Sequence record: PZ534511.1 | Direction: 5' to 3' (one strand) | From: a phage | Length of the DNA stretch: 64,000 bases | Shown: positions 1 to 64,000 of the stretch, in pieces | Numbering within the stretch: the stretch's first letter is position 1 | Layout: each line of letters begins with the position of its first letter | Program-made: the position numbers and the translations under genes | The notes under the pieces: model-generated | Seen by the model: only the letters and a program-made list of their open reading frames with translations | Databases searched by the model: none | What the model was told of the DNA's origin: nothing

Positions 1-120
1 CAGCGTGGCGGTGAAGTCTTTCATTTCGTCACGTGGTGTTTTAGTGCAATACCAGATCTCAGGCTTGCCGATCTGTAAGTTGCGTAAAAATTCTGTTTTG
101 CCTGTTTTGTTAGTGATCAT
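1..120 (-). CDS. hypothetical protein (N-terminal part; gene continues beyond window start)
   Basis: Minus-strand ATG at 118-120 with GAGGT upstream; translation MITNKTGKTEFLRNLQIGKPEIWYCTKTPRDEMKDFTATL runs off the window edge. Confidence 0.3.
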   Translation of the reverse strand, partial: MITNKTGKTEFLRNLQIGKPEIWYCTKTPRDEMKDFTATL

Positions 121-324
121 TTGCCAACCTCACCCGATACCGTTGGAAGACAAGATCATATTAGACATGGTTGCAATCAGGCCAATACCCAGGGCAATAG
201 CTAGGATCACCGCATCAATTAATTTCTGTTTCATCTTGTTTTCCTCTTCTTGTTCCAGGTGGCGGACCATTCCACCGCCTTATGTATTATGCTTTGTAAG
301 ATGGTTGTTTGTTTTCAAACTATT

Positions 325-504
325 TTAACGATAATCATCGTACGCTTTATTAACCTGGCGAATATAACATTCAAAAGCCAGATCAATAGATTTATATTCA
401 CGGATATACTCACCATAGGAAACCACATACATTTCTATAGCTTCCTCATATGCGAGGAGAATAGAATCCAAGCCTACGATCTCAGTCTTTGCAATAATAG
501 CCAT
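325..504 (-). CDS. hypothetical small protein (~59 aa)
   Basis: Minus-strand ORF below the 60 aa track cutoff, found by manual translation (MAIIAKTEIVGLDSILLAYEEAIEMYVVSY...); co-directional with neighbours. Confidence 0.3.
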   Translation of the reverse strand: MAIIAKTEIVGLDSILLAYEEAIEMYVVSYGEYIREYKSIDLAFECYIRQVNKAYDDYR

Positions 505-689
505 GATTTTTATCCTCTTTGTGGTTGGTGGGGCTTGCCCCTTTGATTTATATACTACAGTCTTATATGGTCATGTCAACTATTTTCAAAAAATTTTTCT
601 GCTGTGATATTTTTCCCGGTAGGGTTCGCTACTTTCAAAATTCTATCATGCACCGGACGCCCAAAAGAATAAGCGCCGTACACAGTAAA

Positions 690-881
690 CTAATAATCGC
701 CGTCAGGTTGTACTATTACCGCCGCATAGGGTACGCCTTTTTCGTTATTGCTGACAAAATAGATCACGTTGCCATTAATAGCCTCGGTGCGTTTAATTTG
801 TTCCATCATGATGATTTGCCTCTCTTTATTTTCATAATTGGGGGCCTTTTCGGCCCCGCCAGGTTTATTTGTTGATAGCAT
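690..881 (-). CDS. hypothetical small protein (likely starts at internal ATGATG near 806)
   Basis: Track ORF; internal Met pair preceded by AGAGAGG RBS; the upstream part overlaps a GGGGCC..GGCCCC hairpin. Confidence 0.3.
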   Translation of the reverse strand: MLSTNKPGGAEKAPNYENKERQIIMMEQIKRTEAINGNVIYFVSNNEKGVPYAAVIVQPDGDY

Positions 882-1149
882 GCAGCGGGAAAGGTACGCC
901 AGGTTGATAGATAACTTTTACAACCTCATCAGGACAAAAGAAGTTGCAGAACTCACCGCAATAGGCCTCATCCTCTTTTAGCTCTTCATCGACATACTCA
1001 AAAAAGTAGTCGATGCTTGGATAATCCTGACCGGGATTATAGTCAACCATTGTCAGGACTAGTTCAAGATCGTTGCGTAGGATATGCATACCCGCTTTTA
1101 AGTATTTTGCTTCCATTTCTACTACATCGCCAACGGTAACAATAGCCAT
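865..1149 (-). CDS. hypothetical acidic early protein
   Basis: Track ORF 94 aa; RBS ATAGGAG upstream; promoter-like TTGCAT..GATAAT plus 5'-UTR hairpin upstream. Confidence 0.5.
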   Translation of the reverse strand: MAIVTVGDVVEMEAKYLKAGMHILRNDLELVLTMVDYNPGQDYPSIDYFFEYVDEELKEDEAYCGEFCNFFCPDEVVKVIYQPGVPFPLHAINK

Positions 1150-1374
1150 GGTTTTAACTCCTATCTATCCGGTTAATGATTGGGGGCCGCCCCCCTGACA
1201 CGTCCTATTATCCATATTGTAGGGCTTGATGCAAGTACTTCTTTAAAAATTTTTTAAGCGCCTTGGGGGCCGCTGTAGCGCCAAAATAATAAAGGCCATG
1301 CAACCGCATAGCCTTTATGTGATTATATCGCTGCAGGCCCTGCCATGGGCCTTATTTTGCATCATTTGCTGGAA

Positions 1375-1695
1375 TTATTCAGAGAAAACATCGTTCACAA
1401 TAGCGATCACAATGCCGCCCACCTTGTCACGGTCAACAATGCACAAATCACCATAGATCATGTGGTAGTCTGGATGATCTTTCACGGAATAGTCAATGAG
1501 TGTCTTCTTATCGTCCAGCTTTTTGACTTCCATGGTCATTGTAATGAATTGATCGTTAAATGCACTATTGCGGAAGATCATTACCTGGCCGCCTTGACAT
1601 CCAGTGATCTCAACTTCCACGCCGTCTACGATCTGACCATCAAAGAAATAAAGATTATTGGCGGGTATAAACATGATCATTGCTCCTTTTTGCAC
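1375..1695 (-). CDS. hypothetical protein
   Basis: Track ORF 106 aa; RBS AAAGGAG before ATG; preceded by a copy of the 45 bp promoter-hairpin repeat. Confidence 0.5.
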   Translation of the reverse strand: MQKGAMIMFIPANNLYFFDGQIVDGVEVEITGCQGGQVMIFRNSAFNDQFITMTMEVKKLDDKKTLIDYSVKDHPDYHMIYGDLCIVDRDKVGGIVIAIVNDVFSE

Positions 1696-1718
1696 TGATT
1701 ATTTTAACAGGGTTTAAA

Positions 1719-1763
1719 TTTACTTTATTGATGGTCCTGGAGTCAAGACCATCTAAAAATAAA
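1719..1763 (-). repeat. 45 bp intergenic promoter-hairpin repeat, copy 1 (GATGGTC..GACCATC variant)
   Basis: Near-identical to copies at 5426-5470 and 6059-6103; contains TTGACT -35-like element and TAAAYT -10-like element on the minus strand; stem carries a compensatory C>T / G>A change. Confidence 0.7.
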
Positions 1764-1765
1764 TT

Positions 1766-2035
1766 TTACAGGCCTACAATCTCTTTGATTCGTTTAACTG
1801 CTGCCTCAGCGCCTTGGGGGTAGAAATTATGATAACCAATCACGCGGGTAATACTGATCGCCACCTGATGATCTTCATAATACCCCTTGAATATTTCTTG
1901 ACCATCAACCAGCACAGCAATTTTTTCTTCTTTTTTGAAGTTAATAACGCGGATATTGTTGCTCATTTTGTTTCTCCTTTTGGAACTTTGTCTATGTGGT
2001 GGGGGAGTGTCTCCCCGTTGATTGTTATTATCCAT
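1766..2035 (-). CDS. hypothetical protein (probable start at internal Met near 1966, MSNNIRVINF...)
   Basis: Track ORF; internal ATG preceded by AAAAGGAGAAAC RBS; promoter TTGCAA-16-GATAAT and GGGGAG..CTCCCC UTR hairpin upstream. Confidence 0.5.
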   Translation of the reverse strand: MDNNNQRGDTPPPHRQSSKRRNKMSNNIRVINFKKEEKIAVLVDGQEIFKGYYEDHQVAISITRVIGYHNFYPQGAEAAVKRIKEIVGL

Positions 2036-2213
2036 ATTCTGGACCGGATTGCAACACCCCGGAAGAAAAATTTTTTGAAAAGTTAGGCCCCCAGGGATCG
2101 GGGGCCGTTATCAGGTGCGTACAGCGATAAAATACATCCCTACGCCTAACAATATTTCAAGGGCGATGATCTCCAGCCATACCATAACACGGCGCGCCTT
2201 ATCGGTGCGGGGC

Positions 2214-2396
2214 TTATCCTTGGGTGTCATCGTCTCCCCCTTTCCTCCTGTTAGTAGTGACGTGGTTTGCAATGGCCCCCAGGAGTATTATCACCACGCA
2301 CATTACAAGAAAAATTATCTCTGTCGTTGTTCGATCCATTGTTATAAAATTCCTTAAGATCAGGCCTGAAAATAAAGCTTTCATTATTGAATCCAT
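2214..2396 (-). CDS. hypothetical small membrane protein (probable start at internal Met near 2339)
   Basis: Track ORF; hydrophobic stretch IIFLVMCVVIILLGAIA; AAGGAA RBS before the internal ATG. Confidence 0.3.
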   Translation of the reverse strand: MDSIMKALFSGLILRNFITMDRTTTEIIFLVMCVVIILLGAIANHVTTNRRKGGDDDTQG

Positions 2397-2449
2397 CCCG
2401 CCAGGCGGCTGGCCTCAAATCTTCACTAAATGGATTAATTAACGTGGTA

Positions 2450-2854
2450 TTATTTAAACGGCTGGCCCACATATTTTCTATTCCTCTCAAATAAGCGATC
2501 CGCCTCAGTTAAACAAATCTCATGGGCGTGATCTCTGGTTTTAGCTTCATCGAAAACCTGTTGTGCAAGGCTGCAACGTAGGGAGACTGGAAGATCACTA
2601 TAATAGGCGTTGACAAACGTTTGAGCGTCGTACAGGTCTGAAAATACTTTACCCTTTCTATTATTCCCCTTGTCAACAATTGCAAGGATAACCAATACAA
2701 TAGTTGCAACCACCCCCAGGAAAATAGATATAATAAACCATAAAAAGGCGGATCTTCCCATCTTGCCAGCGATCCAGGCGTTAAACAAGGCAACCAATAC
2801 AGCCAAAATAATAAATTCCATTCTATGTACCTCTTTTACAGTTCTGATTAACAA
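2450..2854 (-). CDS. hypothetical membrane protein
   Basis: Track ORF; two predicted TM segments (FIILAVLVALFNAWIAG, FLWFIISIFLGVVATIVLVILAIV); probable start at MEFIIL. Confidence 0.5.
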   Translation of the reverse strand: MLIRTVKEVHRMEFIILAVLVALFNAWIAGKMGRSAFLWFIISIFLGVVATIVLVILAIVDKGNNRKGKVFSDLYDAQTFVNAYYSDLPVSLRCSLAQQVFDEAKTRDHAHEICLTEADRLFERNRKYVGQPFK

Positions 2855-2885
2855 TAAGGCGGCAAATATGCCGCCTGTTACCTGA

Positions 2886-3266
2886 TTAAAAATTATCGCC
2901 GTAAATCTTTCCGCTTTCTACCCATACCACCACGCGAGGCATACTATCCCACACGTCTTGTTTTAGATTGAGCGCGTGCAATTCTTCGGTGGTGCTCATA
3001 CCGGGCACGGGCTGATTGTATACTGCAAAACGACCACCCGCATAATCATAGGCTAGAGTTAAATCACACTGGATCATCTTTTTGATCATGGCATTAAGCA
3101 TGGCGTTAGCCGCATACTGATCACGTTTTAAAGGCAACTCTTTGATTAGTTTGCGATAGTTTTCGATATGGTCGCACACTGTTTCACGCGGAAGATCTTT
3201 CATATCCTCGCGAAAGGTAACCAGGTTAAACATAACGGTGTCAATAGCTTTAGTAGTGTTTTTCAT
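2886..3266 (-). CDS. hypothetical protein
   Basis: Track ORF 126 aa; RBS AGAGGAAAAC; promoter TTGCAA-16-TATATT at 3321-3348. Confidence 0.55.
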   Translation of the reverse strand: MKNTTKAIDTVMFNLVTFREDMKDLPRETVCDHIENYRKLIKELPLKRDQYAANAMLNAMIKKMIQCDLTLAYDYAGGRFAVYNQPVPGMSTTEELHALNLKQDVWDSMPRVVVWVESGKIYGDNF

Positions 3267-3320
3267 GATGTTTTCCTCTTTGTTTTGTGTGGGGGCAAAC
3301 GTCTTGCCCCCTTGAGTTTT

Positions 3321-3348
3321 AATATAGCAGGTTTTTAGGTTATTGCAA
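3321..3348 (-). promoter_or_regulatory. sigma70-like promoter (TTGCAA-16-TATATT) followed by GGGGGCAA..TTGCCCCC 5'-UTR hairpin
   Basis: Hexamers and spacing read directly on the minus strand upstream of the 2886..3266 gene. Confidence 0.5.
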
Positions 3349-3356
3349 CACTTTAT

Positions 3357-3980
3357 TTATGAAAAAGTCATCTCGCCATCTTCATCCACATCAAACCGCC
3401 AATCATTGGCCTCGATAAGGCCGATCAGGTTTTCGGTAGTGAATTGTTCAAGATAGGCCCCCTCCAGGTCTACGTAAACCTTGCGGGATAGCTCCCGTAC
3501 CGTCTCGGTGATCAGCTCTTCCAGGTCTTCCACTTTGTTTTCTTGTTTGGCGGTCAGATCTAGCCAGGTGGTATCAATGTATCCGCTTACAGTGTTTTCA
3601 TGGCTGTAATGGCTGTACTTGTCGCGTTCAACACTGGCTGATAACTCGCCATCGTGCATTGTGCCGAACAAGTGACGAATTGATCGGAACTTGGTCAGGG
3701 CCTTTACTTTACGCAAAAATTTTTCTAAATCCACGTTTTCAGCACTGATTGAAGCGCCGTCACCCTGGCACCAAAAGCCGGACCAATGTACTTCGGTATC
3801 TTCAAGGCCGTACTCTGGAAAGATATATTCTTTGTAGTGTTCAATTACACTTTCTGCAAAAAAGTCATCCCCGCTGTGTTCTTCTCTTTCGCGTACCATT
3901 TCAATGGCTTTTTCTTTTTGTTCGTCGGTCAGCACGTCGAAAGATAAATTGTAACCTGTGGTAATGTTAACGGTGGTCAT
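3357..3980 (-). CDS. hypothetical acidic early protein (207 aa)
   Basis: Track ORF; strong RBS AACAGGAGAAAATATC; highly acidic; preceded by promoter TTGACA-16-TATACT. Confidence 0.6.
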   Translation of the reverse strand: MTTVNITTGYNLSFDVLTDEQKEKAIEMVREREEHSGDDFFAESVIEHYKEYIFPEYGLEDTEVHWSGFWCQGDGASISAENVDLEKFLRKVKALTKFRSIRHLFGTMHDGELSASVERDKYSHYSHENTVSGYIDTTWLDLTAKQENKVEDLEELITETVRELSRKVYVDLEGAYLEQFTTENLIGLIEANDWRFDVDEDGEMTFS

Positions 3981-4036
3981 GATATTTTCTCCTGTTTTCT
4001 TTGTTAGTGGCGGGAAGTTTTCCCGTTTACGTGTTT

Positions 4037-4064
4037 AAGTATACTTATCAAGATTTACTTGTCA
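4037..4064 (-). promoter_or_regulatory. sigma70-like promoter (TTGACA-16-TATACT) with downstream GGCGGGAA..TTCCCG 5'-UTR hairpin (4010-4026)
   Basis: Read on the minus strand: TTGACAagtaaatcttgataagTATACT, then hairpin, then RBS and ATG of the 3357..3980 gene. Confidence 0.6.
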
Positions 4065-4315
4065 ACACTATTTTTTAAATTATTGTGGCGCAAAATGTTT
4101 AAAATCTCCTCAACGTCATCAACACGGCGGCAATTTTTAAACGCTACCAATTGCCCCATGATTTTAATCACTGGGCGGCCTTGCCAGTGCCCCTGGAGAA
4201 AGCGCGCCTTGACTTTATCGGTGGAACTATCACGCCACCAAATAGCCTTGTTGTTGCAGTAGTAAAAATTATTCAGGACAACATCAACTTTATCAAAATT
4301 TTTTAATTTACGCAT
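4055..4315 (-). CDS. hypothetical protein
   Basis: Track ORF 86 aa; co-directional early gene. Confidence 0.45.
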   Translation of the reverse strand: MRKLKNFDKVDVVLNNFYYCNNKAIWWRDSSTDKVKARFLQGHWQGRPVIKIMGQLVAFKNCRRVDDVEEILNILRHNNLKNSVDK

Positions 4316-4533
4316 GGCGTTTACTCCTTTCTCTCTTTGATGTGGTTAGTATAGCTAACCTGTTGACGATGTCAATGATATTTTTAACGCCATAAAACGG
4401 CCTTGGGCGATGTTTTCAGGTTAAAGGGGGCGATTGCATAGGTGGGGGCCTTTTTGGCGCTTACAGGGCCAACCAGGGGCGCTATTCGTAGGATAGAAAT
4501 AAAAAGCCCCGCACAATGGCGGGGCGTTGGTTG

Positions 4534-4755
4534 TTATTTGTCTTTATGGCGGTATCGTTCTGCCTGTCGTTCACGTTCCAAAAGTAGGCCGGGCAATTTA
4601 CGATCATAATGATTACGCCAGATCTTCCCAAACCTTTTTGGCTTATTCAGTTTATTGTTACGCTGGCGGCGTTCTGGCAGCTCTTCGGAATCATGAGGGC
4701 GCTTTACAATTTTCTCGAAATTAATTTTCATATATTCCCCCCTTGCTAACTTCAA
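4534..4755 (-). CDS. hypothetical small basic protein
   Basis: Track ORF; Arg/Lys-rich; probable start at MKINFEKIV. Confidence 0.4.
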   Translation of the reverse strand: MKLARGEYMKINFEKIVKRPHDSEELPERRQRNNKLNKPKRFGKIWRNHYDRKLPGLLLERERQAERYRHKDK

Positions 4756-5137
4756 TATTGGCCTGAATAGCCCGGATACGGCGCTTTATAACTTCCTGAT
4801 CTGTGTGATCGTATCCCCAAAAGTCTACAATTTTTGCGCCCCCAGCCTTTAGGCGGTATAGTGTTTCCTGCATTTTGTAAGCCGGGATCGGTCGCGGTGT
4901 TACCTGGTCGCCCTTCTCATTCTTGTACTTGATAATGTAGTCTTCATTGTCGTTGAATACCCAAAATGGGTATTCTGTGAGCGCGTTGCTCTCTTTTTCG
5001 TTTTTAGATTGGATCTTGTTTACAATTAAAGCCGTAGCAATAGCGCCAATAATAAAACTTGCCCCGCTGATCATGTACTTTCTCCTTTCATTGTGTTGAT
5101 AAACTGTCTTTATAGATGGCCCTGCTACCAGGACCAC
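4721..5137 (-). CDS. hypothetical membrane-anchored protein (probable start near 5074, MISGASF...)
   Basis: Track ORF; internal ATG preceded by AAAGGAGAAAG RBS; N-terminal TM helix FIIGAIATALIV. Confidence 0.5.
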   Translation of the reverse strand: MVLVAGPSIKTVYQHNERRKYMISGASFIIGAIATALIVNKIQSKNEKESNALTEYPFWVFNDNEDYIIKYKNEKGDQVTPRPIPAYKMQETLYRLKAGGAKIVDFWGYDHTDQEVIKRRIRAIQANIEVSKGGIYEN

Positions 5138-5149
5138 CGAAAAAACAGC

Positions 5150-5395
5150 TTATTTGACGATACCGACAAAACAGATCCCGCCTTCCCCTATATAGGCAAT
5201 ATCGGTAATTTTATAATTTGTCAAGATCCGCGTGTTCAGATCATTAATAAAATCGGTCATCGCGTTGGTGTAGTTGTCTTCCGTGTCTAAGGCATAATCC
5301 CAGGTGTAAACCTTTTTACGTCCGAAGCCTTTTACCATGATACGGGCGCTTTTGGTGTTGGTGGGCGCATAATATTTTGTGATTAGTGCTGCCAT
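5150..5395 (-). CDS. hypothetical protein
   Basis: Track ORF 81 aa; RBS AATGAGGAG; preceded by 45 bp repeat copy 2. Confidence 0.5.
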   Translation of the reverse strand: MAALITKYYAPTNTKSARIMVKGFGRKKVYTWDYALDTEDNYTNAMTDFINDLNTRILTNYKITDIAYIGEGGICFVGIVK

Positions 5396-5425
5396 GGTTT
5401 TAACTCCTCATTAGTTCAGTGTTAA

Positions 5426-5470
5426 CAGTGTAAAGTTTACTTTATTGATGGCCCTGGAGTCAAGGCCATC
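5426..5470 (-). repeat. 45 bp intergenic promoter-hairpin repeat, copy 2
   Basis: TTTACTTTATTGATGGCCCTGGAGTCAAGGCCATCTAAAAATAAA; identical to copy 3. Confidence 0.7.
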
Positions 5471-5482
5471 TAAAAATAAATT

Positions 5483-5824
5483 TTACTCGTTTTCTTCCAG
5501 CTCTGAAAGCTCTTCTTTCATTTCTTCCAGCTCTGTCTGCAATTCCTGGTATTCTTCATCGTCCTCAATATCCAGGCTGTCGATGTAGTCGCTAAATCCG
5601 CAGCGGTAAGCGATAGGATCTAACTCCTTGAGGATACGCGACGGAAGAAAAGAAATGTTTCCGATCATAATTTCGCCGTAGATCTCGTCTAACCATTCAT
5701 CATAGTTTTCGTCGTACTTGTCCTCGTCGATTTCAAAGTTATCGATCTTATTCTCAAGGTCTGCGATCTGTTTTTTCAGTTCAGCGATCTGCATAGCTTT
5801 TTCTGCGGCGGTCATAGTAGTCAT
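5483..5824 (-). CDS. hypothetical highly acidic coiled-coil early protein (113 aa)
   Basis: Track ORF; Asp/Glu very abundant (EELQTELEEMKEELSELEENE); driven by consensus promoter at 5875-5902. Confidence 0.55.
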   Translation of the reverse strand: MTTMTAAEKAMQIAELKKQIADLENKIDNFEIDEDKYDENYDEWLDEIYGEIMIGNISFLPSRILKELDPIAYRCGFSDYIDSLDIEDDEEYQELQTELEEMKEELSELEENE

Positions 5825-5874
5825 GGTGTTTTTCTCCTTTTGTGTATTCTGGGAAGTTTTCCCGTTTATGTGCT

Positions 5875-5902
5875 TATTATATCGATTTAAGTTAGCTTGT
5901 CA
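5875..5902 (-). promoter_or_regulatory. consensus sigma70-like promoter (TTGACA-16-TATAAT) followed by GGGAAGTTTTCCC 5'-UTR hairpin (5850-5863)
   Basis: Minus strand reads TTGACAagctaacttaaatcgaTATAAT; both hexamers perfect consensus. Confidence 0.65.
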
Positions 5903-6058
5903 ATTAAAAGTTTAAGAAAAATTTTGCGACACCGTTGGCGCTACCCATCAACATTTGCGCCAGGATGTACCCAATGATGCAAACGATAATAGTTACCTTT
6001 GTGTGCTGGCGTGTAGTACTCATCTTTAAGCCCCCCTTTCCGCTCAACTGTGGTTAGT

Positions 6059-6103
6059 TTACTTTATTGATGGCCCTGGAGTCAAGGCCATCTAAAAATA
6101 AAC
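6059..6103 (-). repeat. 45 bp intergenic promoter-hairpin repeat, copy 3
   Basis: Identical to copy 2. Confidence 0.7.
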
Positions 6104-6499
6104 TCAGTAAGTTTTCAGTACTTTCCCGTCCAACCTGTCTAACTGAATCTCAATAGCTGCAGAAAACCTATTGTAAACCACATCGCCCAGGGAGTCCAGC
6201 CAATCTATGACGTTATACACCTGCTCTTTATTCTTGCAAGTCCGGATCCGTTTCATTACGTAAGACGGATCAATATTAGCGCTCTCGTTGTTGTGGTCAT
6301 GCGCCTGGCCTGCTGCGCTAGTTATAGATTTTACAACCACCTGAAAGGGCTTTAAGGTGCCTTTTGCGTTCATCTCACGCGCTTTCGCGGCGCGGTTGTT
6401 GTATGTTACACAACGGTGGCAAATGTTGACCAAATGCATATCAATAATTTTTTCATCGTTTGCCAGTTCGTTCATGATGCGGCGTACGTTCTTATTCAT
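6104..6499 (-). CDS. hypothetical protein
   Basis: Track ORF 131 aa; RBS AAAGGAAAAAAGATC; promoter TTGACA-16-TAAACT at 6549-6576 with 5'-UTR hairpin 6523-6540. Confidence 0.55.
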   Translation of the reverse strand: MNKNVRRIMNELANDEKIIDMHLVNICHRCVTYNNRAAKAREMNAKGTLKPFQVVVKSITSAAGQAHDHNNESANIDPSYVMKRIRTCKNKEQVYNVIDWLDSLGDVVYNRFSAAIEIQLDRLDGKVLKTY

Positions 6500-6548
6500 G
6501 ATCTTTTTTCCTTTGTGTTGGCGGGAAACATTCCCGCCTTTTGTGTAT

Positions 6549-6576
6549 AGTTTACTTGAATTTTGCAGCGTGTCAA
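6549..6576 (-). promoter_or_regulatory. sigma70-like promoter (TTGACA-16-TAAACT) with GGCGGGAA..TTCCCGCC 5'-UTR hairpin
   Basis: Read on the minus strand upstream of the 6104..6499 gene. Confidence 0.55.
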
Positions 6577-6583
6577 TAATTTT

Positions 6584-6982
6584 TTATTCGTGGGCACATG
6601 TTACAATGTGTTTTTTATAGCCCAGGTGGTCAGCAAGTGCCGACAAAAACTCTTCTTCGTAGATCCAGCCGTCGGCAGTGATCCCCATAGCATTTAATGC
6701 GCCCTCAAGTGCTGCGTTAGCTTTATCGTAACCGTGACCGCTCGCCTTGCCGCCAGTATAACCGTACTTATTGTTCTTGTTGTCGTGAATCCAAAACACG
6801 CAGTAGTGAGTGTTCCCGCTGGCGGCGGCATAATACCGGATCTCAGCTACTTCGTGCAAATTATTGTCATCGTCCAGGCCCACCAGATTATAAGCCTTGT
6901 AAAATCCACGATCACGGCGGCAGTTCTTGACATCAGAAAAAGAAAAGTCCGCATTATCAAAATTAAAGGTAGTGGTTTTCAT
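6584..6982 (-). CDS. hypothetical protein
   Basis: Track ORF 132 aa; RBS AAGAGGATAAAATC. Confidence 0.55.
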   Translation of the reverse strand: MKTTTFNFDNADFSFSDVKNCRRDRGFYKAYNLVGLDDDNNLHEVAEIRYYAAASGNTHYCVFWIHDNKNNKYGYTGGKASGHGYDKANAALEGALNAMGITADGWIYEEEFLSALADHLGYKKHIVTCAHE

Positions 6983-7046
6983 GATTTTATCCTCTTAGTG
7001 TCTTTTGTGCTTTTAGTGTATTTGGTGTCGGACTATATGTCAATAC

Positions 7047-7322
7047 TTATTTTTTATTAAACCAGTGGTTGATCTGTCCTTTTGTCAGGGCGCAACGATC
7101 AAGCTGTTGCAGGGTATAGCTATGACCGCGACGAAATTTATAAAGGCCTTGCCCGTTGTTAATGGTTACATCCACCCGGCAAATCACTTGATTGGTGACC
7201 ACCTGGCGAGTGTTGCGACGTACTTTGATCCCGTATGCGTTCATAAATTTATCCTCTTTACTGGTTAGTGCGGTGTTGTTCACCTTGTAGGGTAATAATA
7301 CCATGATTAACCTTGTTGTCAA
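7047..7322 (-). CDS. hypothetical small basic protein (probable start near 7244, MNAYGIKVRR...)
   Basis: Track ORF; internal ATG preceded by AAAGAGGATAAATTT RBS; promoter-like TTGACA..TATTAC upstream. Confidence 0.45.
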   Translation of the reverse strand: MTTRLIMVLLPYKVNNTALTSKEDKFMNAYGIKVRRNTRQVVTNQVICRVDVTINNGQGLYKFRRGHSYTLQQLDRCALTKGQINHWFNKK

Positions 7323-7325
7323 CGA

Positions 7326-7571
7326 CTATTTTAAATTATTTTTATGATAGAATCCACCTGCCGCCCCCCGCCAGGTTAACCACCATTTTTTTTCGTACTC
7401 TTCTTTATGTTCCAACGCTCCCGCCATAACCTTTTCAACCAGGGCGATAGCTTCCGTATCATTAATCACTACATTTCCCAGGCGAGTAGCATTACCTTTC
7501 ATTTTTGTACCTCTTCTGTAGCTGTTTACTTTATAGTGCGGACCTGCCAGGCTGGCCCCGCCAGGTTGCAA
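7326..7571 (-). CDS. hypothetical small protein (probable start near 7502, MKGNATRLGN...)
   Basis: Track ORF; internal ATG preceded by AGAAGAGGTACAAAA RBS; the N-terminal extension overlaps GC-rich hairpin sequence. Confidence 0.4.
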   Translation of the reverse strand: MQPGGASLAGPHYKVNSYRRGTKMKGNATRLGNVVINDTEAIALVEKVMAGALEHKEEYEKKWWLTWRGAAGGFYHKNNLK

Positions 7572-7610
7572 CGGTTAGCGCATCAGGTTAGAAAAATTTT
7601 TTGAAAAGTG

Positions 7611-7639
7611 TTGACAGCGGCCCCGCCAGGCGGCATAAT
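7611..7639 (+). promoter_or_regulatory. plus-strand sigma70-like promoter (TTGACA-17-CATAAT)
   Basis: Near-consensus hexamers with 17 bp spacer; faces away from the minus-strand early genes into a noncoding region. Confidence 0.55.
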
Positions 7640-7645
7640 ATACCT

Positions 7646-7745
7646 ATCGAAAGGACGGCAGGCACCGGTGACGGGGGAGACAACCACCGGGGATGGGCGC
7701 TTCATAAAATGAGAACGGTTATCATTATCATTTAAAAATTTATGC
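7646..7745 (+). ncRNA. candidate small structured RNA, unit A (GC-rich stem-loop with GAGACAA loop motif, then AT-rich hairpin and U-rich tail)
   Basis: Lies just downstream of the 7611-7639 promoter; no ORF with RBS; shares GGGAGACAAYCACCGGG and GAGAAYNNTTATCATT motifs with unit B. Confidence 0.35.
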
Positions 7746-7789
7746 AAAAAATCCTTGCCTTCTTTGTCCTGTGTGATACTATAATAACA

Positions 7790-7880
7790 AGCCGGGGCAG
7801 CAGGGGCCGGGAGACAATCACCGGGCCTGCCCGTTATTCTGCAAACGAGAATAATTATCATTCAAAATTCTAAATAAGAA
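7790..7880 (+). ncRNA. candidate small structured RNA, unit B (paralogue of unit A)
   Basis: Preceded by TTGCCT..TATAAT promoter-like sequence (7755-7785, 19 bp spacer, weaker); stem GGGCAG..CTGCCC enclosing GGCCGGG/CCGGGCC with loop AGACAATCA. Confidence 0.3.
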
Positions 7881-7945
7881 TCCCTCGCATTTAATAAATT
7901 TAATTAGCATGCTAATTACCCTCCGTAACAATTTCCTATAAAACA

Positions 7946-8160
7946 GTGCCCCATAAAATATTCCCATATAGAAATTTTAAAAATCCATTTCTGAAAACGA
8001 AAAATAGATTTCGTCCCCAAAAATTTCAGGTCGAGATCCGGAACGATTTCCAGAAAATCCGATTCAGAAAACGAAAAACAGATCGAGTACTGAGAAATTT
8101 ATCGAGAAAAATTTTCAGAAAATCCAAGCCCTGGAATGAAAAGTAGATCGAGTACCTGGA
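7946..8160. repeat. AT-rich iteron-like direct repeats (GAAAACGAAAAAYAGAT, AGATCGAGTAC x2, CAGAAAATCC x2, AAATCCATTT)
   Basis: Short imperfect direct repeats read directly; the only large noncoding stretch in the window (about 7.87-8.46 kb). Confidence 0.5.
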
Positions 8161-8467
8161 AAGCTGCACCGCAACTTCAAGATAGTGGTTAGATTGTTAC
8201 CATAGAAGGTCAAGGGTAAGTGGAGGAAGTTCTAGTAGAGGGAGGTTAGCATGTGTGGGAAATCTATAATGGTGGTCTGGAATATGGTGCAAACGATAGG
8301 ATGAGCTATTCAGCTTGTCGCGCCTACTCTGAAAAATCCATTTTAGTTTTCGATCCATTTTCTGATTTTCTAAGAATTTTAAAATATCCAGCCCGGTGAA
8401 ATATCAAAAGGAGGAAATCCATTTTAGAAATCCCCCTTATACTTGATATGCCAGGAATTTTCAAGTA

Positions 8468-8797
8468 TCAGTTGTCTTTGTTTTTAGGTTTGTACATGCG
8501 CAGAGGTATGGTCTTTGTAACATTCCATTTCCTCAACCCTTCCCAGCTCCAGTTGTGGGCGTGGTATCCGGTTATGCATGCACTACTGGAGTGATCGTAA
8601 GCATAAGAGAACGCTAAGCGCACCAGGTGGGGCCAGTCCTTCCATGGTTGTGGACCGTAAGCTTTTCTCCAACACCGACACAAACTAAATGTCTCAAGAA
8701 TAGGAAGGATAACAAATCCATACACCGCCACCAGAATAGCCAGCGCAATGATTGTCAGGAATACATACCCTGCAGTTGAAATGATGATCTCTGTCAT
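8468..8797 (-). CDS. hypothetical membrane protein
   Basis: Track ORF 109 aa; N-terminal TM segment IIISTAGYVFLTIIALAILVAVYGFVILPIL. Confidence 0.5.
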   Translation of the reverse strand: MTEIIISTAGYVFLTIIALAILVAVYGFVILPILETFSLCRCWRKAYGPQPWKDWPHLVRLAFSYAYDHSSSACITGYHAHNWSWEGLRKWNVTKTIPLRMYKPKNKDN

Positions 8798-9057
8798 TTG
8801 TCCTCCCCTTTCTTACGAATATAGATGTGAGAGCCTGCCTGTATATAAATTTCTCGACCATCTTCTGCAAAGATATGAAATACACGATCACCTTCGTACT
8901 CGATACGAGATATTTTCATAATGGTCTTTCCACCTGGGATACGGATCTCGTCCCCCACAGCGATGTTCCATGCAGATTTAAGCTTAAACATCTGCACCTT
9001 CCTTTGGGAGCTCGAACTCTGGCATAGCCATATACGCCACAACAGGGTTGTAATCAA
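8794..9057 (-). CDS. hypothetical protein
   Basis: Track ORF; 4 nt overlap with the downstream gene suggests translational coupling. Confidence 0.4.
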   Translation of the reverse strand: MITTLLWRIWLCQSSSSQRKVQMFKLKSAWNIAVGDEIRIPGGKTIMKISRIEYEGDRVFHIFAEDGREIYIQAGSHIYIRKKGEDK

Positions 9058-9229
9058 AGTAGAAATGACCGTTAATTATCCCAGTTTTGTGAGCATAGTC
9101 ACCAGATCCTGCAAGAACAACCTCGCAAACTCCGAAATCAACCTTGCCATTCTCATCTGCCATGGCTACAATATACTTTCCTAGAGGCATGTTTTTAACG
9201 CCGTCTACAAATGTCCACCCTTTGTTCAT
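8984..9229 (-). CDS. hypothetical protein
   Basis: Track ORF 81 aa. Confidence 0.4.
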   Translation of the reverse strand: MNKGWTFVDGVKNMPLGKYIVAMADENGKVDFGVCEVVLAGSGDYAHKTGIINGHFYFDYNPVVAYMAMPEFELPKEGADV

Positions 9230-9250
9230 AACTTTATCTCCTGGACTTTC

Positions 9251-9583
9251 TTAAGGTAACCAGTAAACAATTTCGCCTTTCAGTTCCATGTCGTTACCGA
9301 CATAGATTTTCCAGCCATCCATTTTAGCCACTGCAGGAGTGAAGTCCGAAGAACCACTAACCTCTTTCCAAGTCCCGTAGTCAGGTTGCCAGATATAGAA
9401 TCCACCTTCCTTGTCCCATGCTCCATATACCACATCGAGCAGGTTGCCCATTGCAACAATAGTAGGCCGTGGGAATAATACATCTACAGATGCGCCACAA
9501 TTTCGGGTATCTTTTAAGTTGCAATCCCAAAAGATGTCTGCCAGTGTGGCGGCGATAGCTTTACGTCTTTCCAATGTTACCAT
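9251..9583 (-). CDS. hypothetical protein
   Basis: Track ORF 110 aa. Confidence 0.45.
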   Translation of the reverse strand: MVTLERRKAIAATLADIFWDCNLKDTRNCGASVDVLFPRPTIVAMGNLLDVVYGAWDKEGGFYIWQPDYGTWKEVSGSSDFTPAVAKMDGWKIYVGNDMELKGEIVYWLP

Positions 9584-9593
9584 GGCACGATAC

Positions 9594-9785
9594 TCACTTG
9601 TTGTTAATAAGTTCTAAAACTTTCTGTCTTACTTTGTCAAGGTCTGTGGATTCAAAAACTGCACGATATCCCCAACTTTGCCCATAGGAGTGACTGCAAT
9701 CCCCGTAGCACCATTGCTCAATTTGATAGTATTCAAGGAACGGGTGCTGTCTAACTATGATACCATCCCGGTTAAAAATTACCAT
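9594..9785 (-). CDS. hypothetical small protein
   Basis: Track ORF 63 aa. Confidence 0.35.
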   Translation of the reverse strand: MVIFNRDGIIVRQHPFLEYYQIEQWCYGDCSHSYGQSWGYRAVFESTDLDKVRQKVLELINNK

Positions 9786-9848
9786 AATACATCACCCTCT
9801 GTTAGTTTATGCGTATATTATACACTGCAGTTTTCAGATGTCAACCTC

Positions 9849-10100
9849 TTACAGATTGCTCCAGTACAATCGGCATTTACATTTTGGGCAATGAGGTTCT
9901 TTTATGTAGTAACCGTCAGTCTTTGGAACACTTTTTGGTGCAGTTTTAAGATTGTACCTGGTAAAACATCGGAAGCAGGTTACCTCTCCCACCTGTTGAT
10001 CGTTGATCCACTCACCGGAGTAAAGTTCTTTCTTGTTTCTCATAATTCTCTCCCAAATCCTCTGCAATCTTATACCAAAATCTCCAGCCAGAAAGCACAC
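9849..10100 (-). CDS. hypothetical zinc-ribbon protein
   Basis: Track ORF; paired Cys motifs CFRCF ... CPKCKC. Confidence 0.45.
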   Translation of the reverse strand: MCFLAGDFGIRLQRIWERIMRNKKELYSGEWINDQQVGEVTCFRCFTRYNLKTAPKSVPKTDGYYIKEPHCPKCKCRLYWSNL

Positions 10101-10294
10101 GGGAACACTTTGAGGATTGAATCTTTACTTGGCTCGGAAGTTCTTTTTCCGTATGGTAGGTAGAAATACCCTCCTGCAGATTCGAATATAGCTCCTTCGG
10201 TTGTATCTACCACAGCAAGAATTAAGATTTTAGTCTCCACAGTGCTCTCCTCTCTTAGTTGTCGTGGAAACTATATCACCTCAGAAGATGGTCG

Positions 10295-10834
10295 TCAACA
10301 CTTTTTGTACTCCACCACGACAATATCTATGTCGAAAGTGGCAAGGTTAATAACGTCCTCTACGTGTTCCAACTTCAAACCGCCTATGCCGCACCCGATC
10401 TTAGGGATGTAGAATGGTAAAGTCGATCCGCTGAATACTTCATTGACTAGCTCAAAGCCTTTCAGGATTGAGAAATACTCAGCATTAGGTCCTGGGTAGA
10501 ACTGGGTATATAGATTGATTCCGTAGACAATACCTATCGGAGATAAGTGCTCCCATCGGGAGAACGCACCCAGTTTACTTAGGCAACCGTATCTAGTCTC
10601 TTTGTCGGCTGACAGTGCTTGAGGAAACTCACGGGCAATCTGTTTTGCTATACCCTTGCCCATTGTGTGGAAGCAGTTACAACCGTGGATCAGGTGACCA
10701 GCACCACTCTTAAAAAGGGAGATTAAATCTCCCTCTACAGTATCAATAATCACGGTAAGCCAGCTCCTCTTCCGCAATTTCAAAAAACTCAGTCCAGCAC
10801 TGTGGCATATTGGAGTTACCGAAGTGGCTTTCAT
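10295..10834 (-). CDS. macro-domain protein (ADP-ribose binding/hydrolase fold); probable GTG start near 10747
   Basis: Motif GAGHLIHGCNCFHTMGKGIAKQIAREFP resembles the macro-domain N-terminal Gly-rich signature; AAGAGGAG RBS precedes an in-frame GTG that overlaps the upstream stop (GTGATTATTGA). Confidence 0.55.
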   Translation of the reverse strand: MKATSVTPICHSAGLSFLKLRKRSWLTVIIDTVEGDLISLFKSGAGHLIHGCNCFHTMGKGIAKQIAREFPQALSADKETRYGCLSKLGAFSRWEHLSPIGIVYGINLYTQFYPGPNAEYFSILKGFELVNEVFSGSTLPFYIPKIGCGIGGLKLEHVEDVINLATFDIDIVVVEYKKC

Positions 10835-11168
10835 AGTAAAGGTTCTTACCGCTAGGAAGGTAGAAATCTGTTACCTCATAAAATCCACAATCGTCGCACT
10901 CACCTTCTTCAAACTTGGCCTTAACCTTAATACCGAGGAAGGTGAAAAGTTTATGGACATCTTCAGTTTCGAACTCCCAGGGAATGTTGTTTTCCGCATC
11001 GGTGTAGAACTGGATCAGCAGACCATTGTCCAGTTTACCAAAATACTCTGTGAAGTAACTTCCTTCCCAGAAATCTTTATGACAAATAATATCCATGCGT
11101 TTGCCCATAATAATGGTGTGAGCGTTTTGGGCATCGTCACGAATCAGTTTTGGCATTTCATAGATCAT
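10743..11168 (-). CDS. hypothetical protein
   Basis: Track ORF 141 aa; stop overlaps the proposed macro-domain start. Confidence 0.5.
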   Translation of the reverse strand: MIYEMPKLIRDDAQNAHTIIMGKRMDIICHKDFWEGSYFTEYFGKLDNGLLIQFYTDAENNIPWEFETEDVHKLFTFLGIKVKAKFEEGECDDCGFYEVTDFYLPSGKNLYYESHFGNSNMPQCWTEFFEIAEEELAYRDY

Positions 11169-11236
11169 CTTAGTTCTCCGGGTTCAACAGGTGGTGGTGC
11201 TACAGGAAGATCATAAAACATGGCTATCACAGTCTC

Positions 11237-11434
11237 TTACACAGGAATTGCTTCAAATAGACCGTTATCTATACCGTCCTTCAGATAGAGATTATATTCT
11301 ATGTCGGTATCTGTATAAAGGGCAGCATCCAGCATTCTATCTGTGAGTCCATCCATCGGGTGGAGAAACCACCACCCACGCCAGTCAAAGTAACAGCCTG
11401 GTGCATCTTCTCTTACACGGATTCGATAAATCAT
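11237..11434 (-). CDS. hypothetical small protein
   Basis: Track ORF 65 aa. Confidence 0.35.
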   Translation of the reverse strand: MIYRIRVREDAPGCYFDWRGWWFLHPMDGLTDRMLDAALYTDTDIEYNLYLKDGIDNGLFEAIPV

Positions 11435-11530
11435 GGGCAGTGGCCTCCTGTTAGTTATACATCCCAGTTTTCTTCGTTCATCACGTCCTCCCGTTCTATG
11501 AAGTTATAATTACACACCTTTCAACTTGTG

Positions 11531-11947
11531 TCAACAGAAAACTTCAACAAATTCTTCCACAGTTTTAATGTCGTGGGAAAAAGGTTTACGGCTATAACGG
11601 GCAATAGCACTATCAACCACCGCCCGGTACTCCAAATCTTCAGAATATTTCATGAAGCATTGCAGCGTCTCTGGGCAGATAGCTAAATAGCTCCACCACC
11701 CCTCTTCAGATTGGTAGTCGAATCCCATACTCTCCAACCATGAAGCATATACGCCTGCACCTTCAAGCCAGTGAGTATTTTCATCCAGAAACTTGTTAAT
11801 AGACATGTGAGCTTCTAAGCATTTATCCAGCTCTTTTCCGTTAACCAGCCATGCACTGACTGTGGCGCATCCAAGGTCTACAGATTGAGTTGACAGGTTG
11901 TATTGGTCATAGTTCTCAGGTTTAACAATGATATCTTCTAATGTCAT
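11531..11947 (-). CDS. hypothetical protein
   Basis: Track ORF 138 aa; RBS AAGGAGATCTGAAAA. Confidence 0.5.
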   Translation of the reverse strand: MTLEDIIVKPENYDQYNLSTQSVDLGCATVSAWLVNGKELDKCLEAHMSINKFLDENTHWLEGAGVYASWLESMGFDYQSEEGWWSYLAICPETLQCFMKYSEDLEYRAVVDSAIARYSRKPFSHDIKTVEEFVEVFC

Positions 11948-11961
11948 TTTTCAGATCTCCT

Positions 11962-11995
11962 TATACAAAAATGCCCCACCATTTCGGGCAGGGCT
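11962..11995 (-). terminator. rho-independent terminator (minus strand)
   Basis: Minus-strand hairpin GCCCTGCCCGAAATGGTGGGGC followed by ATTTTTGTAT; G-U wobbles make the stem minus-strand specific. Confidence 0.55.
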
Positions 11996-12009
11996 ATGTT
12001 AACTAGATG

Positions 12010-12588
12010 TTAGAAGTATTCATAGAGGTATCCATCGGGAGCTGGAATTTTTTCATGAATGTAGTAACCAACATATATTCCGGTTTCTCTGCTGCAAGAG
12101 TTGTGGGATACCCACTCTTTAAGAACGTTGCCATTCATGTCCAACCTCCTTACATTTTTGCACCGTCTACCGCTGGTGCTTCTATGTAACAAAATATCCT
12201 CTGTCTGCTTGTCTTTATTTTCTCCCCAGGTCGTTAAACGGATATTATCAAAAGAGTACCCTTTGAAATCATCTATCCTGTCACAAGAAGGCTTTTTCCT
12301 TTTGTCGTATCCGCTGGCTACCCACTGATCATACAACTCTTTGTAACCGTTCAGGTATAGCCACTCCTTAAACTCTTTTTTGGTGTAAGTCGGAGGAGGG
12401 TGACCTCTTTGCTTGCTGTTGCACTTTTGAGTCTTGTACAACACACGTATTACACCTTTTTCTGAAGAGTCTTTAGCAAATTGGTCAGCCTCCCTGCTGG
12501 CCTTCTTACAGCACTCTTTGCACGTTGATTTGTTGCTGGTATAGAAGTCGGAGGCCTCCTTGTCCTCCCCACAACGTTTGCATTTCAT
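12010..12588 (-). CDS. putative homing-endonuclease-like protein (zinc finger plus degenerate HNH-like motif)
   Basis: N-terminal CKRCG..TCKECC; PSCDRIDDFKGYSFDNIRLTTWGEN resembles an HNH core with His replaced; free-standing between replication genes. Confidence 0.4.
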   Translation of the reverse strand: MKCKRCGEDKEASDFYTSNKSTCKECCKKASREADQFAKDSSEKGVIRVLYKTQKCNSKQRGHPPPTYTKKEFKEWLYLNGYKELYDQWVASGYDKRKKPSCDRIDDFKGYSFDNIRLTTWGENKDKQTEDILLHRSTSGRRCKNVRRLDMNGNVLKEWVSHNSCSRETGIYVGYYIHEKIPAPDGYLYEYF

Positions 12589-12596
12589 AACTGACC

Positions 12597-13823
12597 TTAG
12601 AAAGGGATCGAGTCATCGAACTCATACTGCGCCGGATTCTGATCCATCGGGTCATCTTCCTCATCATTTACAGGAGGAGCGTCTATAGTGTTTTGCTGTG
12701 GAGCAGCTTCCTGCTTGGCAGCTTGAGGTTCTTGATGGTCAGTGGACCCAGCACCGTTCTTGATCCAATCGTACAACGGCTCAGCCAGATTAGTCAAGAC
12801 ATCTTTTGCTTCTGCAGTAATTGCCGCTGCAAAATCCTCAACTTTCGTTTTCTTGTCAATACGGCGACAAGCGTTCAACACCGCATTACCGACACTGGCA
12901 CCTACTTCATCTTCGGTTCGGTTGGTGGCTTGAGCATACTCTTTCTTAAGCTCAATGGTGACTACGTGCAGTGTTTTAGCCACACCTAGTGGGTCGTCTA
13001 CCTTAAACCCGCGATCCAGGATGATTTGCAACGCGTTGATGCTATGTCCCGTCTCCACACCAATAGGGTCGTAAGAGGATTTACGCTTGCCACCAGAGCC
13101 TTGAGTGCCGTTCTCTGCCTTAGGGGGATAGGCTTTGAAACCACTGATAATGTTTCCGGTGTCTTTGTCAACAATGGCTGCAACACGACCACCTACCACC
13201 AGGTCTTTAAGCTGCTCATCAGTTACAACCATAGCACCTTCGCCAATCTTGTGGTCATTAACAGTAACCACGTTGCCAACAATCTGAGTCACATCGCCAT
13301 AGATGCGTAAAACGTCCTGATTGGCATTCTGCTGAGGTTTCTGCTTCTGGCCTTGTGATTGTGCACCTTGTTGCTGTTTTTGCTGCTGAGTCGCTGCTGG
13401 AGCCTCTCCTGCACCCAGCTTGACCATCTTAGCCAGTGAGCCTTTGTAATAGGTCTTACCGTTATGCTCGTTTGCCTTCAAAGGGATATTTACGATCCAT
13501 CCCGGCGTTACGGTTTCCCACTTGTCATCAATTTTAACAGAGACAGAGTCTTGATGACCAGGTTTAAGCAGCTTATCACCCATGCTGATCCAAACTTCTT
13601 CACCACCTTGAAGCAGGTTATCAGAGGAATCCAGTTCAGAAATCAGTAAAGAGATGGTGTGGCTGGATTCAATTTTCTTACCTTGCCACACAGTGGTTTT
13701 AATACCTGTTGTAGGATCAGCACCTTTGATAGGCTTGATGCTGACACGTTTAATCATGCCGTGAGCCAGTAAAACAGTTTCACGCGGATTCATCGGGTTA
13801 GCGAATTGTTGAATAACGCTCAT
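12597..13823 (-). CDS. single-stranded DNA-binding protein-like with acidic C-terminal tail
   Basis: C-terminus YEFDDSIPF matches the canonical SSB acidic tail ending in IPF; Gln-rich linker; location in the replication module. Confidence 0.6.
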   Translation of the reverse strand: MSVIQQFANPMNPRETVLLAHGMIKRVSIKPIKGADPTTGIKTTVWQGKKIESSHTISLLISELDSSDNLLQGGEEVWISMGDKLLKPGHQDSVSVKIDDKWETVTPGWIVNIPLKANEHNGKTYYKGSLAKMVKLGAGEAPAATQQQKQQQGAQSQGQKQKPQQNANQDVLRIYGDVTQIVGNVVTVNDHKIGEGAMVVTDEQLKDLVVGGRVAAIVDKDTGNIISGFKAYPPKAENGTQGSGGKRKSSYDPIGVETGHSINALQIILDRGFKVDDPLGVAKTLHVVTIELKKEYAQATNRTEDEVGASVGNAVLNACRRIDKKTKVEDFAAAITAEAKDVLTNLAEPLYDWIKNGAGSTDHQEPQAAKQEAAPQQNTIDAPPVNDEEDDPMDQNPAQYEFDDSIPF

Positions 13824-14188
13824 TATTTGTCTCCTTGTTCTTCGTTAGTGTTTGCCGTATGTGCAAACCCTGCTTGAATTAATTTGTCCTGAACTTGAGC
13901 CAACAGCCCCATTGCAAAACTTGTAGTCCCAGAGAGGGCCATTAGCATATCTCGTTGTTGAGCTACCCAACCTAAGGCATAGTCCAAACGACGATATTTT
14001 TCTTCTTCACGCAGAGCCTGAAATAATTGTTCAGCCTCCGGTTGTTGTGTGAGCTCCTGAAGTCTTCCCATGAAAGAAGAAAGCACTAGCAAAAGAGACA
14101 CTTGATCTTTACTTAACCCTAAGAAAAATTCTTGAGGTTGTTCTTGCTCGTTCATTGCAACCGACGTTTGATCGTTCATTTGTTCCAT
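13823..14188 (-). CDS. hypothetical protein
   Basis: Track ORF 121 aa; start overlaps the stop of the upstream gene. Confidence 0.45.
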   Translation of the reverse strand: MEQMNDQTSVAMNEQEQPQEFFLGLSKDQVSLLLVLSSFMGRLQELTQQPEAEQLFQALREEEKYRRLDYALGWVAQQRDMLMALSGTTSFAMGLLAQVQDKLIQAGFAHTANTNEEQGDK

Positions 14189-14271
14189 TATGGAATCTCC
14201 GATTTTATTTGAACAACATAGAAGGAGACACTATTTTAGCATCCCCTTCTGCAAATTACAATAGGTATTTG

Positions 14272-14517
14272 TTAGCCAATCACTTCAAAAGTTCCCCAAT
14301 TCCCGTCTAGCAGGCAGGTGATCGGATCCCCATCGTCGTCAAAGATTTCAAAGTTTTCAGCATCCAGGATGTGGTCCTCGAACACAATACTCTCGTCGCC
14401 ACCACCAGAAATAACAGCGTATTCCTTACCTTGAGTCAAGTTTTGACACCCTTTGCCACCAAAACCTACTTCCACACAACGTACTTTCTGTCCTGCGCGA
14501 GCAACTGCTTCAGCCAT
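14272..14517 (-). CDS. hypothetical protein
   Basis: Track ORF 81 aa; RBS AGGAGACCTTAAG. Confidence 0.45.
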   Translation of the reverse strand: MAEAVARAGQKVRCVEVGFGGKGCQNLTQGKEYAVISGGGDESIVFEDHILDAENFEIFDDDGDPITCLLDGNWGTFEVIG

Positions 14518-14534
14518 CTTAAGGTCTCCTGATA

Positions 14535-14855
14535 TTAATCGTCAAGTTCAAAATAGATTTTAACAGCTTCATCAAAGATTGGAATCCCGATGTTGTTGAT
14601 AAGCTGCCAAACTACCATATCTTTACCTGGGTCTGGGAGAATGTCAACCTTTCTCCATGCGCTGTATATCCAGTTTGGACCACCTTCTGCACTAACTGGC
14701 AGATTTTCACCAGCCTCCTGCAGATACTTATACAGCAAAAGATATTCTGGATACTCTAGAACACTGTCCTCTGTAGTATATAGCAGTTCACGGTATACTT
14801 TTAAAAACCCTGCTGGGGTGATGTTTTCAGTCTTCATTTGCTGCTTCTCCTGCAT
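14535..14855 (-). CDS. hypothetical protein
   Basis: Track ORF 106 aa. Confidence 0.45.
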   Translation of the reverse strand: MQEKQQMKTENITPAGFLKVYRELLYTTEDSVLEYPEYLLLYKYLQEAGENLPVSAEGGPNWIYSAWRKVDILPDPGKDMVVWQLINNIGIPIFDEAVKIYFELDD

Positions 14856-15219
14856 TCATCAGATCTGCCATAGCGTCACCCACGAAGAGAACAACCACAT
14901 CGTTGACAGCGTCAGCATCATCTTTATTGACGTTGCTGAATTTAGGACACACAGCAATGATCATATAGACACCGTTACCAACCTGAACTGTCCGTGTGGT
15001 GCACATCATGGCGGTATTTGTGCCTTCTTTGAAGGCGAAGCCTTGAAGACGCTCCTCTAAAGTGTTACCGGTAGATTTCAGAAGCGCCAGCTCGTCCAAG
15101 TCATAGATGATATCTCCGGAAGTTAGTGTTGCCTTGCCATCAGACACCATAATAACTCCATCAGCACCGTCAAGCTTAGAGGCTTCAAAGATATCAATAT
15201 CCCAAATATTTTTCATCAC
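14827..15219 (-). CDS. hypothetical protein
   Basis: Track ORF 130 aa. Confidence 0.45.
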   Translation of the reverse strand: MMKNIWDIDIFEASKLDGADGVIMVSDGKATLTSGDIIYDLDELALLKSTGNTLEERLQGFAFKEGTNTAMMCTTRTVQVGNGVYMIIAVCPKFSNVNKDDADAVNDVVVLFVGDAMADLMNAGEAANED

Positions 15220-15536
15220 GCTTCCTCGTCGTCTAAGGAGTTGAAGATTTCACCGAAGTATTCTAAGACTTCTAGCTCCCGTGTGGTGCAGAAAACACAG
15301 TCACCGTTGTCATCCTCGATAACGGCCTCTTTACCCAGCACATCTACTTCAAGTTTATCGTTCAACAGGACGGCCCCTGTGTAAACTTTGTCAGCTGTGC
15401 AGTCCCGAAAAGCGGAGTCCTTCTCCAGATAGTCTGGCTTAACCTTGGCTTTAATTCGTTGATATTGTTTGGTCATTGCTATGGTCTCCTTTTTCTTAGA
15501 TGGGGCCATTATATCTGGCCCCATCTTTCTTGTCAA
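15216..15536 (-). CDS. hypothetical protein, paralogue family A (FRDCT / DxxGDxVxCT motifs)
   Basis: Shares AF[RK]DCT and DD[NE]GD[CS]V[FW]CT motifs with the adjacent 15540..15794 gene. Confidence 0.5.
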   Translation of the reverse strand: MTRKMGPDIMAPSKKKETIAMTKQYQRIKAKVKPDYLEKDSAFRDCTADKVYTGAVLLNDKLEVDVLGKEAVIEDDNGDCVFCTTRELEVLEYFGEIFNSLDDEEA

Positions 15537-15539
15537 GTA

Positions 15540-15794
15540 TTAATGTTCAGGTTTTACAAAAACCACTTCGTTAACGGTGCACCAGACAGAATCTCCTTCA
15601 TCATCTTTAAAGGTAAGGCACTGGGCTGAGTTTTCCAGCTCATCAATCTCTTCTTGTGATAAAGGAGCCCCTTCTTCCAAAAGGGCTTTTACTAAAGGGT
15701 TCTCACAAAACTCTGCTTCATAAATAGCACCAAGCGTGCAATCTTTAAAAGCTCGGTCATTTGCAACGCATGCTGGTTTCAACATGATTTTCAT
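15540..15794 (-). CDS. hypothetical protein, paralogue family A
   Basis: See 15216..15536; tandem paralogue. Confidence 0.5.
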   Translation of the reverse strand: MKIMLKPACVANDRAFKDCTLGAIYEAEFCENPLVKALLEEGAPLSQEEIDELENSAQCLTFKDDEGDSVWCTVNEVVFVKPEH

Positions 15795-15870
15795 TTTAGC
15801 AGTCTCCTCAATTATTTAAAAATCAACTCTCTGTTTGTGTGAAGCATCTTATATCTAATCTTACTTCTTG

Positions 15871-16269
15871 TCAATGACTATTTTCAATCAGCCACACAGG
15901 GTCGAGGTAAATTTGTTGGCGTGTTGCCCAATGACAAACTTCATTGTACGTCTGAACCTCTTTGTCTGTCAATTCACGAATAGGCTCATCTATACCCTCA
16001 TTTTTGTGGTAATCCCATTCTGCGTCTATCTCCCACAGCCATGACTTGTTGTCACCACGCTTACGCACACAGAAGTCACCAGGGCGGCCTGCCAGTGCAT
16101 TTAAGAACTCGTTCTCCACTCGCTCCTGGAGAATACTGAGGAGCAAAACGTTGGAGCATGATCGTAAAATATGCTTCAGCTCACAGTCATCGATCTCAAC
16201 TTCGATACGTTGTTTGACTGTGTGGGTACCTTTTACTAACATTCTACCTCCTCTAAACGAACTCTGCAA
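15871..16269 (-). CDS. hypothetical protein
   Basis: Track ORF 132 aa. Confidence 0.45.
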   Translation of the reverse strand: MQSSFRGGRMLVKGTHTVKQRIEVEIDDCELKHILRSCSNVLLLSILQERVENEFLNALAGRPGDFCVRKRGDNKSWLWEIDAEWDYHKNEGIDEPIRELTDKEVQTYNEVCHWATRQQIYLDPVWLIENSH

Positions 16270-16447
16270 GGGTTGTGTTGTTCACTGCACCACAGTAAAT
16301 GGAGTATCCCAGCCCATTAGAGTGCAGAAACCACGGAGTGCCGAAATTATCTTTCACGTAGACATCGCCGTTGCTTGTAAAGGGCCAATATTCTTCACCA
16401 AGGGTGAAATACCTACTCATACCCTCAGCCAGATACTTTACTTTCAT
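16253..16447 (-). CDS. hypothetical protein, paralogue family B
   Basis: Shares the pattern W[FY][IL]xH..NG.Y.IY...L..FV with 16444..16671 and the C-terminus of 16668..17042. Confidence 0.45.
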   Translation of the reverse strand: MKVKYLAEGMSRYFTLGEEYWPFTSNGDVYVKDNFGTPWFLHSNGLGYSIYCGAVNNTTLAEFV

Positions 16448-16671
16448 AGGTCCTCTTCAACAGCTACAAACTTGGCAAGCAGGGTGGTTCCGTAGATATG
16501 ATACTCACCGTTTGCCAGATGGGAGATAAACCAGGCAATCCCTTCCTCGTCTTTAATCATCTTGTTTGCACGATCTTTATCGTAATAAACCTCGTAGGTC
16601 TTTCCTTCTTTAAAGAAGGACAGGTCTGTCATCTTTTCTTCTACAAAAGTAGCTTTAACCAAAGTTGTCAT
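16444..16671 (-). CDS. hypothetical protein, paralogue family B
   Basis: See 16253..16447. Confidence 0.45.
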   Translation of the reverse strand: MTTLVKATFVEEKMTDLSFFKEGKTYEVYYDKDRANKMIKDEEGIAWFISHLANGEYHIYGTTLLAKFVAVEEDL

Positions 16672-17042
16672 TGATCGGTCTCCTTCTTGTTAAGTCTGAA
16701 TACTGCAATAATAGCATTCCCAAGGTGCAGTGTCAAATCATTTCCAAGATACCACAACATTCCACGGTCATCTTTAATGAAAGGGTAACAATCTGGTGCC
16801 TTCCAGACATTGTACACTTTCCCAACCTGAAAGAAATCAGGCCCTGTTGGGATTTTGGTGCCAGGCCACACTTGAGATACCTGAACACACTCCACCTGCA
16901 TAATAACAGGAATAGTCATGGATGTAAATGTTTTTGTTGGTTCTACTACCATAAAAGTCTCCTCTTTGCTCAACAACACTTCCATGTGTTGATAGTTTAC
17001 ATTAGTGACAATCACCCCAATTACGACCACACAAGTATTCAC
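16668..17042 (-). CDS. hypothetical protein, paralogue family B
   Basis: C-terminal half matches family B; overlaps the end of DNA polymerase exon 2. Confidence 0.45.
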   Translation of the reverse strand: MNTCVVVIGVIVTNVNYQHMEVLLSKEETFMVVEPTKTFTSMTIPVIMQVECVQVSQVWPGTKIPTGPDFFQVGKVYNVWKAPDCYPFIKDDRGMLWYLGNDLTLHLGNAIIAVFRLNKKETDQ

Positions 17043-17355
17043 CTGTGATCTGGAACGGGACTCCCATCATTTTAGAAGCTTGCCAGAAGCAATGCACCAC
17101 CATTTCACCCACAGGGCTCCAGATAAGTTCAAGCTTTCCGTCATCGTTCAGGATAGGATCGTACACCGTGTTTCCGTCTCTGTCAACCACTTCGTTTCCG
17201 TCCTCATCCTTGCGTGCCTTTTTGTACTTATGACCGTCGAACACATGAAGTTTGGCTTCCTGCTCTGCCTTAAATGCTTCCAATTCTTCAATTGTGTCGA
17301 AGGTGTACACAGTCTTATACTTAGGCGTGTCAGGGACCTGAAGTTGGTACTCATC
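17002..17355 (-). CDS. DNA polymerase (family A), exon 2 (C-terminal part carrying the DE of motif C)
   Basis: Begins GAU GAG (DEYQLQV...), which joined to exon 1 ...YYH gives HDEYQLQV, matching T7 gp5 motif C VHDEIQV; C-terminus GRNWGDCH matches T7 gp5 GPNWAICH. Confidence 0.75.
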   Translation of the reverse strand, partial: DEYQLQVPDTPKYKTVYTFDTIEELEAFKAEQEAKLHVFDGHKYKKARKDEDGNEVVDRDGNTVYDPILNDDGKLELIWSPVGEMVVHCFWQASKMMGVPFQITGEYLCGRNWGDCH

Positions 17356-18198
17356 CATCTGTTCAGGTAGGTCGTTAAGCTACCCCGCACCATTACGTGC
17401 ATAGCCATACAGTTTCCTGTATGGATCGGACTACCTCACTGCCTTGGTAACAAGGCACCTCCCATTTCGACCGCACTTGCTGGCCTACTCTACTCGCTTC
17501 TTCACACCAACCTGTGTTGGAGCTATGCTTTCGATAGTCTCTGAACGTTACTACCAGGTGTAGTTTTTAGAGATATGTTTCCACTGTCTTCTTTGCTTTA
17601 TAGCCCTGACGGTCTCATAAGGATATCCAAGATCCCTAATCTCGCATTGTCGTAGACCACTCTGCAACAGTTCGCAAATCTCTATTACCTCATCTTCTGT
17701 CAGCACAGCGTTGGCATTATACTCACCAACTGGCCTTACTCTGAGGTCATTATCATAGGCGTGCTTGATATTTCCACCAGGGGTGGTCCATTCCAGGTTC
17801 CAGTATGCATTGTTGTACTTATTCCCATCCTTATGGTTCACCCATGTGAGCCTTTCAGGATCCGGGTTTGATACAAAGCATTCAGCAACCAGGTGGTGGA
17901 CACCTTTTGTGCACTGCTTCCCCTCGATTAGCATGGTTACGCAAAGGTAACCTCTACCATTATCAAAACAAAACATTGTTGTATGATCACGTTTCGATAA
18001 AGGTATTGTTCCATCATCAAACACGGTATACCCGTGATAATCAGCTGTTCTAGCCATTTTAACTACACCCCTTTAGTCTTCGCTGCGGATTAGCATATTG
18101 AGCTTTTACCATACTCAGGTGTAAAAGTCAACTTAGCTTTCCCGTCAATTAAAGAGGTTATTCGACATAGATCACTCTATGAAGCCACAATGTTATTT
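17356..18198 (-). mobile_element. group I self-splicing intron interrupting the DNA polymerase gene, with HNH homing endonuclease ORF in the P6 region
   Basis: Minus-strand RNA carries conserved elements P (AAUUGACGGGAAAG, 18137-18150), Q (AAUCCGCAGC, 18082-18091), R (GUUCAGAGACUA, 17535-17546), S (UAGUCC, 17428-17433), and a P9-like hairpin with GAAA loop (17406-17424); 5' exon ends in U, with GUGG available as guide sequence; intron ends in G. Confidence 0.75.
17551..18057 (-). CDS. HNH homing endonuclease (intron-encoded)
   Basis: Motif WVNHKDGNKYNNAYWNLEW (HNH core); C-terminal helix-turn-helix-like region; lies between intron elements Q and R. Confidence 0.8.
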   Translation of the reverse strand: MARTADYHGYTVFDDGTIPLSKRDHTTMFCFDNGRGYLCVTMLIEGKQCTKGVHHLVAECFVSNPDPERLTWVNHKDGNKYNNAYWNLEWTTPGGNIKHAYDNDLRVRPVGEYNANAVLTEDEVIEICELLQSGLRQCEIRDLGYPYETVRAIKQRRQWKHISKNYTW

Positions 18199-20622
18199 AT
18201 GGTAATAGATAATACGACGGACACCTTCATCGTACCACCCACGCTTCACCATTTGGTGGTGCATGAGTATCCCAACTAAGTCACACAGCGATGCACCACC
18301 ATTCTGTTGGTATGCATTAAGTAAAGAGTGTTTAGATCGGGTCCAGATAGCATGACCATCAAAAGAGTAGATAAACTTCTTACCCGTTGCTTCCCAGAAT
18401 TTCTCCAGATCCTCTTTACGCCCCTTAAGACCAGGGTTGGCATCCCAAAGTGCATCGATTACCCTTTGTCCCAACTCTGGAGAGATGTCCAGCATATCTG
18501 CAACTTTATCTTTTTGTGCCCCGTACATAACCCCATACGTGATAGGTTTACCGTCGTTACGAGACACCTCTCTGCCTGCTACTTTTGTATATGCCTCAGC
18601 ATTGTTTTGGTGTGCGTCCCCGTTACTTACAACATCATAATACAAGCCGTTGTCGAACTCAAAGGCACCCCAAGCCCCGATAAGCTGCTCTAAGTTGGAC
18701 CCGTCAATACCGATCTGAAAGTATCCAGGAGGAACACCCCACAGACTACGCATCTCTTTACCCATAACCACTTTAGGAGATGGTTTAGGCATGTTTGCAC
18801 AAATACTGTGTTTCTGTCGTGAAGTGTTTGTTAACCCAGAACTTTTAGCAGGAAGCTTATGGTCAATCTTCAAACGTGGGTGATTAAGAAGACCAGTATC
18901 AACCTTATCCTCCTTGATTGGATCAAGGACCGATCTGCGGTTTCGCAATGATAACCACAAGACGATATCTTTAGCCATCTCTCCGTTCAATTTTTCAAGA
19001 TTCGGGCATAGGTGTCCAAACGTATCTTTCAGTTGCGGAGAAGTAATAAGTGCCCTAGCTTTTCTACGTATTTTCCCGAATACTTCCTTTTTAATCCTTT
19101 CGGAGTTAGGAAAGCTTCGGAACTTGTGCACGGTTGTCTGGAACTTAGCATCAGTTTTGTTCCAGAAGTTGATAATCAGGTCACAATACTCTGACTCTAA
19201 AAGCTCGTCCATATATGCATATACTCGTGCATCAACATCTGCATCAGGTAGAGCTTTCTTCTTGCTGTCTTTAGTTACATCCTTAGTTCTCCACATTGTC
19301 GGAAGCCAACCAGCACTGATCAGGTATCGCTTAATGTCGTCCTGGTTGCTGATTTTCATAGGTATCTTGCAGTCCGGCATTCGCTTCTGCTGTAGATCAC
19401 TTATTGCCTGATCCATTAGCTCTTTAGGTAAAGGTTGTGGTGTGGAGGTGCCCTTAATATAGCCTCTCAAGAAATCAGCCATCTTATCGGGGTCTTTGCA
19501 GCCCATCTCTTCACACCATTTTATCCCTATCTTACTGACATCTCCTGTAGAGGTAAATGCTCGCTTAGGTGGGGCTTTGAACTCTAAAGCGCTCATGTCT
19601 ACAGGGTAGCCAAGCTTATCTTTTAACCATTTCCAGCCATTATTGGAAATTGTCCCATCTTGGTTGAACGGCTTTTCAGGGAATTTAGGCCGCTGAGATA
19701 TTGATAACTCTTTTAAAGGAAGTTGAGGTTCAACACGATCAGCGATCTCTTTCATCCACGCATCACAGCGGTCACGTAAAGCAATAGCCCCGTCTATGTC
19801 GAAATACACACCCTGACGGGCCTGCAGCTCCATCAGGAAGTGCTGCAGCATGCCTCGGCGTAATGCGTTCTTCCAGGTGATCTTCTTGAACCCTTTCGGC
19901 TTCTCTTTGGCAGGATCGTACATAAAGTTCTGCATGTCAGATTTGCCGTAGAATACACCTTTTGATTCCGCTACCAGCTCTTTCCAGAGCAGCTCCTGGA
20001 TGATAACGTCCTCGAATACACGATCCACATACTTCCACAACGGAAGATCGCGCCAGTCATCAATTTGAACTTTCTGGTTACCAAGGGCGTAGCCCCATGC
20101 CATAAGGCCGTGAGGACCAACAGGCTGCATTTTCTTAGTAACCGGGTTGAATACAGAGTCCGGACAACCTTTTGGTAAAGGGCGATCAGGCCACAAAATT
20201 CGACTCATCGCCAACGTATCAAACAGGTTAACCTGGTGGTCGTTGATAGTCCCCATGCATTTAGGATCACGGAACATATCAAAATGAATACCGGATAATC
20301 TTTCCATCAGCATAAAGTCATAACTGTAGCAGTTATGGCAGTTCAAAGCTGTTGGTGACCAGTCGGAATTGCCTGTAAGCCAACCTTCCAACTCCGAAAA
20401 ATCTGCTATGCGAACTTCAAAATCTTTATAAAGAGTTTTCTTTGCCAGAATGAAGTTCTTGGCCTTTTCTATATCCTCCTCGGAGTAGTGTGTGCGGTCA
20501 TTTAGAGGAAGGAACAGCATAAAACGGTTCTTATTCAGCTCTTTAAACAGACCGCAGTGATAATAAAGATCTGGGTCTTCCAAAAGCCCAGAGGCCTCCA
20601 GATCGAAGCACCAATTACTCAT
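18199..20622 (-). CDS. DNA polymerase (family A, T7 gp5-like), exon 1 with 3'-5' exonuclease and polymerase motifs A/B
   Basis: N-terminal FDLEASGL (Exo I, DxE); motif B RNDGKPITYGVMYGAQ; ORF stops 2 codons after ...YYH, before motif C, which is supplied by exon 2. Confidence 0.8.
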
Positions 20623-21353
20623 ACTGTCCCCTCCTGTTTCTTCTCAGCATTCTTTCTTGCAGCTATTGCATCGTCCCTATTCTTGAAATACCCAAGGCAT
20701 TTCCTTTTACCATCTACATAAATTCTGGCTACCCATCTTTCATGGGTTTTATCCCAATTCACCCCTGAGCAACCGCTGGTATTATTATACTGCACGGCTC
20801 TTCCACTCTTGTGCGAAAAACCATTATCTTCGAAGAACTTTCTTGCCCACTCTGCCTCTTCAAAAGTTCTGTACTGGCCTAGCCAGACCCTTTCCCCTAC
20901 AGAGTCTGTGCCTTGAGCTATCCATGCATCTCTTTCTTCAGAATAGTGCACCCCGACCCTGCCAGATTTGTTGTTGCTACGAGGTATCTTGCAACTTTTC
21001 TTTTTGTTATCTGTGGGCTCGAGTAGTTGCAAATTTTGAATACTGTTATCAGCCACACCACCTGTTTCCCTTATCTCCTTGATGTGGTCAACCTCATACC
21101 CTTCCGGTACAGGGCCGTTAAACATTTCCCAGATTATGACGTGGGCACCTTTAGTGCAATGCTTTCCTAGACTAACTACAGGCCTGCCATCAGCATCTTG
21201 CCCCTTGTCAGCTCTGGAGCCTGCTGAAGTTTTAACATATCCTACACCGCTACCTGCCAGAATGTCTATCTTCCAAAAAAGATTTTGACCGTCATACTCC
21301 AGTATCTCTGACCACAGGTGGTTGGCTACACAGTGGTCTCTGAACTCGTTCAT
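20619..21353 (-). CDS. HNH endonuclease with C-terminal AP2 DNA-binding domain (free-standing homing endonuclease)
   Basis: HNH core GYEVDHIKEI..NSIQNLQLL; C-terminal AP2-like segment VGVHYSEERDAWIAQ..WLGQYRTFEEAEWARKF; 4 nt overlap with the polymerase start. Confidence 0.75.
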   Translation of the reverse strand: MNEFRDHCVANHLWSEILEYDGQNLFWKIDILAGSGVGYVKTSAGSRADKGQDADGRPVVSLGKHCTKGAHVIIWEMFNGPVPEGYEVDHIKEIRETGGVADNSIQNLQLLEPTDNKKKSCKIPRSNNKSGRVGVHYSEERDAWIAQGTDSVGERVWLGQYRTFEEAEWARKFFEDNGFSHKSGRAVQYNNTSGCSGVNWDKTHERWVARIYVDGKRKCLGYFKNRDDAIAARKNAEKKQEGTV

Positions 21354-21411
21354 AAAGTGTTCTCCTTAAAGGGGAGGCGGTTGTACTACCCCTCCCACTC
21401 TTTGTTAAACA

Positions 21412-23490
21412 TTAAAAAGGTGTTTCATCATCTTCAAAACCGGGGACCGGATCAGAAGATGGATCATCGTACTGGAGGTCTTCCTGCGTGTCAACAGGCT
21501 TAATAGTAGGAGTTACAACCTTATCAGCTACAACCTTGCCCATAGGTGTTTCTACAACTGCATGCTCTTGGTCCTCAAACATGGCCTGAGGTCTCCAAAC
21601 AACCTCCCCACCTTCTCCGTCTGTAAACATCTGCATTTCTTTGTCCCAGTACCAATTACTGGCATCATGGAACTTACCTGTATGTGGGTCCATAACCAAA
21701 GTATCCGCAATACCCAATGTTTTTGCTGGACGGTTTTTAAGACCTACTAAACGGACACGACCACGAGAACGATCTACCATTTCTTCAGCCTCAACACCTA
21801 TGACTACCCAACTCAACTGTTCAAGCCCAGCCGATCCTCGCAAATTCTCTTTTCGCACAGGATACCAGAAAGGTAACGGGTTACCATCCTTGTCCTTAGG
21901 AGGCACAATCTCTGTACGTTTGAGGTGAGCGATCACTAGGATAAACACGTTAAACTGCTTACAAAACGCAGCCAGTTGGGTCATAGCCATGTCCAGCTCT
22001 TTTCGCTCATCCTTAACATTAAGCCCTGAAATTACCATGGACAGGTGATCCAGCACAATATAACGGCAATGGTACAGGCAAACCATTTGCTTAAGCTTGG
22101 TAATCAACTCGTCCACCGGAATAGATCCGAAATGTTTGAACACTTTGATTTTTCCAGCTTTTGCCCATGATTGGTGAATCTCTGCGTGTTCTTGATCAGT
22201 TAAAAACTGGCTAGGATCTTCAACAAACTCTTTAACATCAAACCCTAACTGGTTTGCATACAAGGAGTTAATTGCTTCCTCTGGGTCCTCCTCAAGATGA
22301 ATCATGCATAGACGATCATCCTCTTCGTAATCATCAGCCTTTGGACATGTCGGGTCCATTAGGTATCTTGCAATACAGTGTTCCAGTTTTTTAGCTACAG
22401 TTGTTTTACCGCCTCCTGATGGACCTGTAAGCATTACAAGTGTCCCTTTGTGCAAGCCTTTCAGCATTTTTTGCAGTTTTGGGAACTCTGCGCTGATATC
22501 TACCCCGTTGGAAGTCTTTTTCCGCAAAGATTCGATAGAGAAGTCTTCTAAATCCGACACAGCATCCGGCACATACTTAACAGGATGCCGGAACATGTTT
22601 ACAATATCTTCCAGCTTTTTAGCCTTCAGCATGTCACGGATATCTTTTACACCATCAGGGTCGTTTACCTCGCCAGGATATTCCACGTGGTAAACGTTAT
22701 CAGCCATCAAAAATGCTGCGATATTATGTGTGGCTTCAACACCTTTGATAACGTGTTTTTGCTTCTCTATCTCGTTAGCTGCATCGTTGTCCATTGCAAG
22801 GACCACTGTTCCGTAGCTACGGATAAATTTCTCATTGTTTGCAAAAGTATCTACTGCGTTTGCACATCCACAGTTAATTCCAACAAAAGGTAGGCAGGGT
22901 TTTCCTGCCAGATCACCACCGTTGATAACTGCGTCGATCCCGTCCTGGACCTCTTTAGCCCACTGCTTCACTTTTGCCGGGGCTTTAGCGTTGGTGAGAA
23001 TCCCTTTTACTTGTATCTGATATGCAGCCTGCCATGCTGCAATAACATCACCTTCTCCCTCACAAACGTTAATCTGCTTACGGTTGTTGGAAGATGCACA
23101 CAGCTTTTGACCAAACATCTGGGAGTTAGCCTTCACTATGCCTACTACAGACCAGTGCCCTTTCTGCTCTTTCGGCTTAGTCCAGTCACGCTTTTTGAAA
23201 CCGGACAGATTTCCGTAGCGGTCGTAATATGGGAAATATGTTGCAGTGACTGTCACACCATCTTCTTGGGACAATGCTGATCGCACACCAAAATATTGTG
23301 CAGCCATCAGACCGATATTTTGTTGTGGGACAGGGACAATTTTAGTATTTTCTAAAACAGTCTCTACAGTTTCAACCTCTTTTTCATCACGATAGTCTCG
23401 TTTCATACTACCCCCACTTTTGTATCTTGTTGCAACCGGGTTTGGCTCACCGAAACGGTTGTATGCAGATGCCATAAATTTACTTCCCAT
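21412..23490 (-). CDS. bifunctional DNA primase-helicase (T7 gp4-like: TOPRIM plus DnaB-family helicase)
   Basis: TOPRIM motifs CEGEGDVIA and MDNDAANE; Walker A GPSGGGKTT; Walker B IVLDHL; acidic C-terminal tail EDDETPF. Confidence 0.8.
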   Translation of the reverse strand: MGSKFMASAYNRFGEPNPVATRYKSGGSMKRDYRDEKEVETVETVLENTKIVPVPQQNIGLMAAQYFGVRSALSQEDGVTVTATYFPYYDRYGNLSGFKKRDWTKPKEQKGHWSVVGIVKANSQMFGQKLCASSNNRKQINVCEGEGDVIAAWQAAYQIQVKGILTNAKAPAKVKQWAKEVQDGIDAVINGGDLAGKPCLPFVGINCGCANAVDTFANNEKFIRSYGTVVLAMDNDAANEIEKQKHVIKGVEATHNIAAFLMADNVYHVEYPGEVNDPDGVKDIRDMLKAKKLEDIVNMFRHPVKYVPDAVSDLEDFSIESLRKKTSNGVDISAEFPKLQKMLKGLHKGTLVMLTGPSGGGKTTVAKKLEHCIARYLMDPTCPKADDYEEDDRLCMIHLEEDPEEAINSLYANQLGFDVKEFVEDPSQFLTDQEHAEIHQSWAKAGKIKVFKHFGSIPVDELITKLKQMVCLYHCRYIVLDHLSMVISGLNVKDERKELDMAMTQLAAFCKQFNVFILVIAHLKRTEIVPPKDKDGNPLPFWYPVRKENLRGSAGLEQLSWVVIGVEAEEMVDRSRGRVRLVGLKNRPAKTLGIADTLVMDPHTGKFHDASNWYWDKEMQMFTDGEGGEVVWRPQAMFEDQEHAVVETPMGKVVADKVVTPTIKPVDTQEDLQYDDPSSDPVPGFEDDETPF

Positions 23491-24274
23491 TAATTCTGCT
23501 CCTTACTACAGGCTCGTTTGCTAAGAATACGGCTTTTGCCCAGCCACGTGGTGTGAGGCTTCGAATCATCTTCGTTCTTGCACTCTTTCCACCCAGCTTG
23601 GCGTGTTGCATGGAATACCCGCTAACCACGTCAACTATTTGCGGGACAGGTTTTGTGGCTGGGATTATAAATCCATTACCTATCCAGCCGCAAGTTATTT
23701 TTGGATAGGCATCACGTGGAGCTATAAATTCAGGAAACCATGGATTTACATCATCTTCCGGTAAATACCCGCCATAATCCGAAGGGTGAAAACGGTAATC
23801 AGGTTTGCGCCACAGTGTGGACATAACACCTACAGGATTCTCTACATGCCACGGGCAATCGTAAATCTCTCCCAACTCTTCCGCAACCCGAGCATCCTTT
23901 ACAGCATTAATTTGGATCAGTGGGTCCTTAGCCAGCTTTTTCTTAAAGTGTGCAGCTCCTGATACCGCTAAATGCGTGCACGGAGGAAATGCAAGAATAA
24001 AGTCTGGAGCTGGATACATGCAAAAAGTTTCTTGAGGGAACCATGGGTCAATCCAATAATCCACATAGTGAATGTTAGGATGATCGGTTATCACCTCTGC
24101 ATAACTGCCGTGGTCAGCACCTTCTGCATTAAAGCACAGGCACAGGTACCCAGCTTTTGCCCAGTCAATAACTGCACCACCAGACCCGTCAAATAGACTC
24201 CACACAACACCTTTGTGGTAGTGTTCTTTGTAGATGAATTTCAATTTGCTGTCTCCTAATGCAAAAAGCCCCAC
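23480..24274 (-). CDS. C5-cytosine DNA methyltransferase-like protein
   Basis: Motif I SLFDGSGG, motif IV FPPCTHLAVSG (Pro-Cys), motif VI HVENPVG (ENV); small size (264 aa). Confidence 0.55.
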   Translation of the reverse strand: MGLFALGDSKLKFIYKEHYHKGVVWSLFDGSGGAVIDWAKAGYLCLCFNAEGADHGSYAEVITDHPNIHYVDYWIDPWFPQETFCMYPAPDFILAFPPCTHLAVSGAAHFKKKLAKDPLIQINAVKDARVAEELGEIYDCPWHVENPVGVMSTLWRKPDYRFHPSDYGGYLPEDDVNPWFPEFIAPRDAYPKITCGWIGNGFIIPATKPVPQIVDVVSGYSMQHAKLGGKSARTKMIRSLTPRGWAKAVFLANEPVVRSRINGK

Positions 24275-24290
24275 CCTTTCGGGCAGGGCC
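24260..24290 (-). terminator. rho-independent terminator (minus strand)
   Basis: Minus-strand hairpin GCCCTGCCCGAAAGGGTGGGGC followed by TTTTTGC. Confidence 0.5.
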
Positions 24291-24295
24291 TAGTG

Positions 24296-24778
24296 TTAAA
24301 CCCGGATACCTATTGTATACTCGGTGGATACCAATGTCAAATCTAAATTTAAAATTTCTTGCATCTCATAGTATGCGTCCAGGGTGAGATACATTTCCCC
24401 ATCCTTTTCTACATACTTGTCCAAGTGCTTGAGGCATTTCGGATAACTATCGAGTGCAGCTTTCAGACACTCAAATTCTGTGCTGTTGATGAATCCTTCC
24501 ATCTTGGCTACCCGTTCTGGAGTAACGATAGCACTGTAGTGAGATTTAGCTTCCTGGATGCAATGGGTCCAAGCATCAACTTTCTCTTCGAAAAGTCCGA
24601 AGAACTTCTTTTTAGTGAGCTTCAGATTCTTTAAGTGCTTAAGCACTCGGTTGCCGATCACAGCCACATCACGAAACTTAAGGATCACTTTGTCGATATC
24701 CTCGCGGCCTATTTTCACAAAGCAAGCCTCACACATTTCAGGAGCTGCGTAACCTACTTTCCACATAAAATCTGACAT
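24296..24778 (-). CDS. hypothetical protein
   Basis: Track ORF 160 aa; RBS AATAAGGAGATAG. Confidence 0.5.
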   Translation of the reverse strand: MSDFMWKVGYAAPEMCEACFVKIGREDIDKVILKFRDVAVIGNRVLKHLKNLKLTKKKFFGLFEEKVDAWTHCIQEAKSHYSAIVTPERVAKMEGFINSTEFECLKAALDSYPKCLKHLDKYVEKDGEMYLTLDAYYEMQEILNLDLTLVSTEYTIGIRV

Positions 24779-24790
24779 AACACTATCTCC

Positions 24791-25189
24791 TTATTCTTCC
24801 TGAAAAGCTATGATATCATATGAACTTGCAGATGATCCTGGTGAAGAATGACTCCAATCCAGGTCATCAGAGTAGTCAGCGTACTGTGCACCGCTACGTA
24901 GTTTGTATTTTACCCACTTACCTGGTGCAGGGTTTTCACCACCTTCCCATACTTCCCAGCCTTCTGGCAGGCCGTCCTGAGCATAGTCATCCACCTCACT
25001 AATGATCTTAGGGTTTGGCACCAAGATCCCCGCAGGCTCTTCCTTCCGGATAAGTGTCCACACAGCGTAGGTATCTGAGCAGGCGCATGATAGCAAAGTA
25101 TATCCACTATTCAGAACTTCTGCAAGCTCTTTTTCAGCATCTTCCAATTTAGTTAAGTGGTATTGGATAATCTTCACACCTGTAATCAT
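24791..25189 (-). CDS. hypothetical protein
   Basis: Track ORF 132 aa. Confidence 0.5.
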   Translation of the reverse strand: MITGVKIIQYHLTKLEDAEKELAEVLNSGYTLLSCACSDTYAVWTLIRKEEPAGILVPNPKIISEVDDYAQDGLPEGWEVWEGGENPAPGKWVKYKLRSGAQYADYSDDLDWSHSSPGSSASSYDIIAFQEE

Positions 25190-25533
25190 CAGAAACCTCC
25201 CACTTCTTCAGCAAATGCAGCTGCTGTCGTCGCTGCATCCAGATAGGACTCTAGTTCACGGGCTGCACGTTTGTAAATTGAGTGTCGCAAATCGTTTGGC
25301 AGTTGGTGGAAGTCCACCTCTTCACCGTTGTGGTAAACATGCACATCGGTAATTTGTCTAAATCCGTAATAGTCAACATCAGAATCACGGCACTCCGGGT
25401 CTGGCAACTGGACAACTGCCTGAGCTTCTACAGTAAACATATCGTCAAGTTCGAAATCGATTTCAAAAGTGTATGGTTTATAACGTTTCATCATTTGATT
25501 GTACTCTTTATTGATCAGACATATCTTTCGCAA
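25189..25533 (-). CDS. hypothetical protein
   Basis: Track ORF 114 aa. Confidence 0.45.
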   Translation of the reverse strand: MRKICLINKEYNQMMKRYKPYTFEIDFELDDMFTVEAQAVVQLPDPECRDSDVDYYGFRQITDVHVYHNGEEVDFHQLPNDLRHSIYKRAARELESYLDAATTAAAFAEEVGGF

Positions 25534-26833
25534 TTAAGGCCGGGGTAAGTTTGTAATAACGGAAGCCACCACCACCTTGCCAGTTTACAGACTTAGAAAT
25601 ACCACCTTGATCTTCGCCATCGATCACTTTTTCCAAGCGCGGAATAATATGGGTATGACAATGATCACCCAGTTCGATCAAGATCCAACGTCTTTTCATT
25701 TTGTGAGCTACAGCAGCAGTAGTTCCCGAACCACCGAATGAATCCAATACCAAATCGCCTTCTCGCGTACACATCTCGAAAATCCGCTTCAAAAGCGCTT
25801 CTGGTTTTTTACCATTTTTGAAACTAACGCCACCTTCATTTGCTATTCCATTCCAACTAATATCTGTCCAAACATCAGTTATTAGTTCCGCAGGCTGCAT
25901 CTCACCGTCAATTTCCAAAAGCCTGTTGGAGTAAAAGACCATTTGCCTACCATTTGCGATATAAAATCCTTCAACATCCTCATTTGGATGTACATAAACC
26001 TTATCCCTGTCTTTCTTTGACTTCTCGATAGTTTCTTTTCTCTTTATTTTAGCACCACCACCAATTGCAACAGATTGAAATACACGTTCTGCATTATCAA
26101 TTGCGAATTGTGCTAATTCATCATCGAATGTGTCAGGCAGTTTTTTCTTGGCTTCTTTTGCATCTTTATAGCCATTGGCCTTTGCAAACGCATCGGCAAT
26201 ACCACACCACGTCCAATTTTTATAATGGTCATCCGGGTTTAATAGGTATTTGTTATATCCTGTATCATACCCTTTAGGTATATAGATTTTGTTAAGCGGT
26301 TTCTGGTTGCGATCTTTTGCATATACAAGCAAAAAGTTTGCTGTGGAGAAAACTGTGGCTCCTGTTGCCTTAAATCCTGAAGGGGAATTTGTGGTCATCG
26401 AGATGGTATTTAACTGATTTGCACGACCAAAAATCTCGTCCATCAAAACTTTTAAATACGCCATTTCGCAACCATCTAAGTGAACGAATATTACCCCATC
26501 ATCACTCAGAAGATTACGAATTATTTCTAACCTATCCCTCATTAAGCCCAGCCAAATGGAATGCTCCAGGCTATCATCGTAGTGCTCAAAAGCCCTCCCG
26601 GTATTGAATGGTGGGTCTATGTAAACACACTTCACTTTGCATGCATACTCTTGCTCTAGCGCCTTCAATGCTAATAAGTTATCTCCAAAAATCAGTTTAT
26701 TATCAAAAATATCGTTTTCGGTCACCTTCTGGCTGTGGTAAGATTTGCTAGAATCTTCTAACAAAATGTGCGGCTCTAACTTTTTGCGCTCGTTTTTACC
26801 TATCCAGGTAAGTTCTAATTTGGTTTTACTCAT
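25508..26833 (-). CDS. DNA N6-adenine/N4-cytosine methyltransferase (beta-class amino-methyltransferase)
   Basis: Catalytic motif IV VYIDPPFNTG followed C-terminally by the AdoMet motif LVLDSFGGSGTT (beta-class order). Confidence 0.7.
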   Translation of the reverse strand: MSKTKLELTWIGKNERKKLEPHILLEDSSKSYHSQKVTENDIFDNKLIFGDNLLALKALEQEYACKVKCVYIDPPFNTGRAFEHYDDSLEHSIWLGLMRDRLEIIRNLLSDDGVIFVHLDGCEMAYLKVLMDEIFGRANQLNTISMTTNSPSGFKATGATVFSTANFLLVYAKDRNQKPLNKIYIPKGYDTGYNKYLLNPDDHYKNWTWCGIADAFAKANGYKDAKEAKKKLPDTFDDELAQFAIDNAERVFQSVAIGGGAKIKRKETIEKSKKDRDKVYVHPNEDVEGFYIANGRQMVFYSNRLLEIDGEMQPAELITDVWTDISWNGIANEGGVSFKNGKKPEALLKRIFEMCTREGDLVLDSFGGSGTTAAVAHKMKRRWILIELGDHCHTHIIPRLEKVIDGEDQGGISKSVNWQGGGGFRYYKLTPALIAKDMSDQ

Positions 26834-26894
26834 CGTTTGGTGCTCTCCTTAGTTTTTGTGGGGAGGAGTGCCTCCCCTTTATACTCACACCTTA

Positions 26895-27236
26895 CTACTC
26901 AAGGTCTTCAGAGTCAAGCTCAAAAAGAATCAAACTGTGCATGCCTGCAGAGAGATTAACACACCCTGCAACAATAAGGGTTTGATAGTAAGGTCCAGCA
27001 CCCTCAATGTCTTCGTTAAAATCTACAACAAGGTAGTCACCTTTGTTAAAGGTGTATTTGTCCGATGTAAACGCAAAACCTGCCCAGTCTCCTACTGCAG
27101 GATCTTTATCAGTCACCTTTGTTAGCAGTAGATCTTTTTCACGAGATCTTTTAGTAAAATCGTGAATCACAACATTCTTCTCTTCAGGAGTCGGATTGCC
27201 ACACACGTAGTTAACGATATTTCTCCACAAACTCAT
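26895..27236 (-). CDS. hypothetical protein
   Basis: Track ORF 113 aa; start overlaps the stop of the helicase gene. Confidence 0.45.
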   Translation of the reverse strand: MSLWRNIVNYVCGNPTPEEKNVVIHDFTKRSREKDLLLTKVTDKDPAVGDWAGFAFTSDKYTFNKGDYLVVDFNEDIEGAGPYYQTLIVAGCVNLSAGMHSLILFELDSEDLE

Positions 27237-28603
27237 ACGTCCCCCTCTTCTGCTCTGGTTTCAAAATCTTTCCTGACAATTTTGTCTAAGTCAGGGAATG
27301 TTGTATTGTAAAACTCTACGACTCGCGGGTCAACAATAATGTCAACTTCTCTTAGTGGACGCAACAAGTTTATTCCTTGTATTGTCTTAACCCGACTCAA
27401 AGCAACATACGTCATCCCAGGAGAGAAAGCTCCGTTCTTTCCAAGGTCCAGGTTGTAACAATCTAGCGTAAGTCCTTGACTTTTATGAGATGTTACGGCG
27501 TACCCAGATTTCAGAGGAAGTTGCTTGTATGACCCAATCACTACCCTCTCTATAAACTTCTCCATCTTCCTTTCTGCAATGTTGTATCTCTGAGAGGGCT
27601 TATACTCGTTATTCTCCCACAACCTCTGCTCTATGTCAACCTGTGTTCCATCTTCAAGCTCTACCACCACCGCCTTGTTCTTAAATTTAACAATTGTGGC
27701 ACGTGTTCCGTTAACATAATAAGGTACCTTGTGCGTCGGGTCAACATCGTTGGCGGTTATCATAACTTTCATGCCAATTTTCAACTTCATCTCCTGCTCA
27801 ACTGGCAGGGTGGAGGGAAACTTACCCTTCATTTCACCAGTGTATACCTTCTCTGGGGCGTTGATGGCATCATAGAACCTTCTGTTCACTTCCTCTGCTT
27901 GTTTGTTGGTGGCGCAAATTGTGAGAGCGTCTGTTGGTACACCGCCTTTGTAACAGCGAGCATTAAGTTCTGCTACAACCTCTTTTATGCGACGACCCTC
28001 ACGAACACAGTTGAGCATTGTGGCAAATCGAATAGACTCCTGTCGGAACTGATCTACTAAGGCTATGTTGTGGAGGTCAAGCTCTTTCCAAGATTCGGTA
28101 TAGCAACACAGGTCCGTATGGTAGAAGTTGAAGTAGGCTTCCTTCTCCATAGAAGAGACAACAGGAGGTGCCTGGTAAAAATCGCCAAACAATATGACCT
28201 GTATGCCTCCGAAAGGTTTGTCATTTTTTCGAAGGAAGCGGAGTTTCCTATCCATCTCTATAAACTTATCAGCACGGATCATAGAGATTTCATCGATAAT
28301 CAGGATGGTAAATGCCTTGCTTTTCAAAGGCTTTGCTGTTTTTGCCCTTATTGCGGTCCAGTCTGACTCCATGCTCACACCTGCTGCAAGATCGAAGGTT
28401 CGGTGTGCTGTTGCTCCATTAACGTTTAAAGCGGCTACCCCTGTCGGGGCAACCGTTATGCAAGAGTCTCCATACATTGACTGGATCATGTTGATGAGAT
28501 ACGTCTTCCCACAACCTGCAGGTCCTGAAACGAAGACATTCTCACCACTCATGATTGCAACGAGGGCAGCATCTGTGCCTACATCATACTGCCCTTTTTC
28601 CAT
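27233..28603 (-). CDS. Dda/PIF1/RecD-like superfamily 1 DNA helicase
   Basis: Walker A GPAGCGKTY near the N-terminus; Walker B-like IIDEISM; size and position typical of phage Dda-like helicases. Confidence 0.7.
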   Translation of the reverse strand: MEKGQYDVGTDAALVAIMSGENVFVSGPAGCGKTYLINMIQSMYGDSCITVAPTGVAALNVNGATAHRTFDLAAGVSMESDWTAIRAKTAKPLKSKAFTILIIDEISMIRADKFIEMDRKLRFLRKNDKPFGGIQVILFGDFYQAPPVVSSMEKEAYFNFYHTDLCCYTESWKELDLHNIALVDQFRQESIRFATMLNCVREGRRIKEVVAELNARCYKGGVPTDALTICATNKQAEEVNRRFYDAINAPEKVYTGEMKGKFPSTLPVEQEMKLKIGMKVMITANDVDPTHKVPYYVNGTRATIVKFKNKAVVVELEDGTQVDIEQRLWENNEYKPSQRYNIAERKMEKFIERVVIGSYKQLPLKSGYAVTSHKSQGLTLDCYNLDLGKNGAFSPGMTYVALSRVKTIQGINLLRPLREVDIIVDPRVVEFYNTTFPDLDKIVRKDFETRAEEGDV

Positions 28604-29808
28604 TACGCCTCCTCGTAAAGAATGTCGATAGTGTTACCGTCACGATCAACTACATATTCAATAGGGTCTCCATCTTTGCGTGCTTCCGGAGCTACCACAA
28701 TCTCATAGCGGCATGCACGGCACTTAGCGCTATTGTGTTGGTATGGCACACTAACCACATCTGCAGGGTCAACCATAACAGTCATTACAGTGCCGTAGCT
28801 CTTTGCATACTCTTTGCTGGCGCAGTGTAAGCCATAAGAGCACGCAGCTTCCGGATCATCCTCTACAAAGTTACGAGGCATGGATACAAAAGCCCCCTGG
28901 TATTGTGGAACTTTACCACTGTGCCAATCCACCCACTTGCTGCCGTTAAACTGAACCCCTTTGTAGCAAATGATTCGACCATCTTCTGCAATCTGGATAT
29001 CGTTGGCCTGCATAAAATCGTAGAGCATGTTTACAGATTTTGCAGAAGGATTGCGCAGCAGGCGAACGAGGAATTTCACATAGCGGTCATCCAGTGTTCC
29101 GTCTGCATAATCTTTCTCAATTTTCTTTGCAATGGTGGATCGCATCTCTACACCGTAGTAGTAGAGCTTACCATCTTTCATGACCAGGTTGTCTGCAAGT
29201 GTGGTGAACTCATTCTTGCGTTCCAGCCAGACAAGGATTTCACCAATTGCCTCATCATATTCCTGAACAGAGATATGGTCGAAGACTTTCTGGTAAACTT
29301 CCTCACTTTCGCTGCGGCGAATTTCAAAAATGCCTTCGTTGCAGGTGATCTGGAGGAGTTCCCCACAAATAACTACCAAAGGCTCAATACTTCGAGTCTG
29401 TTGCTGAGATACGCTGCTCACCACCTCCAGCACCGGATCTTTGACTTCTACTAAAGGTTCTTCTGACTTGATTGCTACCCCAGTGAACCCCACACCATGA
29501 ACAACACACAGTGGGTATACCACGCCCCAACGTTTAACGGACCCTTCGCCTAAATCTAAGATCATGGCGTACTTACCGTTATCTTCCAGACCGTATCGAA
29601 ATAAACGGGCCTCTTCGCGGGTTTCAAAATCCTCACGGGTGTAGCAGACGCTGTCACGGTCAGGATCGAACAACTCTGGGGCACCAACTGCCAGTGTCCA
29701 GGTTGTGTCGCCTTTCTCAATGGCACATGTGAAACCCTTCTTCTCAAGTTCTGCACGGCGGTCTCGTGCTTCTTTACGGGTTTTGAAATGTTCGTAGATG
29801 AAAATCAT
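28603..29808 (-). CDS. hypothetical protein (possible rIIB-like partner of the adjacent GHKL ATPase)
   Basis: Track ORF 401 aa immediately downstream of the rIIA-like gene; assignment by synteny only. Confidence 0.35.
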   Translation of the reverse strand: MIFIYEHFKTRKEARDRRAELEKKGFTCAIEKGDTTWTLAVGAPELFDPDRDSVCYTREDFETREEARLFRYGLEDNGKYAMILDLGEGSVKRWGVVYPLCVVHGVGFTGVAIKSEEPLVEVKDPVLEVVSSVSQQQTRSIEPLVVICGELLQITCNEGIFEIRRSESEEVYQKVFDHISVQEYDEAIGEILVWLERKNEFTTLADNLVMKDGKLYYYGVEMRSTIAKKIEKDYADGTLDDRYVKFLVRLLRNPSAKSVNMLYDFMQANDIQIAEDGRIICYKGVQFNGSKWVDWHSGKVPQYQGAFVSMPRNFVEDDPEAACSYGLHCASKEYAKSYGTVMTVMVDPADVVSVPYQHNSAKCRACRYEIVVAPEARKDGDPIEYVVDRDGNTIDILYEEA

Positions 29809-29818
29809 CTTGGTCTCC

Positions 29819-31801
29819 TTATTTGATGTTATTCTTTGTATCGATCAGTTCACGGTATTCAATCATAGCAGGAGTGTCCCAATATTTCAAGCCTACATGC
29901 TTCAAAAGTGGGTATTTCTTTTCCAATCTTGCAATATAGGCCTTCCCGCATTTAACTCGGTTGGCGATTAAGATTTTGGCACGATGATTTAGCTCACTGT
30001 GCTTCCACGCGGTGTTACCTTCCCACTTGTGGAAATGTGGCCGATAATTTCCAAAATCTTGCATGGGAATAATTTTCCCTAATTGTCTATACAGGCTGTC
30101 ATATGAAGTTTCATTTGCTGCGCGAGTCAGTAAGAATTTCCAAGCATCCTCTTTCAACAAATGTTCCACATTTTTCTCTGTAACATACTGGCAATCAGGA
30201 TCAGTCCAAAGCAGACGGGATTCTGATACCAGGTACAGGTCTTCCCCTTCAGGAATCTGGAGTGCCGCACGCACACGGTCATAATTTTGCTGGTAGATGT
30301 TACTCAGCTGTCCCAGCCAACAACTTCCACGTTGGATATCACCTTCATAAGGAATGCAGTGCTTAATCTTCTTGAACTCTGCCTTAGTAATACGTTCACG
30401 ACGGAAGTAACCATCCTTCTCAAGCTTTTTAACCCAATAACCTGGCTCGTAATGAGTTTTTGTTTCACCTTTCTTCGCAGGTCGGCGAGGGAGCTCTGAT
30501 AACAATTTGACAGTATCTGCAAAGAACGGATGGTGTGCCGCCTCTTTAAACTCTTTCACTAGATCCGTATTCCGGCAATAGAAAACGTTGCGTCCGGTGA
30601 TTTCGCTTAAATAGTTACACTTATTTCGGTTATATTTGCCATCTCCGTCGTTAAATACAAGGTATACACCTCGTAAGAACTCCGACTTTCCGTAACGAGC
30701 ATAGCCTATGCGGCCTTTATTTAAGCCTCCAGCGAAAATTTCACAATCGCCTAAGTCGCCAAGCCCTGTTTCTTCCCATCTGTCCCACATAAAATTCTTA
30801 CCGAAGATGTGCCCGAACACTCCACTGTTCTTCATCATCTCACGTGCTTCTGAGGATGTTTTTGCTGTCTCCAATTCCGCAACAACTTCTGCCCCACGAA
30901 GACGGATACCCTCTTTGACAAAAGCCTCCAGACGCTCTTGGAATCCACCATCGTCGTGCCCCTCTATGGTCCATTCGCGCCCAGGGTTAATATTGCAATC
31001 CCCGATAGGGATCTCTACACAGATTGCAGGGTAGTCTGTCAATGTTTCCAGAAACTTAGAGCGGTAAGGTTGGTGTCCCATCACCACACGGCTCTCATCA
31101 GAGCTGGTATAACCTTTCAGGATGGTCATTTTCCAACCATCCTTCTCGTAGTGATACTGCGCCTCAACCTTATCACCTTCCAGCATCTTACTGGTCATAG
31201 GGTCGGTAACGGTAAACGGAAACTTTGCATAGCGTAGGCATGACGCAATAGCAGTGCGATATTTCAGGACATGCTCTTTCTTAACATGGAACTGAACTTT
31301 TACCCCGTTGTGCTCTTCAGTCTTCCGCTCACGGATCTTGGTAACGTTTGGGATACCCTGATCCAAGAACAATAGATATGTGCTTTCAACACCATTGTGC
31401 ACACTGATAACATCGAAAGTGTCCACCATACTGAACGGAGCCTTTGAACCAACACCTTTATTACCTACCAGAGCGTTGCTGTTGCGCTTGGTTGACTCCC
31501 CGAGATTCATGAAAGTGTTGCGGACCATCTCTTCTGACATGCCCAATCCAACGTCCTGCACAAAGAAGTATGGTTCAAGGTCTGTAGGAGAGTGAATAAT
31601 GATCGGTACATCACCCCGTCCAGACTCAACATGGGAGTCCACGGCATTGAAGATTGGTTCACGGCAGCTTGCCAGCACCTTATCTTCGTAAATCCCTTTA
31701 ATGATTAGCCCAAAAGTCTCTTTGTTCAGAGAAATTGAGCCCCTGGTGACCTCCATATTCCCGGTTAGTACCGCTTTAGTTTCATTACTGTTTACAATCA
31801 T
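29819..31801 (-). CDS. GHKL/HATPase_c-domain protein, rIIA-like
   Basis: Bergerat-fold motifs NAVDSH (N box), QDVGLGMS (G1), GNKGVGSKAPF (G2) in the N-terminal third; 660 aa. Confidence 0.5.
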   Translation of the reverse strand: MIVNSNETKAVLTGNMEVTRGSISLNKETFGLIIKGIYEDKVLASCREPIFNAVDSHVESGRGDVPIIIHSPTDLEPYFFVQDVGLGMSEEMVRNTFMNLGESTKRNSNALVGNKGVGSKAPFSMVDTFDVISVHNGVESTYLLFLDQGIPNVTKIRERKTEEHNGVKVQFHVKKEHVLKYRTAIASCLRYAKFPFTVTDPMTSKMLEGDKVEAQYHYEKDGWKMTILKGYTSSDESRVVMGHQPYRSKFLETLTDYPAICVEIPIGDCNINPGREWTIEGHDDGGFQERLEAFVKEGIRLRGAEVVAELETAKTSSEAREMMKNSGVFGHIFGKNFMWDRWEETGLGDLGDCEIFAGGLNKGRIGYARYGKSEFLRGVYLVFNDGDGKYNRNKCNYLSEITGRNVFYCRNTDLVKEFKEAAHHPFFADTVKLLSELPRRPAKKGETKTHYEPGYWVKKLEKDGYFRRERITKAEFKKIKHCIPYEGDIQRGSCWLGQLSNIYQQNYDRVRAALQIPEGEDLYLVSESRLLWTDPDCQYVTEKNVEHLLKEDAWKFLLTRAANETSYDSLYRQLGKIIPMQDFGNYRPHFHKWEGNTAWKHSELNHRAKILIANRVKCGKAYIARLEKKYPLLKHVGLKYWDTPAMIEYRELIDTKNNIK

Positions 31802-32298
31802 TTATTGCGCTCCTTGTAGTAGATATGGCTCCCGAATTGAGCTGTCCTCTGCATCTTTTTTGCCCATTTCGGTCGTACTTTGGTTGTATGGTAGTGTGTT
31901 GCTCCACCTGTTATGTCCATAGCCATGTATGCAACATGGTTGTTATTATAGACCTTTAGAAGCATCTTTGCAAGACTTTTAGCGTGATCCCATGAATCTT
32001 TTTCTGTCACCTTAAAAGTTTTGCCGTGGTTTGTCCACGAAAACTGGTTAGGTTGGTAGACAATCTTTCTTATAGTGTCTGGGTATTTAGGGTGGGATTT
32101 CCTGTTTAGTGTGGCAAACCCAGATGCCAGCATACCCATCGTGCCATCTCCTCTAGCTTCCCTGTAGATATTGCATGCCAGAATGTTTTCCTTAGTATCT
32201 GATGGCTTGCAAGTATGATATACTTTTTGTTTTGGTGCTGCAACAACAGGCAGCGATAAAAGTGCGCTCAAAATAATAGCAAAGATCTTAATTTTCAC
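31798..32298 (-). CDS. SleB/CwlJ-family cell wall hydrolase with N-terminal signal peptide (candidate secreted endolysin)
   Basis: Signal-like N-terminus MKIKIFAIILSALLSLPVVAAP; motif NIYREARGDG..LNR typical of the SleB hydrolase family. Confidence 0.55.
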   Translation of the reverse strand: MKIKIFAIILSALLSLPVVAAPKQKVYHTCKPSDTKENILACNIYREARGDGTMGMLASGFATLNRKSHPKYPDTIRKIVYQPNQFSWTNHGKTFKVTEKDSWDHAKSLAKMLLKVYNNNHVAYMAMDITGGATHYHTTKVRPKWAKKMQRTAQFGSHIYYKERNK

Positions 32299-32330
32299 AA
32301 TGACTCCAAATAGAAAATCCCCGCCGAAGC
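32295..32330 (-). terminator. rho-independent terminator (minus strand)
   Basis: Minus-strand hairpin CCCCGCTTCGGCGGGG followed by ATTTTCTATTT. Confidence 0.55.
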
Positions 32331-32347
32331 GGGGGAGGTCTTAGAAA

Positions 32348-32776
32348 TTAATCGTAGTGTGCCAAAATCTCTCCATCGTTGCAAGTTCCCTCTACAAAGT
32401 TATGAAGATTCATGCACTCATCTTGATAGAAGAATTTACCGCTTTTCAGCCGTAGGCCAAACAACTCCGCATCTCCACGATGGCAAGCCTCTACAAGTTC
32501 ATAGATTTCATACGGCAACTCTCCGTCGTCATGGAAGAATCCAGCCTTATCGTTGACATAAATGAAGAAATAATCACTGCTATCGCAAGCGTCCAATATT
32601 TTAAACCAGACTTCATCTACATCTTTTTCTCGGATATCGATCACGCAAGTGGAGCTGCATTCGTACTCCTTCTCCGGCTCCTCGGTCAATACCACCAGGT
32701 AGTTTCCCCGCTTACCTACTTTAGCCATACAACCCCCCTTAAGCTTTAGCCAAAATGGCGCTAAACTCTTCACCAA
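32348..32776 (-). CDS. hypothetical protein
   Basis: Track ORF 142 aa. Confidence 0.45.
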   Translation of the reverse strand: MVKSLAPFWLKLKGGCMAKVGKRGNYLVVLTEEPEKEYECSSTCVIDIREKDVDEVWFKILDACDSSDYFFIYVNDKAGFFHDDGELPYEIYELVEACHRGDAELFGLRLKSGKFFYQDECMNLHNFVEGTCNDGEILAHYD

Positions 32777-33923
32777 ACTCTTTTACAATCTTCATCAGGT
32801 TTGGGTATGCTTTGATCAGCTGAGCAACAATCTTGTCACGCCCTTTACCGATAAGCAAGGCATTTCCTAAGGCATTAGGTTTCATCATCGCCATAAAGAC
32901 TGAGAATACAAAATCTCGGTTCTCGTCCTTGAAGTTTTCCCAAAGGAAATCGAGGAAGTTTGCCACGCAGCTGACAAGATCTTCGTCTGAGATACTTGCA
33001 TTTTCCATCATATTGCGAATAGCGATACAACCTTCAGATCCAAGAATCCACAAAATGTCTGGCTGCTTAGGACCTACGTATTCTTTGCAGCCACCTGCCA
33101 TAATCCGACCGATTTCCGGTAAATTACGTTTCTTGGTGTGGTAAGTCCAGATCTCTACCGCTGCAGTGTGACCAATAGCACCTTGTAGAAGAACACGGGC
33201 CATAGCGTCAGAAATAATACCGCTGTCAAAATCGTGCAAGATGTCAGATGCAGCAACCCAAGATCGTGGTGTGGCAAAAGATGGACAATTAATCTCAGCC
33301 ATAGCCTCATAATTATCAATAGCTGATGGAACTCTTTTCAGATACCCAATTACAGAGGAGTGAACCCCGTTGAGGAATGCGTAGTCCTCAATAAACACCT
33401 CTGCATTGCTTGTAACCTCTACAATGATAAAACGGTTAGCCAGAGGGGCTTCGAGCGCCGAAAGAACCGCACCATCTGTAGAACGGTTACCCGCAGCCAC
33501 AAAAACAGAACCTTTAGGGAATGCATAGGTGCCGCACTTGTGGTCAAGCATAATTTGCATTGCAACCTTTTGCAGGTAGTTATCTGCATGAGTGAGCTCA
33601 TCCAGAAAGATAATTCCGCTCCAGTCAGGATCCGCAGGCCAAAATTCTGGAATTGCAAACACTGTACGTGTAGTTCCATCCGCTTCTACAGGGATAGGTA
33701 GCCCAGATAAGTCGGCAGGATCTTTATCTGACAGTCGCACGTCAACAAGGTTGTCATCTCGCTCACCGAACATATTATCAGCGATCTGCTTCATCACCTG
33801 GCTTTTACCCACACCCATTGGTCCCAAAATTAGGACAGATCGGCTATGACGTTGGGCAAACTGAATAATAGCTGGCAACTCACGGACAGTGATTTGACCA
33901 CTTTCGAATACGTTTCTTGACAT
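32739..33923 (-). CDS. MoxR-like AAA+ ATPase
   Basis: Walker A ILGPMGVGKSQ; Walker B IIFLDELTHAD; size about 390 aa. Confidence 0.65.
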   Translation of the reverse strand: MSRNVFESGQITVRELPAIIQFAQRHSRSVLILGPMGVGKSQVMKQIADNMFGERDDNLVDVRLSDKDPADLSGLPIPVEADGTTRTVFAIPEFWPADPDWSGIIFLDELTHADNYLQKVAMQIMLDHKCGTYAFPKGSVFVAAGNRSTDGAVLSALEAPLANRFIIVEVTSNAEVFIEDYAFLNGVHSSVIGYLKRVPSAIDNYEAMAEINCPSFATPRSWVAASDILHDFDSGIISDAMARVLLQGAIGHTAAVEIWTYHTKKRNLPEIGRIMAGGCKEYVGPKQPDILWILGSEGCIAIRNMMENASISDEDLVSCVANFLDFLWENFKDENRDFVFSVFMAMMKPNALGNALLIGKGRDKIVAQLIKAYPNLMKIVKEFGEEFSAILAKA

Positions 33924-34192
33924 TAGTAAAAGTCCTCTACTTGTGTGTAAGTGTTTTCAAAGTTTTCCAAAACAGATATCACATCGAATCTGTCAATATC
34001 ATACGTGACTCTCCAGTTGTACGCAACCCTTTCTGCTGTTGCCTCTTCTGGCGCTAGTCGTCTGCTGGCATAAAAGAGTGTTGGAGTACACTTTCTTGCT
34101 TGCCCTCTAACTTTCCCATAATAATATCTGTGAATATCTTTGTCAAAATTTAACTCTTTTTCTGCACGAAGTTCATATTGCTGGTATAACAT
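33923..34192 (-). CDS. hypothetical protein
   Basis: Track ORF 89 aa. Confidence 0.4.
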   Translation of the reverse strand: MLYQQYELRAEKELNFDKDIHRYYYGKVRGQARKCTPTLFYASRRLAPEEATAERVAYNWRVTYDIDRFDVISVLENFENTYTQVEDFY

Positions 34193-34236
34193 CTCTACTA
34201 CTCCTTAAGCAGCATCCTTGCCGCCATTCCTGCCCA

Positions 34237-34617
34237 CTAAAATGCAGTCCGAATCCAGACAAGGTTCTTATCTGCCCAATCATAGAGGCAAGTCATTGCA
34301 CTATTGAATTGCTCACACGGAGGATAATCTTCTTCCATCTGGCGCATAGCAGAGCCTTGTGGGTAAAGCTCCCGTGCTGCAAACCACGCGTCGTAGTCAT
34401 CAACGGTGTCGAAGTAGTATACAACATCCTCTAACTCAGGATCGAACTTTGAACTATCAGGATCCAGTTGTTCAGGGAACTTGGAGCGTAACTTGCCAGC
34501 CACAATACTTGCCAACTCGCTAACATGCTTATTGTCCCACTCCACTAGCTTCCCGTCTTCAGTGATGCGTCCTAACCACTGATCATGAAGGTCAACTGTT
34601 GTCTTCCACTGAGCCAT
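34237..34617 (-). CDS. hypothetical protein
   Basis: Track ORF 126 aa. Confidence 0.45.
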   Translation of the reverse strand: MAQWKTTVDLHDQWLGRITEDGKLVEWDNKHVSELASIVAGKLRSKFPEQLDPDSSKFDPELEDVVYYFDTVDDYDAWFAARELYPQGSAMRQMEEDYPPCEQFNSAMTCLYDWADKNLVWIRTAF

Positions 34618-34619
34618 TA

Positions 34620-34877
34620 TCAGTCCACCTCTTCTTCTCGTTGTAGTTCAAGATACCCGTAGGTCTGGACATCTTGAAGGGTGTGGAACTCCCCCTCTGC
34701 CGCTAAGGCACGAACAACTTGGCACAAAACCTTATGAGGAACTTCATCCAAACCTAGATTCAGTGCAGGAAACACCTTATCTAAGTCAACAAAATAAACG
34801 AACTGTAGCTCACCAGCTTCAAAAGGTGTATCTTCAATAAACATCTTCTCGGCATTAGTCAAGATCTGCACTTTCAT
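34620..34877 (-). CDS. hypothetical protein
   Basis: Track ORF 85 aa. Confidence 0.4.
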   Translation of the reverse strand: MKVQILTNAEKMFIEDTPFEAGELQFVYFVDLDKVFPALNLGLDEVPHKVLCQVVRALAAEGEFHTLQDVQTYGYLELQREEEVD

Positions 34878-35254
34878 TATTCTACCTCCTCTTCTTTTTC
34901 TTCGGCATTAGTTTCATGGCTACCCCACTCGGGAGTTTCCACCTCGATAGTAAACTCACGCACTACACGGTAATTGCCCATGAAGCGCTCTACTTCGTCA
35001 AGGCTTATGGAGAGGCCATTGGCAACCAGGTCTGCAGCACCCTCTTCTACCAGGTAGTCCAGATTGGCTTCCAGAGCCTTAGGTTCAAACCCTGTCAATG
35101 CAATCAGATAACCTTCCCCTTCATCAGGGAGGACAATACAGCCCAATTGATTTTCTTTAAAAAGGCAGTGACCATCATTATTGATTGGGTGTTCATTGCA
35201 GTAAATAGCTGCACGATAAGTAACTTTAGACATCGGTAAGGTCTCCTTAGGCAA
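34877..35254 (-). CDS. hypothetical protein (probable start at MSKVTYRA, near 35233)
   Basis: Internal ATG preceded by AAGGAGACC RBS; its first codons lie within a 28 bp inverted repeat shared with 37072-37099. Confidence 0.45.
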   Translation of the reverse strand: MPKETLPMSKVTYRAAIYCNEHPINNDGHCLFKENQLGCIVLPDEGEGYLIALTGFEPKALEANLDYLVEEGAADLVANGLSISLDEVERFMGNYRVVREFTIEVETPEWGSHETNAEEKEEEVE

Positions 35255-35525
35255 TTGTCATTTTACATTCTTGAAATTTTAACACAAGACGGTGATTGTG
35301 TCTAGTGTCTAAAAAGATTTTTTCAACCATCAGGCACACGGTATAACCGTCCATCTTGTTGACAACAAAATCTCCAGGATGAGGGAGGATGTCTCCCGGA
35401 TTGGGGAAACATAGTCCACTCAGAAAGGCATCGTCAGTGGTGGACTTAATAGATTTCCACACACTGTCTGCCTGAACATGTTCACCGACGTAATATACAT
35501 TACCACATGCCTTCATCATAGTCAA
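35247..35525 (-). CDS. hypothetical protein
   Basis: Track ORF 92 aa. Confidence 0.4.
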   Translation of the reverse strand: MTMMKACGNVYYVGEHVQADSVWKSIKSTTDDAFLSGLCFPNPGDILPHPGDFVVNKMDGYTVCLMVEKIFLDTRHNHRLVLKFQECKMTIA

Positions 35526-36421
35526 ACCCTCGCATAAATTAAACTTGTATCAGTATACTTCTTTAATGGGTAAATATCCTGTCCATAGATGCAATCATTA
35601 AACACCTCATCTACCCAAAGGCTACACTTATATCCCATCATTTCTAAAACACCCATCTCTTCTTCGGTAAACTTATCACCGCTCTTGCAAGATGTCAATA
35701 CCTCATTCTGAACTCTTGCTACCTCGAAGCGGTTATTGGCAATATCGCTATTGGCGATCAAATACTCACCTAGAGGGTGTGCGGCATTAAAGATGCACAG
35801 CGGACGGCTGACGTAATAGTCTCCAGGTGTATAAAAATTGTTGAGGTCTTTCACTAGAACATTCTTATCAGTCACTTCATTTATAACATCATGCATATCG
35901 CACATCTTTATATGTTTGAGGATTCCATCCCCCATCACAAAATAAAAACTTGCTGAGACACTTTCGGCATAGATCTTACTAGATCCGTTGTAGTTGTATT
36001 TTACTCGGATGCTAACGGGGGTTTTTCCTGTCGCGTTAGCCATCATCCAAAGAAATGGCAGCTCATACTTCTCCTCTGAGGAAACAAAAGGTGAGGTAGC
36101 CAGAGATCGAAAACCTCCAGAGAAGTTGAAAGTTACAGAACCGCTCCGGCGGTATGATACCGCGTATTCTACTTTTATATCGACATACCCATTGGAATAG
36201 GTGTGTCCTTCATTATCTAAATATGTCCACTTATCAGACCCAGATACCAATCTACGCTCAATAACCTTCATCACTATAGGAATTAATGGGTTGGTACAAA
36301 CCGCTTTTGAAGTAGCTTTATCATCTAAAGCCTCGTAAATTGCAGAAAGGATGTCCCCAGCTGAAAGATTGGTTGTTATGTCCTGTTTCCACCGCGTACT
36401 AAAACTGTTAAGATTTGCCAT
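35522..36421 (-). CDS. hypothetical protein
   Basis: Track ORF 299 aa; RBS TAGGAGCAC; promoter TTGACT-17-TATAGT at 36452-36480. Confidence 0.5.
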   Translation of the reverse strand: MANLNSFSTRWKQDITTNLSAGDILSAIYEALDDKATSKAVCTNPLIPIVMKVIERRLVSGSDKWTYLDNEGHTYSNGYVDIKVEYAVSYRRSGSVTFNFSGGFRSLATSPFVSSEEKYELPFLWMMANATGKTPVSIRVKYNYNGSSKIYAESVSASFYFVMGDGILKHIKMCDMHDVINEVTDKNVLVKDLNNFYTPGDYYVSRPLCIFNAAHPLGEYLIANSDIANNRFEVARVQNEVLTSCKSGDKFTEEEMGVLEMMGYKCSLWVDEVFNDCIYGQDIYPLKKYTDTSLIYARV

Positions 36422-36451
36422 AAGTAAGTGCTCCTATGTTAGTTTTCTTTC

Positions 36452-36480
36452 GAATGGGTGCACTATATTGTGGAGTTAGA
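36452..36480 (-). promoter_or_regulatory. sigma70-like promoter (TTGACT-17-TATAGT), divergent partner of the 36504 promoter
   Basis: Read on the minus strand upstream of the 35522..36421 gene. Confidence 0.5.
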
Positions 36481-36497
36481 GTAAAGTCAACACGTTT

Positions 36498-37541
36498 TTG
36501 ATGTTGACATCTGTTGAGACAATTGATACGATTTCTTCACTTACAGAGCACGAGAGACGACTCATGAATCTTGAAAAATATTATACACCAGAAGAGTTAG
36601 AGCGCTTGCTCAAAAAATATAGACGCAAACAGAATAACGCACGGAAACGAGATATAGAGTTCGACCTGTCATGGGAAGAATACCTCCTATTTGGTAAAAA
36701 ACTTTTAGGAGATGGAGTATGCGACTATACCCTTATACCTTTTGACATGCACACAGATGAAAACGGGCTGGGGAATCCTTTCTACCCATCTCTGGAGCGG
36801 ATAGATGATGAAGGTCCTTATGCGGCTGATAACTGTTGTGTGGTGGGATTGAGATGCAACTCTCTAAAGGACTGTCTGGTAGATAAAAAGACTGCAGTCT
36901 TGATTAAAGACGAAACTGATCGAAAAATTGTCCAGCAGATGATGCTCCACCTGAGCGAAGAGCGTATGGAGAAATTGAAAGGTGATTATACTTTTGAAGA
37001 TTTCATCTTGCAATATGGAACGGAAGAGGATAAACTAGCACTCTTTGACGAAGAAGAGGAGGAAGATATGCTACCGATGTCTAAAGTTACTTATCGTGCA
37101 CCCAAGAAGCACATTTCCGACATTGTAAACGAGCCTATCACAGAAGAGATTGAAGAAATGACGCAACAGGTGCATGAAGAGGAAAAAGAGACTCAGGAGG
37201 TCGAAGAGGAGCTTACAGAAGAGGTTCCTGCACTACCTGATGATGTTGAGATTGCCAAAGCTTACACTTTCTATTGTCAAACGTTCTACGATGTAGGTAT
37301 GAAAGTTGATCTGTCATTCAGCCAATTTAAGAGTTCGTATATTCGCAAATGCTGTGCTTTAACTGGTGAACGTCTTGGAGCTGGACTTAAACCCCTGTTG
37401 GTGACCGACTGGAATAAAGGTTTCACTAAAGGAAACTTTATGGTAGTATCTCCAATTATGGAGAAAGCTATGACAGATCTTATGAAGACCACCCGCATGA
37501 CAATGACCGAGTTGGCAGGTATTTTCAAACACGTTAAATAA
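36498..37541 (+). CDS. protein with two tandem degenerate HNH/endonuclease VII-like domains (probable true start about 36564, MNLEKYY...)
   Basis: Internal duplication (DLSWEEY..GVCDYT.. and DLSFSQF..CCALTG..); CxxC..N..CN..K-like remnants; track start is TTG inside the promoter; contains internal MSKVTYRA start-like repeat. Confidence 0.4.
   Translation: MMLTSVETIDTISSLTEHERRLMNLEKYYTPEELERLLKKYRRKQNNARKRDIEFDLSWEEYLLFGKKLLGDGVCDYTLIPFDMHTDENGLGNPFYPSLERIDDEGPYAADNCCVVGLRCNSLKDCLVDKKTAVLIKDETDRKIVQQMMLHLSEERMEKLKGDYTFEDFILQYGTEEDKLALFDEEEEEDMLPMSKVTYRAPKKHISDIVNEPITEEIEEMTQQVHEEEKETQEVEEELTEEVPALPDDVEIAKAYTFYCQTFYDVGMKVDLSFSQFKSSYIRKCCALTGERLGAGLKPLLVTDWNKGFTKGNFMVVSPIMEKAMTDLMKTTRMTMTELAGIFKHVK
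36504..36532 (+). promoter_or_regulatory. sigma70-like promoter (TTGACA-17-TACGAT) driving the plus-strand island
   Basis: Hexamers read directly; overlaps the first codons of the over-extended track ORF. Confidence 0.5.
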
Positions 37542-37553
37542 TGACAGGGGCCA

Positions 37554-39035
37554 ATGGCCCCTTCTGGAGTTTTAATGGATAGCAGAAGTTCAGAAATCAT
37601 TGCCTCGCAGAAAGATGATGCCCTGAGAATGTTGCAGGCTGCACGTATGTATCTCCTTGAAAAGCTGCCGTTTTATGGCACACTACTGTCAGGGTTGCAG
37701 TTCGTAGAAAACCACACATGGTGCTCCACCATGGCAACCGACCATAAACGCATCTACTACAGCCCTGAGTTCATTATGGGGTTGGCGGATGAGCGTAAAA
37801 CCATTCTTAAAGCATCTCTGACTGACAAGCAGTTTGAGATGGCTGAGGTTTTCTATTCCCCAAAATCTGTGAAAGAGGTGGCCTTTCTTCTGTCACATGA
37901 GGTGGGGCATATTATCTGTGATCATCTGGTCCGTGGTAAAAGCTTTGAGCCGGAACTGTTCAATATTGCTTGTGATCACGTTATCAACACAGGTCTTGTG
38001 GTTGACTTTAGCAAGCCTCCTTGTGTTTTCTTCCCGAAGGGGAAAAGCACTGAGTTCGTAAAAGGTAAGCCTTTTGGCTTCTTAGCTAATTGCTACTGCG
38101 ACATGAGGTTTCATGGATGGATTGCTGAGAACGTCTATGCAGTTCTTGATAAACAAAGAGATCAGAATGGCGGTAAAAGTAAGAACGGTAAAGGTGAGAA
38201 CTCCCAAGGAGATAAACGACAAACCGATGATCACATGAGCGGGAACGGTGGCACTAGTGATGATCTTGGAAAGGCTATGGGGTATGATCAGCCGCAACCA
38301 GTAATCAGTCAATCTGACAAAGATCAGGCCATGCAGGACTCTGGTGACATGTTGGAAGCAGCAATGCAAGCTTCAGGAGGTCGTTGCCCCGAGGCGGTGC
38401 GCGAGTTTGTCAAAAACAGAGGCAAGCCTGTAATCAATTATATAGATATTATTAAGCAACGTATGTTATCTAAAAGAAAGGCTGAGTTAACCTACAGAAA
38501 ACCTGGTCGCCGATCTGGGTCTTTGACCACCACAATGCGAAAAGTTGGAGCTATAAACAAGAATCAACACGTTATTGTTCCTGGTCGTAATCCGGAAAAC
38601 ACTATAGATATTGTAGTGGCTTTAGACGTTTCTGGGTCGATCTCACAAAGAACTTTAAAGAAAATGTTCAATGAGATCACCGGGTTGTGCAATTTGTATA
38701 AAGAGTTTAAGGTTACTATGTTCTGTTGGTCAACGGAGGTTGGAGAGGTTAAAGTATACACTCGCGGTAACATCGATGAGATGATTAACTATGAGGTCCA
38801 CTCAACATGGGGCACAACAGCCGCCTGCGTGTTCGAGTATCTGGATGCTAACATACCGAATGCAAAAGATGTCATCGTCCTTACCGACCTCTACTTTGAG
38901 CATAACTTTGAACAAAAGGCTGTTGACAACAAGTGGAAAAAGTACGATACTTTATGGGTTCTCACCGAAGGGTATAATAAAAATTATATCCCGAGCTTTG
39001 GGAAAACTGTGGAATTAATCGAGTACGCTAAGTAA
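37554..39035 (+). CDS. VWA-domain protein with N-terminal HExxH metallopeptidase-like motif
   Basis: HEVGHIICDH motif near residue 115; MIDAS motif VALDVSGSIS in the C-terminal half. Confidence 0.6.
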   Translation: MAPSGVLMDSRSSEIIASQKDDALRMLQAARMYLLEKLPFYGTLLSGLQFVENHTWCSTMATDHKRIYYSPEFIMGLADERKTILKASLTDKQFEMAEVFYSPKSVKEVAFLLSHEVGHIICDHLVRGKSFEPELFNIACDHVINTGLVVDFSKPPCVFFPKGKSTEFVKGKPFGFLANCYCDMRFHGWIAENVYAVLDKQRDQNGGKSKNGKGENSQGDKRQTDDHMSGNGGTSDDLGKAMGYDQPQPVISQSDKDQAMQDSGDMLEAAMQASGGRCPEAVREFVKNRGKPVINYIDIIKQRMLSKRKAELTYRKPGRRSGSLTTTMRKVGAINKNQHVIVPGRNPENTIDIVVALDVSGSISQRTLKKMFNEITGLCNLYKEFKVTMFCWSTEVGEVKVYTRGNIDEMINYEVHSTWGTTAACVFEYLDANIPNAKDVIVLTDLYFEHNFEQKAVDNKWKKYDTLWVLTEGYNKNYIPSFGKTVELIEYAK

Positions 39036-39041
39036 GAGAGG

Positions 39042-39308
39042 ATGGTATTTATGGCAACAGAGGTAGTAATTAAAGCTGAACGCCCAGTTAAAAAAGCTAT
39101 CAACACGTTCCCTGTAGGAACCATTGTGAGCATGATTACAGAGTCAGGCCGTGTATCTACACTGCTAATCGTGAAATCTGCATGCTCATCTTGTGTGTGG
39201 GCATACGATCTTGACGAGAAAGAACTGAAAGATTTTGTTGGGGAGCTGAAAGCAACAGAGCTTGACGCTCGTATCGAAGTATTTGGTGAAACTATGAAGG
39301 AAGAGTAA
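39042..39308 (+). CDS. hypothetical protein
   Basis: Track ORF 88 aa; RBS AGAGAGGATGG. Confidence 0.45.
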   Translation: MVFMATEVVIKAERPVKKAINTFPVGTIVSMITESGRVSTLLIVKSACSSCVWAYDLDEKELKDFVGELKATELDARIEVFGETMKEE

Positions 39309-39571
39309 TGACTACAAAAATCACTATTGCAGAACCAAAAGCTAACACGCAACCTATCGAAAAGTTTAAATGCGGTGAGGTGGTAACATTCACACCGGAT
39401 AATGAAGATGCTAAGATTTTTGCCATGGTCACAGCCGAGTGGATGTGTGACAATACCACACAGGTGCTGCGTTTTGACACCTATCTTACAGATGAAATCA
39501 GGAACGACAAGATTGTGACTGGTGTGGATACTGAGATTATTTTCTACAAGAGCTTTTTAGAGGGTTTCTGA
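39308..39571 (+). CDS. hypothetical protein
   Basis: Track ORF 87 aa; start overlaps the upstream stop. Confidence 0.45.
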   Translation: MTTKITIAEPKANTQPIEKFKCGEVVTFTPDNEDAKIFAMVTAEWMCDNTTQVLRFDTYLTDEIRNDKIVTGVDTEIIFYKSFLEGF

Positions 39572-39572
39572 T

Positions 39573-39806
39573 ATGGCAAAAATTCGTAAATTATCCAGCA
39601 ATCAGGTTGTGAAAGACTTTGAATCTGGAGAGATTTTGTATGTTCGTGATGCAGATGATGAAGGTGAAGATCTTGTTATGCTGGTAGGGCACGCTGAAGA
39701 CGGATGCATACAGGCTGTTTTTCTTGAAACAGCTATGGTGCACTGGATAGAGCTGGACCTGAAAGCACGAAAACCTAAAGCAGAAATCCTGATTTACGAA
39801 GATTAA
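39573..39806 (+). CDS. hypothetical protein
   Basis: Track ORF 77 aa. Confidence 0.45.
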   Translation: MAKIRKLSSNQVVKDFESGEILYVRDADDEGEDLVMLVGHAEDGCIQAVFLETAMVHWIELDLKARKPKAEILIYED

Positions 39807-39822
39807 CAAAAAGGAGATAACC

Positions 39823-40272
39823 GTGTTGAGCAAACGTGAATGCGACAGCATTAGCCTGAATTCTTATAAGAAACAATGGTTTGGGGTGGAAGTTTGCCGA
39901 CTGCGGCTAGGATCCTACCTGAACTTCGTCTATTATGAGAGTGACAGTCGTATCGTTTCTTATGAAGTGTTCTACACTAAGAACACATTCGAACTGCGCC
40001 GTAAAGTAGATGGCGGGAGAACTACCGCTCAGAATAATTGGGAAACTATCCTACCTACAGATGTTATAGGAAGTCCCCTGAATGTATCTGAAGATGAAAA
40101 TCTTATGGTTCATGCTATGATGGGACTTGACAGCTTAGAGCTGGCAATCTATGATATGTCCATCGAAGCAGTTAAGCTGGACTACATCGAAAACACTTTA
40201 GAGGAAGGTATCAAGAAGTTTCTCAGTGAGAAATTAAAAGACCACTTTCATAAGGAGCTATACCTGTTATGA
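39823..40272 (+). CDS. hypothetical protein
   Basis: Track ORF 149 aa; RBS AAAGGAGATAACC. Confidence 0.5.
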   Translation: MLSKRECDSISLNSYKKQWFGVEVCRLRLGSYLNFVYYESDSRIVSYEVFYTKNTFELRRKVDGGRTTAQNNWETILPTDVIGSPLNVSEDENLMVHAMMGLDSLELAIYDMSIEAVKLDYIENTLEEGIKKFLSEKLKDHFHKELYLL

Positions 40273-40514
40273 AGACCCGTAAAGAACGTAACAAAATTTT
40301 ACCTGGAGCTCTAGAACACCTGATGAAGTGCAGATCTATTTGGCACTCTGCCAAGGAAGGGCAGAAGGTGGTTGTGGTTAGTGACAATACCAACCCGTTT
40401 GGAGATTATACCACTATGATGGCCCCGTATGTCCGTGATGGTGTTGTGGAAGTGGTCCCTTACAACGGTCTGCATGAACGGCACTTTGAAAGCACTTTGC
40501 TAGTGGAGCTATAG
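40269..40514 (+). CDS. hypothetical protein
   Basis: Track ORF 81 aa; 4 nt overlap. Confidence 0.45.
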   Translation: MKTRKERNKILPGALEHLMKCRSIWHSAKEGQKVVVVSDNTNPFGDYTTMMAPYVRDGVVEVVPYNGLHERHFESTLLVEL

Positions 40515-40516
40515 TC

Positions 40517-41083
40517 ATGGCGGTCAATGTGGCTTACAACACAGGAAAGCTTGACAGAGACATTGGGTGTCTTGTCCTTTCAGATACAGAAGAGTATTGG
40601 GGTTATGGGTTGCTGTCAGACCCACACCCGAGCAACCTTGTATCAACAGTGCTATACCGCTACGACCCTGTGCCAACGGTACACGACAAAGACATTCACG
40701 ACCTTCGGATCAAGTGTCTGGAAGATCTGCTGAACAATGGTTGCAACGATCTGCGGGTAGCCAAAGAGAAGCTTACAAACATTCACAAAGAGGAAGTGAT
40801 GAGCACCCTCAGTAAGAGATCAGTGCACAAAAAGATGATGCTGAACTTTGCAATGGGTATCTACATGGACGGGTATAAGGGAGGTGATCCGGTCCTCAAG
40901 CTTCGCTGCCCGACACTGTGGGAAAGAGTGGTTGACAGTAAGGACGGCACTGCCCTGCTCGAACTCCACACCGCAGGTTGGATTTGGCGGTATGTAGACG
41001 GATACCCTCTGTGGGCATGTGGACCTGGGGAATTTGTTGACAGACCTAGCGCGGTAGTGGACTTGCTATTACAGTTTGAATAA
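40517..41083 (+). CDS. hypothetical protein
   Basis: Track ORF 188 aa. Confidence 0.5.
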   Translation: MAVNVAYNTGKLDRDIGCLVLSDTEEYWGYGLLSDPHPSNLVSTVLYRYDPVPTVHDKDIHDLRIKCLEDLLNNGCNDLRVAKEKLTNIHKEEVMSTLSKRSVHKKMMLNFAMGIYMDGYKGGDPVLKLRCPTLWERVVDSKDGTALLELHTAGWIWRYVDGYPLWACGPGEFVDRPSAVVDLLLQFE

Positions 41084-41142
41084 AAGGTGAGTTATAAGGT
41101 ATTCATGCACCTACCAACAACAATACAACAGGAGAGACTGAG

Positions 41143-41418
41143 ATGACGAAAGAAGAGGCCGACGTATTAGATTTTGCACTAGAGGCTACGCAGGAGGCTT
41201 TGGTGTTAGCTTGGAAAATGAACCAGCGTGCTGCAGAATGCAACCGTCGCATCAATGAGATTCTGGGCATGTCTATGTATGATTTCACTATGCATGCCGG
41301 AGAGATTCCTGAACTAACTGCAGAGATGAATGATCTTGACAATAAAATTAATATCATTCTGAAGACAGCAGAAACAACCCACCAAACCGCCCGTAAATTT
41401 ATCAACGAGAAGGTGTGA
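41143..41418 (+). CDS. hypothetical protein
   Basis: Track ORF 91 aa; RBS CAGGAGAGACTGAG. Confidence 0.45.
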   Translation: MTKEEADVLDFALEATQEALVLAWKMNQRAAECNRRINEILGMSMYDFTMHAGEIPELTAEMNDLDNKINIILKTAETTHQTARKFINEKV

Positions 41419-41894
41419 ATATGGACTACAGCTACTGCGGGGAAGAAGTTCCTTTTAACTACAGTAATCTTACCACAAGCAATCCATACGAGACTCGCCA
41501 CGGCACACACATCATTGCCATCGACTTTGATGGAACGTTTAATGCGAGCCCTTTCATCTTCTCCCGCCTGATCAGGGATCTGAAGAAGGAGGGGTGGACA
41601 GTCTACCTTGTGACTTTCCGATTCATTACTCAAGACAATGTAGACATTGAGTATTGGCGCAAGGAGCTCGATGTTGGTGTGTTCTACACAGGCGGTGTGC
41701 AGAAGGCAGCCTACTTGGCGCAGTTTGATATCTACCCAGATATCTGGATTGATGATTCTCCGGCATGTATTCCGGCTAAGAATCAGTTAGAGTTTGCAAT
41801 GAAGGAGATTGAGTACAAGTCTGAGGCTAAGCGGAACGGATGGCCCTTTATTATTGAAGATTACCCAGATCCTGAACCGGAGAAAGAGCCATGA
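41415..41894 (+). CDS. HAD-superfamily phosphatase (candidate 5'-deoxynucleotidase)
   Basis: HAD motif I IAIDFDGTF and C-terminal acidic motif IWIDDSP. Confidence 0.5.
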   Translation: MNMDYSYCGEEVPFNYSNLTTSNPYETRHGTHIIAIDFDGTFNASPFIFSRLIRDLKKEGWTVYLVTFRFITQDNVDIEYWRKELDVGVFYTGGVQKAAYLAQFDIYPDIWIDDSPACIPAKNQLEFAMKEIEYKSEAKRNGWPFIIEDYPDPEPEKEP

Positions 41895-42091
41895 GGCGAA
41901 GATATCATTACCTGATGTGGAAGTTATATCATGGTGCTGCTAAAGCTTACCGCACCGTGTTTGGTAATGACAATCACTGCATTATGTTACACCTTACCGC
42001 CATTGAACATCACAATGAGTGGATTCGTGCAATCGTAATAGGTGACAAAGATTTTAAGTAAAGTATTGCTTTCTAGATGGAGACTGATTAA

Positions 42092-42472
42092 ATGTGCAAG
42101 TGTAAATCCTATAATTGGAAAGTGAAAGGTGCCAAGCATCAAAATGTTATCGTTGATGTGCCTAAAAAGCTCCGTGACGGCAAAAAACGTGTGTGCCTTG
42201 ATAAGTGCATGGCTAAGCCTATCATGAGTCTATGGGCGGCAGGATTGAAAACTCTAAACTGCTGCTGTGGTCATAACAAAGATGTTCCAAGTATCATTAT
42301 CCCAGAGGATGCAGACCCTAAAGCTTATGCCAAAATACTGACCCGCTACCCCAGCACCTTCCTGATCGGAAAATGGTGTCACGATGAACTTCAATGGTGG
42401 GTAGCATACGGTAGTATAGGTACTGCTTTTGGCTTCCCAGCTTTGTCAGAGCGCTACGTCAAAGCGTCATAA
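42092..42472 (+). CDS. hypothetical Cys-rich protein
   Basis: Track ORF 126 aa; CKCK..C..C..CCC cluster. Confidence 0.45.
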   Translation: MCKCKSYNWKVKGAKHQNVIVDVPKKLRDGKKRVCLDKCMAKPIMSLWAAGLKTLNCCCGHNKDVPSIIIPEDADPKAYAKILTRYPSTFLIGKWCHDELQWWVAYGSIGTAFGFPALSERYVKAS

Positions 42473-42577
42473 CCTATTTTAAGGCCTCAAACGAGGCCTG
42501 TGCCTTCATAAATTGCCCTACCCTGTGTGATTACCCTCCTGAACAAAATACCCCCCCAGAATCGCTTAAAATTAAAC

Positions 42578-42606
42578 TTGACACCAACACCAGATCTATG
42601 TATGAT
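42578..42606 (+). promoter_or_regulatory. sigma70-like promoter (TTGACA-17-TATGAT)
   Basis: Hexamers read directly; overlaps the first ATG of the track ORF, so the gene probably starts at the RBS-supported Met near 42637. Confidence 0.5.
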
Positions 42607-43044
42607 TATCTCACCAACCGAACAGAGGAGATCGTCATGGATAATCTTGCGGATGTAAATGTCGAAATTGTTAAACTAAAGTTCTTAGGCTTTCGAGACC
42701 CTTATTCTTTAACAGCTATACTAATGGACACTCACTTCACACCAGGTAAAGAGTACACTGCCTTCCGTTATATTTGCGGAGATCACGAATCAGCTTATAG
42801 TGTGAATACAAACCTCGGTGAGGGATATTTCATCAGAGATATCGCAGATCACTTGTGGGGTATGTGGGAGTTGGTGGAGGAAGAGAATAAATCCCTTCCT
42901 AAAGAGATTTGGGTGCACACCTTCCACACAGGTAAGTTTGGAGGTACGGAACATAAATCTATCCACTATGATGAAGAAAGTGCCATTAAACAACAAGCTG
43001 TGCTTGGTGGATCTGTAGAAAAATTTGTTAAATGCGAGGACTGA
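42598..43044 (+). CDS. hypothetical protein (probable start about 42637, MDNLADV...)
   Basis: Internal ATG preceded by AGAGGAGATCGTC RBS. Confidence 0.5.
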   Translation: MYDYLTNRTEEIVMDNLADVNVEIVKLKFLGFRDPYSLTAILMDTHFTPGKEYTAFRYICGDHESAYSVNTNLGEGYFIRDIADHLWGMWELVEEENKSLPKEIWVHTFHTGKFGGTEHKSIHYDEESAIKQQAVLGGSVEKFVKCED

Positions 43045-43047
43045 GAA

Positions 43048-43248
43048 ATGGCTGATTTTTGCAAAGATTGTTCTGAAGAGTTGTTTGGTCGTGACTGCGG
43101 AGATCTGAAAGGACTGATCACAGAGGACCAGTGGAAGGAAGGTTATGCGGCCCCTGTTATCTGTGAAGGCTGTGGTTACACCTATGTCGATCATGAAGGT
43201 AAGCGTGTCCAGCCGTCTGAAGATGGGTCGTGTTGGGAATATTACTAA
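43048..43248 (+). CDS. hypothetical zinc-ribbon protein
   Basis: CKDC ... CEGCG motifs; RBS upstream. Confidence 0.45.
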   Translation: MADFCKDCSEELFGRDCGDLKGLITEDQWKEGYAAPVICEGCGYTYVDHEGKRVQPSEDGSCWEYY

Positions 43249-43253
43249 TTATA

Positions 43254-43287
43254 AAAAGAAAGGGGCCGTCTGGCCCCTTTTTATTTG
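43254..43287. terminator. bidirectional rho-independent terminator between convergent gene blocks
   Basis: AAAAGAAAGGGGCCGTCTGGCCCCTTTTTATTT: perfect GGGGCC/GGCCCC stem flanked by an A-run and a T-run. Confidence 0.7.
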
Positions 43288-43294
43288 CCTCCTG

Positions 43295-46200
43295 TTAACT
43301 AGGGAAGTTTGTATAAGCTTCGAGATGGTATTGCTGGTTACCAGGTAGCATAACACCTATGCTTGCAACACCTAATGTTCTACCACCAGGGTTCCACTGA
43401 AACTTAAATCCAATCCAACCCGAGCTTCTGGCTGCATCAATGTTGTCACTGTACCCAAAAGTGGCTAGACCATCAACACCTGCTCCGAAAAGCAGTTGTA
43501 TCTGGTTCCTTGGTAGGCCAATAATTTCAGGTATGTAAGCACCAAAAAATGTAGGGTTGGTGGTTGTGGTCGGATTGTTCATGACCGGACCGGTAAAGAC
43601 CCTCATATTGGACGTTCCTGCAGGTCTAGGGTAAGCCCCGTCAAGAGGATTTCCTTCCCAAATAAACCACTGAGGTGCCATCTGTCTGACAGTAAACGAT
43701 GTTGAAGACGTTTTGCGGCCTGCATCATCTCTAACTACAAACTTTATGGTGACATTCCCAGTAGCTTTAAATGTTACCAGCCCTGTGGTGGCATCCACTG
43801 TTGCAATGTTGGTATTACTACTTTCCCAAGTCTTTCTAATCCCGGATACGTTGGAAGGGGTGATAGAAGGTTCCTGCATCTGCAGTTTACCGCCCACAAT
43901 CCCTATGCCGTTGCCCGGATTATACAGCACACCGACCTCGTCTATAATGTTCCCTGCTTTGAGACTATACTTCCTTGAGAAGTTGTAAGTTCCGTTATAA
44001 GTGTGTGTCCCTGAGAATGTGACATCTGCCTTCCCGTAAGAGATGCAAACCAACGCATACTTCCTGTCAGGCAACGTTTCTCCAGTCTCTGGGTGAGTTT
44101 TACCTACCTGGAACACACTCGGGTCAGTAGAGTCGTGACTATCACTAACGGAGCTTGGACCGCCCATCAACTGTGACAAACAATTCCTTACCCATGTCCA
44201 GTTATTATCGCTGGAGAAGTCCACAGTCAAATCAAACACAACCCACTCATTTGGCTTCCACACAGGTGTTGCAATGGACTTGCCTACACCGCCTCCTTGG
44301 AGTGTTGCCGACTGTTCGGTGATCAGTGCCGCATAGGCCAGAGTTCCTAAACTCAGAGTCTGGCTTGCTGTCCTCACTACCTTAGAATCAGCATCTGTGA
44401 AGTTGTTGATGATTTGGAATGTGCCATAAGTGTTTTTACAGGTAATTCTGGCGTTCAGCGTGTCAATCTTCCTCACATCTGCCATAGCAGTGTTAGACAC
44501 AGAGAAGTCAGAAGCTTTAGCTGAGTTTGCCGCAACAGCAGGATCAACGTTAAGAGTTGCGTTGAACTGACAGGCAGGGGTAACCAGCAGCTTGTTATCA
44601 CCTATTTGCTTCCATGAAATACTTTGGACAGGTAGATTCCATTTAATACCTGAGAAAACTTTAGCAACCCTTGGCCCCAAAGCTCCAGTCCTGTTGTCTT
44701 TACAGCACATAGACATGGTGATCGTTGACGGAGTTGCCTGACCGAACAATTCCTGTGCTTTTGCAGAGGACATGGTGTAGAAATTGTCCTTAACAAACTC
44801 ATCAGCGGCTAAAGATCCATCAGCCCTCCACCACTGGACCTGATACCCTGTTTTATCCCAGCCTCCAACCTGCTTCAAGTCCTCCCAAGAGATTTCCAGA
44901 TCCCCCGTGGTAGGGTTGATTGCAGCAGTTCCTGGTGTACCGGATGACCACAATGGGATATCAAACCACGCAGGTTTAACAGATTGCACTGCATTAGGAC
45001 CTATTGCAGCAGCAAGTTGTTGACCCATCAGCACGCGAGCATCTTTCACCAGGCCCCATTCTATCATAGACCCAGAGTAACCTTCTTTCTTGTAGGCAGA
45101 GGATCCGTTCAAATGGATGAGCCTGCTGCAGTCGAAGCCATACGCTCCACCACCGTTAGGATCTGCAAAGTTGGTTATGATTCTATCCCTAATATTTTTC
45201 CATGCCCTACCTCCAATCTCGTAGTCATGGTCATAACATCTTTGCAACGTTGTCCAGCAAATGATTGCCATTCTTCTGCCGCCTGTGAACCCGAAAGCGC
45301 CGTCATTCAGCTCTTTCCACAGGTAACAGTTGGTTGTCCACATAGCCCTGTGGATATTGAACCAGTTTATAGATTTGGCTGAGTTGTTCCACTGAGTCCC
45401 AGGTAATTCAGGCCACACTGCATTGACTAGCATGTCCTCTGTACCGGCATCTATTAAGAAGCCTCTTACCTTCTTGCCCATACCTACCCTGTCTTTAGCA
45501 ATCCAATTGCCAAACAGTCTCAGTTTTGGACCATAAACAACATCCTCTGGGTGCTCAAAAGAGACATACTTTAAGTAGATTGTTGGGTCACCGTAGGTGC
45601 CATCACAAACACTTTTGTGCATGTTTTCGCCAAGGTCTAGACGAAGCCCCGTCACTACTTTAGACGTGTCGGTGAATTTGTCTGTTAAGTCAAATTCATA
45701 CCACCACCACCCACCACCTAGCATAAATTTCTTGCATCGCACAGCGTCTGTGTCAGATATTCTCTTATCCCCTGCAAAAGGTGAATCAGCAAACTGATAG
45801 TGCAGAGCAGTCTCAAATAGGTGGGTGGAAGTTCCGTTCTCTGCAAGAACTTGCTTACCTATCAGATCGCACTTAATGATCATCACAACACGCTTGTATC
45901 CGTTTGTTACCGGAACTTGCATAGATATGGATGTTCCATCCATGTTCGATCTTAGATCACTCATGATGATATAGGGGTCGACAGCGTTGCCTAAAGTTTC
46001 AGGCCCTGGAATTATCTTGTATTTCTTGACCTGGCCCATAAATCTGTCACTGGCGTAAGTTGCAGCCTCAAAACAAGAGCCACCACCAGGTAATTCTCCA
46101 GGTCCCCAGAAAAATGCCCCATAGCAGTTATAGAACCACTTATTAGGGTCGTATTTGTTCTTGAAGGTCTGGACCTCGTTGGCCTGTTTTGTCAAGAAAA

Positions 46201-48922
46201 CCTGCGTGTCTGTGAAGATTGCAGGGTTTACTCTCGCCTGTCTTGGAGGGTAACCTGTAGTTTGGTTAAACCACAAATTACAAGAGTAATCCCTCATATA
46301 GTCATAATCAGAGTATTTGTTTACATCTTCGTTCCAACACATGTTTAGGTTGGTACCGCCCATGCATACAATATATTCTGCGACATACTTATCACTTCTG
46401 GTAGGAATACCTATGAACCATCTGTTAACAGGCTCATCCCAAGCTGTGCGCTCATCTTTAACGCAGATAGCAATCCAGTCATGTGTTCCTGTTTTCTTGC
46501 ACACATCTCGCTTCATACCATAGTAGAACTCTTTAGTATTCGGCTCAGGTGCATTTATCAGGTAACTCCATGCCTGATTTGCATAAGTTCCATTGGTGCG
46601 TGGATCATGATCAAAGGCATACATGATGATCCTTTCCCCACCAAGATGTTCGCCAAGAGTAACTTTGACATTCACATCGCCGTAACCATTGCGAACAACA
46701 TCCATATTATCAATAGAGATACCTCTGGGCGTGTAGGCAATTTTCAGCGAGTTATCTTCACTAGTGCCGCCAAGTGTAATCCCTATGTTGTTTGTTGTCC
46801 CGTCGACATATCTTACTGTAGCTTCCCAGCGTATTCCGAAATACCCTGCATCATGGCTGACAATTTTCAGTGTACGAGCTCCTGGGTGAGGTTTTCCAGG
46901 ATCAGGCCAAGGGTCTGGGTGTTCGTGAACAGTCAACGACGTTCCGTTCTGCTCATTAACCTGCAACATTTTACCACCCTTGCCATTAGGATTGAACTCC
47001 CACAAGGCTTGTGTTTTCACAATATTGTCATACGTGGCGCGTCTTTGATCGTAGATCTCTTGGGTCACATCATAAGTGACTGATCCAGCATCCATTCTGT
47101 GGAGTCTGACCATATACGATGTATCCCCTTCTACTGCAGGCTGGGTCCCATTCAGCCCAAAGTATACAGTATCATTAACATGGAACTGTTTGTTTCTACC
47201 GACAGTATGCCATTTACCATCAGACGGGTACGCAGGAACTATGGTGTTCCAGTTCAAAGTCCTTGTCGTATGGGTTCTGCCTGTGCCATGCTTGTCATGA
47301 TAGGTTATTTTTACAGAGTACAGGCCACGTCTGTTAACATTTCTGTTATACTGGGTGACAACAACTTCATTGGCCCCTCCGTGGTTCCAGTTGGTGGAGA
47401 ATTGGTAATTTGCATCTGTAACAACCGTGCCTGCAGCATTTACCAGTTCAATCTTGTCAATAATGAACGTAGCCCCCTCTGGCTGAGGCTTCAATTTCAT
47501 CTTGACCGTGTCACCAATGTAAATATTGCTAACGCTGCTAACACCGTTAACGTCGAAAATATCCTCAACACCCCAACTGTCTACCGGGACATTTTTATAC
47601 CAATTCTCCGGAATCTCTGTGAACCCTTGGCTGTTAAGTCTGCCGCCAAAGAGGTTATTAGATCCTGTAAAACTTCCCCTTGGGATACCTGACCACCAAA
47701 GTTTACCATTAACAACAGTAAAGGTACCTAAGAAACCTTCTCTGTGGATGCCTTGGAAATAAACACTCTCTGTCCAGCTGACTGGCAGGCGTTGCTCAAC
47801 ATATTTAGCTGTAGCAAGAGCTTGATAGTGGATAAAATCGGCCCTAGGACTATTGTTTGCAGATTGTGCACCAATATCATTACATAAGTTGCGAGAGAAC
47901 CCACGATACTGCTTAGTGCCATTATTGAAGAAAATGCCACTTGTGCCGTACCCACGAGCCATCATTACCTCATGGGTGTAGGTGATATTCAGTTCCCGCC
48001 ATGTATCATCTCCCCAAATGTTTTGACCATAAAATACGTTAACAAGCTGCTGGTCATCGGGTCTATGCATCCTCTGTGTAGCAATTACTGCCCCGTTAGG
48101 ACCACACATAAACCCTTTCCACTCCTCATCTGCAGGAATGCCCCTCAAATCGTTACGAGTAATCTGCACAGGAGGCCAAACAAGGTCGTTTCTACTGTTA
48201 TTTCTCAGAAAGTCGTAACCTGCAATCCAGAATCCGTTAGGACCACCAAAAATAACCGAGTTGTCATGAACTTCACAATTAATTCTTGGATTTTTCCAAG
48301 GACCTGTCTCTGGACTTTCAGATGTTTCACCGATCTTAACTGGAGTAGCGTGTTGACTTTTGTCAACATGAAGAGAGCCGTAAGTATTATTGCCAGAGCC
48401 GTACAGGTGAAGCATACCATCAGCCTCTGGTGCAGCAATTACCCACACGGTATTGTTTACGCCACCCATTACTTCAACAAGTCTCTCAGGATGGGTGTCC
48501 AAATGCAACCCTGTTACGATCTGTTCCGGCAAAGGTGTCCACTCTCTGACACAAACATCGTTTCCACCTGCTGCCTCCGATCCGATAAGACCAGCTGTGC
48601 AACCAATATAGAAAAATTTATTATCGAATGTGCGGATTACAAATGCACGGTCAGCTCTCCAAACATGGTCTACGTTCCAAGCTGCCTCATTAGGATAGTT
48701 TATTGTATCAAGATCTCCAGTCCGACACTCTCCGAACCTATTATAGCCAGTAATATTAAGCTGACCATCATCAAAAAGTATAGCTAAGCTATTTACATAG
48801 GATACTGTGTTGCTTGTACCATCACTGTTGTCTATTGGGTATGACAGAACAGCAAGTTCCTTAATTCCACCCCTCTTATCGAGGAAATGACGACCAAGTT
48901 TTAGCAAAGGGATTGGAAGCAT
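43295..48922 (-). CDS. giant tail fibre / host-specificity adhesin (1875 aa) with Ig-like (Big_2-type) domains
   Basis: Single uninterrupted ORF; Ig-like segment NIATVDATTGLVTFKATGNVTIKFVVRDDAGRKTSSTSFTV; Gly/Asn/Thr/Trp-rich beta-rich composition; last gene of the tail module. Confidence 0.6.
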   Translation of the reverse strand: MLPIPLLKLGRHFLDKRGGIKELAVLSYPIDNSDGTSNTVSYVNSLAILFDDGQLNITGYNRFGECRTGDLDTINYPNEAAWNVDHVWRADRAFVIRTFDNKFFYIGCTAGLIGSEAAGGNDVCVREWTPLPEQIVTGLHLDTHPERLVEVMGGVNNTVWVIAAPEADGMLHLYGSGNNTYGSLHVDKSQHATPVKIGETSESPETGPWKNPRINCEVHDNSVIFGGPNGFWIAGYDFLRNNSRNDLVWPPVQITRNDLRGIPADEEWKGFMCGPNGAVIATQRMHRPDDQQLVNVFYGQNIWGDDTWRELNITYTHEVMMARGYGTSGIFFNNGTKQYRGFSRNLCNDIGAQSANNSPRADFIHYQALATAKYVEQRLPVSWTESVYFQGIHREGFLGTFTVVNGKLWWSGIPRGSFTGSNNLFGGRLNSQGFTEIPENWYKNVPVDSWGVEDIFDVNGVSSVSNIYIGDTVKMKLKPQPEGATFIIDKIELVNAAGTVVTDANYQFSTNWNHGGANEVVVTQYNRNVNRRGLYSVKITYHDKHGTGRTHTTRTLNWNTIVPAYPSDGKWHTVGRNKQFHVNDTVYFGLNGTQPAVEGDTSYMVRLHRMDAGSVTYDVTQEIYDQRRATYDNIVKTQALWEFNPNGKGGKMLQVNEQNGTSLTVHEHPDPWPDPGKPHPGARTLKIVSHDAGYFGIRWEATVRYVDGTTNNIGITLGGTSEDNSLKIAYTPRGISIDNMDVVRNGYGDVNVKVTLGEHLGGERIIMYAFDHDPRTNGTYANQAWSYLINAPEPNTKEFYYGMKRDVCKKTGTHDWIAICVKDERTAWDEPVNRWFIGIPTRSDKYVAEYIVCMGGTNLNMCWNEDVNKYSDYDYMRDYSCNLWFNQTTGYPPRQARVNPAIFTDTQVFLTKQANEVQTFKNKYDPNKWFYNCYGAFFWGPGELPGGGSCFEAATYASDRFMGQVKKYKIIPGPETLGNAVDPYIIMSDLRSNMDGTSISMQVPVTNGYKRVVMIIKCDLIGKQVLAENGTSTHLFETALHYQFADSPFAGDKRISDTDAVRCKKFMLGGGWWWYEFDLTDKFTDTSKVVTGLRLDLGENMHKSVCDGTYGDPTIYLKYVSFEHPEDVVYGPKLRLFGNWIAKDRVGMGKKVRGFLIDAGTEDMLVNAVWPELPGTQWNNSAKSINWFNIHRAMWTTNCYLWKELNDGAFGFTGGRRMAIICWTTLQRCYDHDYEIGGRAWKNIRDRIITNFADPNGGGAYGFDCSRLIHLNGSSAYKKEGYSGSMIEWGLVKDARVLMGQQLAAAIGPNAVQSVKPAWFDIPLWSSGTPGTAAINPTTGDLEISWEDLKQVGGWDKTGYQVQWWRADGSLAADEFVKDNFYTMSSAKAQELFGQATPSTITMSMCCKDNRTGALGPRVAKVFSGIKWNLPVQSISWKQIGDNKLLVTPACQFNATLNVDPAVAANSAKASDFSVSNTAMADVRKIDTLNARITCKNTYGTFQIINNFTDADSKVVRTASQTLSLGTLAYAALITEQSATLQGGGVGKSIATPVWKPNEWVVFDLTVDFSSDNNWTWVRNCLSQLMGGPSSVSDSHDSTDPSVFQVGKTHPETGETLPDRKYALVCISYGKADVTFSGTHTYNGTYNFSRKYSLKAGNIIDEVGVLYNPGNGIGIVGGKLQMQEPSITPSNVSGIRKTWESSNTNIATVDATTGLVTFKATGNVTIKFVVRDDAGRKTSSTSFTVRQMAPQWFIWEGNPLDGAYPRPAGTSNMRVFTGPVMNNPTTTTNPTFFGAYIPEIIGLPRNQIQLLFGAGVDGLATFGYSDNIDAARSSGWIGFKFQWNPGGRTLGVASIGVMLPGNQQYHLEAYTNFPS

Positions 48923-48932
48923 TGTGTTCTCC

Positions 48933-48964
48933 AGATAAGAAAACCGCCCCGTCAGGAGCGGTTA
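48933..48964 (-). terminator. rho-independent terminator or attenuator (minus strand)
   Basis: Minus-strand hairpin AACCGCTCCTGACGGGGCGGTT followed by TTTCTTATCT. Confidence 0.45.
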
Positions 48965-48972
48965 GATATATA

Positions 48973-50718
48973 TTAACGTTGTGCAATTACTACGTCTACG
49001 ATATCACCAACACCACAATATGTTAATTGCAGCAAGGTAACACTATTAGCCTTGTTATTAATAACAGGCGTTGCCGACAGGATAGCATACTTATCGTGCA
49101 AAGTCACGTTGTGACCTACAGCATCCTGAATGACATAGATAACCGCAGTGAATGGATAAGGTTTATCTTCCGCTGATGTACCAGGCCATTGTCCTATTGT
49201 AAAATCCCCTTTCGCGTGGACAACATACATACTGGCCTGCCCGTTAGGTGTCCATGTCCCACTGGACGCGTCAACCTCCTCTAAATCAAAATCTACCTTT
49301 CCTGCGTGGAAAGTAGGGGCAGTAATGGTTTTACCCGCCTCAATTTCTTGAGAGGTGGTTATCTTGCCACTGGAGTTAATGCCATTACAAACAAAGTTGA
49401 CATTAGAGAAGTCTGGCAGCCACCCAGTCACTGTGCCGGATATTTCAAGGTTGTGAAGGTAGGTGGTGCCCGTCCCTGCTGCGTTTAAACTAACATCTCC
49501 ATTTACCTGCAAGTTTCTGGTAACGTTGCAGTTTTCAGAGTTTGCAGTTGTTGCAGTTAAAGTAGTGGTTGTCAGCTCGGTAATTACACCTTTGTTGGCT
49601 GTAAGCCCTTCCCCTTCAAAAGTTGCACGCTCATTGACTCTTAGGGTATTCAGAGCTATGTTTTGGATAGAGGCTGTACCTCGAATAACTACAGATCCGC
49701 CAACTTCTAAATCACCATTTATTAATGCGTCCCCCGTGCTTTCAATATAGCTAGGGTAAATCATGGTGCCATCGACAGAGTAGGTTATCCCTGTAACAGT
49801 GCCTGTCACCTCAAGGTTCTTAACCCTGGTGGTTCCATCTACCTGCAATGTCGGTTCGGTTGCTGCCTTCATGGCATTACCACGAATGTACACGTAGTCA
49901 AAAAAGTTATTACCTAGACCATCAAAATGCACATCGTTATTATTAGCCACTGGTTTCCCAGAAGTTATAGTGTCAGCTATAACCCTGTGGGTGGACACTT
50001 CATGAGGTTGCAGCTCTGTGCTTCTCCAGTCTGCATGCTTAGGATCACTCCACGCAAAAGTAAGTGTAGAAGTATTTGCCGTGAGGATTAGGTTCCTGAA
50101 GCGTGCAGTAGAATCTGCTCCATTAACAGGCCCATGTAAGGTGAGTGTGCCACCAACTATAGTGTTAGCAAGTTCTGTAAGACCTTTTACCACCAAAGAT
50201 CCTACAGTAACTTTCATTCCCTCCATGGCTTCAAATATGCTATCCACATAGTCAACAACAAACTCTGTGTTTGCTATAGACTCGGATTTGTCGTCCATTG
50301 GAGGCGTAGGTACTCGCGGGTCACCTTCGAACCTCGGACTGTTAAGTTTTGCGTAGTATTTTGCCATTACTGCAGAATCGGTATATAATCTCCAGTTTGG
50401 AGATTGTGAAGGATCTGCTGGCATTCTAACCGGGTTAGATTTTGATGCTGCGGGAGCGTACCACCACTGAGGGCCTGTGTCCCCTTTAAACTCGTACAGC
50501 TGGTTAAAAACTGTTGTGGATGCACCATACGCCCAAGGGATCGGTGGCGTTTTAAAATAAAGGGTGTCAAGCATGGCTTTTCGTACCGTAGGGATGGTGG
50601 TCCCATCCTCTACGACAACTTCATCCACAGCGTTACCGTTGACAATCAGGTGCAAACGTTCAGAATCAACAATTACTTGATCTACCGCCTGCTCAAAGCT
50701 TGTCATGTCTTGCGCCAT
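48973..50718 (-). CDS. tail fibre / tailspike protein (581 aa)
   Basis: Thr/Gly/Asn-rich repetitive beta-strand composition; position in the tail module. Confidence 0.5.
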   Translation of the reverse strand: MAQDMTSFEQAVDQVIVDSERLHLIVNGNAVDEVVVEDGTTIPTVRKAMLDTLYFKTPPIPWAYGASTTVFNQLYEFKGDTGPQWWYAPAASKSNPVRMPADPSQSPNWRLYTDSAVMAKYYAKLNSPRFEGDPRVPTPPMDDKSESIANTEFVVDYVDSIFEAMEGMKVTVGSLVVKGLTELANTIVGGTLTLHGPVNGADSTARFRNLILTANTSTLTFAWSDPKHADWRSTELQPHEVSTHRVIADTITSGKPVANNNDVHFDGLGNNFFDYVYIRGNAMKAATEPTLQVDGTTRVKNLEVTGTVTGITYSVDGTMIYPSYIESTGDALINGDLEVGGSVVIRGTASIQNIALNTLRVNERATFEGEGLTANKGVITELTTTTLTATTANSENCNVTRNLQVNGDVSLNAAGTGTTYLHNLEISGTVTGWLPDFSNVNFVCNGINSSGKITTSQEIEAGKTITAPTFHAGKVDFDLEEVDASSGTWTPNGQASMYVVHAKGDFTIGQWPGTSAEDKPYPFTAVIYVIQDAVGHNVTLHDKYAILSATPVINNKANSVTLLQLTYCGVGDIVDVVIAQR

Positions 50719-50727
50719 GATTTCTCC

Positions 50728-50994
50728 TTAAGCTTTTTGCTCTTCGTTTTTAACGTGGTCAGGGTGCTGGCAACCCCACCGGAGCGAGATGAATTTGCTA
50801 ATAAGCTGGGGGCAAGCTACTGAAGGCGCGTATATCCACGCATACCATTCAGGAAGCGTATCATTATACCCCATATGAATAAACACCCCAGTCATCACCG
50901 CCATGCCTATGTTCGACCATAGCTTAGATTGGGACACTTTCGTAGGGTCATCAGATGCCGCAACCAGTCCCCATAAAAACTGAGTTAGTTTCAT
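50728..50994 (-). CDS. hypothetical small membrane protein
   Basis: Predicted TM segment WSNIGMAVMTGVFIHMGY; sits between fibre genes. Confidence 0.4.
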   Translation of the reverse strand: MKLTQFLWGLVAASDDPTKVSQSKLWSNIGMAVMTGVFIHMGYNDTLPEWYAWIYAPSVACPQLISKFISLRWGCQHPDHVKNEEQKA

Positions 50995-51005
50995 TTACCC
51001 TCTTT

Positions 51006-52052
51006 TTAAGCATAAGATATAGTGATCCATTGACCATTTACAAGTTTTTGGATAGCACCTGTCCAGTAATCACCTTGATAAGGGTGTTTATAAGCGTAGT
51101 TACCAGAGCACATCACATGTCCAGGGTAGACTCTTGACTCTCTGTAGGTGGTTTTAAAACGGTTTGCTATCCTTACATCATCAACCCCTCTGCTAGGCAT
51201 AGGGATAGTAAGGTTACCGCTACTGTCTGCGCCGTTACCATTTACCCTGCGGACCACGTTTCTTCCACCAACTGTTGCATATTGGCCCCTGACGGTTTCA
51301 TCGTTACAATCAACTCTTCCACCTATTTGAGCGCTTCCGCAGGATTGTTGTCCATTAACAGTGGCTCTTGGTATCGTGACCGCATTGGCATTTGCAGAGG
51401 AACTTTTTGCATCGTTGCATTCAAGATTTCCTTGGATAGCCAGTCTTGCACGGTTGGCAGTTATAGCATTGAGCTTCATAGCTGAAAACACAGGCTGCCC
51501 ACCAGAAGGTTGAAATCTCCAACGGAACCCATCTATTTGGTGAGAAGGATCATCAAGGTCTGTGCCGTCAGCACCACCGATGTTGTCCATAATCCAGAAA
51601 TCCATCGTCGTCTTGTCTGGAGTTATGGTGGTATATATTGCCGCACTGTCTGTTGACGCAGATGCAAACTCGATTCTTTGAAGACCTAAAGTTTGAGTCT
51701 GAGTCATTATGTCTCCAGACTTGTCAACATATAGATCGTCCATTTCTTCAGGTGAGTATACATTGAGAACTTGACGTGCAGCAGCTTTGTCTGGAACGTC
51801 TGCTAGATTATTAGTGACCCTTAAGAATCTATTATCCCATCCTGGGACAACATCTTCTGTTAAATGCTTCAACCACGCAGAAAGCATGTGAAGTTCAAAG
51901 TTAACAACTTCACATGCCATTCTTTGTGTCATATCCCAACCTTTCAATCTCTCTTCTTTTTTTGGTTGAGATTTATTCAACTCTCCCGTATTTTCAAGCA
52001 CAACATCCTGATTGGCCCAAATATCAAGAGGGATAACTGGTTTAGTCATCAC
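51006..52052 (-). CDS. tail fibre protein, paralogue 2 (348 aa)
   Basis: N-terminus (PLDIWANQDVVL..KGWDMTQ) and C-terminus (QKLVNGQWITISYA) conserved with 53064..54104; 30 bp identical DNA at the 3' ends (51011-51040 vs 53069-53098). Confidence 0.6.
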   Translation of the reverse strand: MMTKPVIPLDIWANQDVVLENTGELNKSQPKKEERLKGWDMTQRMACEVVNFELHMLSAWLKHLTEDVVPGWDNRFLRVTNNLADVPDKAAARQVLNVYSPEEMDDLYVDKSGDIMTQTQTLGLQRIEFASASTDSAAIYTTITPDKTTMDFWIMDNIGGADGTDLDDPSHQIDGFRWRFQPSGGQPVFSAMKLNAITANRARLAIQGNLECNDAKSSSANANAVTIPRATVNGQQSCGSAQIGGRVDCNDETVRGQYATVGGRNVVRRVNGNGADSSGNLTIPMPSRGVDDVRIANRFKTTYRESRVYPGHVMCSGNYAYKHPYQGDYWTGAIQKLVNGQWITISYA

Positions 52053-52138
52053 GTTCTCCTGAGAAAATTCCTTAGGACTATTTTAACACTTTAGAGAACA
52101 AAATGCAAGAACGGAGTCCTTTCCGTTCTGACCTTTGT

Positions 52139-52453
52139 TTACCTTTTACTATGCTCTACGAGCATGTGCAAAATCTTTTGTACATCAGCTCGGATGCCGG
52201 AGACATCTGTCCTGACATCCTGCTTAAGGTCGTTAATATCGGCCTCTAGCTTGCTTAACCGAGTCTCGATAACGGAATCAAGTCTATCTTTTGTAACCAT
52301 ACTGTTTTTCACTAAGATGAGGTCTTTCTCCAGCTCATCCAACCTCTTGGAAATGCCTTTCCATTTGGTGTGCCACTGGTTGAAAGCCCATACACAGATC
52401 GGGACAACGGTACCCATGCAGATACCGTACAATGCCGCCAAATCCAACTCCAC
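52139..52453 (-). CDS. hypothetical membrane-anchored coiled-coil protein
   Basis: N-terminal TM LAALYGICMGTVVPICVWAF followed by heptad-like region. Confidence 0.4.
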   Translation of the reverse strand: MELDLAALYGICMGTVVPICVWAFNQWHTKWKGISKRLDELEKDLILVKNSMVTKDRLDSVIETRLSKLEADINDLKQDVRTDVSGIRADVQKILHMLVEHSKR

Positions 52454-52464
52454 AACACCTCCTC

Positions 52465-53049
52465 TTAGAGGGTAGGTCGCTCCGGGAAGAAAATGTCAGG
52501 GGCTTTAGATGTATCTATTTCAAGAAGTTTTACCCTGTACATTTTCAAATCTCTGATGTTACGTTTCTGGTCATCAGTAAGATCATATTCAAGGTCAATC
52601 ATGTCTTGATAGGCACCAATTCTAGCAGTAGCCCAAGCAAGTTCTGTCTCTATGACACCCTCTGCCTGTTGAACAAAGAATTCATTGTCTGTGACAAATT
52701 CATCACCAACTAAACGCAAAGCGTCGTGGTGAAGCATAATGTTTTCTGGTACCTCTTCTTTTTTGGCGATAACCACACGAAGACCTGGAGCAGGCCATAA
52801 GGCATCAGGTTCTTCTGTAGATGTCTTAAGAATTCCCTTCTCGTCAACAAGTAGGAAGATACACCCTGGATTTTCTTGTCGTAATGTTCGTGACTGCACA
52901 TACCAATCACCATCATCATTACGTAAAAAATACCCAGTGTATGCGGTGTAATCCTCGACCTCTTGAGGGGTCAGCTCCTTGGTTTCCTTGTTGGAGTAGT
53001 ATTCGCCAGATCCCGGTTGGTAAAGTTTAAACTCTTGAAGTATTTTCAT
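52465..53049 (-). CDS. putative tail fibre assembly/chaperone protein
   Basis: Immediately downstream of a fibre gene; size about 190 aa; assignment mainly by synteny. Confidence 0.35.
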   Translation of the reverse strand: MKILQEFKLYQPGSGEYYSNKETKELTPQEVEDYTAYTGYFLRNDDGDWYVQSRTLRQENPGCIFLLVDEKGILKTSTEEPDALWPAPGLRVVIAKKEEVPENIMLHHDALRLVGDEFVTDNEFFVQQAEGVIETELAWATARIGAYQDMIDLEYDLTDDQKRNIRDLKMYRVKLLEIDTSKAPDIFFPERPTL

Positions 53050-53063
53050 GCTAGTCCTCCGAT

Positions 53064-54104
53064 CTATGCATAATTAACAGTGATCCATTGACCATTTACA
53101 AGTTTTTGTAAAGGTCCTGCCCAGTAGGTTGAACCACGCATCTCTTTTTTGTCACCGAAATGCCAGCCTGTGACAACGTAGCCGTTGCGGATTGGAGATT
53201 CAGAAACGCCGTCCACAAGTCTTGCACCGATTCTGATGTCTTGCACACCTGTCTGCGGGATAGTGATCGTTACATCACCGTTACCGTTAGCCGTCACTCC
53301 ATTCACGGAGCGCACCACATTTCTGTTACCGACAACACAGTGCTGGCTTCTTACAACCATACTGTCACAACTTGCACCACCATTAACATATACTGACCCA
53401 GCCGTCAACTGACTAGCCACATTACAGTTGGTGAATGTTGCTGTATTGCTGATAGTAAGGTTATTGCACCTCATGTTATCGACAACTTCAACATTGCCTA
53501 CCACTTTCAACAGCGCACGATTAGCCGTGATCGCGTTAAGGTACATCAAAGTGAACTCTGGATTAATATCCGGCTGAGTTGGCTGGAATCTCCAACGAAA
53601 CGCATCTACTGTAGATGTACCACCATCATCAAACGACCCGGTATTATCACTTAACCCAAAGTCGAGAGTTGTCTTATCTGGGCCAATAGTTGTCTCTATC
53701 CAAGCCTTATCTGTCTCGGCAGCTTTAAAGTTGATACGTTGCAACCCCAAGGGGCCTGTCATTGTATCACCTGTAACTTTTACATACCTGGCGTCTGCCT
53801 CTTCCTTAGTGATAATCCCAAGGTTTCTACGGGCAACAGGGATGTTCAAAAGATCGCTCAAGTTATTATCACGTACCAGATAACGGCCTTCTTGAGCGGG
53901 GATCTGCTCGTCAGCAATGTATTTTGCCCAAGTTCCGAGCATATTGAAAATATAGTTAAGTTCTTCACAGGATGGCTTTTGACCAAGATCCCAACCTTTT
54001 CTCCACAAATCATCAATCGGGCGTAGCCTGTTCTGTCTGTGGGTGTTAGGCAGAACCTGATCCTCCTCTGCCCAAATCTCTAATGGAAAACTAGGTTTTG
54101 ACAT
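53064..54104 (-). CDS. tail fibre protein, paralogue 1 (346 aa)
   Basis: See 51006..52052; conserved termini, divergent central region. Confidence 0.6.
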   Translation of the reverse strand: MSKPSFPLEIWAEEDQVLPNTHRQNRLRPIDDLWRKGWDLGQKPSCEELNYIFNMLGTWAKYIADEQIPAQEGRYLVRDNNLSDLLNIPVARRNLGIITKEEADARYVKVTGDTMTGPLGLQRINFKAAETDKAWIETTIGPDKTTLDFGLSDNTGSFDDGGTSTVDAFRWRFQPTQPDINPEFTLMYLNAITANRALLKVVGNVEVVDNMRCNNLTISNTATFTNCNVASQLTAGSVYVNGGASCDSMVVRSQHCVVGNRNVVRSVNGVTANGNGDVTITIPQTGVQDIRIGARLVDGVSESPIRNGYVVTGWHFGDKKEMRGSTYWAGPLQKLVNGQWITVNYA

Positions 54105-54116
54105 TTTATCTCCTGA

Positions 54117-56189
54117 TTATGAGAAGTCTGGAGGGACAACATCTTCTACATACCCTTTCAGAGCAACCTGCCCCATATGAAGCACGGTAGAATCTCTGGC
54201 TGTAACAGTGATGCTGTCAGACATTACTTGCGGGTATGCCCACACATACTGTTTTACCTCAGGGTATCTATACTCTATGGTTGCCATGTTTCCGCAGATA
54301 CATCTCCATAAAAATTCTTGGTAATTCCTGGTTGGGTCGTAGCCATATACCGGAGCAAGCTCTTTACTAGGAACGAACCCTGCAAGGTATTGTATTTCAG
54401 ACGGTTGCCAACCTAACTTAACGATAGGTATGTTTACAGACTCTTTTGCCTTTTCAATACCTCCCTGCATCACCCAATCGTAGCACTCGGTGCAGAAGAA
54501 ATCAAGAGCACCTGCTTCTTTTTTATATTGGTCAGCAAGGTTCAGCTTTTGCGTAAGCTCTGTTTCCATAATGGTTGGGAAAAACAGCAGAGCTGTCATC
54601 TGAGCTGATGCAGCGTGTGCCTTTATTGCCTTTGAAATGGCCGCAATACGAGCGCCAAGCTTACCACGACAAAATGCTACATACTTGTCGTAAACACCGC
54701 CAGTTTTAGGATCGTCAATAGTCCCAATATCTAATGCATACTCACCTGTCTCATCATAAAACGCCTGCTTTGTAGGGTAATCATAAATACAAGGTCTACG
54801 AGTATCGGTATTGTACCACCACCACGGTTCACCAACCTGCATAATCACTGGCAGGTTGTTTCTCATAGCGGCTGATGCAAAATTCTTAAATACTGCAGTA
54901 AGGAAATTCATACCCTCTTCAATGGTTGGAGACAGGAGGTAGCTACAGGGTGTATACCCTGTTTTAGCGTAGTTATCGTTCCAGTCTCTTTGGGTCCATT
55001 CCAACGGGCAGGCATCGCTGAAAAGCTCAAAACTTACAGATTGCATAACGTCGAAGTTATGTCGTTTGGCATTGTACATAAAATCATCATGCCATTTATA
55101 AGCTGCAGCGTTTAGCGCCCCTGTTCTGTTTATAGACCATTGGGTTCCTGACCATGTGTAGTCATAATAATGACTCATACCAACATAATGGTTTATGGTT
55201 CCGGTATAGCCCAGACGCTTGATATTGTTCAACACCCTTAAAGGAGATACGTTCCACATATCGTCATATGCGGTGCAGATCCCAACGTCGTGCTCTTTAA
55301 CCTGAATATTGTTAAGTTGCATCATTTTCCAGCCTGTGTCTGGCTGGAGCAGATCTAGGCGCAACTCACACTCTACATTTTCCGTTCTCGGGTCTGTGCT
55401 ATTACTTACCCAGTCTTTAGGCATAAGCGGTATTAAAATCCTTCTCACCTGTCGAGGATCAACACCCATCATGTTGTTGTTCTGATCCATCCCGACGCAG
55501 TCCTCGAAATCAATATGAATCTCTGCAACATTCTTATCCTCTGAGATGCTGACAGCATATTGAGCTAAAGGAACATAGATGATTGTGCCATCAACAAGGT
55601 CTACAGTCATAATCATCTTTTCAGGGGTGGAGAAGTTGCTGGCATTGGTTATTGACATTCTGAACCAAAGCTTGGTGTTTCTCATCTCATAGTGATCATC
55701 AAACCCAATACCGAAATGGTCATACTTGTCAACTGTTTCCCAAATGCACCCAGCCATACCTCCATATGTTCTTGACACTAAACGGTTAATACAACAGTTG
55801 TTATCTGCAACAATACAGGTACTTTCAGTCTGCTGAGTAGTTGTAACCCAATACCTTGGGTGAAACATTCTCTCCTCAACAGTATCCCAAGATATCCTGT
55901 CAAGATTCTCATCTGAAACTATTGTACATTTCGCCCTTTGTGTTCCAATCATCACCCCTTGAGATTTTGATGAAAACTCCATAAAGAAGCTTCTTGGCAA
56001 CCTGTTGGGTAATTTGTCAACAATTTCCACTGGGATCTCAATACTGGTTGCCCCAATTGGGATAGTTACATCACCCTCAACATGATTATAATCCCTACCA
56101 GGAACGGCAGTATCCTGAACTGTGCGGTAATGAAACCGTGCAGCCATTGTAGAGTAATCACGGTAAGGTTTAAAAATAGCTGTTGCCAT
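54117..56189 (-). CDS. tail/baseplate-associated structural protein (690 aa)
   Basis: Large ORF in the tail module; Trp/Tyr-rich; function not assignable by eye. Confidence 0.45.
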   Translation of the reverse strand: MATAIFKPYRDYSTMAARFHYRTVQDTAVPGRDYNHVEGDVTIPIGATSIEIPVEIVDKLPNRLPRSFFMEFSSKSQGVMIGTQRAKCTIVSDENLDRISWDTVEERMFHPRYWVTTTQQTESTCIVADNNCCINRLVSRTYGGMAGCIWETVDKYDHFGIGFDDHYEMRNTKLWFRMSITNASNFSTPEKMIMTVDLVDGTIIYVPLAQYAVSISEDKNVAEIHIDFEDCVGMDQNNNMMGVDPRQVRRILIPLMPKDWVSNSTDPRTENVECELRLDLLQPDTGWKMMQLNNIQVKEHDVGICTAYDDMWNVSPLRVLNNIKRLGYTGTINHYVGMSHYYDYTWSGTQWSINRTGALNAAAYKWHDDFMYNAKRHNFDVMQSVSFELFSDACPLEWTQRDWNDNYAKTGYTPCSYLLSPTIEEGMNFLTAVFKNFASAAMRNNLPVIMQVGEPWWWYNTDTRRPCIYDYPTKQAFYDETGEYALDIGTIDDPKTGGVYDKYVAFCRGKLGARIAAISKAIKAHAASAQMTALLFFPTIMETELTQKLNLADQYKKEAGALDFFCTECYDWVMQGGIEKAKESVNIPIVKLGWQPSEIQYLAGFVPSKELAPVYGYDPTRNYQEFLWRCICGNMATIEYRYPEVKQYVWAYPQVMSDSITVTARDSTVLHMGQVALKGYVEDVVPPDFS

Positions 56190-56875
56190 TAACCCTCCTG
56201 TCTAGTTGCGTTTACTGTAATACTTTCACAATAAATGGTTGTGGTGTCCCAATCAGGTCTTACGTCAGGAACATACAGCAAAGTAGCCAGCCCACCAACT
56301 CCGAATTGGTTTTCTTCCCACACTGATCCGAAGCCAAGAGCTGTAGAGTCCCCTTCAAAACCAAAAGCTTGCCCTTGCGATTCTGTAAGACGCAAATGAC
56401 AAGGTAATGGTAGCATATCTAAGATCTGATCGATAGACTGCAATATGTCAAAGCAAGTTTTTCTAATATTTATGTCAAACCTGAAGTTGTCTCCTTTCCA
56501 CGTATCGAAATTGTCTCTTCCGAACAATTGTCGCAAGGTGGAGATGACATCTTCGCGAGTCCCGCCCCTTGATGCTGCGGCCTGCTGAATAATTAGTGTG
56601 GCACGAAAATCAGCATCTGAAAGTCCATTCCTAAGAATACCAAGTTGATTACCAACTTCGTCAAGGTATCTTCCGCTGGCATTGTTAAGCAATCTTCCTT
56701 CAGCCAAACCTACCAGCATCTTATCAACATCCTCCAACCTTTTAAGGTATACGGTTAAGAATGTGACTAAATTAACCTTCTCAGCCAGAAAATCTCCAGG
56801 CAGGTAGTCAAGACCTCCCTGAACAAAATCTGGCAGAGTGTGGATGTGGTTAACATCCGACTTAATCTCTGCCAT
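56189..56875 (-). CDS. tail/baseplate-associated protein (228 aa)
   Basis: Track ORF; start overlaps the upstream stop. Confidence 0.45.
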   Translation of the reverse strand: MAEIKSDVNHIHTLPDFVQGGLDYLPGDFLAEKVNLVTFLTVYLKRLEDVDKMLVGLAEGRLLNNASGRYLDEVGNQLGILRNGLSDADFRATLIIQQAAASRGGTREDVISTLRQLFGRDNFDTWKGDNFRFDINIRKTCFDILQSIDQILDMLPLPCHLRLTESQGQAFGFEGDSTALGFGSVWEENQFGVGGLATLLYVPDVRPDWDTTTIYCESITVNATRQEG

Positions 56876-56886
56876 ATCTCGCCGCC

Positions 56887-58377
56887 TTAAATAGTTTGTT
56901 GGAAAGTTATATTACTTTCGTCGAGGTCAAACACCTCGGTCATGTTCGCAACAATATCGTTTGTAGTGTAAGCTTCATCAGAAGCTCCTACGGATTTAAC
57001 TTGAATTACCAGCCTATTAAATCTGCCTATTGACACAGCAGCAGATGCAGCACCTACCAATTGGATATTATACAACGTATCTGCAACATCCAGTCCGTTA
57101 ACAACCTGCAAAAGAGCCTCTATAATGGCATCTTTTTCGGTTGTAGAAAGCGCAGCACCGGAGTAGGTAATTCTTACATCTAGGCGGTAGGTGTTTGCCT
57201 TGGAGTAATAAATTCTTTCAGTTTGACCGTCAGATGTAGTGACATCGTAGAAAATATTACCATAAGTCCTGTTCGTACAGGCTATAGTTTGGTAAAGTGC
57301 TTGGCAAATGTCTTCCGTTGCACCACCAAACACAACCACTTGGAACTTGTAAGGGGGTATACCTTTAGCATCAGTTTTATCGGTGTTATTGGAGAACACT
57401 CTCACTTTCTCAACACCTTTCACCTCGCTTACAGCGCTAAGGATTGCAGGACGGGTAGCCTTAGATGTTAACTGTTTTGTGCTGGAAGCTCTTAAGCGAT
57501 ACTCTGAGTCTTTCTCAACATCCCTGCCCTCATTGAATCTTTCTCGGTTGGTAAGCTTGATAAATCCACTGGGAGTAGGTGACATTGTTGTCACGGTTTC
57601 TGCCTCTCTTGACAACTCACCCGCCTCGTTAGCGATAACATCCAGTGTGATAGTTCTTTCCCCTACAATCGGGGATACTCTGAAATCTACTCTACTATTA
57701 AGTCCAACTTGATCAAGATTCGAATTGTACCCTATCCACAACGTTCCTGTCAACATATCTATCTGAATCAAATCGTCGTTCAACAGGGTTGTATTATCGA
57801 CAATGAACTGCTTAATCTCTCCGTAAAAGCTTGGCAGATCAGAAGAGTCCAGAGACTTATCTGTTAAAACCAGACTTTTTGTTTTGATACTTCCATCTGT
57901 CTGGTTGGTAATTTGAAAGTTGTATTTACCAATCCTTAGGTCTGGGGCATTTATTCTGTGAGCAATAAGATTCCCTGCTACTTGCACATCGTTGCTAAGA
58001 ACAAAGTTGCCACTGTCCAGCGTATAAGTTTTGGAATCATAAATCATATTGTACGGCACAGTTGTGTTGATTGTCAACTGGCAGGTACCTGATGATTTAG
58101 AACGGCCTCTTCGGTAAATACCTTGTCTTCCAAGAAGCTCATCTAGGTAAATACCTTCTGCCCCATACAGCGTCTGTGATGCGTATACAGATGCTGCCAT
58201 AAGAATAAGTTGATACTCTCGCTCGTTGAAGATAGTGGTCAGCTTATCTGCAACGGAGTTACTCTGTACGTTGAAGTTTTCGCCAAAAGCACGGATCAGG
58301 CTTTGCTTAGTTTCAACGATTAGGTCATTTAGGGTTGGTATAACGAAACCAGCCTCTGTCAATCCATACTTAGCCAC
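56887..58377 (-). CDS. putative baseplate/tail-tip protein (496 aa)
   Basis: Immediately downstream of the gpJ-like gene; structural-protein composition. Confidence 0.45.
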   Translation of the reverse strand: MAKYGLTEAGFVIPTLNDLIVETKQSLIRAFGENFNVQSNSVADKLTTIFNEREYQLILMAASVYASQTLYGAEGIYLDELLGRQGIYRRGRSKSSGTCQLTINTTVPYNMIYDSKTYTLDSGNFVLSNDVQVAGNLIAHRINAPDLRIGKYNFQITNQTDGSIKTKSLVLTDKSLDSSDLPSFYGEIKQFIVDNTTLLNDDLIQIDMLTGTLWIGYNSNLDQVGLNSRVDFRVSPIVGERTITLDVIANEAGELSREAETVTTMSPTPSGFIKLTNRERFNEGRDVEKDSEYRLRASSTKQLTSKATRPAILSAVSEVKGVEKVRVFSNNTDKTDAKGIPPYKFQVVVFGGATEDICQALYQTIACTNRTYGNIFYDVTTSDGQTERIYYSKANTYRLDVRITYSGAALSTTEKDAIIEALLQVVNGLDVADTLYNIQLVGAASAAVSIGRFNRLVIQVKSVGASDEAYTTNDIVANMTEVFDLDESNITFQQTI

Positions 58378-58444
58378 GTCACTCCTCCGGTATGAAAATC
58401 TCTACAAGGTATTTTACCAAATTTTGTAACAATAGTCAATCTGA

Positions 58445-58476
58445 GCATAAAAATAAACCCCGCCGAAGCGGGGCTT
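58445..58476 (-). terminator. rho-independent terminator (minus strand) after the gpJ-like gene
   Basis: Minus-strand hairpin GCCCCGCTTCGGCGGGGT (UUCG loop) followed by TTATTTTTAT. Confidence 0.65.
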
Positions 58477-58482
58477 TAAAGG

Positions 58483-61400
58483 TTAGTCGTGAGACTCGTT
58501 CCAAGGTCCCTGGAAGCTAGAGTTTGAACGACTTACTATCACAGTAGGACAGGATATTGTAACACCTGTTATAGCTGAGGTGGACCAGCGTGTGTAAATT
58601 TCAACAATAATGTCTATGGTCTGTTCACCCAGCCCTGTTATCCCGACTGCACACATACCATCGTTGTCGTTACCATACTTCTTGCCAGCGAGCAACTGGT
58701 GCCCCGCTATCCACACATTCAACTGGGAGCCTCCTAGAGTTCCGTTAAGCTTAAAGAAGAATGTTACGTTCTTACCTTGTCCTTGAACGTTATCCACGTA
58801 TCTCCATCTCCAACGGCAAACCTGCTGCTGAGAGTTGTATACTGGAGGACAGTCACCGTAGGTCTTGTGTGCAACTATTGCACCTTCGAACTGGTTAGCA
58901 CGAATAACAGAAGCCTCTACACGCCCACGGAAGGTACCTCCGGTTGCATCTATGGTGCCCCTAAAGCTACCGTTATTGGCATAAACATCCCCACGGAAGG
59001 TACCACTGGTGGCGTTAACTGCCCCTGTGAAGTTACCAGAACTGGCGTTGATGTTGCCTTTCACCCATACATCCATAAATTGGGCGTGCCCGTTCTTGTT
59101 AATATACCAACCGTATTTATGGTACCCGTTGCCATCGTAGTTGTTTGACGAAATTTCTTGTGCGATCTTGGCAGAAGAGATCGTGCCATTCTCTATAAAA
59201 GCGTCTTTCAAGAACGCTTGGTTGTTCTTGATTGCGAAAGCAAGGGTTGCTGTTCCATTTCCGGGGTTGTATACCGCAAAGTTGTTTGCACTAACCATGA
59301 AGTAGGATTGAACTTGGCCCCCAGACCCTTCCATCCCCAACTGGATACCTGCAACATATTTATTCCCTGCGGAGTCTACCTGTATTTTTGTGCCCCATTG
59401 AGCATTTACTTTACCCTCTAAGTCGGTTACAGCCTTAGATGTTGTAGCTACTGCAGCCCTAAGCTCAGATACATCCCCAACATCATTGATGATCTCCTGC
59501 TTAGCGACAGCAAGTTCTTGACGAATAGCTGACGCTGTGCCGTTGATAAGGTCCACAGTGGCTTTGTTGGTATCGGAAATTGTAGCATCCAGCGCTGTTT
59601 TTGTGGAGGTCAGTTTTCCATCCAAAGCATCAATCGCTTGCTTGTTGGTAGAGATCTCCCCACGTGCAGAAGTTATTTGCTCTGACAGTGCAGATGTTTT
59701 CTGATTCAACAAGTCAGTGGTGGCCTTGTTGGTATTGGCAATCAAGGTGTTGAGGTCAGTTTTTGCGGTAGTTATCTTGCCGTCAAGGGTGGTATAGTTT
59801 TTAGATACCGTCGCGTTTGTCTGACTAATCTTTTGATCCAGAGTTTCAGATGTCCTGTTCAAAAGATCTACAGTGGCTTGGTTAGTGCTCAAGATGCTTG
59901 CGTCAAGTTCTGTTCTCTGAGTATTGATCTTACCATCCAGAGTTTTATCTCCGGCTAAATACCCGCTCTCAACTCCCCCTATCTGCTCTACCAGCTCACC
60001 TTTGGCGGCAACCAATTTCTCATCTAAAGCCTCTGTCTTTTTGTTCAGAAGATCAGTAGTTGCTTTATTGGTTGTCTCGATTAGAGATGCCAGTCTGCCA
60101 CTTTCAGTGTTCAGATCGTTGGTGAATTTGTTCTGTGCAGCAACAAGTTTCCTATCCAGCGCTGTAATGTTACCATTGACATCTTCAAACTTCTGAGTTG
60201 TTTCTGTAACTACCGCACCTATTCTGTCCCCAAGTTGCTGGAACGCTTCATCTACCCTACCATCCATGTACCTGTTAAGTTCTGTGACACGATTTTCAAC
60301 CTCTTCAATAGAGGAATCCAAAGTGCTCATCAACTCTTTATAAGTTTCTGTCTTTTTGAATTCAGCATCTATCTGAGGCATCAAATCCTCAATAGAGGTG
60401 TAGCAGCGTGCAGCGCATTCTACAAACTGAGAACTACCAAAAGCGTTTGTGGTTCGAATATACCAATAATAAACCTTATCGTTCTGCAGACCTTCAGATG
60501 TCCAAGTTGAACCAACACCCATACGGGTGGCGTTTGAAGTAACGGTTGCATCACTGGTGTCTGGCAACCTTGTCATACCGGATGTCCAAAAGTCATACTG
60601 GGTGCTAACACTTGCTAAATCCCTACTATGCGGAATCAAGGTGATAGCAAAGTATCCTTGCTTAACCTCTACAGAAACCGGAGCTTCAGGTGCCTGAATG
60701 TTAAACTCACAATACGCTTCTGGAGATACACCACCTTTATAAGATGTTGCAACCACGGTTGCTGTGTATGACCCTTTGGTCAAACCTTCTACTCTGACAA
60801 ACTGCTCAACTGTCTGTGCTGTCCAAACAATCTCTCCGTTCTTTCTTACCTGCACAATATTTTGAGCGTAAGTCCCAACGTTGTCCCAAGCCAAAACACC
60901 GTGAGTTACTTCCCCAGCTTGGAGAACGGAGTATCTGAAGTTTTGCGGTTGAGCTACACCAGATGGAGATATCGGAATATCTACATTGCCAGAATCCGGA
61001 AGTTGCCCTGTGGCATCATTCCACTCTTTAGCATCTTGACGAAGTTTTACCTTGACACCACCCTTTTTGGTAAACTCCCATTCAAGAACCCTCATTTCTT
61101 GGCCCACTATACCTATACTTGGAAGGTTCATTGTAACGTAACGACCAGGTTTAAATTTAAAACCTCGCATATTGCAGGTGACTTCAATAATCCTGCCAGC
61201 TCTCGCGCGTCTTAAGAAGATTGCAGAAACACGCTGAGCTTGATAAGGGCTGGTAACAAAGCGATAGTCTATATCGATTATCTTTCTTTCTCCATCCTTC
61301 TCTATCCACTCTGGGACAAACACTGATGGAAAATCTGTTTCAGAATACCCTTTGGTCGGACTAGTGAATCTGCCGGTTATTGTGTTGGATCTTTTGTCAA

Positions 61401-62322
61401 ATGAGGCTTCCGGGTAGATCTTGACCTCACCACAGACACAATCCTCACTCAGTGTCATTGTTGCCGGGCCATAGTATGCACCAACCAGCAAACCATACTT
61501 ACCAGCTACATAGCTGAGATCTGCGCCACAAGCTTTCAGCATTTCTGCCATAATACTTGCTGGGGCCTCATCCATATCGAACTCGCCATTAATTGTGTAA
61601 CGACGCTCGCTGGTTCCGTCTGCGTTTCTTACAGCCTCGTCGCATATGTTGGCAGCCTCCTTGAAGGACTCCCAGTTGATGGTTTCGTCAGGACATTTAA
61701 GGTACGTTCTTAAATAGTCCAGAATCACCAAGGCAGCGTTATTGGTATACACCTCTTTACTAGTGCGAGGATCATAGCATTTTTTACCAACCTTGACGAG
61801 TGTGACGTTTGGCAACCCAAAAGGAAACTTGTTAGGGTCAAACCTAAAGCTGACCCGTAGCCAACTGATCCCTCTACCTATCATGTCCGGTGACCACGAT
61901 GGGCAGTGTGTGCCCATGAAAGGATCAGAGGTTTTTCTATCGTTATGTAGCTCCCACGATACCAAATCCCCATACGAAGAAATAGGATTACCGTCGATAA
62001 GTATATCTTCTATACCTTCCAGAGGGTGATTGGCAAGAACAATAGCACAATGAAGGGTTCTGTCCCTGTCCTGCTCCAAAAACGCAAGCAATCCAGATGT
62101 ACGTGTCTTCCCATACACTACAGAGCAAGGTGCAGCAGAAGATCTGAGAAGCTTTTGTCTATCTTGCTGACTTCTGTAAGATTTGTTTCCCTCGAAAATC
62201 TTATCCAGAGTTCTGGTGGTAACAGTGTTCAGGCTGTCAGCCAGAGCTGCCTTGGATGCGTTCCAGTCATAACTTGAAGATCTTGCAGAAGCAACGATGT
62301 TATCAATCATTGCAATTGGCAT
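58483..62322 (-). CDS. central tail fibre / tip attachment protein, lambda gpJ-like, with coiled-coil repeat insertion
   Basis: Segments KQGYFAITLIPH..YYWYIRTTNAFGSSQFVE and KIQVDSAGNKYVAGIQLGMEGSGG..FMVSANNFAVYNP align with lambda gpJ regions ([64 protein letters not shown]); repeated TDLLN[KQ]KT..L[DS][EQ]K units. Confidence 0.7.
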   Translation of the reverse strand: MPIAMIDNIVASARSSSYDWNASKAALADSLNTVTTRTLDKIFEGNKSYRSQQDRQKLLRSSAAPCSVVYGKTRTSGLLAFLEQDRDRTLHCAIVLANHPLEGIEDILIDGNPISSYGDLVSWELHNDRKTSDPFMGTHCPSWSPDMIGRGISWLRVSFRFDPNKFPFGLPNVTLVKVGKKCYDPRTSKEVYTNNAALVILDYLRTYLKCPDETINWESFKEAANICDEAVRNADGTSERRYTINGEFDMDEAPASIMAEMLKACGADLSYVAGKYGLLVGAYYGPATMTLSEDCVCGEVKIYPEASFDKRSNTITGRFTSPTKGYSETDFPSVFVPEWIEKDGERKIIDIDYRFVTSPYQAQRVSAIFLRRARAGRIIEVTCNMRGFKFKPGRYVTMNLPSIGIVGQEMRVLEWEFTKKGGVKVKLRQDAKEWNDATGQLPDSGNVDIPISPSGVAQPQNFRYSVLQAGEVTHGVLAWDNVGTYAQNIVQVRKNGEIVWTAQTVEQFVRVEGLTKGSYTATVVATSYKGGVSPEAYCEFNIQAPEAPVSVEVKQGYFAITLIPHSRDLASVSTQYDFWTSGMTRLPDTSDATVTSNATRMGVGSTWTSEGLQNDKVYYWYIRTTNAFGSSQFVECAARCYTSIEDLMPQIDAEFKKTETYKELMSTLDSSIEEVENRVTELNRYMDGRVDEAFQQLGDRIGAVVTETTQKFEDVNGNITALDRKLVAAQNKFTNDLNTESGRLASLIETTNKATTDLLNKKTEALDEKLVAAKGELVEQIGGVESGYLAGDKTLDGKINTQRTELDASILSTNQATVDLLNRTSETLDQKISQTNATVSKNYTTLDGKITTAKTDLNTLIANTNKATTDLLNQKTSALSEQITSARGEISTNKQAIDALDGKLTSTKTALDATISDTNKATVDLINGTASAIRQELAVAKQEIINDVGDVSELRAAVATTSKAVTDLEGKVNAQWGTKIQVDSAGNKYVAGIQLGMEGSGGQVQSYFMVSANNFAVYNPGNGTATLAFAIKNNQAFLKDAFIENGTISSAKIAQEISSNNYDGNGYHKYGWYINKNGHAQFMDVWVKGNINASSGNFTGAVNATSGTFRGDVYANNGSFRGTIDATGGTFRGRVEASVIRANQFEGAIVAHKTYGDCPPVYNSQQQVCRWRWRYVDNVQGQGKNVTFFFKLNGTLGGSQLNVWIAGHQLLAGKKYGNDNDGMCAVGITGLGEQTIDIIVEIYTRWSTSAITGVTISCPTVIVSRSNSSFQGPWNESHD
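59450..60300 (-). repeat. tandem imperfect DNA repeats encoding coiled-coil heptad units inside the gpJ-like gene
   Basis: Recurring units such as GGTCCACAGTGGCTTTGTTGGTATCGG, GTCAGTGGTGGCCTTGTTGGTATTGG, ATCTACAGTGGCTTGGTTAGTGCTC, ATCAGTAGTTGCTTTATTGGTTGTC. Confidence 0.6.
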
Positions 62323-62759
62323 TAATACCTCCAGACATCAACAACGATAGAATCTTTCATGTCGAACATAAAGACCCCTTTATCACCTTTAGCCCAAATC
62401 TGGTTGTTCCAGAACACACCAGCGGTGAGCCCGTTCAGACCTTCGAAAATGACAATATCTCCACGCTGAGCCTGTTTAGGAGTATCCAGCCGAGTCATAA
62501 AGAGATCAAAAATAGTAGGCAGGTGTGTGGTTTTGAAACGAAGCATGCACCATCTTTTGCTTTCCAACTCTGTTTTATACGTTCCTTCAAAGTTAGAAAG
62601 AAAATCTGTTCCGTATTGGGCATCAACACACTTAGCCGCAAAGGTGCAACAATCGTGGAATCCCCATTCAAAAGGTATGGTGGCCTCTTCGTCAAACACT
62701 TTCCACAATCTTTCTTGCCAATCCACTAAACGAGGATGTGTGCTCATTAAACCTCCCAA
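62322..62759 (-). CDS. tail assembly protein, NlpC/P60-like (lambda gpK-like)
   Basis: Cys-containing motif FEWGFHDCCTFAAKCV immediately upstream of the gpJ-like gene, as in lambdoid tail-tip gene order. Confidence 0.45.
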   Translation of the reverse strand: MGGLMSTHPRLVDWQERLWKVFDEEATIPFEWGFHDCCTFAAKCVDAQYGTDFLSNFEGTYKTELESKRWCMLRFKTTHLPTIFDLFMTRLDTPKQAQRGDIVIFEGLNGLTAGVFWNNQIWAKGDKGVFMFDMKDSIVVDVWRY

Positions 62760-63313
62760 ATGATCGGGCGGCTCGCCACCTGATCCACATATTTAAAAAA
62801 TCTGTCGTTATCGTTTCTTGAGCTGTGGCTTTCCTCCGTGTACCGATAAGGAAAACCTCTTAACCAGCTGTTGAAGATGGAGGAGATGGATATGGACAAA
62901 GCACTATTCTCGCCTGTCTGAATAGCCATATCTGTTATAAGGCCGTCAAACAAGCCATTAGTTGTAACAGGCAGACCATTCTCCATAGCGGTAATGTACA
63001 ACGTGGCACGACAACCAGAATACTCCGTCTTCAGCAGATCACCCACATACTTAGGATCAAACCCGTTCAATGTCGCTACCACAGATCCGAAGTTGGTGGC
63101 ATCTTTCTCAGACACAGCAGTTAACGTTGCTGATCCACCTATCCCTATAAAATGTTGCCCCTCAATTACTACAACACCAGTGCCTGAGCACACCCTGACA
63201 GTTCCTGTCGGTAGCTCCAGCTTTGCAGCAATTAAGATCTCAACACCATCAAGCTCCAGCTTTTCAAGAAATAAATTATCTAATGGCGCTCTGATCATCT
63301 TAGAAATCCTCAA
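62747..63313 (-). CDS. minor tail protein (lambda gpL-like by position)
   Basis: Synteny upstream of K-like and J-like genes; 188 aa. Confidence 0.4.
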   Translation of the reverse strand: MRISKMIRAPLDNLFLEKLELDGVEILIAAKLELPTGTVRVCSGTGVVVIEGQHFIGIGGSATLTAVSEKDATNFGSVVATLNGFDPKYVGDLLKTEYSGCRATLYITAMENGLPVTTNGLFDGLITDMAIQTGENSALSISISSIFNSWLRGFPYRYTEESHSSRNDNDRFFKYVDQVASRPIIWEV

Positions 63314-63890
63314 AGAAGTTGATAACTATATTATCACCTTTTTGCATAGCATCGACTTTTTGCTTAATTTTATAAATATCTCTGATATGAAACCTACCCT
63401 TCGGAGATTGAGTTATTATCTTCATGGTGTCCCCTGCGGCAATAGGCTTTCTAAGTCTTGGAGATATGCCTATAACAGCAGACCCAACACCATCACTACG
63501 CACTGGAGCTGTTACCACTTTCAATTCATCATTGACAGATATTTTATCCCCAGCTCTAGCTATGTCTCTGTTTGGCTCCCATCCGACCGTCTTCAAAAAA
63601 TCGTCGTTACCAGTAGGCCCAAGGGCGATTGGCTCATTAGTTGTTACTGAGTGACCGTAAGTTTTAATAAGAAAGATGTTTCCATCTTTATACACCTGAT
63701 CAACAAAGCTCTTAAGCTCTAGCAACTGTGACTCGCTGATATTGGAGACCGTCAAAGTGCCTTTCCAGTTAGGTGTGGCATAGGTTACTTTTTGCGTTTT
63801 ACCTGTAAATGGACTTTTAAACGTAACAATATCTGCCAGCAGCTCCAATCTAATATCTGGAAGATATCTAGGCCTTTCCCATAAAAACAT
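63300..63890 (-). CDS. minor tail protein (lambda gpM-like or distal tail protein, by position)
   Basis: Synteny; 196 aa; overlapping starts and stops suggest translational coupling. Confidence 0.4.
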   Translation of the reverse strand: MFLWERPRYLPDIRLELLADIVTFKSPFTGKTQKVTYATPNWKGTLTVSNISESQLLELKSFVDQVYKDGNIFLIKTYGHSVTTNEPIALGPTGNDDFLKTVGWEPNRDIARAGDKISVNDELKVVTAPVRSDGVGSAVIGISPRLRKPIAAGDTMKIITQSPKGRFHIRDIYKIKQKVDAMQKGDNIVINFFEDF

Positions 63891-63949
63891 TGTGCCTCCG
63901 GGTTAAACAATCATGATAGCTATTTTACCAGATTTTAAGTTAATACGCA

Positions 63950-63983
63950 ATACAAACAAAAAGCCCCCGCCGAAGCGAGGGCA
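63950..63983 (-). terminator. rho-independent terminator (minus strand) upstream of the minor tail gene block
   Basis: Minus-strand hairpin GCCCTCGCTTCGGCGGGGGC followed by TTTTTGTTTGT. Confidence 0.6.
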
Positions 63984-64000
63984 AAACAGTTACTTCAGTT

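Follow-up and report, generated by a model that had tools for sequence, protein, structure and literature searches.

The cell wall hydrolase Cwh of Aeromonas phage ASG01 consists of a signal peptide of about 20–23 aa followed by one Hydrolase_2 domain, in which the Glu is conserved; it is sufficient on its own for the lysis of E. coli, and export through Sec has been proposed for it (PMC10975977). Mutation of conserved residues of Cwh, including the equivalent Glu, reduced or abolished lysis, and mutation of the first Cys of its Cys pair abolished it (PMC10975977). In the Vequintavirinae, gp83 of Pectobacterium phage CB7 and gp087 of Cronobacter phage CR3, both of the genus Certrevirus, are orthologous SleB-like hydrolases for which a signal peptide is predicted; such hydrolases are conserved across the subfamily and reported to be toxic on expression, CB7 gp83 having been described as 'toxic' (PMC7344957). 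Bacillus SleB, too, is synthesised with a signal peptide that is cleaved off, and the catalytic role of its Glu has been stated (PMC12331253). The annotated endolysin of Pseudomonas phage PaP1 is a homologue, and T5-like phages carry a SleB-like gene apart from their cassette of holin and M15 endolysin. Lys44 of Oenococcus phage fOg44, whose activity is said to have been shown to depend on membrane depolarisation, has an unrelated catalytic domain and acts on a Gram-positive host. What it has in common with the protein studied here is a proposed holin-independent Sec route that uses a true signal peptide (cited in PMC10975977).

In this study, we examined a SleB-like gene in a window of 64 kb, that is, the whole stretch of phage DNA that was analysed (record PZ534511.1). 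The source genome is that of a Vequintavirus, an rV5-like myophage with E. coli as host. The gene and its translation signals are as follows.

31798–32298, minus strand: coding sequence of the hydrolase, ortholog of rV5 gp002; 166 aa, GTG start, TGA stop
32304–32307, minus strand: Shine–Dalgarno sequence GGAG, 5 nt 5′ of the hydrolase GTG, read from the sequence
31798–31801, minus strand: ATGA overlap of the hydrolase TGA with the rIIA ATG, from coordinates and sequence

At exactly these coordinates, a sequence-only reading had placed an open reading frame for a SleB-family hydrolase with a cleavable-looking signal peptide; it had taken this to be the only recognisable muralytic enzyme of the window and the likely endolysin, had noted that no canonical holin is adjacent, and had suggested export either through Sec or by signal-arrest-release (SAR). 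The minus-strand frame of 166 aa is confirmed. Its product is 98.8% identical to rV5 gp002 (NC_011041; YP_002003504, 'cell wall hydrolase' or 'endolysin'), and the Vequintavirus orthologs, rV5 gp002 among them, are of equal length and 98.8–99.4% identical over all 166 aa. As nothing substantive distinguishes rV5 gp002 from the hydrolase, the two are one gene, and in rV5-type genomes the orthologs likewise lie directly upstream of rIIA and overlap it. The ATGA overlap suggests that translation of the hydrolase is coupled to that of rIIA. Gene, domain and signal peptide were already annotated or published for rV5-type phages, so the observation itself adds little; signal peptides on homologues, holin-free lysis by the related Aeromonas phage enzyme (PMC10975977) and the idea of "two endolysins" are also in print. 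Our literature search found no functional study, knockout or knockdown of rV5 gp002 or of its Vequintavirus orthologs.

The assignment of the protein to the Hydrolase_2 family with a SleB fold is far above chance. The two features that define the domain are given below.

31816–32148, minus strand: Hydrolase_2 domain, Pfam match, residues 51–161
32158–32160, minus strand: codon of Glu47 in the motif Y-R-E-A-R-G-D, aligned to the Glu of SleB YGESRGE (4f55)

Pfam PF07486 (Hydrolase_2) was matched over model positions 2–100 of 100 with an E value of 2.1e-19 and 70.4 bits (cutoff 27), and PHROG 938 'endolysin' with an E value of 1.6e-27. The SleB catalytic domains in PDB entries 4f55 and 4fet were found both by sequence search (E 2e-6) and by Foldseek with the AlphaFold2 model (mean pLDDT 88.4), where the probability was 1.0 and the TM score 0.72–0.79 on the target; Foldseek returned no significant match besides these two. 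Thus, the family named in the sequence-only reading stands. In the model the structural domain begins near residue 28. Hydrolase_2 is the sole Pfam match, and about 15 residues separate the signal peptide from the domain. Homologues were collected by an exhaustive search of representatives, which gave 11,355 matches, of which the best 150 were used; a word-indexed search returned 10 proteins. In the set built from these best 150, Glu is present at position 47 in all 159 aligned homologues, and Arg66 and His158 are invariant across 161. Glu47 is thus presumed to be the catalytic acid.

SleB proper was considered as an identity for the protein and rejected: the match to the SleB equivalog NCBIfam TIGR02869 scored 48.3 bits (cutoff 236.5) and covered only model positions 82–201, and there is no N-terminal peptidoglycan-binding domain. 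The fold of the catalytic domain, the catalytic Glu and a signal peptide (whose cleavage is predicted here) are common to both proteins; Bacillus SleB differs in having the peptidoglycan-binding domain and the spore cortex as substrate. Because the E. coli wall is not a spore cortex, substrate recognition must differ from that of SleB.

One feature might suggest that the protein is catalytically dead, or a vestige, and has been retained for binding. The Cys pair usual in the family (alignment columns 39 and 77), which is present in 112–113 of 161 homologues in the set from the best 150 of 11,355, is missing from the hydrolase, where I39 and R77 take its place. ASG01 Cwh, whose domain architecture is the same, has the usual pair as C34 and C72, and it is the first of these whose mutation abolished lysis. 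Against such a loss of function, the hydrolase keeps Glu47, Arg66, the QFSW motif, Trp145 and His158, and an alternative pair, C30 and C42, is common to the whole Vequintavirinae clade. The Certrevirus POP15 ortholog, about 49% identical, shares the C30/C42-type pair, and CB7 gp83, the protein found to be toxic, belongs to the same subfamily. Sequence conservation within the genus (95–99%) also argues against decay. Given these data, a dead protein is extremely improbable.

The N-terminus of the protein has the appearance of a classical export signal.

32239–32298, minus strand: predicted Sec signal peptide MKIKIFAIILSALLSLPVVA, codons 1–20, from hydropathy, the −3/−1 rule, pLDDT and homologues

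It begins with MKIK (charge +2), continues with the hydrophobic core IFAIILSALLSLPVV of 15 residues and ends in V-V-A|A-P. The call is rule-based and draws in addition on conservation in the family and on SignalP results in the literature for homologous proteins. A rule-based reading found what characterises Sec-type signals, namely a positive n-region, a hydrophobic core (7–15 residues in such signals) and small side chains at positions −3 and −1. V-x-A at −3/−1 fits the signal peptidase I rule, and a helix-breaking Pro stands at −4. Cleavage is predicted between A20 and A21, so that the mature protein would have 146 aa, a mass of about 16.9 kDa and a pI of about 10 (16.8 kDa and 9.95 were computed for residues 22–166); a cut one residue later is ruled out because of Pro22. 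Residues 1–20 of the AlphaFold2 model have a pLDDT of 52–55 and are not packed against the domain. In the homologue set from the best 150 of 11,355 matches, 141 of 161 proteins have an N-terminal signal or a lipobox, and P0002, which is 81% identical to the hydrolase, has another signal sequence of equal character, so the signal is conserved in kind and not in sequence. A lipoprotein signal was rejected for the hydrolase, as residues 1–29 contain no Cys, C30 is preceded by Y-H-T and there is no lipobox. Lipobox-like signals do occur in some of the homologues.

SAR domains, such as those of P1 Lyz and phage 21 R, are transmembrane segments of about 20 residues, longer than the core found here; they are weakly hydrophobic, contain much Gly, Ala and Ser, lack a peptidase site and stay uncleaved. 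In a SAR endolysin, the uncleaved N-terminal segment would tether an inactive enzyme to the inner membrane until depolarisation. The hydrolase resembles these enzymes in being muralytic, in coming from a phage of a Gram-negative host and in having an N-terminal hydrophobic segment that would engage Sec; its catalytic family is a different one. Its core has 15–16 residues, a mean Kyte–Doolittle value of 2.6, no Gly and a Gly+Ala+Ser+Thr content of 31%, compared with a hydropathy of about 2.0, four Gly and 55–65% Gly+Ala+Ser+Thr that we take to be the values for the R21 and P1 Lyz SAR domains. The Pro at −4 and V-x-A at −3/−1 make up an ordinary signal peptidase I site, and the signal has no Cys for disulfide caging. 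Where a signal peptide is predicted on the lysin of a Gram-negative phage, it is often interpreted as SAR (PMC8223927), and the downstream ORF with two transmembrane domains that is found in sister genera (see below) could be a pinholin. Nevertheless, the short, strongly hydrophobic, Gly-free core with its peptidase site makes a SAR endolysin very unlikely. Of the two export routes suggested earlier, the one by a Sec-type, cleavable-looking signal therefore holds, as judged by these rules, and the SAR route is disfavoured.

The position of the gene bears on when and how strongly it may be expressed. The features that surround it are these.

32309–32334, minus strand: hairpin resembling an intrinsic terminator, CCCCGC-TTCG-GCGGGG followed by ATTTTCTATT; 'terminator' in the annotation of HdK5, EdH4 and Gotham
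29819–31801, minus strand: rIIA, 660 aa, the downstream neighbour, not a lysis effector (PHROG 612, E 1e-124)
28603–29808, minus strand: rIIB, 401 aa, context (PHROG 609, E 9e-62)
34118–34146, minus strand: sigma-70-type promoter-like site TTGACA-N17-TATTAT (rV5 'P4'); 11 of 12 consensus positions match, and a promoter is annotated in NC_011041
36462–36532, divergent, no single strand: promoter-like region between a fucosyltransferase gene (minus) and a Srd-like gene (plus), from a motif scan

The hairpin sits between the upstream homologue of rV5 gp003 and the hydrolase, with no space left over for a promoter. Going upstream, the first promoter candidate for the unit of the hydrolase, a consensus match only, is the site at 34118–34146, and the region at 36462–36532 heads the leftward unit 'genes 10-1-238-164'. 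Sigma-70-like sites were as frequent as in shuffled sequence (15 observed, 15.2 expected), and single sites were counted only where the rV5 annotation agrees with them. No copy of the late-promoter-like motif was found upstream of the hydrolase within the leftward unit. Taking the gene layout and motif scans together with the unit proposed previously (PMC3606486), we infer that the hydrolase belongs to a leftward early/replication unit; no transcript-timing data for a Vequintavirus were found in the literature. In papers on PAK_P3 and PAK_P4, a putative endolysin lies in the late region; its link to a Hydrolase_2 homologue is putative and was kept out of the argument.

Adjacency to rIIA and rIIB was rejected as evidence on lysis. 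EdH4, an rV5-like phage, can do without RIIA and RIIB where Rex is absent but requires them against lambda RexAB (PMC11879866), and because the rII genes of EdH4 are an anti-Rex counter-defence, their proximity is no proof of a lysis role. The company of counter-defence genes, a presumed place in an early/replication unit and a design that points to low expression (terminator and GTG start) might instead indicate a periplasmic factor that remodels the wall early in infection and has no part in lysis, acting on shape or division, in wall processing after entry or against competitors, be they phage or host. A complete canonical lysis set elsewhere in the genome (see below) would agree with this. 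Against it, we found no precedent for such a role among phage Hydrolase_2 proteins, expressed homologues cause lysis or are toxic (PMC10975977, PMC7344957), and the gene has a holin-like partner in sister genera. On balance we consider a pure remodelling function unlikely.

The surroundings of the gene were searched for other lysis genes. Pfam scans of 14 tail and baseplate proteins in the window revealed no lytic domain, and phage nimi, which is 98% identical, has no further lysin annotated across the span of the 64-kb window; the hydrolase is thus the only muralytic gene of the window, by Pfam for these 14 proteins and by the nimi annotation elsewhere. A hydropathy scan of 94 ORFs found no transmembrane ORF of at least 50 aa within 8797–26895 or 32298–52139. 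The SleB-like gene of a PVP-SE1-like (Seunavirus-type) Salmonella phage is followed immediately by a holin-like ORF with two transmembrane domains, and in Certrevirus a holin-like ORF of 62–65 aa, also with two transmembrane domains, lies directly 3′ of it; tblastn of the window with the ORF of the PVP-SE1-like phage gave only noise. Neither the scan nor tblastn thus revealed a neighbouring transmembrane ORF, in agreement with the sequence-only reading. The placement in a lysis cassette that is seen in sister genera is therefore absent here, where no holin or spanin adjoins the gene. Certrevirus differs further in lacking rIIA and rIIB, whereas here rIIA directly follows the hydrolase.

The canonical lysis genes of the relatives lie elsewhere. 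In nimi, the lambda-R-type lysin is nimi_3 (E 3e-49 against PDB 1AM7), and in rV5-type genomes the catalytic Glu20 of this lysin is intact. The corresponding rV5 gene product, gp89, was called 'an obvious lysin' by the authors of the rV5 genome, whose discussion of lysis does not include gp002 (PMC3606486), and LysECP26, which is 98% identical to gp89, has been purified and is active (PMC9728275). Gene 89 of rV5 is about 69 kb away from gene 2. The rV5-type genomes also encode a putative holin, gp129, and a pair of i- and o-spanins adjoining the terminase, and in the relatives the lambda-R-type lysin, gp129 and the spanins all map outside the window, which covers 64 kb of a genome of about 137 kb. 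ASG01, a 53-kb phage, differs in that no second lysin is annotated in it.

Because rV5-type phages encode a tested lambda-type lysozyme elsewhere, the hydrolase is probably not the main lysis enzyme of the phage. The designation 'likely endolysin' is thus not sustained, as the canonical lysin, holin and spanins lie outside the window and the gene appears to sit in an early unit behind a terminator. A primary endolysin that is exported by Sec and acts in the absence of a canonical holin, or together with a distant holin or pinholin, the lambda-type lysin being redundant or acquired later, nevertheless has points in its favour. RefSeq labels rV5 gp002 'endolysin', as PHROG 938 does for its family and the annotation of PaP1 for its homologue; Cwh of ASG01 needs no partner to lyse E. 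coli; the holin-like ORF follows the gene in the PVP-SE1-like phage and in a Certrevirus; and the SleB-like gene is present in every genus of the Vequintavirinae, whereas the second hydrolase varies between genera, being swapped for unrelated enzymes (PMC7344957). The hydrolase is also the better conserved of the two within its genus (95–99% identity, against mostly 80–90% for the lambda-type lysin). Opposed to this are the demonstrated lytic activity and intact Glu20 of the lambda-R-type lysin, the judgement of the rV5 authors, the missing holin-like ORF, the early/replication unit with a terminator and no late motif upstream, and the T5-like phages, in which the SleB-like gene likewise stands apart from the lysis cassette. 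We therefore regard a primary endolysin as rather unlikely.

We lean, with modest confidence, towards a Sec-exported accessory enzyme, that is, a second, holin-independent muralytic enzyme that is not the sole or demonstrably the main endolysin. Such an enzyme would share the transcription of the early/replication unit, the upstream terminator and the GTG start probably holding its output down, and its translation would be coupled to that of rIIA. It would reach the periplasm through the host Sec system by means of a classical signal peptide cut by signal peptidase I, and the mature, basic protein of about 17 kDa would amount to a SleB/CwlJ-type catalytic domain alone, most likely a lytic transglycosylase that uses Glu47. 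The canonical lysis set, comprising gp89 (LysECP26-like), the putative holin gp129 and the spanins, would be encoded elsewhere in the genome. Weakening of the sacculus from the periplasmic side might then make lysis faster or sturdier once wall synthesis or membrane energisation fails. Counting against the accessory role are the wide and tight conservation of the gene and its holin-like partner in sister genera; in addition, a hydrolase made early and exported should endanger the infected cell unless it is restrained.

The conservation of the gene, its presence in all genera and the holin-like ORF of sister genera fit a further reading, in which the hydrolase is the ancestral and still the primary lysis enzyme of the Vequintavirinae, periplasmic from early or middle infection and harmless as long as the membrane is energised. 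We think this quite unlikely. If it were true, RIIA and RIIB, coupled to the hydrolase and directed against Rex depolarisation in EdH4, might also guard against premature triggering of a pre-positioned hydrolase, and its original trigger would be the holin-like ORF of sister genera with its two transmembrane domains, which rV5-type phages would have lost or moved elsewhere.

A presumably Sec-exported SleB-like hydrolase accompanies a canonical cytoplasmic endolysin in many large virulent phages that infect Gram-negative hosts (rV5-like phages, T5-like phages and their relatives). A division of labour between the exported and the cytoplasmic enzyme would matter for models of lysis timing and for the choice of the phage enzyme to be developed as an antibacterial. 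For the near-identical phage EdH4, Cas13a editing (PMC9712115) and CRISPRi-ART (PMC11879866) are already in existence.

The gene that the sequence-only reading had singled out as encoding a SleB-family cell wall hydrolase has the following features:
31798..32298, minus strand: hydrolase coding sequence from the ORF call, 166 aa, GTG start
5 nt upstream of the GTG, minus strand: Shine-Dalgarno sequence GGAG, read from the sequence

The product matches PF07486 (Hydrolase_2; Pfam, E 2.1e-19, 70.4 bits against a cutoff of 27), PHROG 938 ('endolysin') and, in sequence, the PDB SleB catalytic domains 4f55 and 4fet. These two domains were also the sole significant Foldseek neighbours (probability 1.0) of an AlphaFold2 model made from 11 sequences, which had a mean pLDDT of 88.4 and low confidence in residues 1–20 only. 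Glu47 (motif Y-R-E-A-R-G-D) pairs in the alignment with the Glu of SleB YGESRGE and is Glu in 159 of the 159 homologues aligned there, and Arg66, the QFSW motif, Trp145 and His158 are likewise conserved; that the protein is a dead enzyme seems barely credible. The ORF, the Pfam and PHROG matches, the SleB sequence and fold matches and the conserved residues therefore confirm the family assignment, and a single-domain enzyme of the SleB/CwlJ catalytic type is well supported, its chemistry being most likely that of a lytic transglycosylase. It is not a SleB equivalog, because it scores 48 bits on that model against a cutoff of 236.5 and the peptidoglycan-binding domain of SleB is missing.

Over the 7 kb around the gene, identity to more than 100 rV5-like (Vequintavirus) myophages of E. 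coli is 98–98.7%, and in alignment the window spans approximately 37.8–101.8 kb of the 137 kb of phage nimi. The rV5 ortholog, gp002 (98.8% identity), is labelled 'endolysin' in RefSeq and 'cell wall hydrolase' (PF07486, 166 aa, pI 10.0) in the rV5 gene table (PMC3606486). Homologues were found by tblastn in 1,335 phage records, among them Seunavirus, Certrevirus, phi92-like, T5-like, Pakpunavirus and many other phages, and Hydrolase_2 is among the dominant catalytic domains in lysins of Gram-negative phages (PMC8223927). Between 16 and 23 'Campylobacter phage' records (host C. jejuni) share 98% identity with E. coli phages of the rV5-like or T5-like kind and are probably mislabelled or from contaminated isolates.

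The cleavable-looking signal peptide claimed earlier is upheld by sequence features. MKIK is followed by a strongly hydrophobic 15-residue core without Gly (IFAIILSALLSLPVV), a Pro at -4 and then V-V-A|A-P, an arrangement typical of signal peptidase I substrates; cleavage one residue later is excluded because of Pro22. A lipoprotein signal was rejected, no lipobox being found in the N-terminus. An N-terminal hydrophobic or lipobox-like signal occurs in 141 of 161 family sequences (the query, 10 word-index matches and 150 representatives, the best of 11,355 matches among 1.84 billion proteins), and an export signal is a trait of the whole family. Its sequence diverges while its character is kept, as in homologue P0002 (81% identical to the hydrolase), and Bacillus SleB is also synthesised with a cleaved signal peptide (PMC12331253). 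The signal is predicted to be cleaved by signal peptidase, and the view of the hydrolase as a Sec-exported enzyme, putatively processed in this way, is well supported. Export or release by signal-arrest-release (SAR), raised earlier beside Sec-dependent export, is very improbable: compared with what we take to be the phage 21 R and P1 Lyz SAR domains, the core is shorter and more hydrophobic (hydropathy 2.6 versus about 2.0), and Gly, Ala, Ser and Thr are far scarcer in it.

That the hydrolase is the sole recognisable muralytic enzyme in the window holds so far as scanned (Pfam scans of tail/baseplate proteins and relatives' annotation), for a window covering less than half of the phage genome. 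The absence of an adjacent canonical holin was also borne out, as the hydropathy scan of the window's ORFs found no strongly hydrophobic ORF near the gene. Elsewhere in the window, strong hydrophobic segments occur only in the distant ORFs 2111-2272, 2450-2854 (several segments), 4721-5137, 8468-8797 and 52139-52453, all on the minus strand. Two genes outside the window are relevant here:
nimi 1875-2363: 'lysin', 162 aa, in the annotation of nimi
L002 (phage nimi locus) 3108-3314: conserved 68-aa ORF, rV5 gene 90, PHROG 4641

The nimi lysin, whose coordinates fall well outside the window span, matches lambda lysozyme 1AM7 (E 3e-49) with the catalytic Glu20 present, and it is found at 80% identity or higher in about 90 phage records. 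The rV5 paper describes its equivalent there, gp89, as 'an obvious lysin'; for the holin it puts forward gp129, a 78-aa protein that has two transmembrane domains and ends in a basic C-terminus, and it leaves gp002 unmentioned under lysis (PMC3606486). In purified form, LysECP26, which comes from another rV5-like phage and shares 98% identity with the rV5 lysin, lysed every one of 29 Gram-negative strains (PMC9728275). An i-/o-spanin pair adjoins terminase in the relatives' annotation. Gene 90 directly follows the lambda-type lysin gene in rV5, with an HNH endonuclease gene intervening in nimi; its product carries at its N-terminus a single hydrophobic segment with Cys residues (…LFMAACLACGVVFAG…), differs from the holin proposed for rV5 and may be a lysis-linked signal, lipoprotein or membrane element.

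The biological role of the hydrolase is less certain than its molecular reading. Its earlier designation as the likely endolysin stands as regards an exported muralytic type, but is weakened by the gp89-type lysin, putative holin gp129 and spanins that rV5-type genomes encode. On balance, we lean towards a second, holin-independent muralytic enzyme that would assist the canonical set of lambda-type endolysin, holin and spanins. We consider it unlikely that the hydrolase is the primary endolysin, a view that keeps some ground because it is more conserved than the lambda-type lysin, the second hydrolase varies between genera, and a holin-like ORF is paired with its gene in sister genera. A PVP-SE1-like (Seunavirus-type) Salmonella phage has its hydrolase gene followed by a 57-aa ORF (L006 4452-4625; two hydrophobic segments, basic tail) and then by rIIA and rIIB. 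In Certrevirus POP15 the hydrolase gene overlaps a 62-aa ORF (L009 3423-3611; one strong and one weaker hydrophobic segment) with no rII genes after it. This arrangement is also reported in the CB7 paper, which presents the small ORF as a class II holin candidate, and notes a signal peptide and toxic expression for the hydrolase (PMC7344957). No such holin-like small ORF was found in the window, including after the hydrolase gene.

T5-like phages also have a SleB-like gene with a signal peptide, far from their holin-plus-M15 endolysin cassette. Cwh of Aeromonas phage ASG01, a Hydrolase_2 protein with a 23-aa signal peptide, needs no other phage gene to lyse E. coli; lysis is reduced or abolished by conserved-residue mutations, being abolished by mutation of the first Cys of the family pair (PMC10975977). 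This pair, at alignment columns 39 and 77, is present in most family members (112–113 of 161); in the hydrolase and its relatives within the Vequintavirinae, I39 and R77 take its place and the Cys pair is C30 and C42 instead, which suggests a relocated disulfide. Earlier publications already cover the gene, its family, the signal peptide of Vequintavirinae homologues, the 'two endolysins' and the lysis that a homologue brings about independently of a holin (PMC3606486, PMC7344957, PMC9769974, PMC12210895, PMC11180984, PMC10975977).

The transcriptional context involves the following elements:
31798-31801, minus strand: ATGA overlap of hydrolase stop and rIIA start, from the sequence
32309-32334, directly upstream of the hydrolase gene: GC-rich hairpin with UUCG loop and U-tract, an annotated terminator in three relatives
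34118-34146, upstream: rV5 'P4' promoter candidate
36462-36532, upstream: divergent promoter region
58410-58419 and 63921-63930, minus strand: exact copies of TGGTAAAATA, 30–40 nt upstream of structural genes
52079-52088, minus strand: exact or near-exact copy of TGGTAAAATA, from the motif scan

After rIIA, the same strand carries rIIB, helicase, methylases, primase/helicase and DNA polymerase. The hairpin leaves a promoter no space ahead of the Shine-Dalgarno sequence, and P4 and the divergent region are the nearest upstream candidates. The rV5 authors place genes 10-1-238-164 in a single transcription unit and regard genes 27-66 as late (PMC3606486). The late-promoter-like motif TGGTAAAATA of rV5 has 16 window sites at no more than one mismatch versus 6.2 expected, a count reached in 0 of 100 shuffles, and exact or near-exact copies lie about 27–42 nt upstream of baseplate/tail gene starts; the scan found no copy on the minus strand from the hydrolase gene to the head of its unit. 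From the terminator, the promoter candidates, the rV5 unit assignment and the missing late motif, we infer that the gene belongs to the early/replication module, and its expression is probably kept low by the upstream terminator together with the GTG start. We regard a non-lytic early role as quite unlikely. The adjacency of rIIA/rIIB was rejected as a sign of a lysis role, since knockdown of RIIA or RIIB in EdH4, a near-identical phage, has an effect only where the host expresses lambda RexAB (PMC11879866).

The neighbouring ORF 32348-32776 (minus strand), a T5.083 homologue in the rV5 gene table (PMC3606486), was called mechanically as 142 aa with a TTG start. Its true start is probably the ATG at 32728, because the PHROG 12370 match begins only at residue 17 and the annotation of relatives gives 126 aa; with this start, the ORF would no longer overlap the gene for the MoxR-like ATPase. 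RIIB (28603-29808), which lacks an export signal, has a weak, below-cutoff SPOR-domain match (E 0.0014) at residues ~8–90, and by eye its N-terminus holds two similar units, FKTRKEARDRRAELEKKGF... and FETREEARLFRYGLEDNGKY...; peptidoglycan is the ligand of SPOR domains. The 690-aa protein at 54117-56189 (minus strand), a tail fibre by relatives' annotation, matches the 'non-contractile tail sheath protein TIM barrel' PF23845 (E 4e-80), unexpected for a contractile-tailed phage, together with the N-terminal domain of that sheath protein and a Calx-beta domain.

Follow-up and report, generated by a model that had tools for sequence, protein, structure and literature searches.

The rIIA-rIIB gene pair of a Vequintavirus: a clamp-type GHKL ATPase and its partner with a probable accessory role in counter-defence

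The rIIA and rIIB genes lie next to each other on the minus strand of a 64,000-nucleotide stretch of phage DNA (sequence record PZ534511.1), the whole of which is referred to below as the window. The features of the locus are the following (aa, amino acid positions in the respective protein).

29819..31801, minus strand: rIIA gene, an ATG-started open reading frame of 660 aa (75.8 kDa, pI 8.25)
31810..31815, minus strand: Shine-Dalgarno sequence of rIIA, AAGGAG, 8 nt 5' of the start, read from the upstream sequence
31208..31750, minus strand: rIIA aa 18-198, GHKL (Bergerat-fold) ATP-binding domain of the Hsp90-like sequence type (Pfam, PDB profile, hhalign)
31637..31660, minus strand: N-box E48-P-I-F-N52-A-V-D55, invariant in alignments A2 and A2+T4
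31541..31555, minus strand: G1 box D83-V-G-L-G87, invariant in alignments A2 and A2+T4
31448..31465, minus strand: G2 box G113-N-K-G-V-G118 with the ATP-lid glycines, invariant in alignments A2 and A2+T4
30767..31207, minus strand: rIIA aa 199-345, transducer-like domain and then three helices (approximate boundaries, from the secondary-structure list)
30974..30979, minus strand: R275-E276 in the loop NPGRE, invariant in 29 sequences
29822..30766, minus strand: rIIA aa 346-660, lineage-variable alpha/beta and helical C-terminal region (AF2 secondary structure)
28603..29808, minus strand: rIIB gene, an open reading frame of 401 aa (45.7 kDa, pI 4.88)
29815..29820, minus strand: Shine-Dalgarno sequence of rIIB, AAGGAG, overlapping the TAA stop of rIIA (29819..29821)
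29509..29802, minus strand: rIIB aa 3-100, two tandem beta-alpha-beta-beta repeats (aa 3-42 and 55-100; hhalign and AF2 secondary structure)
29386..29508, minus strand: rIIB aa 101-141, poorly conserved linker predicted to be disordered (pLDDT <50 for aa 100-141)
28606..29382, minus strand: rIIB aa 143-401, conserved rIIB core (BLASTP against T4, tblastn)

The rIIB gene is located 3' of rIIA on the same strand, separated from it by 10 nt, and the overlap of its Shine-Dalgarno sequence with the rIIA stop codon suggests that the translation of the two genes may be coupled. On the other side, the ATG of rIIA overlaps the stop of an upstream Hydrolase_2/SleB-like gene (31798..32298) as ATGA. The pair is tightly packed, and both genes have good ribosome-binding sites and form part of the early/replication gene block. 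The counts obtained in the promoter and terminator scan equalled the shuffled expectation, and therefore no operon boundaries are claimed. The order of rIIA followed by rIIB is also found in T4, in the N4-like podovirus Jura and in Streptomyces phage Angela.

In the first-pass annotation of the window, which was made from the sequence alone, the gene at 29819-31801 had been described as rIIA-like and the adjacent 401-aa gene as its possible rIIB-like partner, with the lack of rIIA or rIIB profile hits named as the outcome that would speak against this. Both families were matched in the profile search, so that this objection falls away. For rIIA, phrog_612 (RIIA) gave a match spanning the entire protein (aa 1-658 aligned with positions 1-724 of the 725 in the profile, E 1.3e-124), and the 401-aa protein matched phrog_609 (RIIB) with aa 132-375 (E 9e-62). 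The T4 proteins rIIA (NP_049616) and rIIB (NP_049889), which are encoded in the same order and adjacency, scored best in the same two PHROGs (E 9e-250 and 6.6e-111, respectively). BLASTP gave an E-value of 3e-21 against T4 rIIA and of 4e-39 against T4 rIIB, the latter at 37% identity over about 200 aa (aa 172-371). Judged by the profile E-values, the rIIA/rIIB identity lies far above chance, and the two genes are orthologues of T4 rIIA and rIIB. The precomputed Pfam family of the rIIB homologues is PF26926. The PADLOC defence-system profiles gave no meaningful match, the NCBIfam matches were limited to sub-threshold Hsp90, sacsin and restriction-enzyme GHKL families, and the PDB sequence search with rIIA and rIIB found no solved relative, only marginal matches at chance level.

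The source phage is a Vequintavirus, i.e., an rV5-like E. coli myovirus. In rV5 (DQ832317), ORF1 is annotated as rIIA and encodes a protein 98% identical to the rIIA described here (12 substitutions in 660 residues), and ORF238, annotated as 'rIIB protector', encodes a protein 99.8% identical to rIIB. Equivalents of the pair occur in the Vequintavirus phages MaxTheCat, isim, APECc02 and Bas54; as in rV5, the proteins are again 660 and 401 aa long, the spacing is the same 10 nt, and the neighbours are the same SleB-like hydrolase upstream and helicase downstream. At least 90% DNA identity was found in 121 phage records, and relatives with 97-99% DNA identity, the rV5 record included, are already annotated as rIIA/rIIB. 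A search of IMG/VR for related loci returned two near-identical loci only. Since the rV5 record names its 98% and 99.8% identical ORFs rIIA and rIIB, the finding is already known, and the pair is a correctly recognised but ordinary, widespread accessory pair.

The Bergerat-fold motifs that had been noticed at the N-terminus of rIIA were all recovered: the N-box, G1 and G2 are present, and the Pfam family HATPase_c_3 matched aa 50-147 with an E-value of 1.8e-8 (34.9 bits against a cutoff of 25 bits). The residues E48xxxN52xxD55, D83xGxG87 and G113xxGxG118 were invariant in 28 homologues and in T4 rIIA, the N-terminal GHKL domain of which has identical motifs and is 28% identical to the present one over 198 aa. 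The ATP-binding site is complete, and by analogy with established GHKL biochemistry E48 would be the catalytic residue, N52 would bind Mg and D83 would bind adenine. The domain had also been called histidine-kinase-like. With respect to function this description does not apply. rIIA does not show the arrangement of a histidine kinase, in which a lone CA domain is paired with a DHp/HisKA phospho-acceptor domain, and belongs instead to the clamp type represented by GyrB, Hsp90, MutL and MORC. As in these proteins, the GHKL domain of rIIA is combined with a transducer-like domain, which makes it a two-domain clamp-type ATPase (AF2 model, pLDDT 82.7). The counterpart of the NPGRE loop in T4 rIIA is APSRE, with R278-E279 at nearly the same position. 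Within the second domain, R275 is a candidate for the arginine that senses the gamma-phosphate, and the conservation of the motif together with the order of the structural elements suggests that it may correspond to the gamma-phosphate sensor of the GHL ATPases. At the conserved basic position rIIA shares Arg with Hsp90, while GyrB and MutL have Lys.

When the rIIA family profile A2 was compared with the PDB sequences, the best 60 matches were all to Hsp90, TRAP1, HtpG and GRP94 (E-values down to 6.2e-7), and hhalign aligned rIIA aa 28-198 with E. coli HtpG 15-210 at a probability of 95.8% (E 6.8e-9). By sequence, the N-terminal ATPase domain of rIIA is specifically of the Hsp90 type. In the Foldseek search with the AF2 model of rIIA, the top 50 matches all belonged to the Hsp90 family, with E-values of about 1e-16 and 500-740 aligned columns. 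In comparison with GyrB/ParE, MutL, MORC and Topo VI-B, rIIA lacks their DNA-binding, TOPRIM, endonuclease and CW/coiled-coil modules. At the same time, the middle and C-terminal domains of Hsp90 were not recognisable in rIIA by sequence. The Pfam model HSP90 (PF00183) covers the middle and C-terminal domains of Hsp90, and this family was not found in the Pfam scan of rIIA at E ≤ 0.1. The profile of the rIIA middle and C-terminal regions aligned with the corresponding region of HtpG by hhalign at a probability of only 0.6% (E 0.097); the profile of the middle region alone found no Hsp90 in the PDB and reached a probability of 2% against HtpG (E 0.024). The best local match to HtpG fell exactly on the catalytic loop NVSRE, the arginine of which (R336) contacts the gamma-phosphate of ATP, although it was not significant (E 0.024-0.097), and the N-x-S-R-E catalytic loop of the Hsp90 family resembles the invariant S/G-R-E loop of rIIA. 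In addition, the split rIIA of phage EC6 is annotated as 'molecular chaperone, HSP90 family'. A bolder reading, which we put forward only tentatively and consider rather doubtful, is that rIIA, more than a GHKL domain with a variable tail, is a highly diverged full-length Hsp90-type clamp with a catalytic middle-domain arginine (R275 here, R278 in T4) invariant across phage families, and that rIIB is its lineage-tuned adaptor. The exchangeable N-terminus of such an adaptor would be a helix-turn-helix (HTH) in T4 and the tandem beta-alpha-beta-beta repeats here. Our literature search on rIIA together with Hsp90, HtpG or GHKL was incomplete and does not prove novelty; among the results only PMC7824862 treats the phage protein.

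The two repeats at the N-terminus of rIIB recognised each other in hhalign (probability 94%, E 1.1e-7), and the motif F-x-[ST]-R-x-[DE]-A-R ... [RK]-W is conserved in both of them. The repeats are specific to the Vequintavirinae-like lineage, and a full-length match to rIIB was obtained by tblastn in only 131 of the 2,878 phage records. The linker that follows consists of gappy, variable columns in alignment A1. What has been conserved across the 2,878 records is the C-terminal core of rIIB rather than the HTH. The core is 37% identical to that of T4 over 204 aa and includes C323-S-x-G-L-H328 and C366, which are common to T4. The Foldseek search of the PDB with the rIIB model gave no significant match. 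T4 rIIB is a protein of 312 aa with an HTH-like N-terminus, whereas the 401-aa protein described here has the repeats and the disordered linker: aa 7-50 of T4 rIIB matched HTH_7, HTH_28, HTH_29 and Sigma70_r4 (E 5.6e-5 to 3e-3), and the same search of the present rIIB detected no HTH module of the T4 type. The rIIB N-terminus is swapped between lineages. The rIIA proteins also differ in length (725 aa in T4, 660 aa here), and the BLASTP alignment of rIIA with its T4 counterpart ended near aa 198; past about aa 300 the two could not be aligned by BLASTP. Because the C-terminal 460 aa of rIIA and the N-terminal 140 aa of rIIB differ from T4, the targets of the two pairs may differ as well.

A SPOR domain (PF05036) was considered for the rIIB N-terminus and rejected. 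With the whole protein the match reached 19.3 bits against a cutoff of 21 bits; with the isolated N-terminus it rose to 23.4 bits, yet it covered only positions 12-49 of the 76 in the profile. Only 1 of 27 family members matched at E ≤ 0.01, and in Foldseek the rIIB model resembled the SPOR domain of CwlC (1x60) no better than it did de novo EHEE mini-proteins. The absence of an export signal argued against a peptidoglycan-binding reading as well. Neither a transmembrane segment nor a signal peptide was detected in rIIA or rIIB; the maximum 19-residue hydropathy was 0.83 in rIIA and 1.69 in rIIB, where it falls in a non-conserved stretch. In classical T4 biochemistry, both rIIA and rIIB are membrane-associated.

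The rII locus has been called 'long-known yet poorly understood' by the BASEL authors (PMC8594841). The first-pass annotation linked the rII proteins to resistance against prophage-encoded exclusion, which is correct for T4 and the RexAB system of lambda (PMC8594841, PMC10312443, 10.1101/2025.11.20.689424). T4 rIIA/B is conditionally essential only when RexAB is present (HIDEN-SEQ preprint, 10.1101/2025.11.20.689424; PMC8594841). In T6, the loss of rIIB results in sensitivity to RexAB, and RIIB triggers a CARD/gasdermin system (PMC10312443). The rIIA/B genes of Bas63 are reportedly needed against QatABCD (10.1101/2024.10.10.617714), and those of Bas37 were depleted in one host comparison of the HIDEN-SEQ supplement, the main-text figure referring to clinical isolates (10.1101/2025.11.20.689424). 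For Bas54 (Vequintavirinae), whose genes are identical in length and spacing to those described here, the same supplement classes the two as 'Non-essential' on E. coli K-12, with 90 of 101 TA sites disrupted in rIIA and 56 of 59 in rIIB. Neither gene was depleted on the clinical isolate CFE311 in comparison with K-12 (log2FC -0.01 and -0.34, adjusted p 1.0 and 0.84, respectively; HIDEN-SEQ supplement), a point against a counter-defence role. Only this host comparison is usable for Bas54, as the supplement sheet labelled CFE303 duplicates the CFE311 run. Taken as a whole, the best explanation, and a highly probable one, is that the locus carries the rIIA-rIIB pair of a Vequintavirus, which would act as an accessory counter-defence module. 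The counter-defence role would follow from analogy with T4, T6, Bas37 and Bas63, while ATP hydrolysis, dimerisation and the formation of an rIIA-rIIB complex are presumed.

An improbable alternative is that rIIA is a GHL clamp acting on DNA, as GyrB/ParE, MutL and MORC do, and that together with rIIB it organises or anchors the replicating phage DNA, the evasion of defence being a by-product. The dispensability of both genes in T4 and in Bas54 on K-12, which sets them apart from core replication genes, argues against this, as do the closeness of the rIIA N-domain sequence to Hsp90 rather than to topoisomerases or MutL and the result that no DNA-binding domain was detected in rIIA or in rIIB, which lacks the HTH of T4.

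It is still less probable that the pair directly controls the time of lysis, perhaps in concert with the SleB-like hydrolase whose gene overlaps rIIA on the upstream side. The label 'lysis inhibitor' that PHROG and GenBank attach to both families, the overlap of the rIIA start with the stop of the hydrolase gene and the weak SPOR match would be in keeping with such a role. However, the label is historical, T4 rII being needed only in the presence of RexAB (HIDEN-SEQ, 10.1101/2025.11.20.689424). The SPOR match extends over half of the profile in a single family member, and both proteins lack a signal peptide or transmembrane segment with which they could reach the cell wall. Moreover, the SleB-like gene of Bas54 is non-essential, whereas a separate 'endolysin' gene, bas54_0202, was without transposon insertions. 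Finally, that rIIB is a transcription factor modulating the phage programme with rIIA as its ATP-dependent regulator is hardly credible, for although a comparative-genomics study of jumbo phages (PMC7824862) places the orthologues of rIIB among the specific transcription factors and the HTH matches at the T4 rIIB N-terminus are consistent, two beta-alpha-beta-beta repeats occupy that position here and it is the C-terminal core that has been conserved.

According to the preferred reading of an accessory counter-defence module, the pair would be dispensable on naive hosts, as in T4, T6, Bas37 and Bas63, and would stop abortive infection of the RexAB type, which depolarises the membrane and is often encoded by prophages, from killing the cell before progeny are made. 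The rIIA protein would most likely act as an ATP-driven dimerising clamp, with ATP bound at E48, N52 and D83 and R275 of the second domain closing over the gamma-phosphate. The host or prophage factor that the pair engages would be determined by its two variable parts, the C-terminal region of rIIA and the N-terminus of rIIB. rIIB could also be a liability, since the CARD/gasdermin system responds to it as the trigger in T6.

As the result of a genome scan the locus offers nothing new, given that both genes already bear the names rIIA/rIIB in the majority of close relatives as well as in the rV5 reference record. Its residual value lies in serving as a point of comparison for the famous problem of the molecular action of rII, to which it contributes three experimentally testable points: the apparent two-domain clamp of rIIA with its invariant Arg-Glu loop, the conserved C-terminal core of rIIB and the swapped rIIB N-terminus. 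If the reading of rIIA as an Hsp90-type clamp were true, the rII problem could be probed with precise rIIA point mutants (E48A, D83A and R275A), and rII would become approachable as a machine for remodelling or sequestration, driven by ATP, by which the effectors of abortive infection are disarmed.

The first-pass annotation read the gene at 29819-31801 as an rIIA-like GHKL ATPase and the adjacent 401-aa gene as its possible rIIB-like partner. Both readings were borne out by a PHROG profile search, in which the rIIA and the rIIB family were each matched. We observed that aa 1-658 of rIIA aligned end to end with phrog_612 (RIIA; positions 1-724 of 725, E 1.3e-124) and aa 132-375 of rIIB with phrog_609 (RIIB; E 9e-62), which are also the best-scoring families for T4 rIIA and T4 rIIB, respectively. 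In BLASTP, the first 198 aa of rIIA were 28% identical to T4 rIIA (E 3e-21), with no alignment past aa ~198, and the last ~200 aa of rIIB were 37% identical to T4 rIIB (E 4e-39). The locus DNA was 96-99% identical to that of many Vequintavirus (rV5-like) coliphages. At the protein level, rIIA was 98% identical to rV5 ORF1 'rIIA' and rIIB 99.8% identical to rV5 ORF238 'rIIB protector', and the same labels are used in phage isim and other relatives. The rIIA/rIIB pair of the window is an already known feature. All rIIB homologues P0001-P0120 carry the precomputed Pfam family PF26926, which was absent from our Pfam-A scan of the window rIIB; it seems that a newer Pfam release than the copy scanned includes a curated model of the rIIB core.

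The pair is arranged with its neighbours as follows.

32739..33923, minus strand: MoxR-like AAA ATPase gene (phrog_1297, E 2e-110), two genes upstream of rIIA
31798..32298: SleB-like cell-wall hydrolase gene, upstream of rIIA; its stop overlaps the rIIA ATG
29819..31801, minus strand: rIIA, ORF of 660 aa with an ATG start
28603..29808, minus strand: rIIB, ORF of 401 aa, 10 nt downstream of rIIA
27233..28603, minus strand: PIF1/Dda-like helicase gene, directly downstream of rIIB; its start overlaps the rIIB stop

AAGGAG Shine-Dalgarno sites were found in front of both rII genes, and that of rIIB overlaps the rIIA TAA stop, which suggests that the two are translationally coupled. Just upstream of the hydrolase gene lies a strong GC-rich hairpin, CCCCGCTTCGGCGGGG (32319..32334, minus strand), with a T-rich run after it. 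This hairpin is a possible terminator between the MoxR block and the hydrolase-rIIA-rIIB-helicase block; terminator-like counts around the rII region were no higher than in shuffled sequence. Further along, the transcription direction flips at ~36420..36540 (minus-strand genes up to 36421, plus-strand genes from 36498), with promoter-like sites back to back at 36490..36462 (minus) and 36504..36532 (plus), and the GC skew changes sign at ~36 kb, near this switch.

All three Bergerat motifs expected at the rIIA N-terminus were present: the N-box E48-x3-N52-x2-D55, G1 D83-x-G-x-G87 and G2 G113-x2-G-x-G118, with Pfam HATPase_c_3 on aa 50-147 (E 1.8e-8, above the gathering score). The domain that carries them is not a catalytic domain of the histidine-kinase type. 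In an AlphaFold2 model built from a 28-sequence alignment (mean pLDDT 82.7), the first ~280-300 aa are robustly predicted to form a GHKL plus transducer-like two-domain module, as is common to the dimerising clamp ATPases GyrB/ParE, Hsp90, MutL and MORC. When this model was compared with solved structures by Foldseek, the best 50 matches were all full-length Hsp90-family proteins (E ~1e-16), with alignments of 500-740 columns and TM-scores of only 0.33-0.37. Judged by profile comparison, the N-domain is specifically Hsp90-like: the best 60 matches of the family profile among PDB sequences were only Hsp90, TRAP1, HtpG and GRP94 (E down to 6e-7), and hhalign aligned aa 28-198 with E. coli HtpG 15-210 at a probability of 95.8%.

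The second domain carries an Arg-Glu pair that was invariant in 29/29 sequences including T4 (R275-E276 in 'NPGRE' in the window; R278-E279 in 'APSRE' in T4) and lies in a loop resembling the Hsp90 catalytic loop (HtpG 'NVSRE', R336). The best local hhalign match of the middle region to HtpG fell exactly at this loop. We only infer that R275 may be the gamma-phosphate sensor, because that match was non-significant (E 0.097, 0.024) and no Hsp90 appeared among the PDB matches of a profile of the middle region only. The Pfam scan of whole rIIA found no HSP90 family at E <= 0.1. A full-length Hsp90 homologue is a possible reading of rIIA and not our conclusion.

The predicted rIIB model was of moderate quality (pLDDT 72), and three parts follow one another along the protein.

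aa 3-42 and 55-100: two tandem β-α-β-β units (model and repeat comparison)
aa 100-141: non-conserved linker of low model confidence (pLDDT < 50)
last: conserved core with C323-S-x-G-L-H328 and C366, common to T4 rIIB

Both repeats carry F-x-[ST]-R-x-[DE]-A-R … [RK]-W, and profile-profile comparison of the two halves gave a probability of 94% (E 1.1e-7). T4 rIIB has an HTH-like segment at its N-terminus, with matches to several HTH families (E 5.6e-5 to 3e-3), whereas the window rIIB starts with the β-α-β-β units, implying that the N-terminal module has been exchanged between lineages. A weak SPOR-domain match at the first repeat was rejected: it spans half of the profile and is seen in only 1/27 relatives, and the structural match to CwlC SPOR was no better than that to designed EHEE mini-proteins. 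The core gave no significant match among solved structures. The conserved Cys/His set of the core may bind a metal or form a catalytic Cys/His pair; in the Vequintavirinae-like group C363 is invariant too, which extends the pattern to C-x4-H … C-x2-C (28606..28842, minus strand, aa 323-401). Neither rIIA nor rIIB contained a TM segment or signal peptide.

In tblastn, the C-terminal core of rIIB was matched in 2,878 phage records from many host genera, and full-length rIIB in only 131, essentially Vequintaviruses. rIIA also precedes rIIB on the same strand in T4, an N4-like podovirus, a Streptomyces phage and Felixounavirus EC6. In EC6 (Escherichia phage, JX560968; locus L010, 697..3064) the rIIA position holds an ORF of 303 aa and directly after it one of 494 aa, which together probably represent an rIIA that is split or has suffered a frameshift. 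The 303-aa ORF bears the annotation 'molecular chaperone, HSP90 family', so the Hsp90 likeness of the N-domain had already surfaced in databases. Sixteen GenBank MG0656xx 'UNVERIFIED: Campylobacter phage' records (e.g., MG065662.1, match at 52791-56989) also matched the E. coli Vequintavirus rII locus, seven at 96.2% identity to the window among the matches listed. The stated host is C. jejuni (chicken) in 15/16, and NCBI taxonomy gives Vequintavirus for the single record checked; these genomes look like coliphages with a mislabelled host. The metagenomic protein P0005 (498 aa, on one 3.3-kb contig), in which TPR repeats are joined to the last 55% of rIIB at 98% identity, is most likely an assembly chimera and not a real fusion.

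T4 needs rIIA/B only on hosts that express lambda RexAB, a membrane-depolarising abortive-infection system (PMC8594841; 10.1101/2025.11.20.689424). T6 rIIB mutants gain RexAB sensitivity, RIIB is toxic to E. coli, and its expression is by itself enough to trigger a Lysobacter CARD/gasdermin system (PMC10312443). In the Felixounavirus Bas63, rIIA/B are reported necessary against QatABCD (10.1101/2024.10.10.617714). In the HIDEN-SEQ transposon-insertion data (10.1101/2025.11.20.689424), the supplement shows depletion of Bas37 rIIA/B in one host comparison; the main-text Bas37 figure concerns clinical isolates. The same study covers the Vequintavirinae phage Bas54, whose rIIA (1,983 nt), rIIB (1,206 nt) and 10-nt gap are identical in length and spacing to the window pair. 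Both genes were non-essential on K-12 (TA sites disrupted 90/101 and 56/59) and showed no depletion on clinical isolate CFE311 (log2FC -0.01 and -0.34). In Extended Data Table 8, Data S6 'resampling_K-12_vs_CFE303' carries the CFE311 console line and numbers and is identical to S7. The rII pair behaves as accessory, as expected. By gene order and annotation, the MoxR-like ATPase and helicase of the window correspond to bas54_0063 and bas54_0068, both strongly depleted on CFE311 (log2FC -7.23 and -6.32), and the MoxR ATPase is reported necessary against the predicted defence system DS-28. Thus, counter-defence phenotypes have been seen experimentally for the genes on either side of the rII pair, and the pair itself showed none in CFE311.

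The two genes probably form an accessory module that is expressed early and is translationally coupled. From its modelled fold and intact motifs, rIIA would act as an ATP-driven dimerising clamp to which rIIB would contribute a conserved partner domain, and the lineage-specific rIIB N-terminus and the variable rIIA C-terminus may set target specificity. By analogy, the two together would keep RexAB-like abortive infection from bringing about a premature collapse of the cell. Action in DNA transactions, direct setting of lysis timing and rIIB as a transcription factor are less well supported. Only the clamp-ATPase architecture with its invariant Arg-Glu loop and the swap of the rIIB N-terminal module add some fresh detail to this known pair.

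What the first reader, a model, noticed from the sequence alone, without database searches (positions are those of the whole stretch)
32739..39035. MoxR-like AAA+ ATPase and VWA/HExxH protein encoded on opposite strands around a divergent promoter region
MoxR ATPases (Walker A ILGPMGVGKSQ) usually act with a VWA partner. Here the partner candidate (MIDAS motif DVSGS plus an N-terminal HEVGH metallopeptidase-like motif) lies about 3.6 kb away on the other strand. The two are separated by small genes and a divergent promoter pair. The function of such a pair in a phage is unexplained.
Basis: partly seen in the sequence, partly recalled or inferred. Interest (0 to 1): 0.6.

Follow-up and report, generated by a model that had tools for sequence, protein, structure and literature searches.

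The report
Split phage MoxR ATPase / VWA-peptidase pair
These two genes are the rV5-phage copy of a two-protein module (an ATP-driven motor plus a metal-dependent docking and cutting protein) that many large virulent phages carry as neighbouring genes; it is already annotated, here it has been pulled apart by an inversion, and nobody yet knows what it acts on.

Summary
The window is an rV5-like Vequintavirus (98.7% identical to phage EdH4). ORF 32739-33923(-) is a MoxR-type AAA+ ATPase. ORF 37575-39035(+) is a DUF2201_N (HExxH, M48-like zincin) plus DUF2201 (VWA, complete MIDAS) protein. GenBank already labels them 'MoxR ATPase' and 'metallopeptidase with VWA domain'.

They are homologues of phage N4 gp24/gp25, core genes of all N4-like phages with no known function.

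In 127 fetched loci both genes occur together. These include N4, RaK2-like and Erwinia jumbo phages, PA5oct, Atu_ph07, S-TIM5, a 578-kb megaphage, environmental contigs and Campylobacterota chromosomes. The usual layout is ATPase then VWA gene on the same strand, with a median gap of 73 nt. Only Vequintavirus and Seunavirus have the split, divergent layout, which one inversion explains.

The ATPase motifs and MIDAS are conserved in essentially every copy (one or two substitutions among 174 and 119). HExxH is kept in almost all phage copies but lost in Campylobacterota copies.

Best reading: one ATP-driven remodelling and probably proteolytic machine acting early or mid infection on an unknown protein target. 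The partnership is well supported. Proteolysis and the target are inferred.

Not novel as an identification; moderately interesting as an uncharacterised, very widespread phage module.

The parts
32739..33923 (-). Gene for the MoxR-type AAA+ ATPase (394 aa; rV5 'MoxR ATPase', N4 gp24 family, phrog_1297)
   Evidence: ORF. phrog_1297 E 2e-110. 100% identical to the rV5 'MoxR ATPase'. AF2 pLDDT 85, with top PDB matches NorQ, CbbQ2 and CHU_0153. An HMM built from its alignment hits N4 gp24 at 1e-56.
33801..33824 (-). Walker A GPMGVGKS
   Evidence: Translation. G37, G39 and K40 are conserved in 174/174 homologues; S41 in 173/174.
33597..33611 (-). Walker B IFLDE. Sensor-1 N146, R164 and R220 lie further downstream in the gene.
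   Evidence: D108, E109, N146 and R164 are conserved in 174/174; R220 in 173/174.
37575..39035 (+). Gene for the VWA/zincin partner (486 aa; N4 gp25 family, phrog_1314, Pfam DUF2201_N + DUF2201). The longest ORF starts at 37554.
   Evidence: AF2 pLDDT 80. An HMM built from its alignment hits N4 gp25 at 2e-46.
37896..37934 (+). Zincin active-site helix HEVGHIICDHLVR (H108, E109, H112, H117, R120). Invariant D134 follows at 37974-37976.
   Evidence: The motif aligns with the M48 signature HExxHxxxxH in PDB 3c37 and with the minigluzincin MJ1213.
38172..38258 (+). Low-confidence Gly/Lys/Asp-rich linker inside the N-terminal domain (about aa 200-228), variable in length between relatives
   Evidence: pLDDT below 50 for residues 200-228. 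The region is rich in indels in alignment A1.
38592..39032 (+). VWA-like domain with a complete MIDAS: D351-x-S353-x-S355 (38625-38639), T414, D438
36422..36563 (.). Divergent intergenic region with back-to-back sigma70-like promoter matches. The leftward unit ends with the ATPase; the rightward unit contains the VWA gene.
   Evidence: PVP-SE1 annotates a promoter at the equivalent place.
37546..37562 (+). GC-rich hairpin AGGGGCCAATGGCCCCT between the upstream 325-aa gene and the VWA gene's ribosome-binding site. It is a possible attenuator or terminator.
   Evidence: Annotated as a terminator in phage Murica.
36564..37541 (+). Context only: 325-aa gene annotated 'anti-sigma factor' (phrog_3118). 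It is the first gene of the rightward unit, upstream of the VWA gene, and is not part of the module in other lineages.

Best explanation
The two genes encode the two subunits of one conserved phage machine, the N4 gp24/gp25 module.

Proposed working:
- The gp24-type MoxR AAA+ protein forms an ATP-hydrolysing ring.
- The gp25-type protein docks on the ring through its VWA domain.
- The VWA domain's MIDAS metal site captures an acidic residue of a target protein.
- The N-terminal M48-like zinc peptidase domain is brought onto the target.
- ATP hydrolysis then twists or stretches the partner and the bound target, so that the target is remodelled and, in the phage versions, most likely cleaved.

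In rV5-like phages the genes were separated by an inversion. They now sit in the two arms of a divergent, host-RNA-polymerase-type early transcription unit, so they can still be made together.

Status of each step:
- Shown: domain identities, conservation of catalytic residues, and obligate co-inheritance.
- Inferred: physical interaction, proteolysis, timing of expression, and the target. The target is unknown. Candidates are a host or phage protein linked to DNA or nucleotide metabolism, or to proteostasis.
For: Identity of the parts:
- DUF2201_N scores 100 bits and DUF2201 43.7 bits.
- The ATPase model's best PDB matches are NorQ (E 7e-8), CbbQ2 and CHU_0153.
- The N-domain profile's only PDB matches are weak. 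Ten of 12 are M48/minigluzincin peptidases aligned on the strand plus the HExxHxxxxH helix. Weak Pfam M48, SprT-like and PhageMetallopep hits point the same way.

Partnership:
- Among 80 IMG/VR loci found with the ATPase alone, 68 have the DUF2201 gene directly downstream (median gap 73 nt).
- Two of the 80 have the split layout.
- Nine of the 10 without a partner end within 200 nt of the ATPase.
- The pair is also present in N4, PVP-SE1, RaK2, PA5oct, Atu_ph07, S-TIM5, Aeromonas 4L372D, Erwinia pEa_SNUABM_47, A5-4, MinM2 and a 578-kb megaphage.
- It occurs in about 49 Campylobacterota loci.
- Across 18 lineages dereplicated at under 60% identity, pairwise identities of the two proteins correlate at r = 0.57, with 0 of 2000 Mantel permutations reaching that value.

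Selection on activity:
- ATPase core motifs are conserved in 173-174 of 174 copies.
- MIDAS residues are conserved in 118-119 of 119 copies.
- HExxH is intact in all viral copies examined except Atu_ph07 and one metagenomic protein (P0027).

Context:
- Hsp20 lies directly upstream in S-TIM5.
- ClpX, ClpS, ClpP and Hsp20 surround the pair in the megaphage.

Mechanistic precedent: NorQD cryo-EM shows a VWA 'finger' in the MoxR pore and ATP-driven stretching of the partner. The authors presume this is general for AAA+/VWA pairs (PMC13036017).

Expression: sigma70-like divergent promoter matches. N4 gp24/25 are middle genes (PMC4193335).
Against: - No experiment on any member of this family was found.
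- Every characterised MoxR-VWA pair is a chaperone or insertase, not a protease.
- The catalytic Glu and the first His are replaced (N-[ASGC]-x-x-H) in all Campylobacterota chromosomal copies, while H112, H117, R120, D134 and MIDAS stay invariant. Peptide-bond hydrolysis is therefore not essential to the family as a whole.
- The window ATPase itself is below all Pfam AAA cutoffs.
- The interaction was not modelled.
- The promoters are consensus matches only.
Confidence: 0.5

Rival explanations
1. Non-proteolytic chaperone or metal-insertion system. As in NorQD, CbbQO, CoxDE or CobST, the ATPase-VWA pair would remodel a client enzyme to assemble it or load a metal. The client might be a phage or host nucleotide-metabolism or replication enzyme. 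The zincin-like domain would serve as a metal-binding or client-binding module rather than a protease.
For: - All characterised MoxR-VWA pairs work this way (PMC7159879 section 8; PMC13036017).
- The catalytic Glu is dispensable in a large bacterial clade, whereas H112, H117, R120 and D134 are invariant in 119/119 copies.
- Pyrimidine dNTP genes recur within a few genes of the pair: N4 dCTP deaminase as the next gene; dUTPase next in RG-2014; ThyA in RaK2, Erwinia and the environmental lineage; ThyX in S-TIM5; dCMP deaminase in 4L372D.
- Glutaredoxin or thioredoxin genes lie nearby in Atu_ph07 and pv27.
Against: - Phage copies keep a full HExxH almost without exception, which suggests selection for catalysis.
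- In rV5 and PVP-SE1 no nucleotide-metabolism gene is nearby.
- No conserved third (client) gene accompanies the pair in viral or bacterial loci.
- The dNTP-gene proximity may only reflect membership of the same early/middle gene block.
Confidence: 0.27
2. Virion assembly or maturation factor. The pair would act on structural proteins, by analogy with the MoxR/VWA pair implicated in tail development of the archaeal virus ATV.
For: - The ATV precedent is listed in PMC7159879.
- In RaK2 and Erwinia jumbo phages the pair directly follows a run of structural genes.
- In roseophages a second structural module lies next to the gp24/25 homologues (PMC4193335).
Against: - N4 gp24/25 are middle genes, not late genes.
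- In this window the genes sit among small early-type ORFs behind sigma70-like promoters, far from structural genes.
- The PA5oct study itself lists several 'virion-unrelated enzymes' among its detections.
- Neighbourhoods are inconsistent between lineages.
Confidence: 0.1
3. The two proteins work independently in rV5-like phages. The physical split would reflect functional uncoupling, with the ATPase serving another partner and the VWA/peptidase acting alone.
For: - The genes are 3.65 kb apart on opposite strands and in different operons.
- Distant MoxR-like ATPases can have other neighbours, as in Vibrio pv27 and in the Sulfurovum loci with an unknown 462-aa gene instead.
Against: - Both genes are retained together, with all motifs intact, in Vequintavirus records (115 of 122 matching records cover at least 80% of the whole 6.3-kb region) and in Seunavirus despite the split.
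- They are the only genes of the region conserved out to A5-4, Certrevirus-like and Aeromonas phages.
- Their divergence is correlated.
Confidence: 0.05

Closest known systems
[quoted passage not shown]
   Same: Homologous on both proteins: HMMs built from the rV5-type alignments hit gp24 at 1e-56 and gp25 at 2e-46, and N4 gp25 matches DUF2201_N at 4e-86. Same domain content. Function unknown in both (PMC4193335, PMC7650795).
   Different: In N4 the genes are adjacent and co-directional, 167 nt apart, and are followed by dCTP deaminase. Here they are 3.65 kb apart on opposite strands. Identity is only about 22-27%. The rV5 ATPase has an extra C-terminal helical region (394 aa against 352 aa).
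NorQ/NorD and CbbQ/CbbO (MoxR AAA+ plus VWA chaperone pairs)
   Same: These are the best structural matches of the ATPase. Each is a two-gene MoxR + VWA/MIDAS architecture, and they offer a presumed general 'finger-in-pore' ATP-driven remodelling mechanism.
M48 / minigluzincin metallopeptidases (BepA, HtpX-type, Ste24, MJ1213 projannalysin)
   Same: They share the edge strand plus the HExxHxxxxH active-site helix. They are the only class of PDB protein repeatedly picked up by the N-domain profile.
   Different: All matches are below significance (E 0.075-1.8). The third ligand here is probably Asp134 rather than a distant Glu. The domain is fused to a VWA domain and paired with an AAA+ protein.
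vWA-MoxR ternary conflict systems (Kaur et al. 2020, PMC7159879)
   Same: A MoxR + vWA core that sometimes has peptidase effector domains fused to the vWA protein. Proposed substrate capture by MIDAS and ATP-driven release.
   Different: Those systems are defined by a third component (VMAP, FtsH or a beta-propeller) and occur in multicellular bacteria. No conserved third gene was found here, and there were no PADLOC hits.
Cobaltochelatase and Mg-chelatase motor pairs (CobS/CobT, BchI/BchD), including phage cobS
   Same: AAA+ of the same broad clade plus a VWA/MIDAS partner. These pairs also occur in phages.
   Different: A relative of the ATPase matches the CobS-type PHROG only weakly (phrog_249, 7e-7, against phrog_1297 at 4e-106). 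There is no CobN/BchH subunit, and the partner's N-terminal half is a zincin-like domain.

Membership tests
MoxR-type AAA+ ATPase (helix-2-insert clade) | Intact Walker A, Walker B, sensor 1, arginine finger and sensor 2 | tested here: met
   GPMGVGKS, FLDE, N146, R164 and R220 are invariant or nearly so in 174 homologues.
MoxR-type AAA+ ATPase (helix-2-insert clade) | Beta-hairpin insert in helix 2 and a pre-sensor-1 hairpin | tested here: met
   The AF2 model has strands 75-81 and 84-90 between beta2 and the Walker B strand, and a short hairpin at about 129-134 before strand 138-145. This rests on a predicted model only.
MoxR-type AAA+ ATPase (helix-2-insert clade) | Significant match to the Pfam MoxR-type models AAA_3 / AAA_5 | tested here: inconclusive
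   The window protein scores 16.7 bits on AAA_5 against a cutoff of 22. Homologues at 31-36% identity carry AAA_3 + AAA_5.
MoxR-type AAA+ ATPase (helix-2-insert clade) | Closest solved structures are MoxR proteins | tested here: met
   Foldseek top hits are NorQ at 7e-8 (TM to target 0.62-0.68), CbbQ2 (6l1q) and CHU_0153 (2r44).
MoxR-type AAA+ ATPase (helix-2-insert clade) | Genomic coupling to a VWA/MIDAS protein | tested here: met
   127 fetched loci carry both genes, and 68 of 80 viral loci have them adjacent. In this window they are coupled but not adjacent.
MoxR-type AAA+ ATPase (helix-2-insert clade) | Hexameric ring with ATPase activity | not testable with these tools
   Needs biochemistry or a multimer model.
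DUF2201-type VWA/metallopeptidase (Pfam PF13203 + PF09967; N4 gp25) | Both Pfam domains above their gathering scores | tested here: met
   100.0 bits against a cutoff of 23.2, and 43.7 bits against 26.4.
DUF2201-type VWA/metallopeptidase (Pfam PF13203 + PF09967; N4 gp25) | VWA fold with a complete MIDAS (DxSxS...T...D) | tested here: met
DUF2201-type VWA/metallopeptidase (Pfam PF13203 + PF09967; N4 gp25) | HExxH on a zincin active-site helix, with a downstream ligand | tested here: inconclusive
   The motif HEVGHIICDHLVR...D134 is present and conserved in phages. The topology is three strands followed by two helices. Only weak M48/minigluzincin matches were found, and there is no direct structural match.
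DUF2201-type VWA/metallopeptidase (Pfam PF13203 + PF09967; N4 gp25) | Zinc binding and peptidase activity | not testable with these tools
   No family member has been characterised.
N4 gp24/gp25 module | Homology of both proteins to N4 gp24 and gp25 | tested here: met
   HMM hits at 1e-56 and 2e-46. RaK2 homologues are annotated gp24-like and gp25-like.
N4 gp24/gp25 module | Adjacent, co-directional genes (ATPase first) | tested here: not met
   Here the genes are divergent and 3.65 kb apart. PVP-SE1 and locus L004 show the same derived layout.
vWA-MoxR ternary conflict systems | A conserved third component (VMAP, FtsH or beta-propeller) next to the pair | tested here: not met
   No conserved third gene across lineages. 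No PADLOC match.
CobS/CobT-type chelatase motor | Best match to CobS/CobT families, and presence of a CobN-type subunit | tested here: not met
   Only a weak phrog_249 match by a relative. NCBIfam gave no chelatase hit. No CobN-type gene is annotated near the pair in the records examined.

The most novel reading that the evidence does not exclude
The gp24/gp25-type pair is a previously unrecognised class of two-piece ATP-dependent protease. A MoxR ring would drive a VWA-tethered M48-like zincin, and MIDAS would select the substrate. Large virulent phages of many lineages would use it as a near-universal early or middle function to cut a specific host or phage protein, for example a proteostasis, replication or immunity factor. 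Campylobacterota would have domesticated a catalytically dead version as a pure remodeller.
Probability: 0.25. Interest if true: 0.7.

Novelty: already known. Interest (0 to 1): 0.4.

Why it matters
The identification itself adds nothing new. rV5, Murica, LL12 and PVP-SE1 records already call these genes MoxR ATPase and VWA metallopeptidase, and N4-like phage papers list the homologues as core genes.

What remains open, and worth an experiment, is the function. This is one of the few non-structural, non-replication modules shared by podoviruses (N4-like), myoviruses (rV5-like), several jumbo phage groups and megaphages. No member has been studied.

This analysis gives three concrete handles:
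- The two genes are obligate partners even when split, so they should be studied together.
- Phage copies keep the peptidase site while bacterial Campylobacterota copies lose it. That gives a natural separation-of-function contrast.
- E. coli phages with genetic tools (EdH4, N4) carry the module, so knock-down and point-mutant tests are feasible now.

Tried and rejected
- NCBIfam and PADLOC gave nothing useful for either protein.
- A sequence search of the PDB gave only P-loop-level ClpB/ClpC hits for the ATPase and nothing for the partner.
- The search for related loci with the VWA alignment failed because it had no conserved stretch. I used the ATPase alignment instead.
- The CRISPRi-ART paper that uses EdH4 and N4 has no data on these genes.
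- The PA5oct paper uses different gp numbers, so the 'ESI-MS/MS' note on the ATPase homologue could not be interpreted further.
- I tested whether the perfect 29-nt inverted repeat between the two genes is an active inversion switch. None of 119 related genomes has the inverted junction.
- Defence-system and chelatase readings were considered and rejected (see the membership table).
- Homology between the small intervening ORFs and the genes flanking the pair in A5-4 or Certrevirus-like phages would have pinned the inversion breakpoints. None was found.
- One viral locus (L034) has 1,067 nt downstream of the ATPase without a detectable partner. This was not explained.
Full report
**What the window is.** The 6.3-kb region is 97.5-98.7% identical to about 120 rV5-like phages (Vequintavirus: EdH4, Murica, LL12, FFH2 and others). 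In those records the two genes are annotated 'MoxR ATPase'/'ATPase' and 'metallopeptidase, contains von Willebrand factor domain'/'VWA-like domain containing protein'. Some RefSeq/PHROG-derived records wrongly call the second gene 'HNH endonuclease'. The ATPase is 100% identical to the rV5 protein.

**Check of the observation.** ORF 32739-33923(-) (394 aa) and ORF 37554/37575-39035(+) exist.
- Walker A GPMGVGKS at 33801-33824
- Walker B IFLDE at 33597-33611
- HEVGH at 37896-37910
- DVSGS at 38625-38639

The ATG at 37554 lies inside a GC hairpin (37546-37562). The ATG at 37575 has a GGAG 6 nt upstream and is the start used in the curated records, so I take 37575 as the start. The start codons are 3,651 nt apart on opposite strands.

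Between them lie six leftward ORFs and one rightward 325-aa ORF annotated 'anti-sigma factor'. These flank a 142-nt intergenic region (36422-36563) with back-to-back sigma70-like hexamer pairs whose -35 boxes form a palindrome. These are consensus matches only. PVP-SE1 has an annotated promoter at the equivalent site. The ATPase start overlaps the stop of the preceding 89-aa ORF (TAATG), which suggests translational coupling within the leftward unit.

**What the ATPase is.**
- Pfam AAA models all fall below their cutoffs for this sequence.
- It matches phrog_1297 at 2e-110.
- A database search finds relatives of about 360 aa at 31-36% identity (E about 1e-44) that carry AAA_3 (the MoxR model) and AAA_5.
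- An AlphaFold model (pLDDT 85) has the helix-2 beta-hairpin insert and a short pre-sensor-1 hairpin.
- Its best PDB matches are NorQ (E 7e-8), CbbQ2 and CHU_0153, all MoxR proteins.
- Walker A/B, N146, R164 and R220 are conserved in 173-174 of 174 homologous ORFs.

**What the partner is.**
- Pfam gives DUF2201_N ('putative metallopeptidase domain', 100 bits) and DUF2201 ('VWA-like domain', 43.7 bits).
- The MIDAS residues D351, S353, S355, T414 and D438 are invariant.
- The N-terminal part has three short strands, then a long helix carrying H108-E109-x-x-H112-x-x-x-x-H117-x-x-R120, then a helix with invariant D134.
- A low-confidence Gly/Lys/Asp-rich linker (residues 200-228) interrupts this N-terminal part.
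- A profile of 13 diverse N-domains finds no significant PDB match. However, 10 of its 12 sub-threshold hits are M48/minigluzincin peptidases (MJ1213, 3c37, BepA, Ste24), aligned over the strand and the HExxHxxxxH helix.
- Individual members also give weak Pfam M48, SprT-like or PhageMetallopep hits at the same place.

The HExxH is therefore very probably in a zincin fold, but this is not proven.

- I used only the ATPase alignment to fetch 80 IMG/VR loci, then scanned them with an HMM of the partner.
- In 68 loci the DUF2201 gene sits immediately downstream on the same strand (median gap 73 nt).
- In 2 loci (an rV5-like contig and a 53%-identical 147-kb contig) it is about 3.6 kb upstream on the other strand.
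- Of the 10 without a partner, 9 end within 200 nt of the ATPase.
- Most of these loci belong to one syntenic environmental lineage, so I also checked independent isolates.

| Phage | Layout |
|---|---|
| N4 gp24/gp25 | adjacent |
| RaK2 ('gp24-like', 'gp25-like') | adjacent |
| Erwinia pEa_SNUABM_47 | adjacent |
| Atu_ph07 | adjacent |
| S-TIM5 | adjacent |
| Aeromonas 4L372D | adjacent |
| 578-kb megaphage contig | adjacent |
| A5-4 | same strand, homing endonuclease inserted between |
| PA5oct | same strand, homing endonuclease inserted between |
| MinM2 | same strand, 2.2 kb apart |
| PVP-SE1 | split and divergent, as here |

- About 49 Campylobacterota genomic loci also have the pair.
- In all, 127 fetched loci carry both genes.
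- Across 18 lineages with under 60% ATPase identity, the pairwise identities of the two proteins correlate at r = 0.57, with 0 of 2000 Mantel permutations reaching that value. Shared genome phylogeny contributes to this figure.
- At the far edge of ATPase similarity (Vibrio pv27, E 5e-10) the neighbour is not a DUF2201 protein. The coupling is therefore specific to the gp24-like subfamily. This probably explains why tblastn finds more ATPase-positive (813) than partner-positive (625) phage records.

**Origin of the split.**
- In the Certrevirus-like locus L005 the order is SleB(-) ... ATPase(+) VWA(+).
- Here it is SleB(-) ATPase(-) ... promoter region ... VWA(+).
- Relative to both flanking markers only the ATPase-bearing block has flipped.
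- One inversion would explain this, with one breakpoint between the two genes and the other beyond the divergent promoter. This is an inference.
- The intervening small genes have no detectable homologues in the unsplit relatives, so the breakpoints cannot be mapped.
- The ATPase and the partner are the only genes of the region conserved across all these relatives.

**What is known about function.**
- N4-like phage papers list gp24 (AAA+ ATPase) and gp25 (vWFA) among the 14-odd core genes, give the function as 'unknown', and class them as middle genes (PMC4193335, PMC7650795).
- Searches for DUF2201, COG3864, the Pfam accessions, 'vWA-MoxR' with 'phage', and gp24/gp25 found no functional study.
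- The CRISPRi-ART study that uses EdH4 and N4 did not target these genes.
- For mechanism the best precedent is NorQD. [quoted passage not shown] The authors presume this mode is general for AAA+/VWA pairs (PMC13036017).
- Kaur et al. summarise the shared logic: MIDAS captures a peptide of the substrate and the ATPase releases it in an altered conformation (PMC7159879).

**Clues to the role.**
- Active-site census. All phage copies examined keep HExxH except Atu_ph07 (HQxxH) and one metagenomic protein (HAxxH). All Campylobacterota chromosomal copies have N-[ASGC]-x-x-H, lacking the first His and the catalytic Glu. They still keep H112, H117, R120, D134 and MIDAS. Catalysis therefore seems to be selected in phages, but it is not the family's only function.
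- Proteostasis neighbours. Hsp20 lies directly upstream in S-TIM5. In the megaphage the pair sits among ClpX, Hsp20, ClpS and ClpP.
- Pyrimidine dNTP neighbours. Such genes lie within a few genes in at least six lineages. This may only reflect a shared early/middle gene block. It is not true in rV5 or PVP-SE1.
- No third component. No conserved third gene accompanies the pair, and there is no match to known defence systems.

**Conclusion.**
- The pair is one two-subunit machine. I rate this partnership at about 0.85.
- Its most likely mode is ATP-driven, MIDAS-directed remodelling with cleavage by the zincin domain. I rate the whole statement at about 0.5.
- The main rival is a non-proteolytic chaperone or metal-insertion role (about 0.27).
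- Virion assembly (about 0.1) and functional independence (about 0.05) are less likely.
- As an identification this is already in the public annotation. As biology it is an uncharacterised, unusually widespread phage module that is directly testable in EdH4 or N4.

Noticed in passing
window 35210-35238 and 37072-37100: A perfect 29-nt inverted repeat (TACCGATGTCTAAAGTTACTTATCGTGCA). In one arm it encodes the start codon and first 8 codons (MSKVTYRA) of the 118-aa ORF 34877-35233(-). In the other it encodes an internal in-frame LPMSKVTYRA of the 325-aa 'anti-sigma' ORF. Recombination between the arms would swap C-terminal halves in frame. The predicted inverted junction is absent from all 119 related genomes, so the repeat is conserved but shows no sign of being an active switch.
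   Followed up: yes
window 36486-36508: The two -35-like boxes of the divergent promoter candidates form a palindrome, GTCAACACGTTTTTGATGTTGAC. This could be a shared operator.
   Followed up: no
window 37546-37562: A GC hairpin (AGGGGCCAATGGCCCCT) sits directly after the 325-aa gene and 3 nt before the GGAG of the VWA gene. It contains the alternative ATG at 37554. It may attenuate read-through or modulate translation of the VWA gene.
   Followed up: partly
L086-L163 (Campylobacterota genome loci), e.g. L161 10912-12249 and L113 10885-12078: Chromosomal copies of the partner in Sulfurovum, Sulfurimonas, Sulfuricurvum and Arcobacter have lost the first His and the catalytic Glu of HExxH, but keep H112, H117, R120, D134 and MIDAS. 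Some loci carry two paralogues.
   Followed up: partly
L131 8559-10948 (Sulfurovum sp. CS9 chromosome) and about 30 similar loci: A second class of Campylobacterota loci has the gp24-like ATPase preceded by an unknown 462-aa ORF with no Pfam match and no DUF2201 gene. An 858-aa Peptidase_M14 gene is often upstream.
   Followed up: partly
L176 5785-6279 (phage A5-4); L166 7406-8902 (PA5oct): Homing-endonuclease genes are inserted exactly between the ATPase and the partner gene in two unrelated phages.
   Followed up: no
L170 62-10591 (578-kb megaphage contig): The pair is embedded in a proteostasis cluster of ClpX, Hsp20, ClpS and ClpP, with ribosomal protein S21 nearby. The ATPase there has an insertion of about 110 aa in the helix-2 insert region and LEEF in place of LDEL at Walker B.
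   Followed up: partly
public records under the VWA gene: phrog_1314, and hence many RefSeq records including N4 gp25, label this VWA/zincin protein 'HNH endonuclease'. No HNH signal was seen in Pfam. This looks like a propagated misannotation.
   Followed up: partly
one search hit list (MG0656xx records): Sixteen records named 'Campylobacter phage' with host C. jejuni are 97-98% identical to E. coli rV5-like phages over this region. The host label looks doubtful.
   Followed up: no
window 29819-32298: Downstream of the ATPase unit lie a SleB-like cell-wall hydrolase (31798-32298) and rIIA (29819-31801), after a terminator-like hairpin at 32319-32334. N4 also has rIIA/rIIB about 3 kb beyond gp25.
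   Followed up: no
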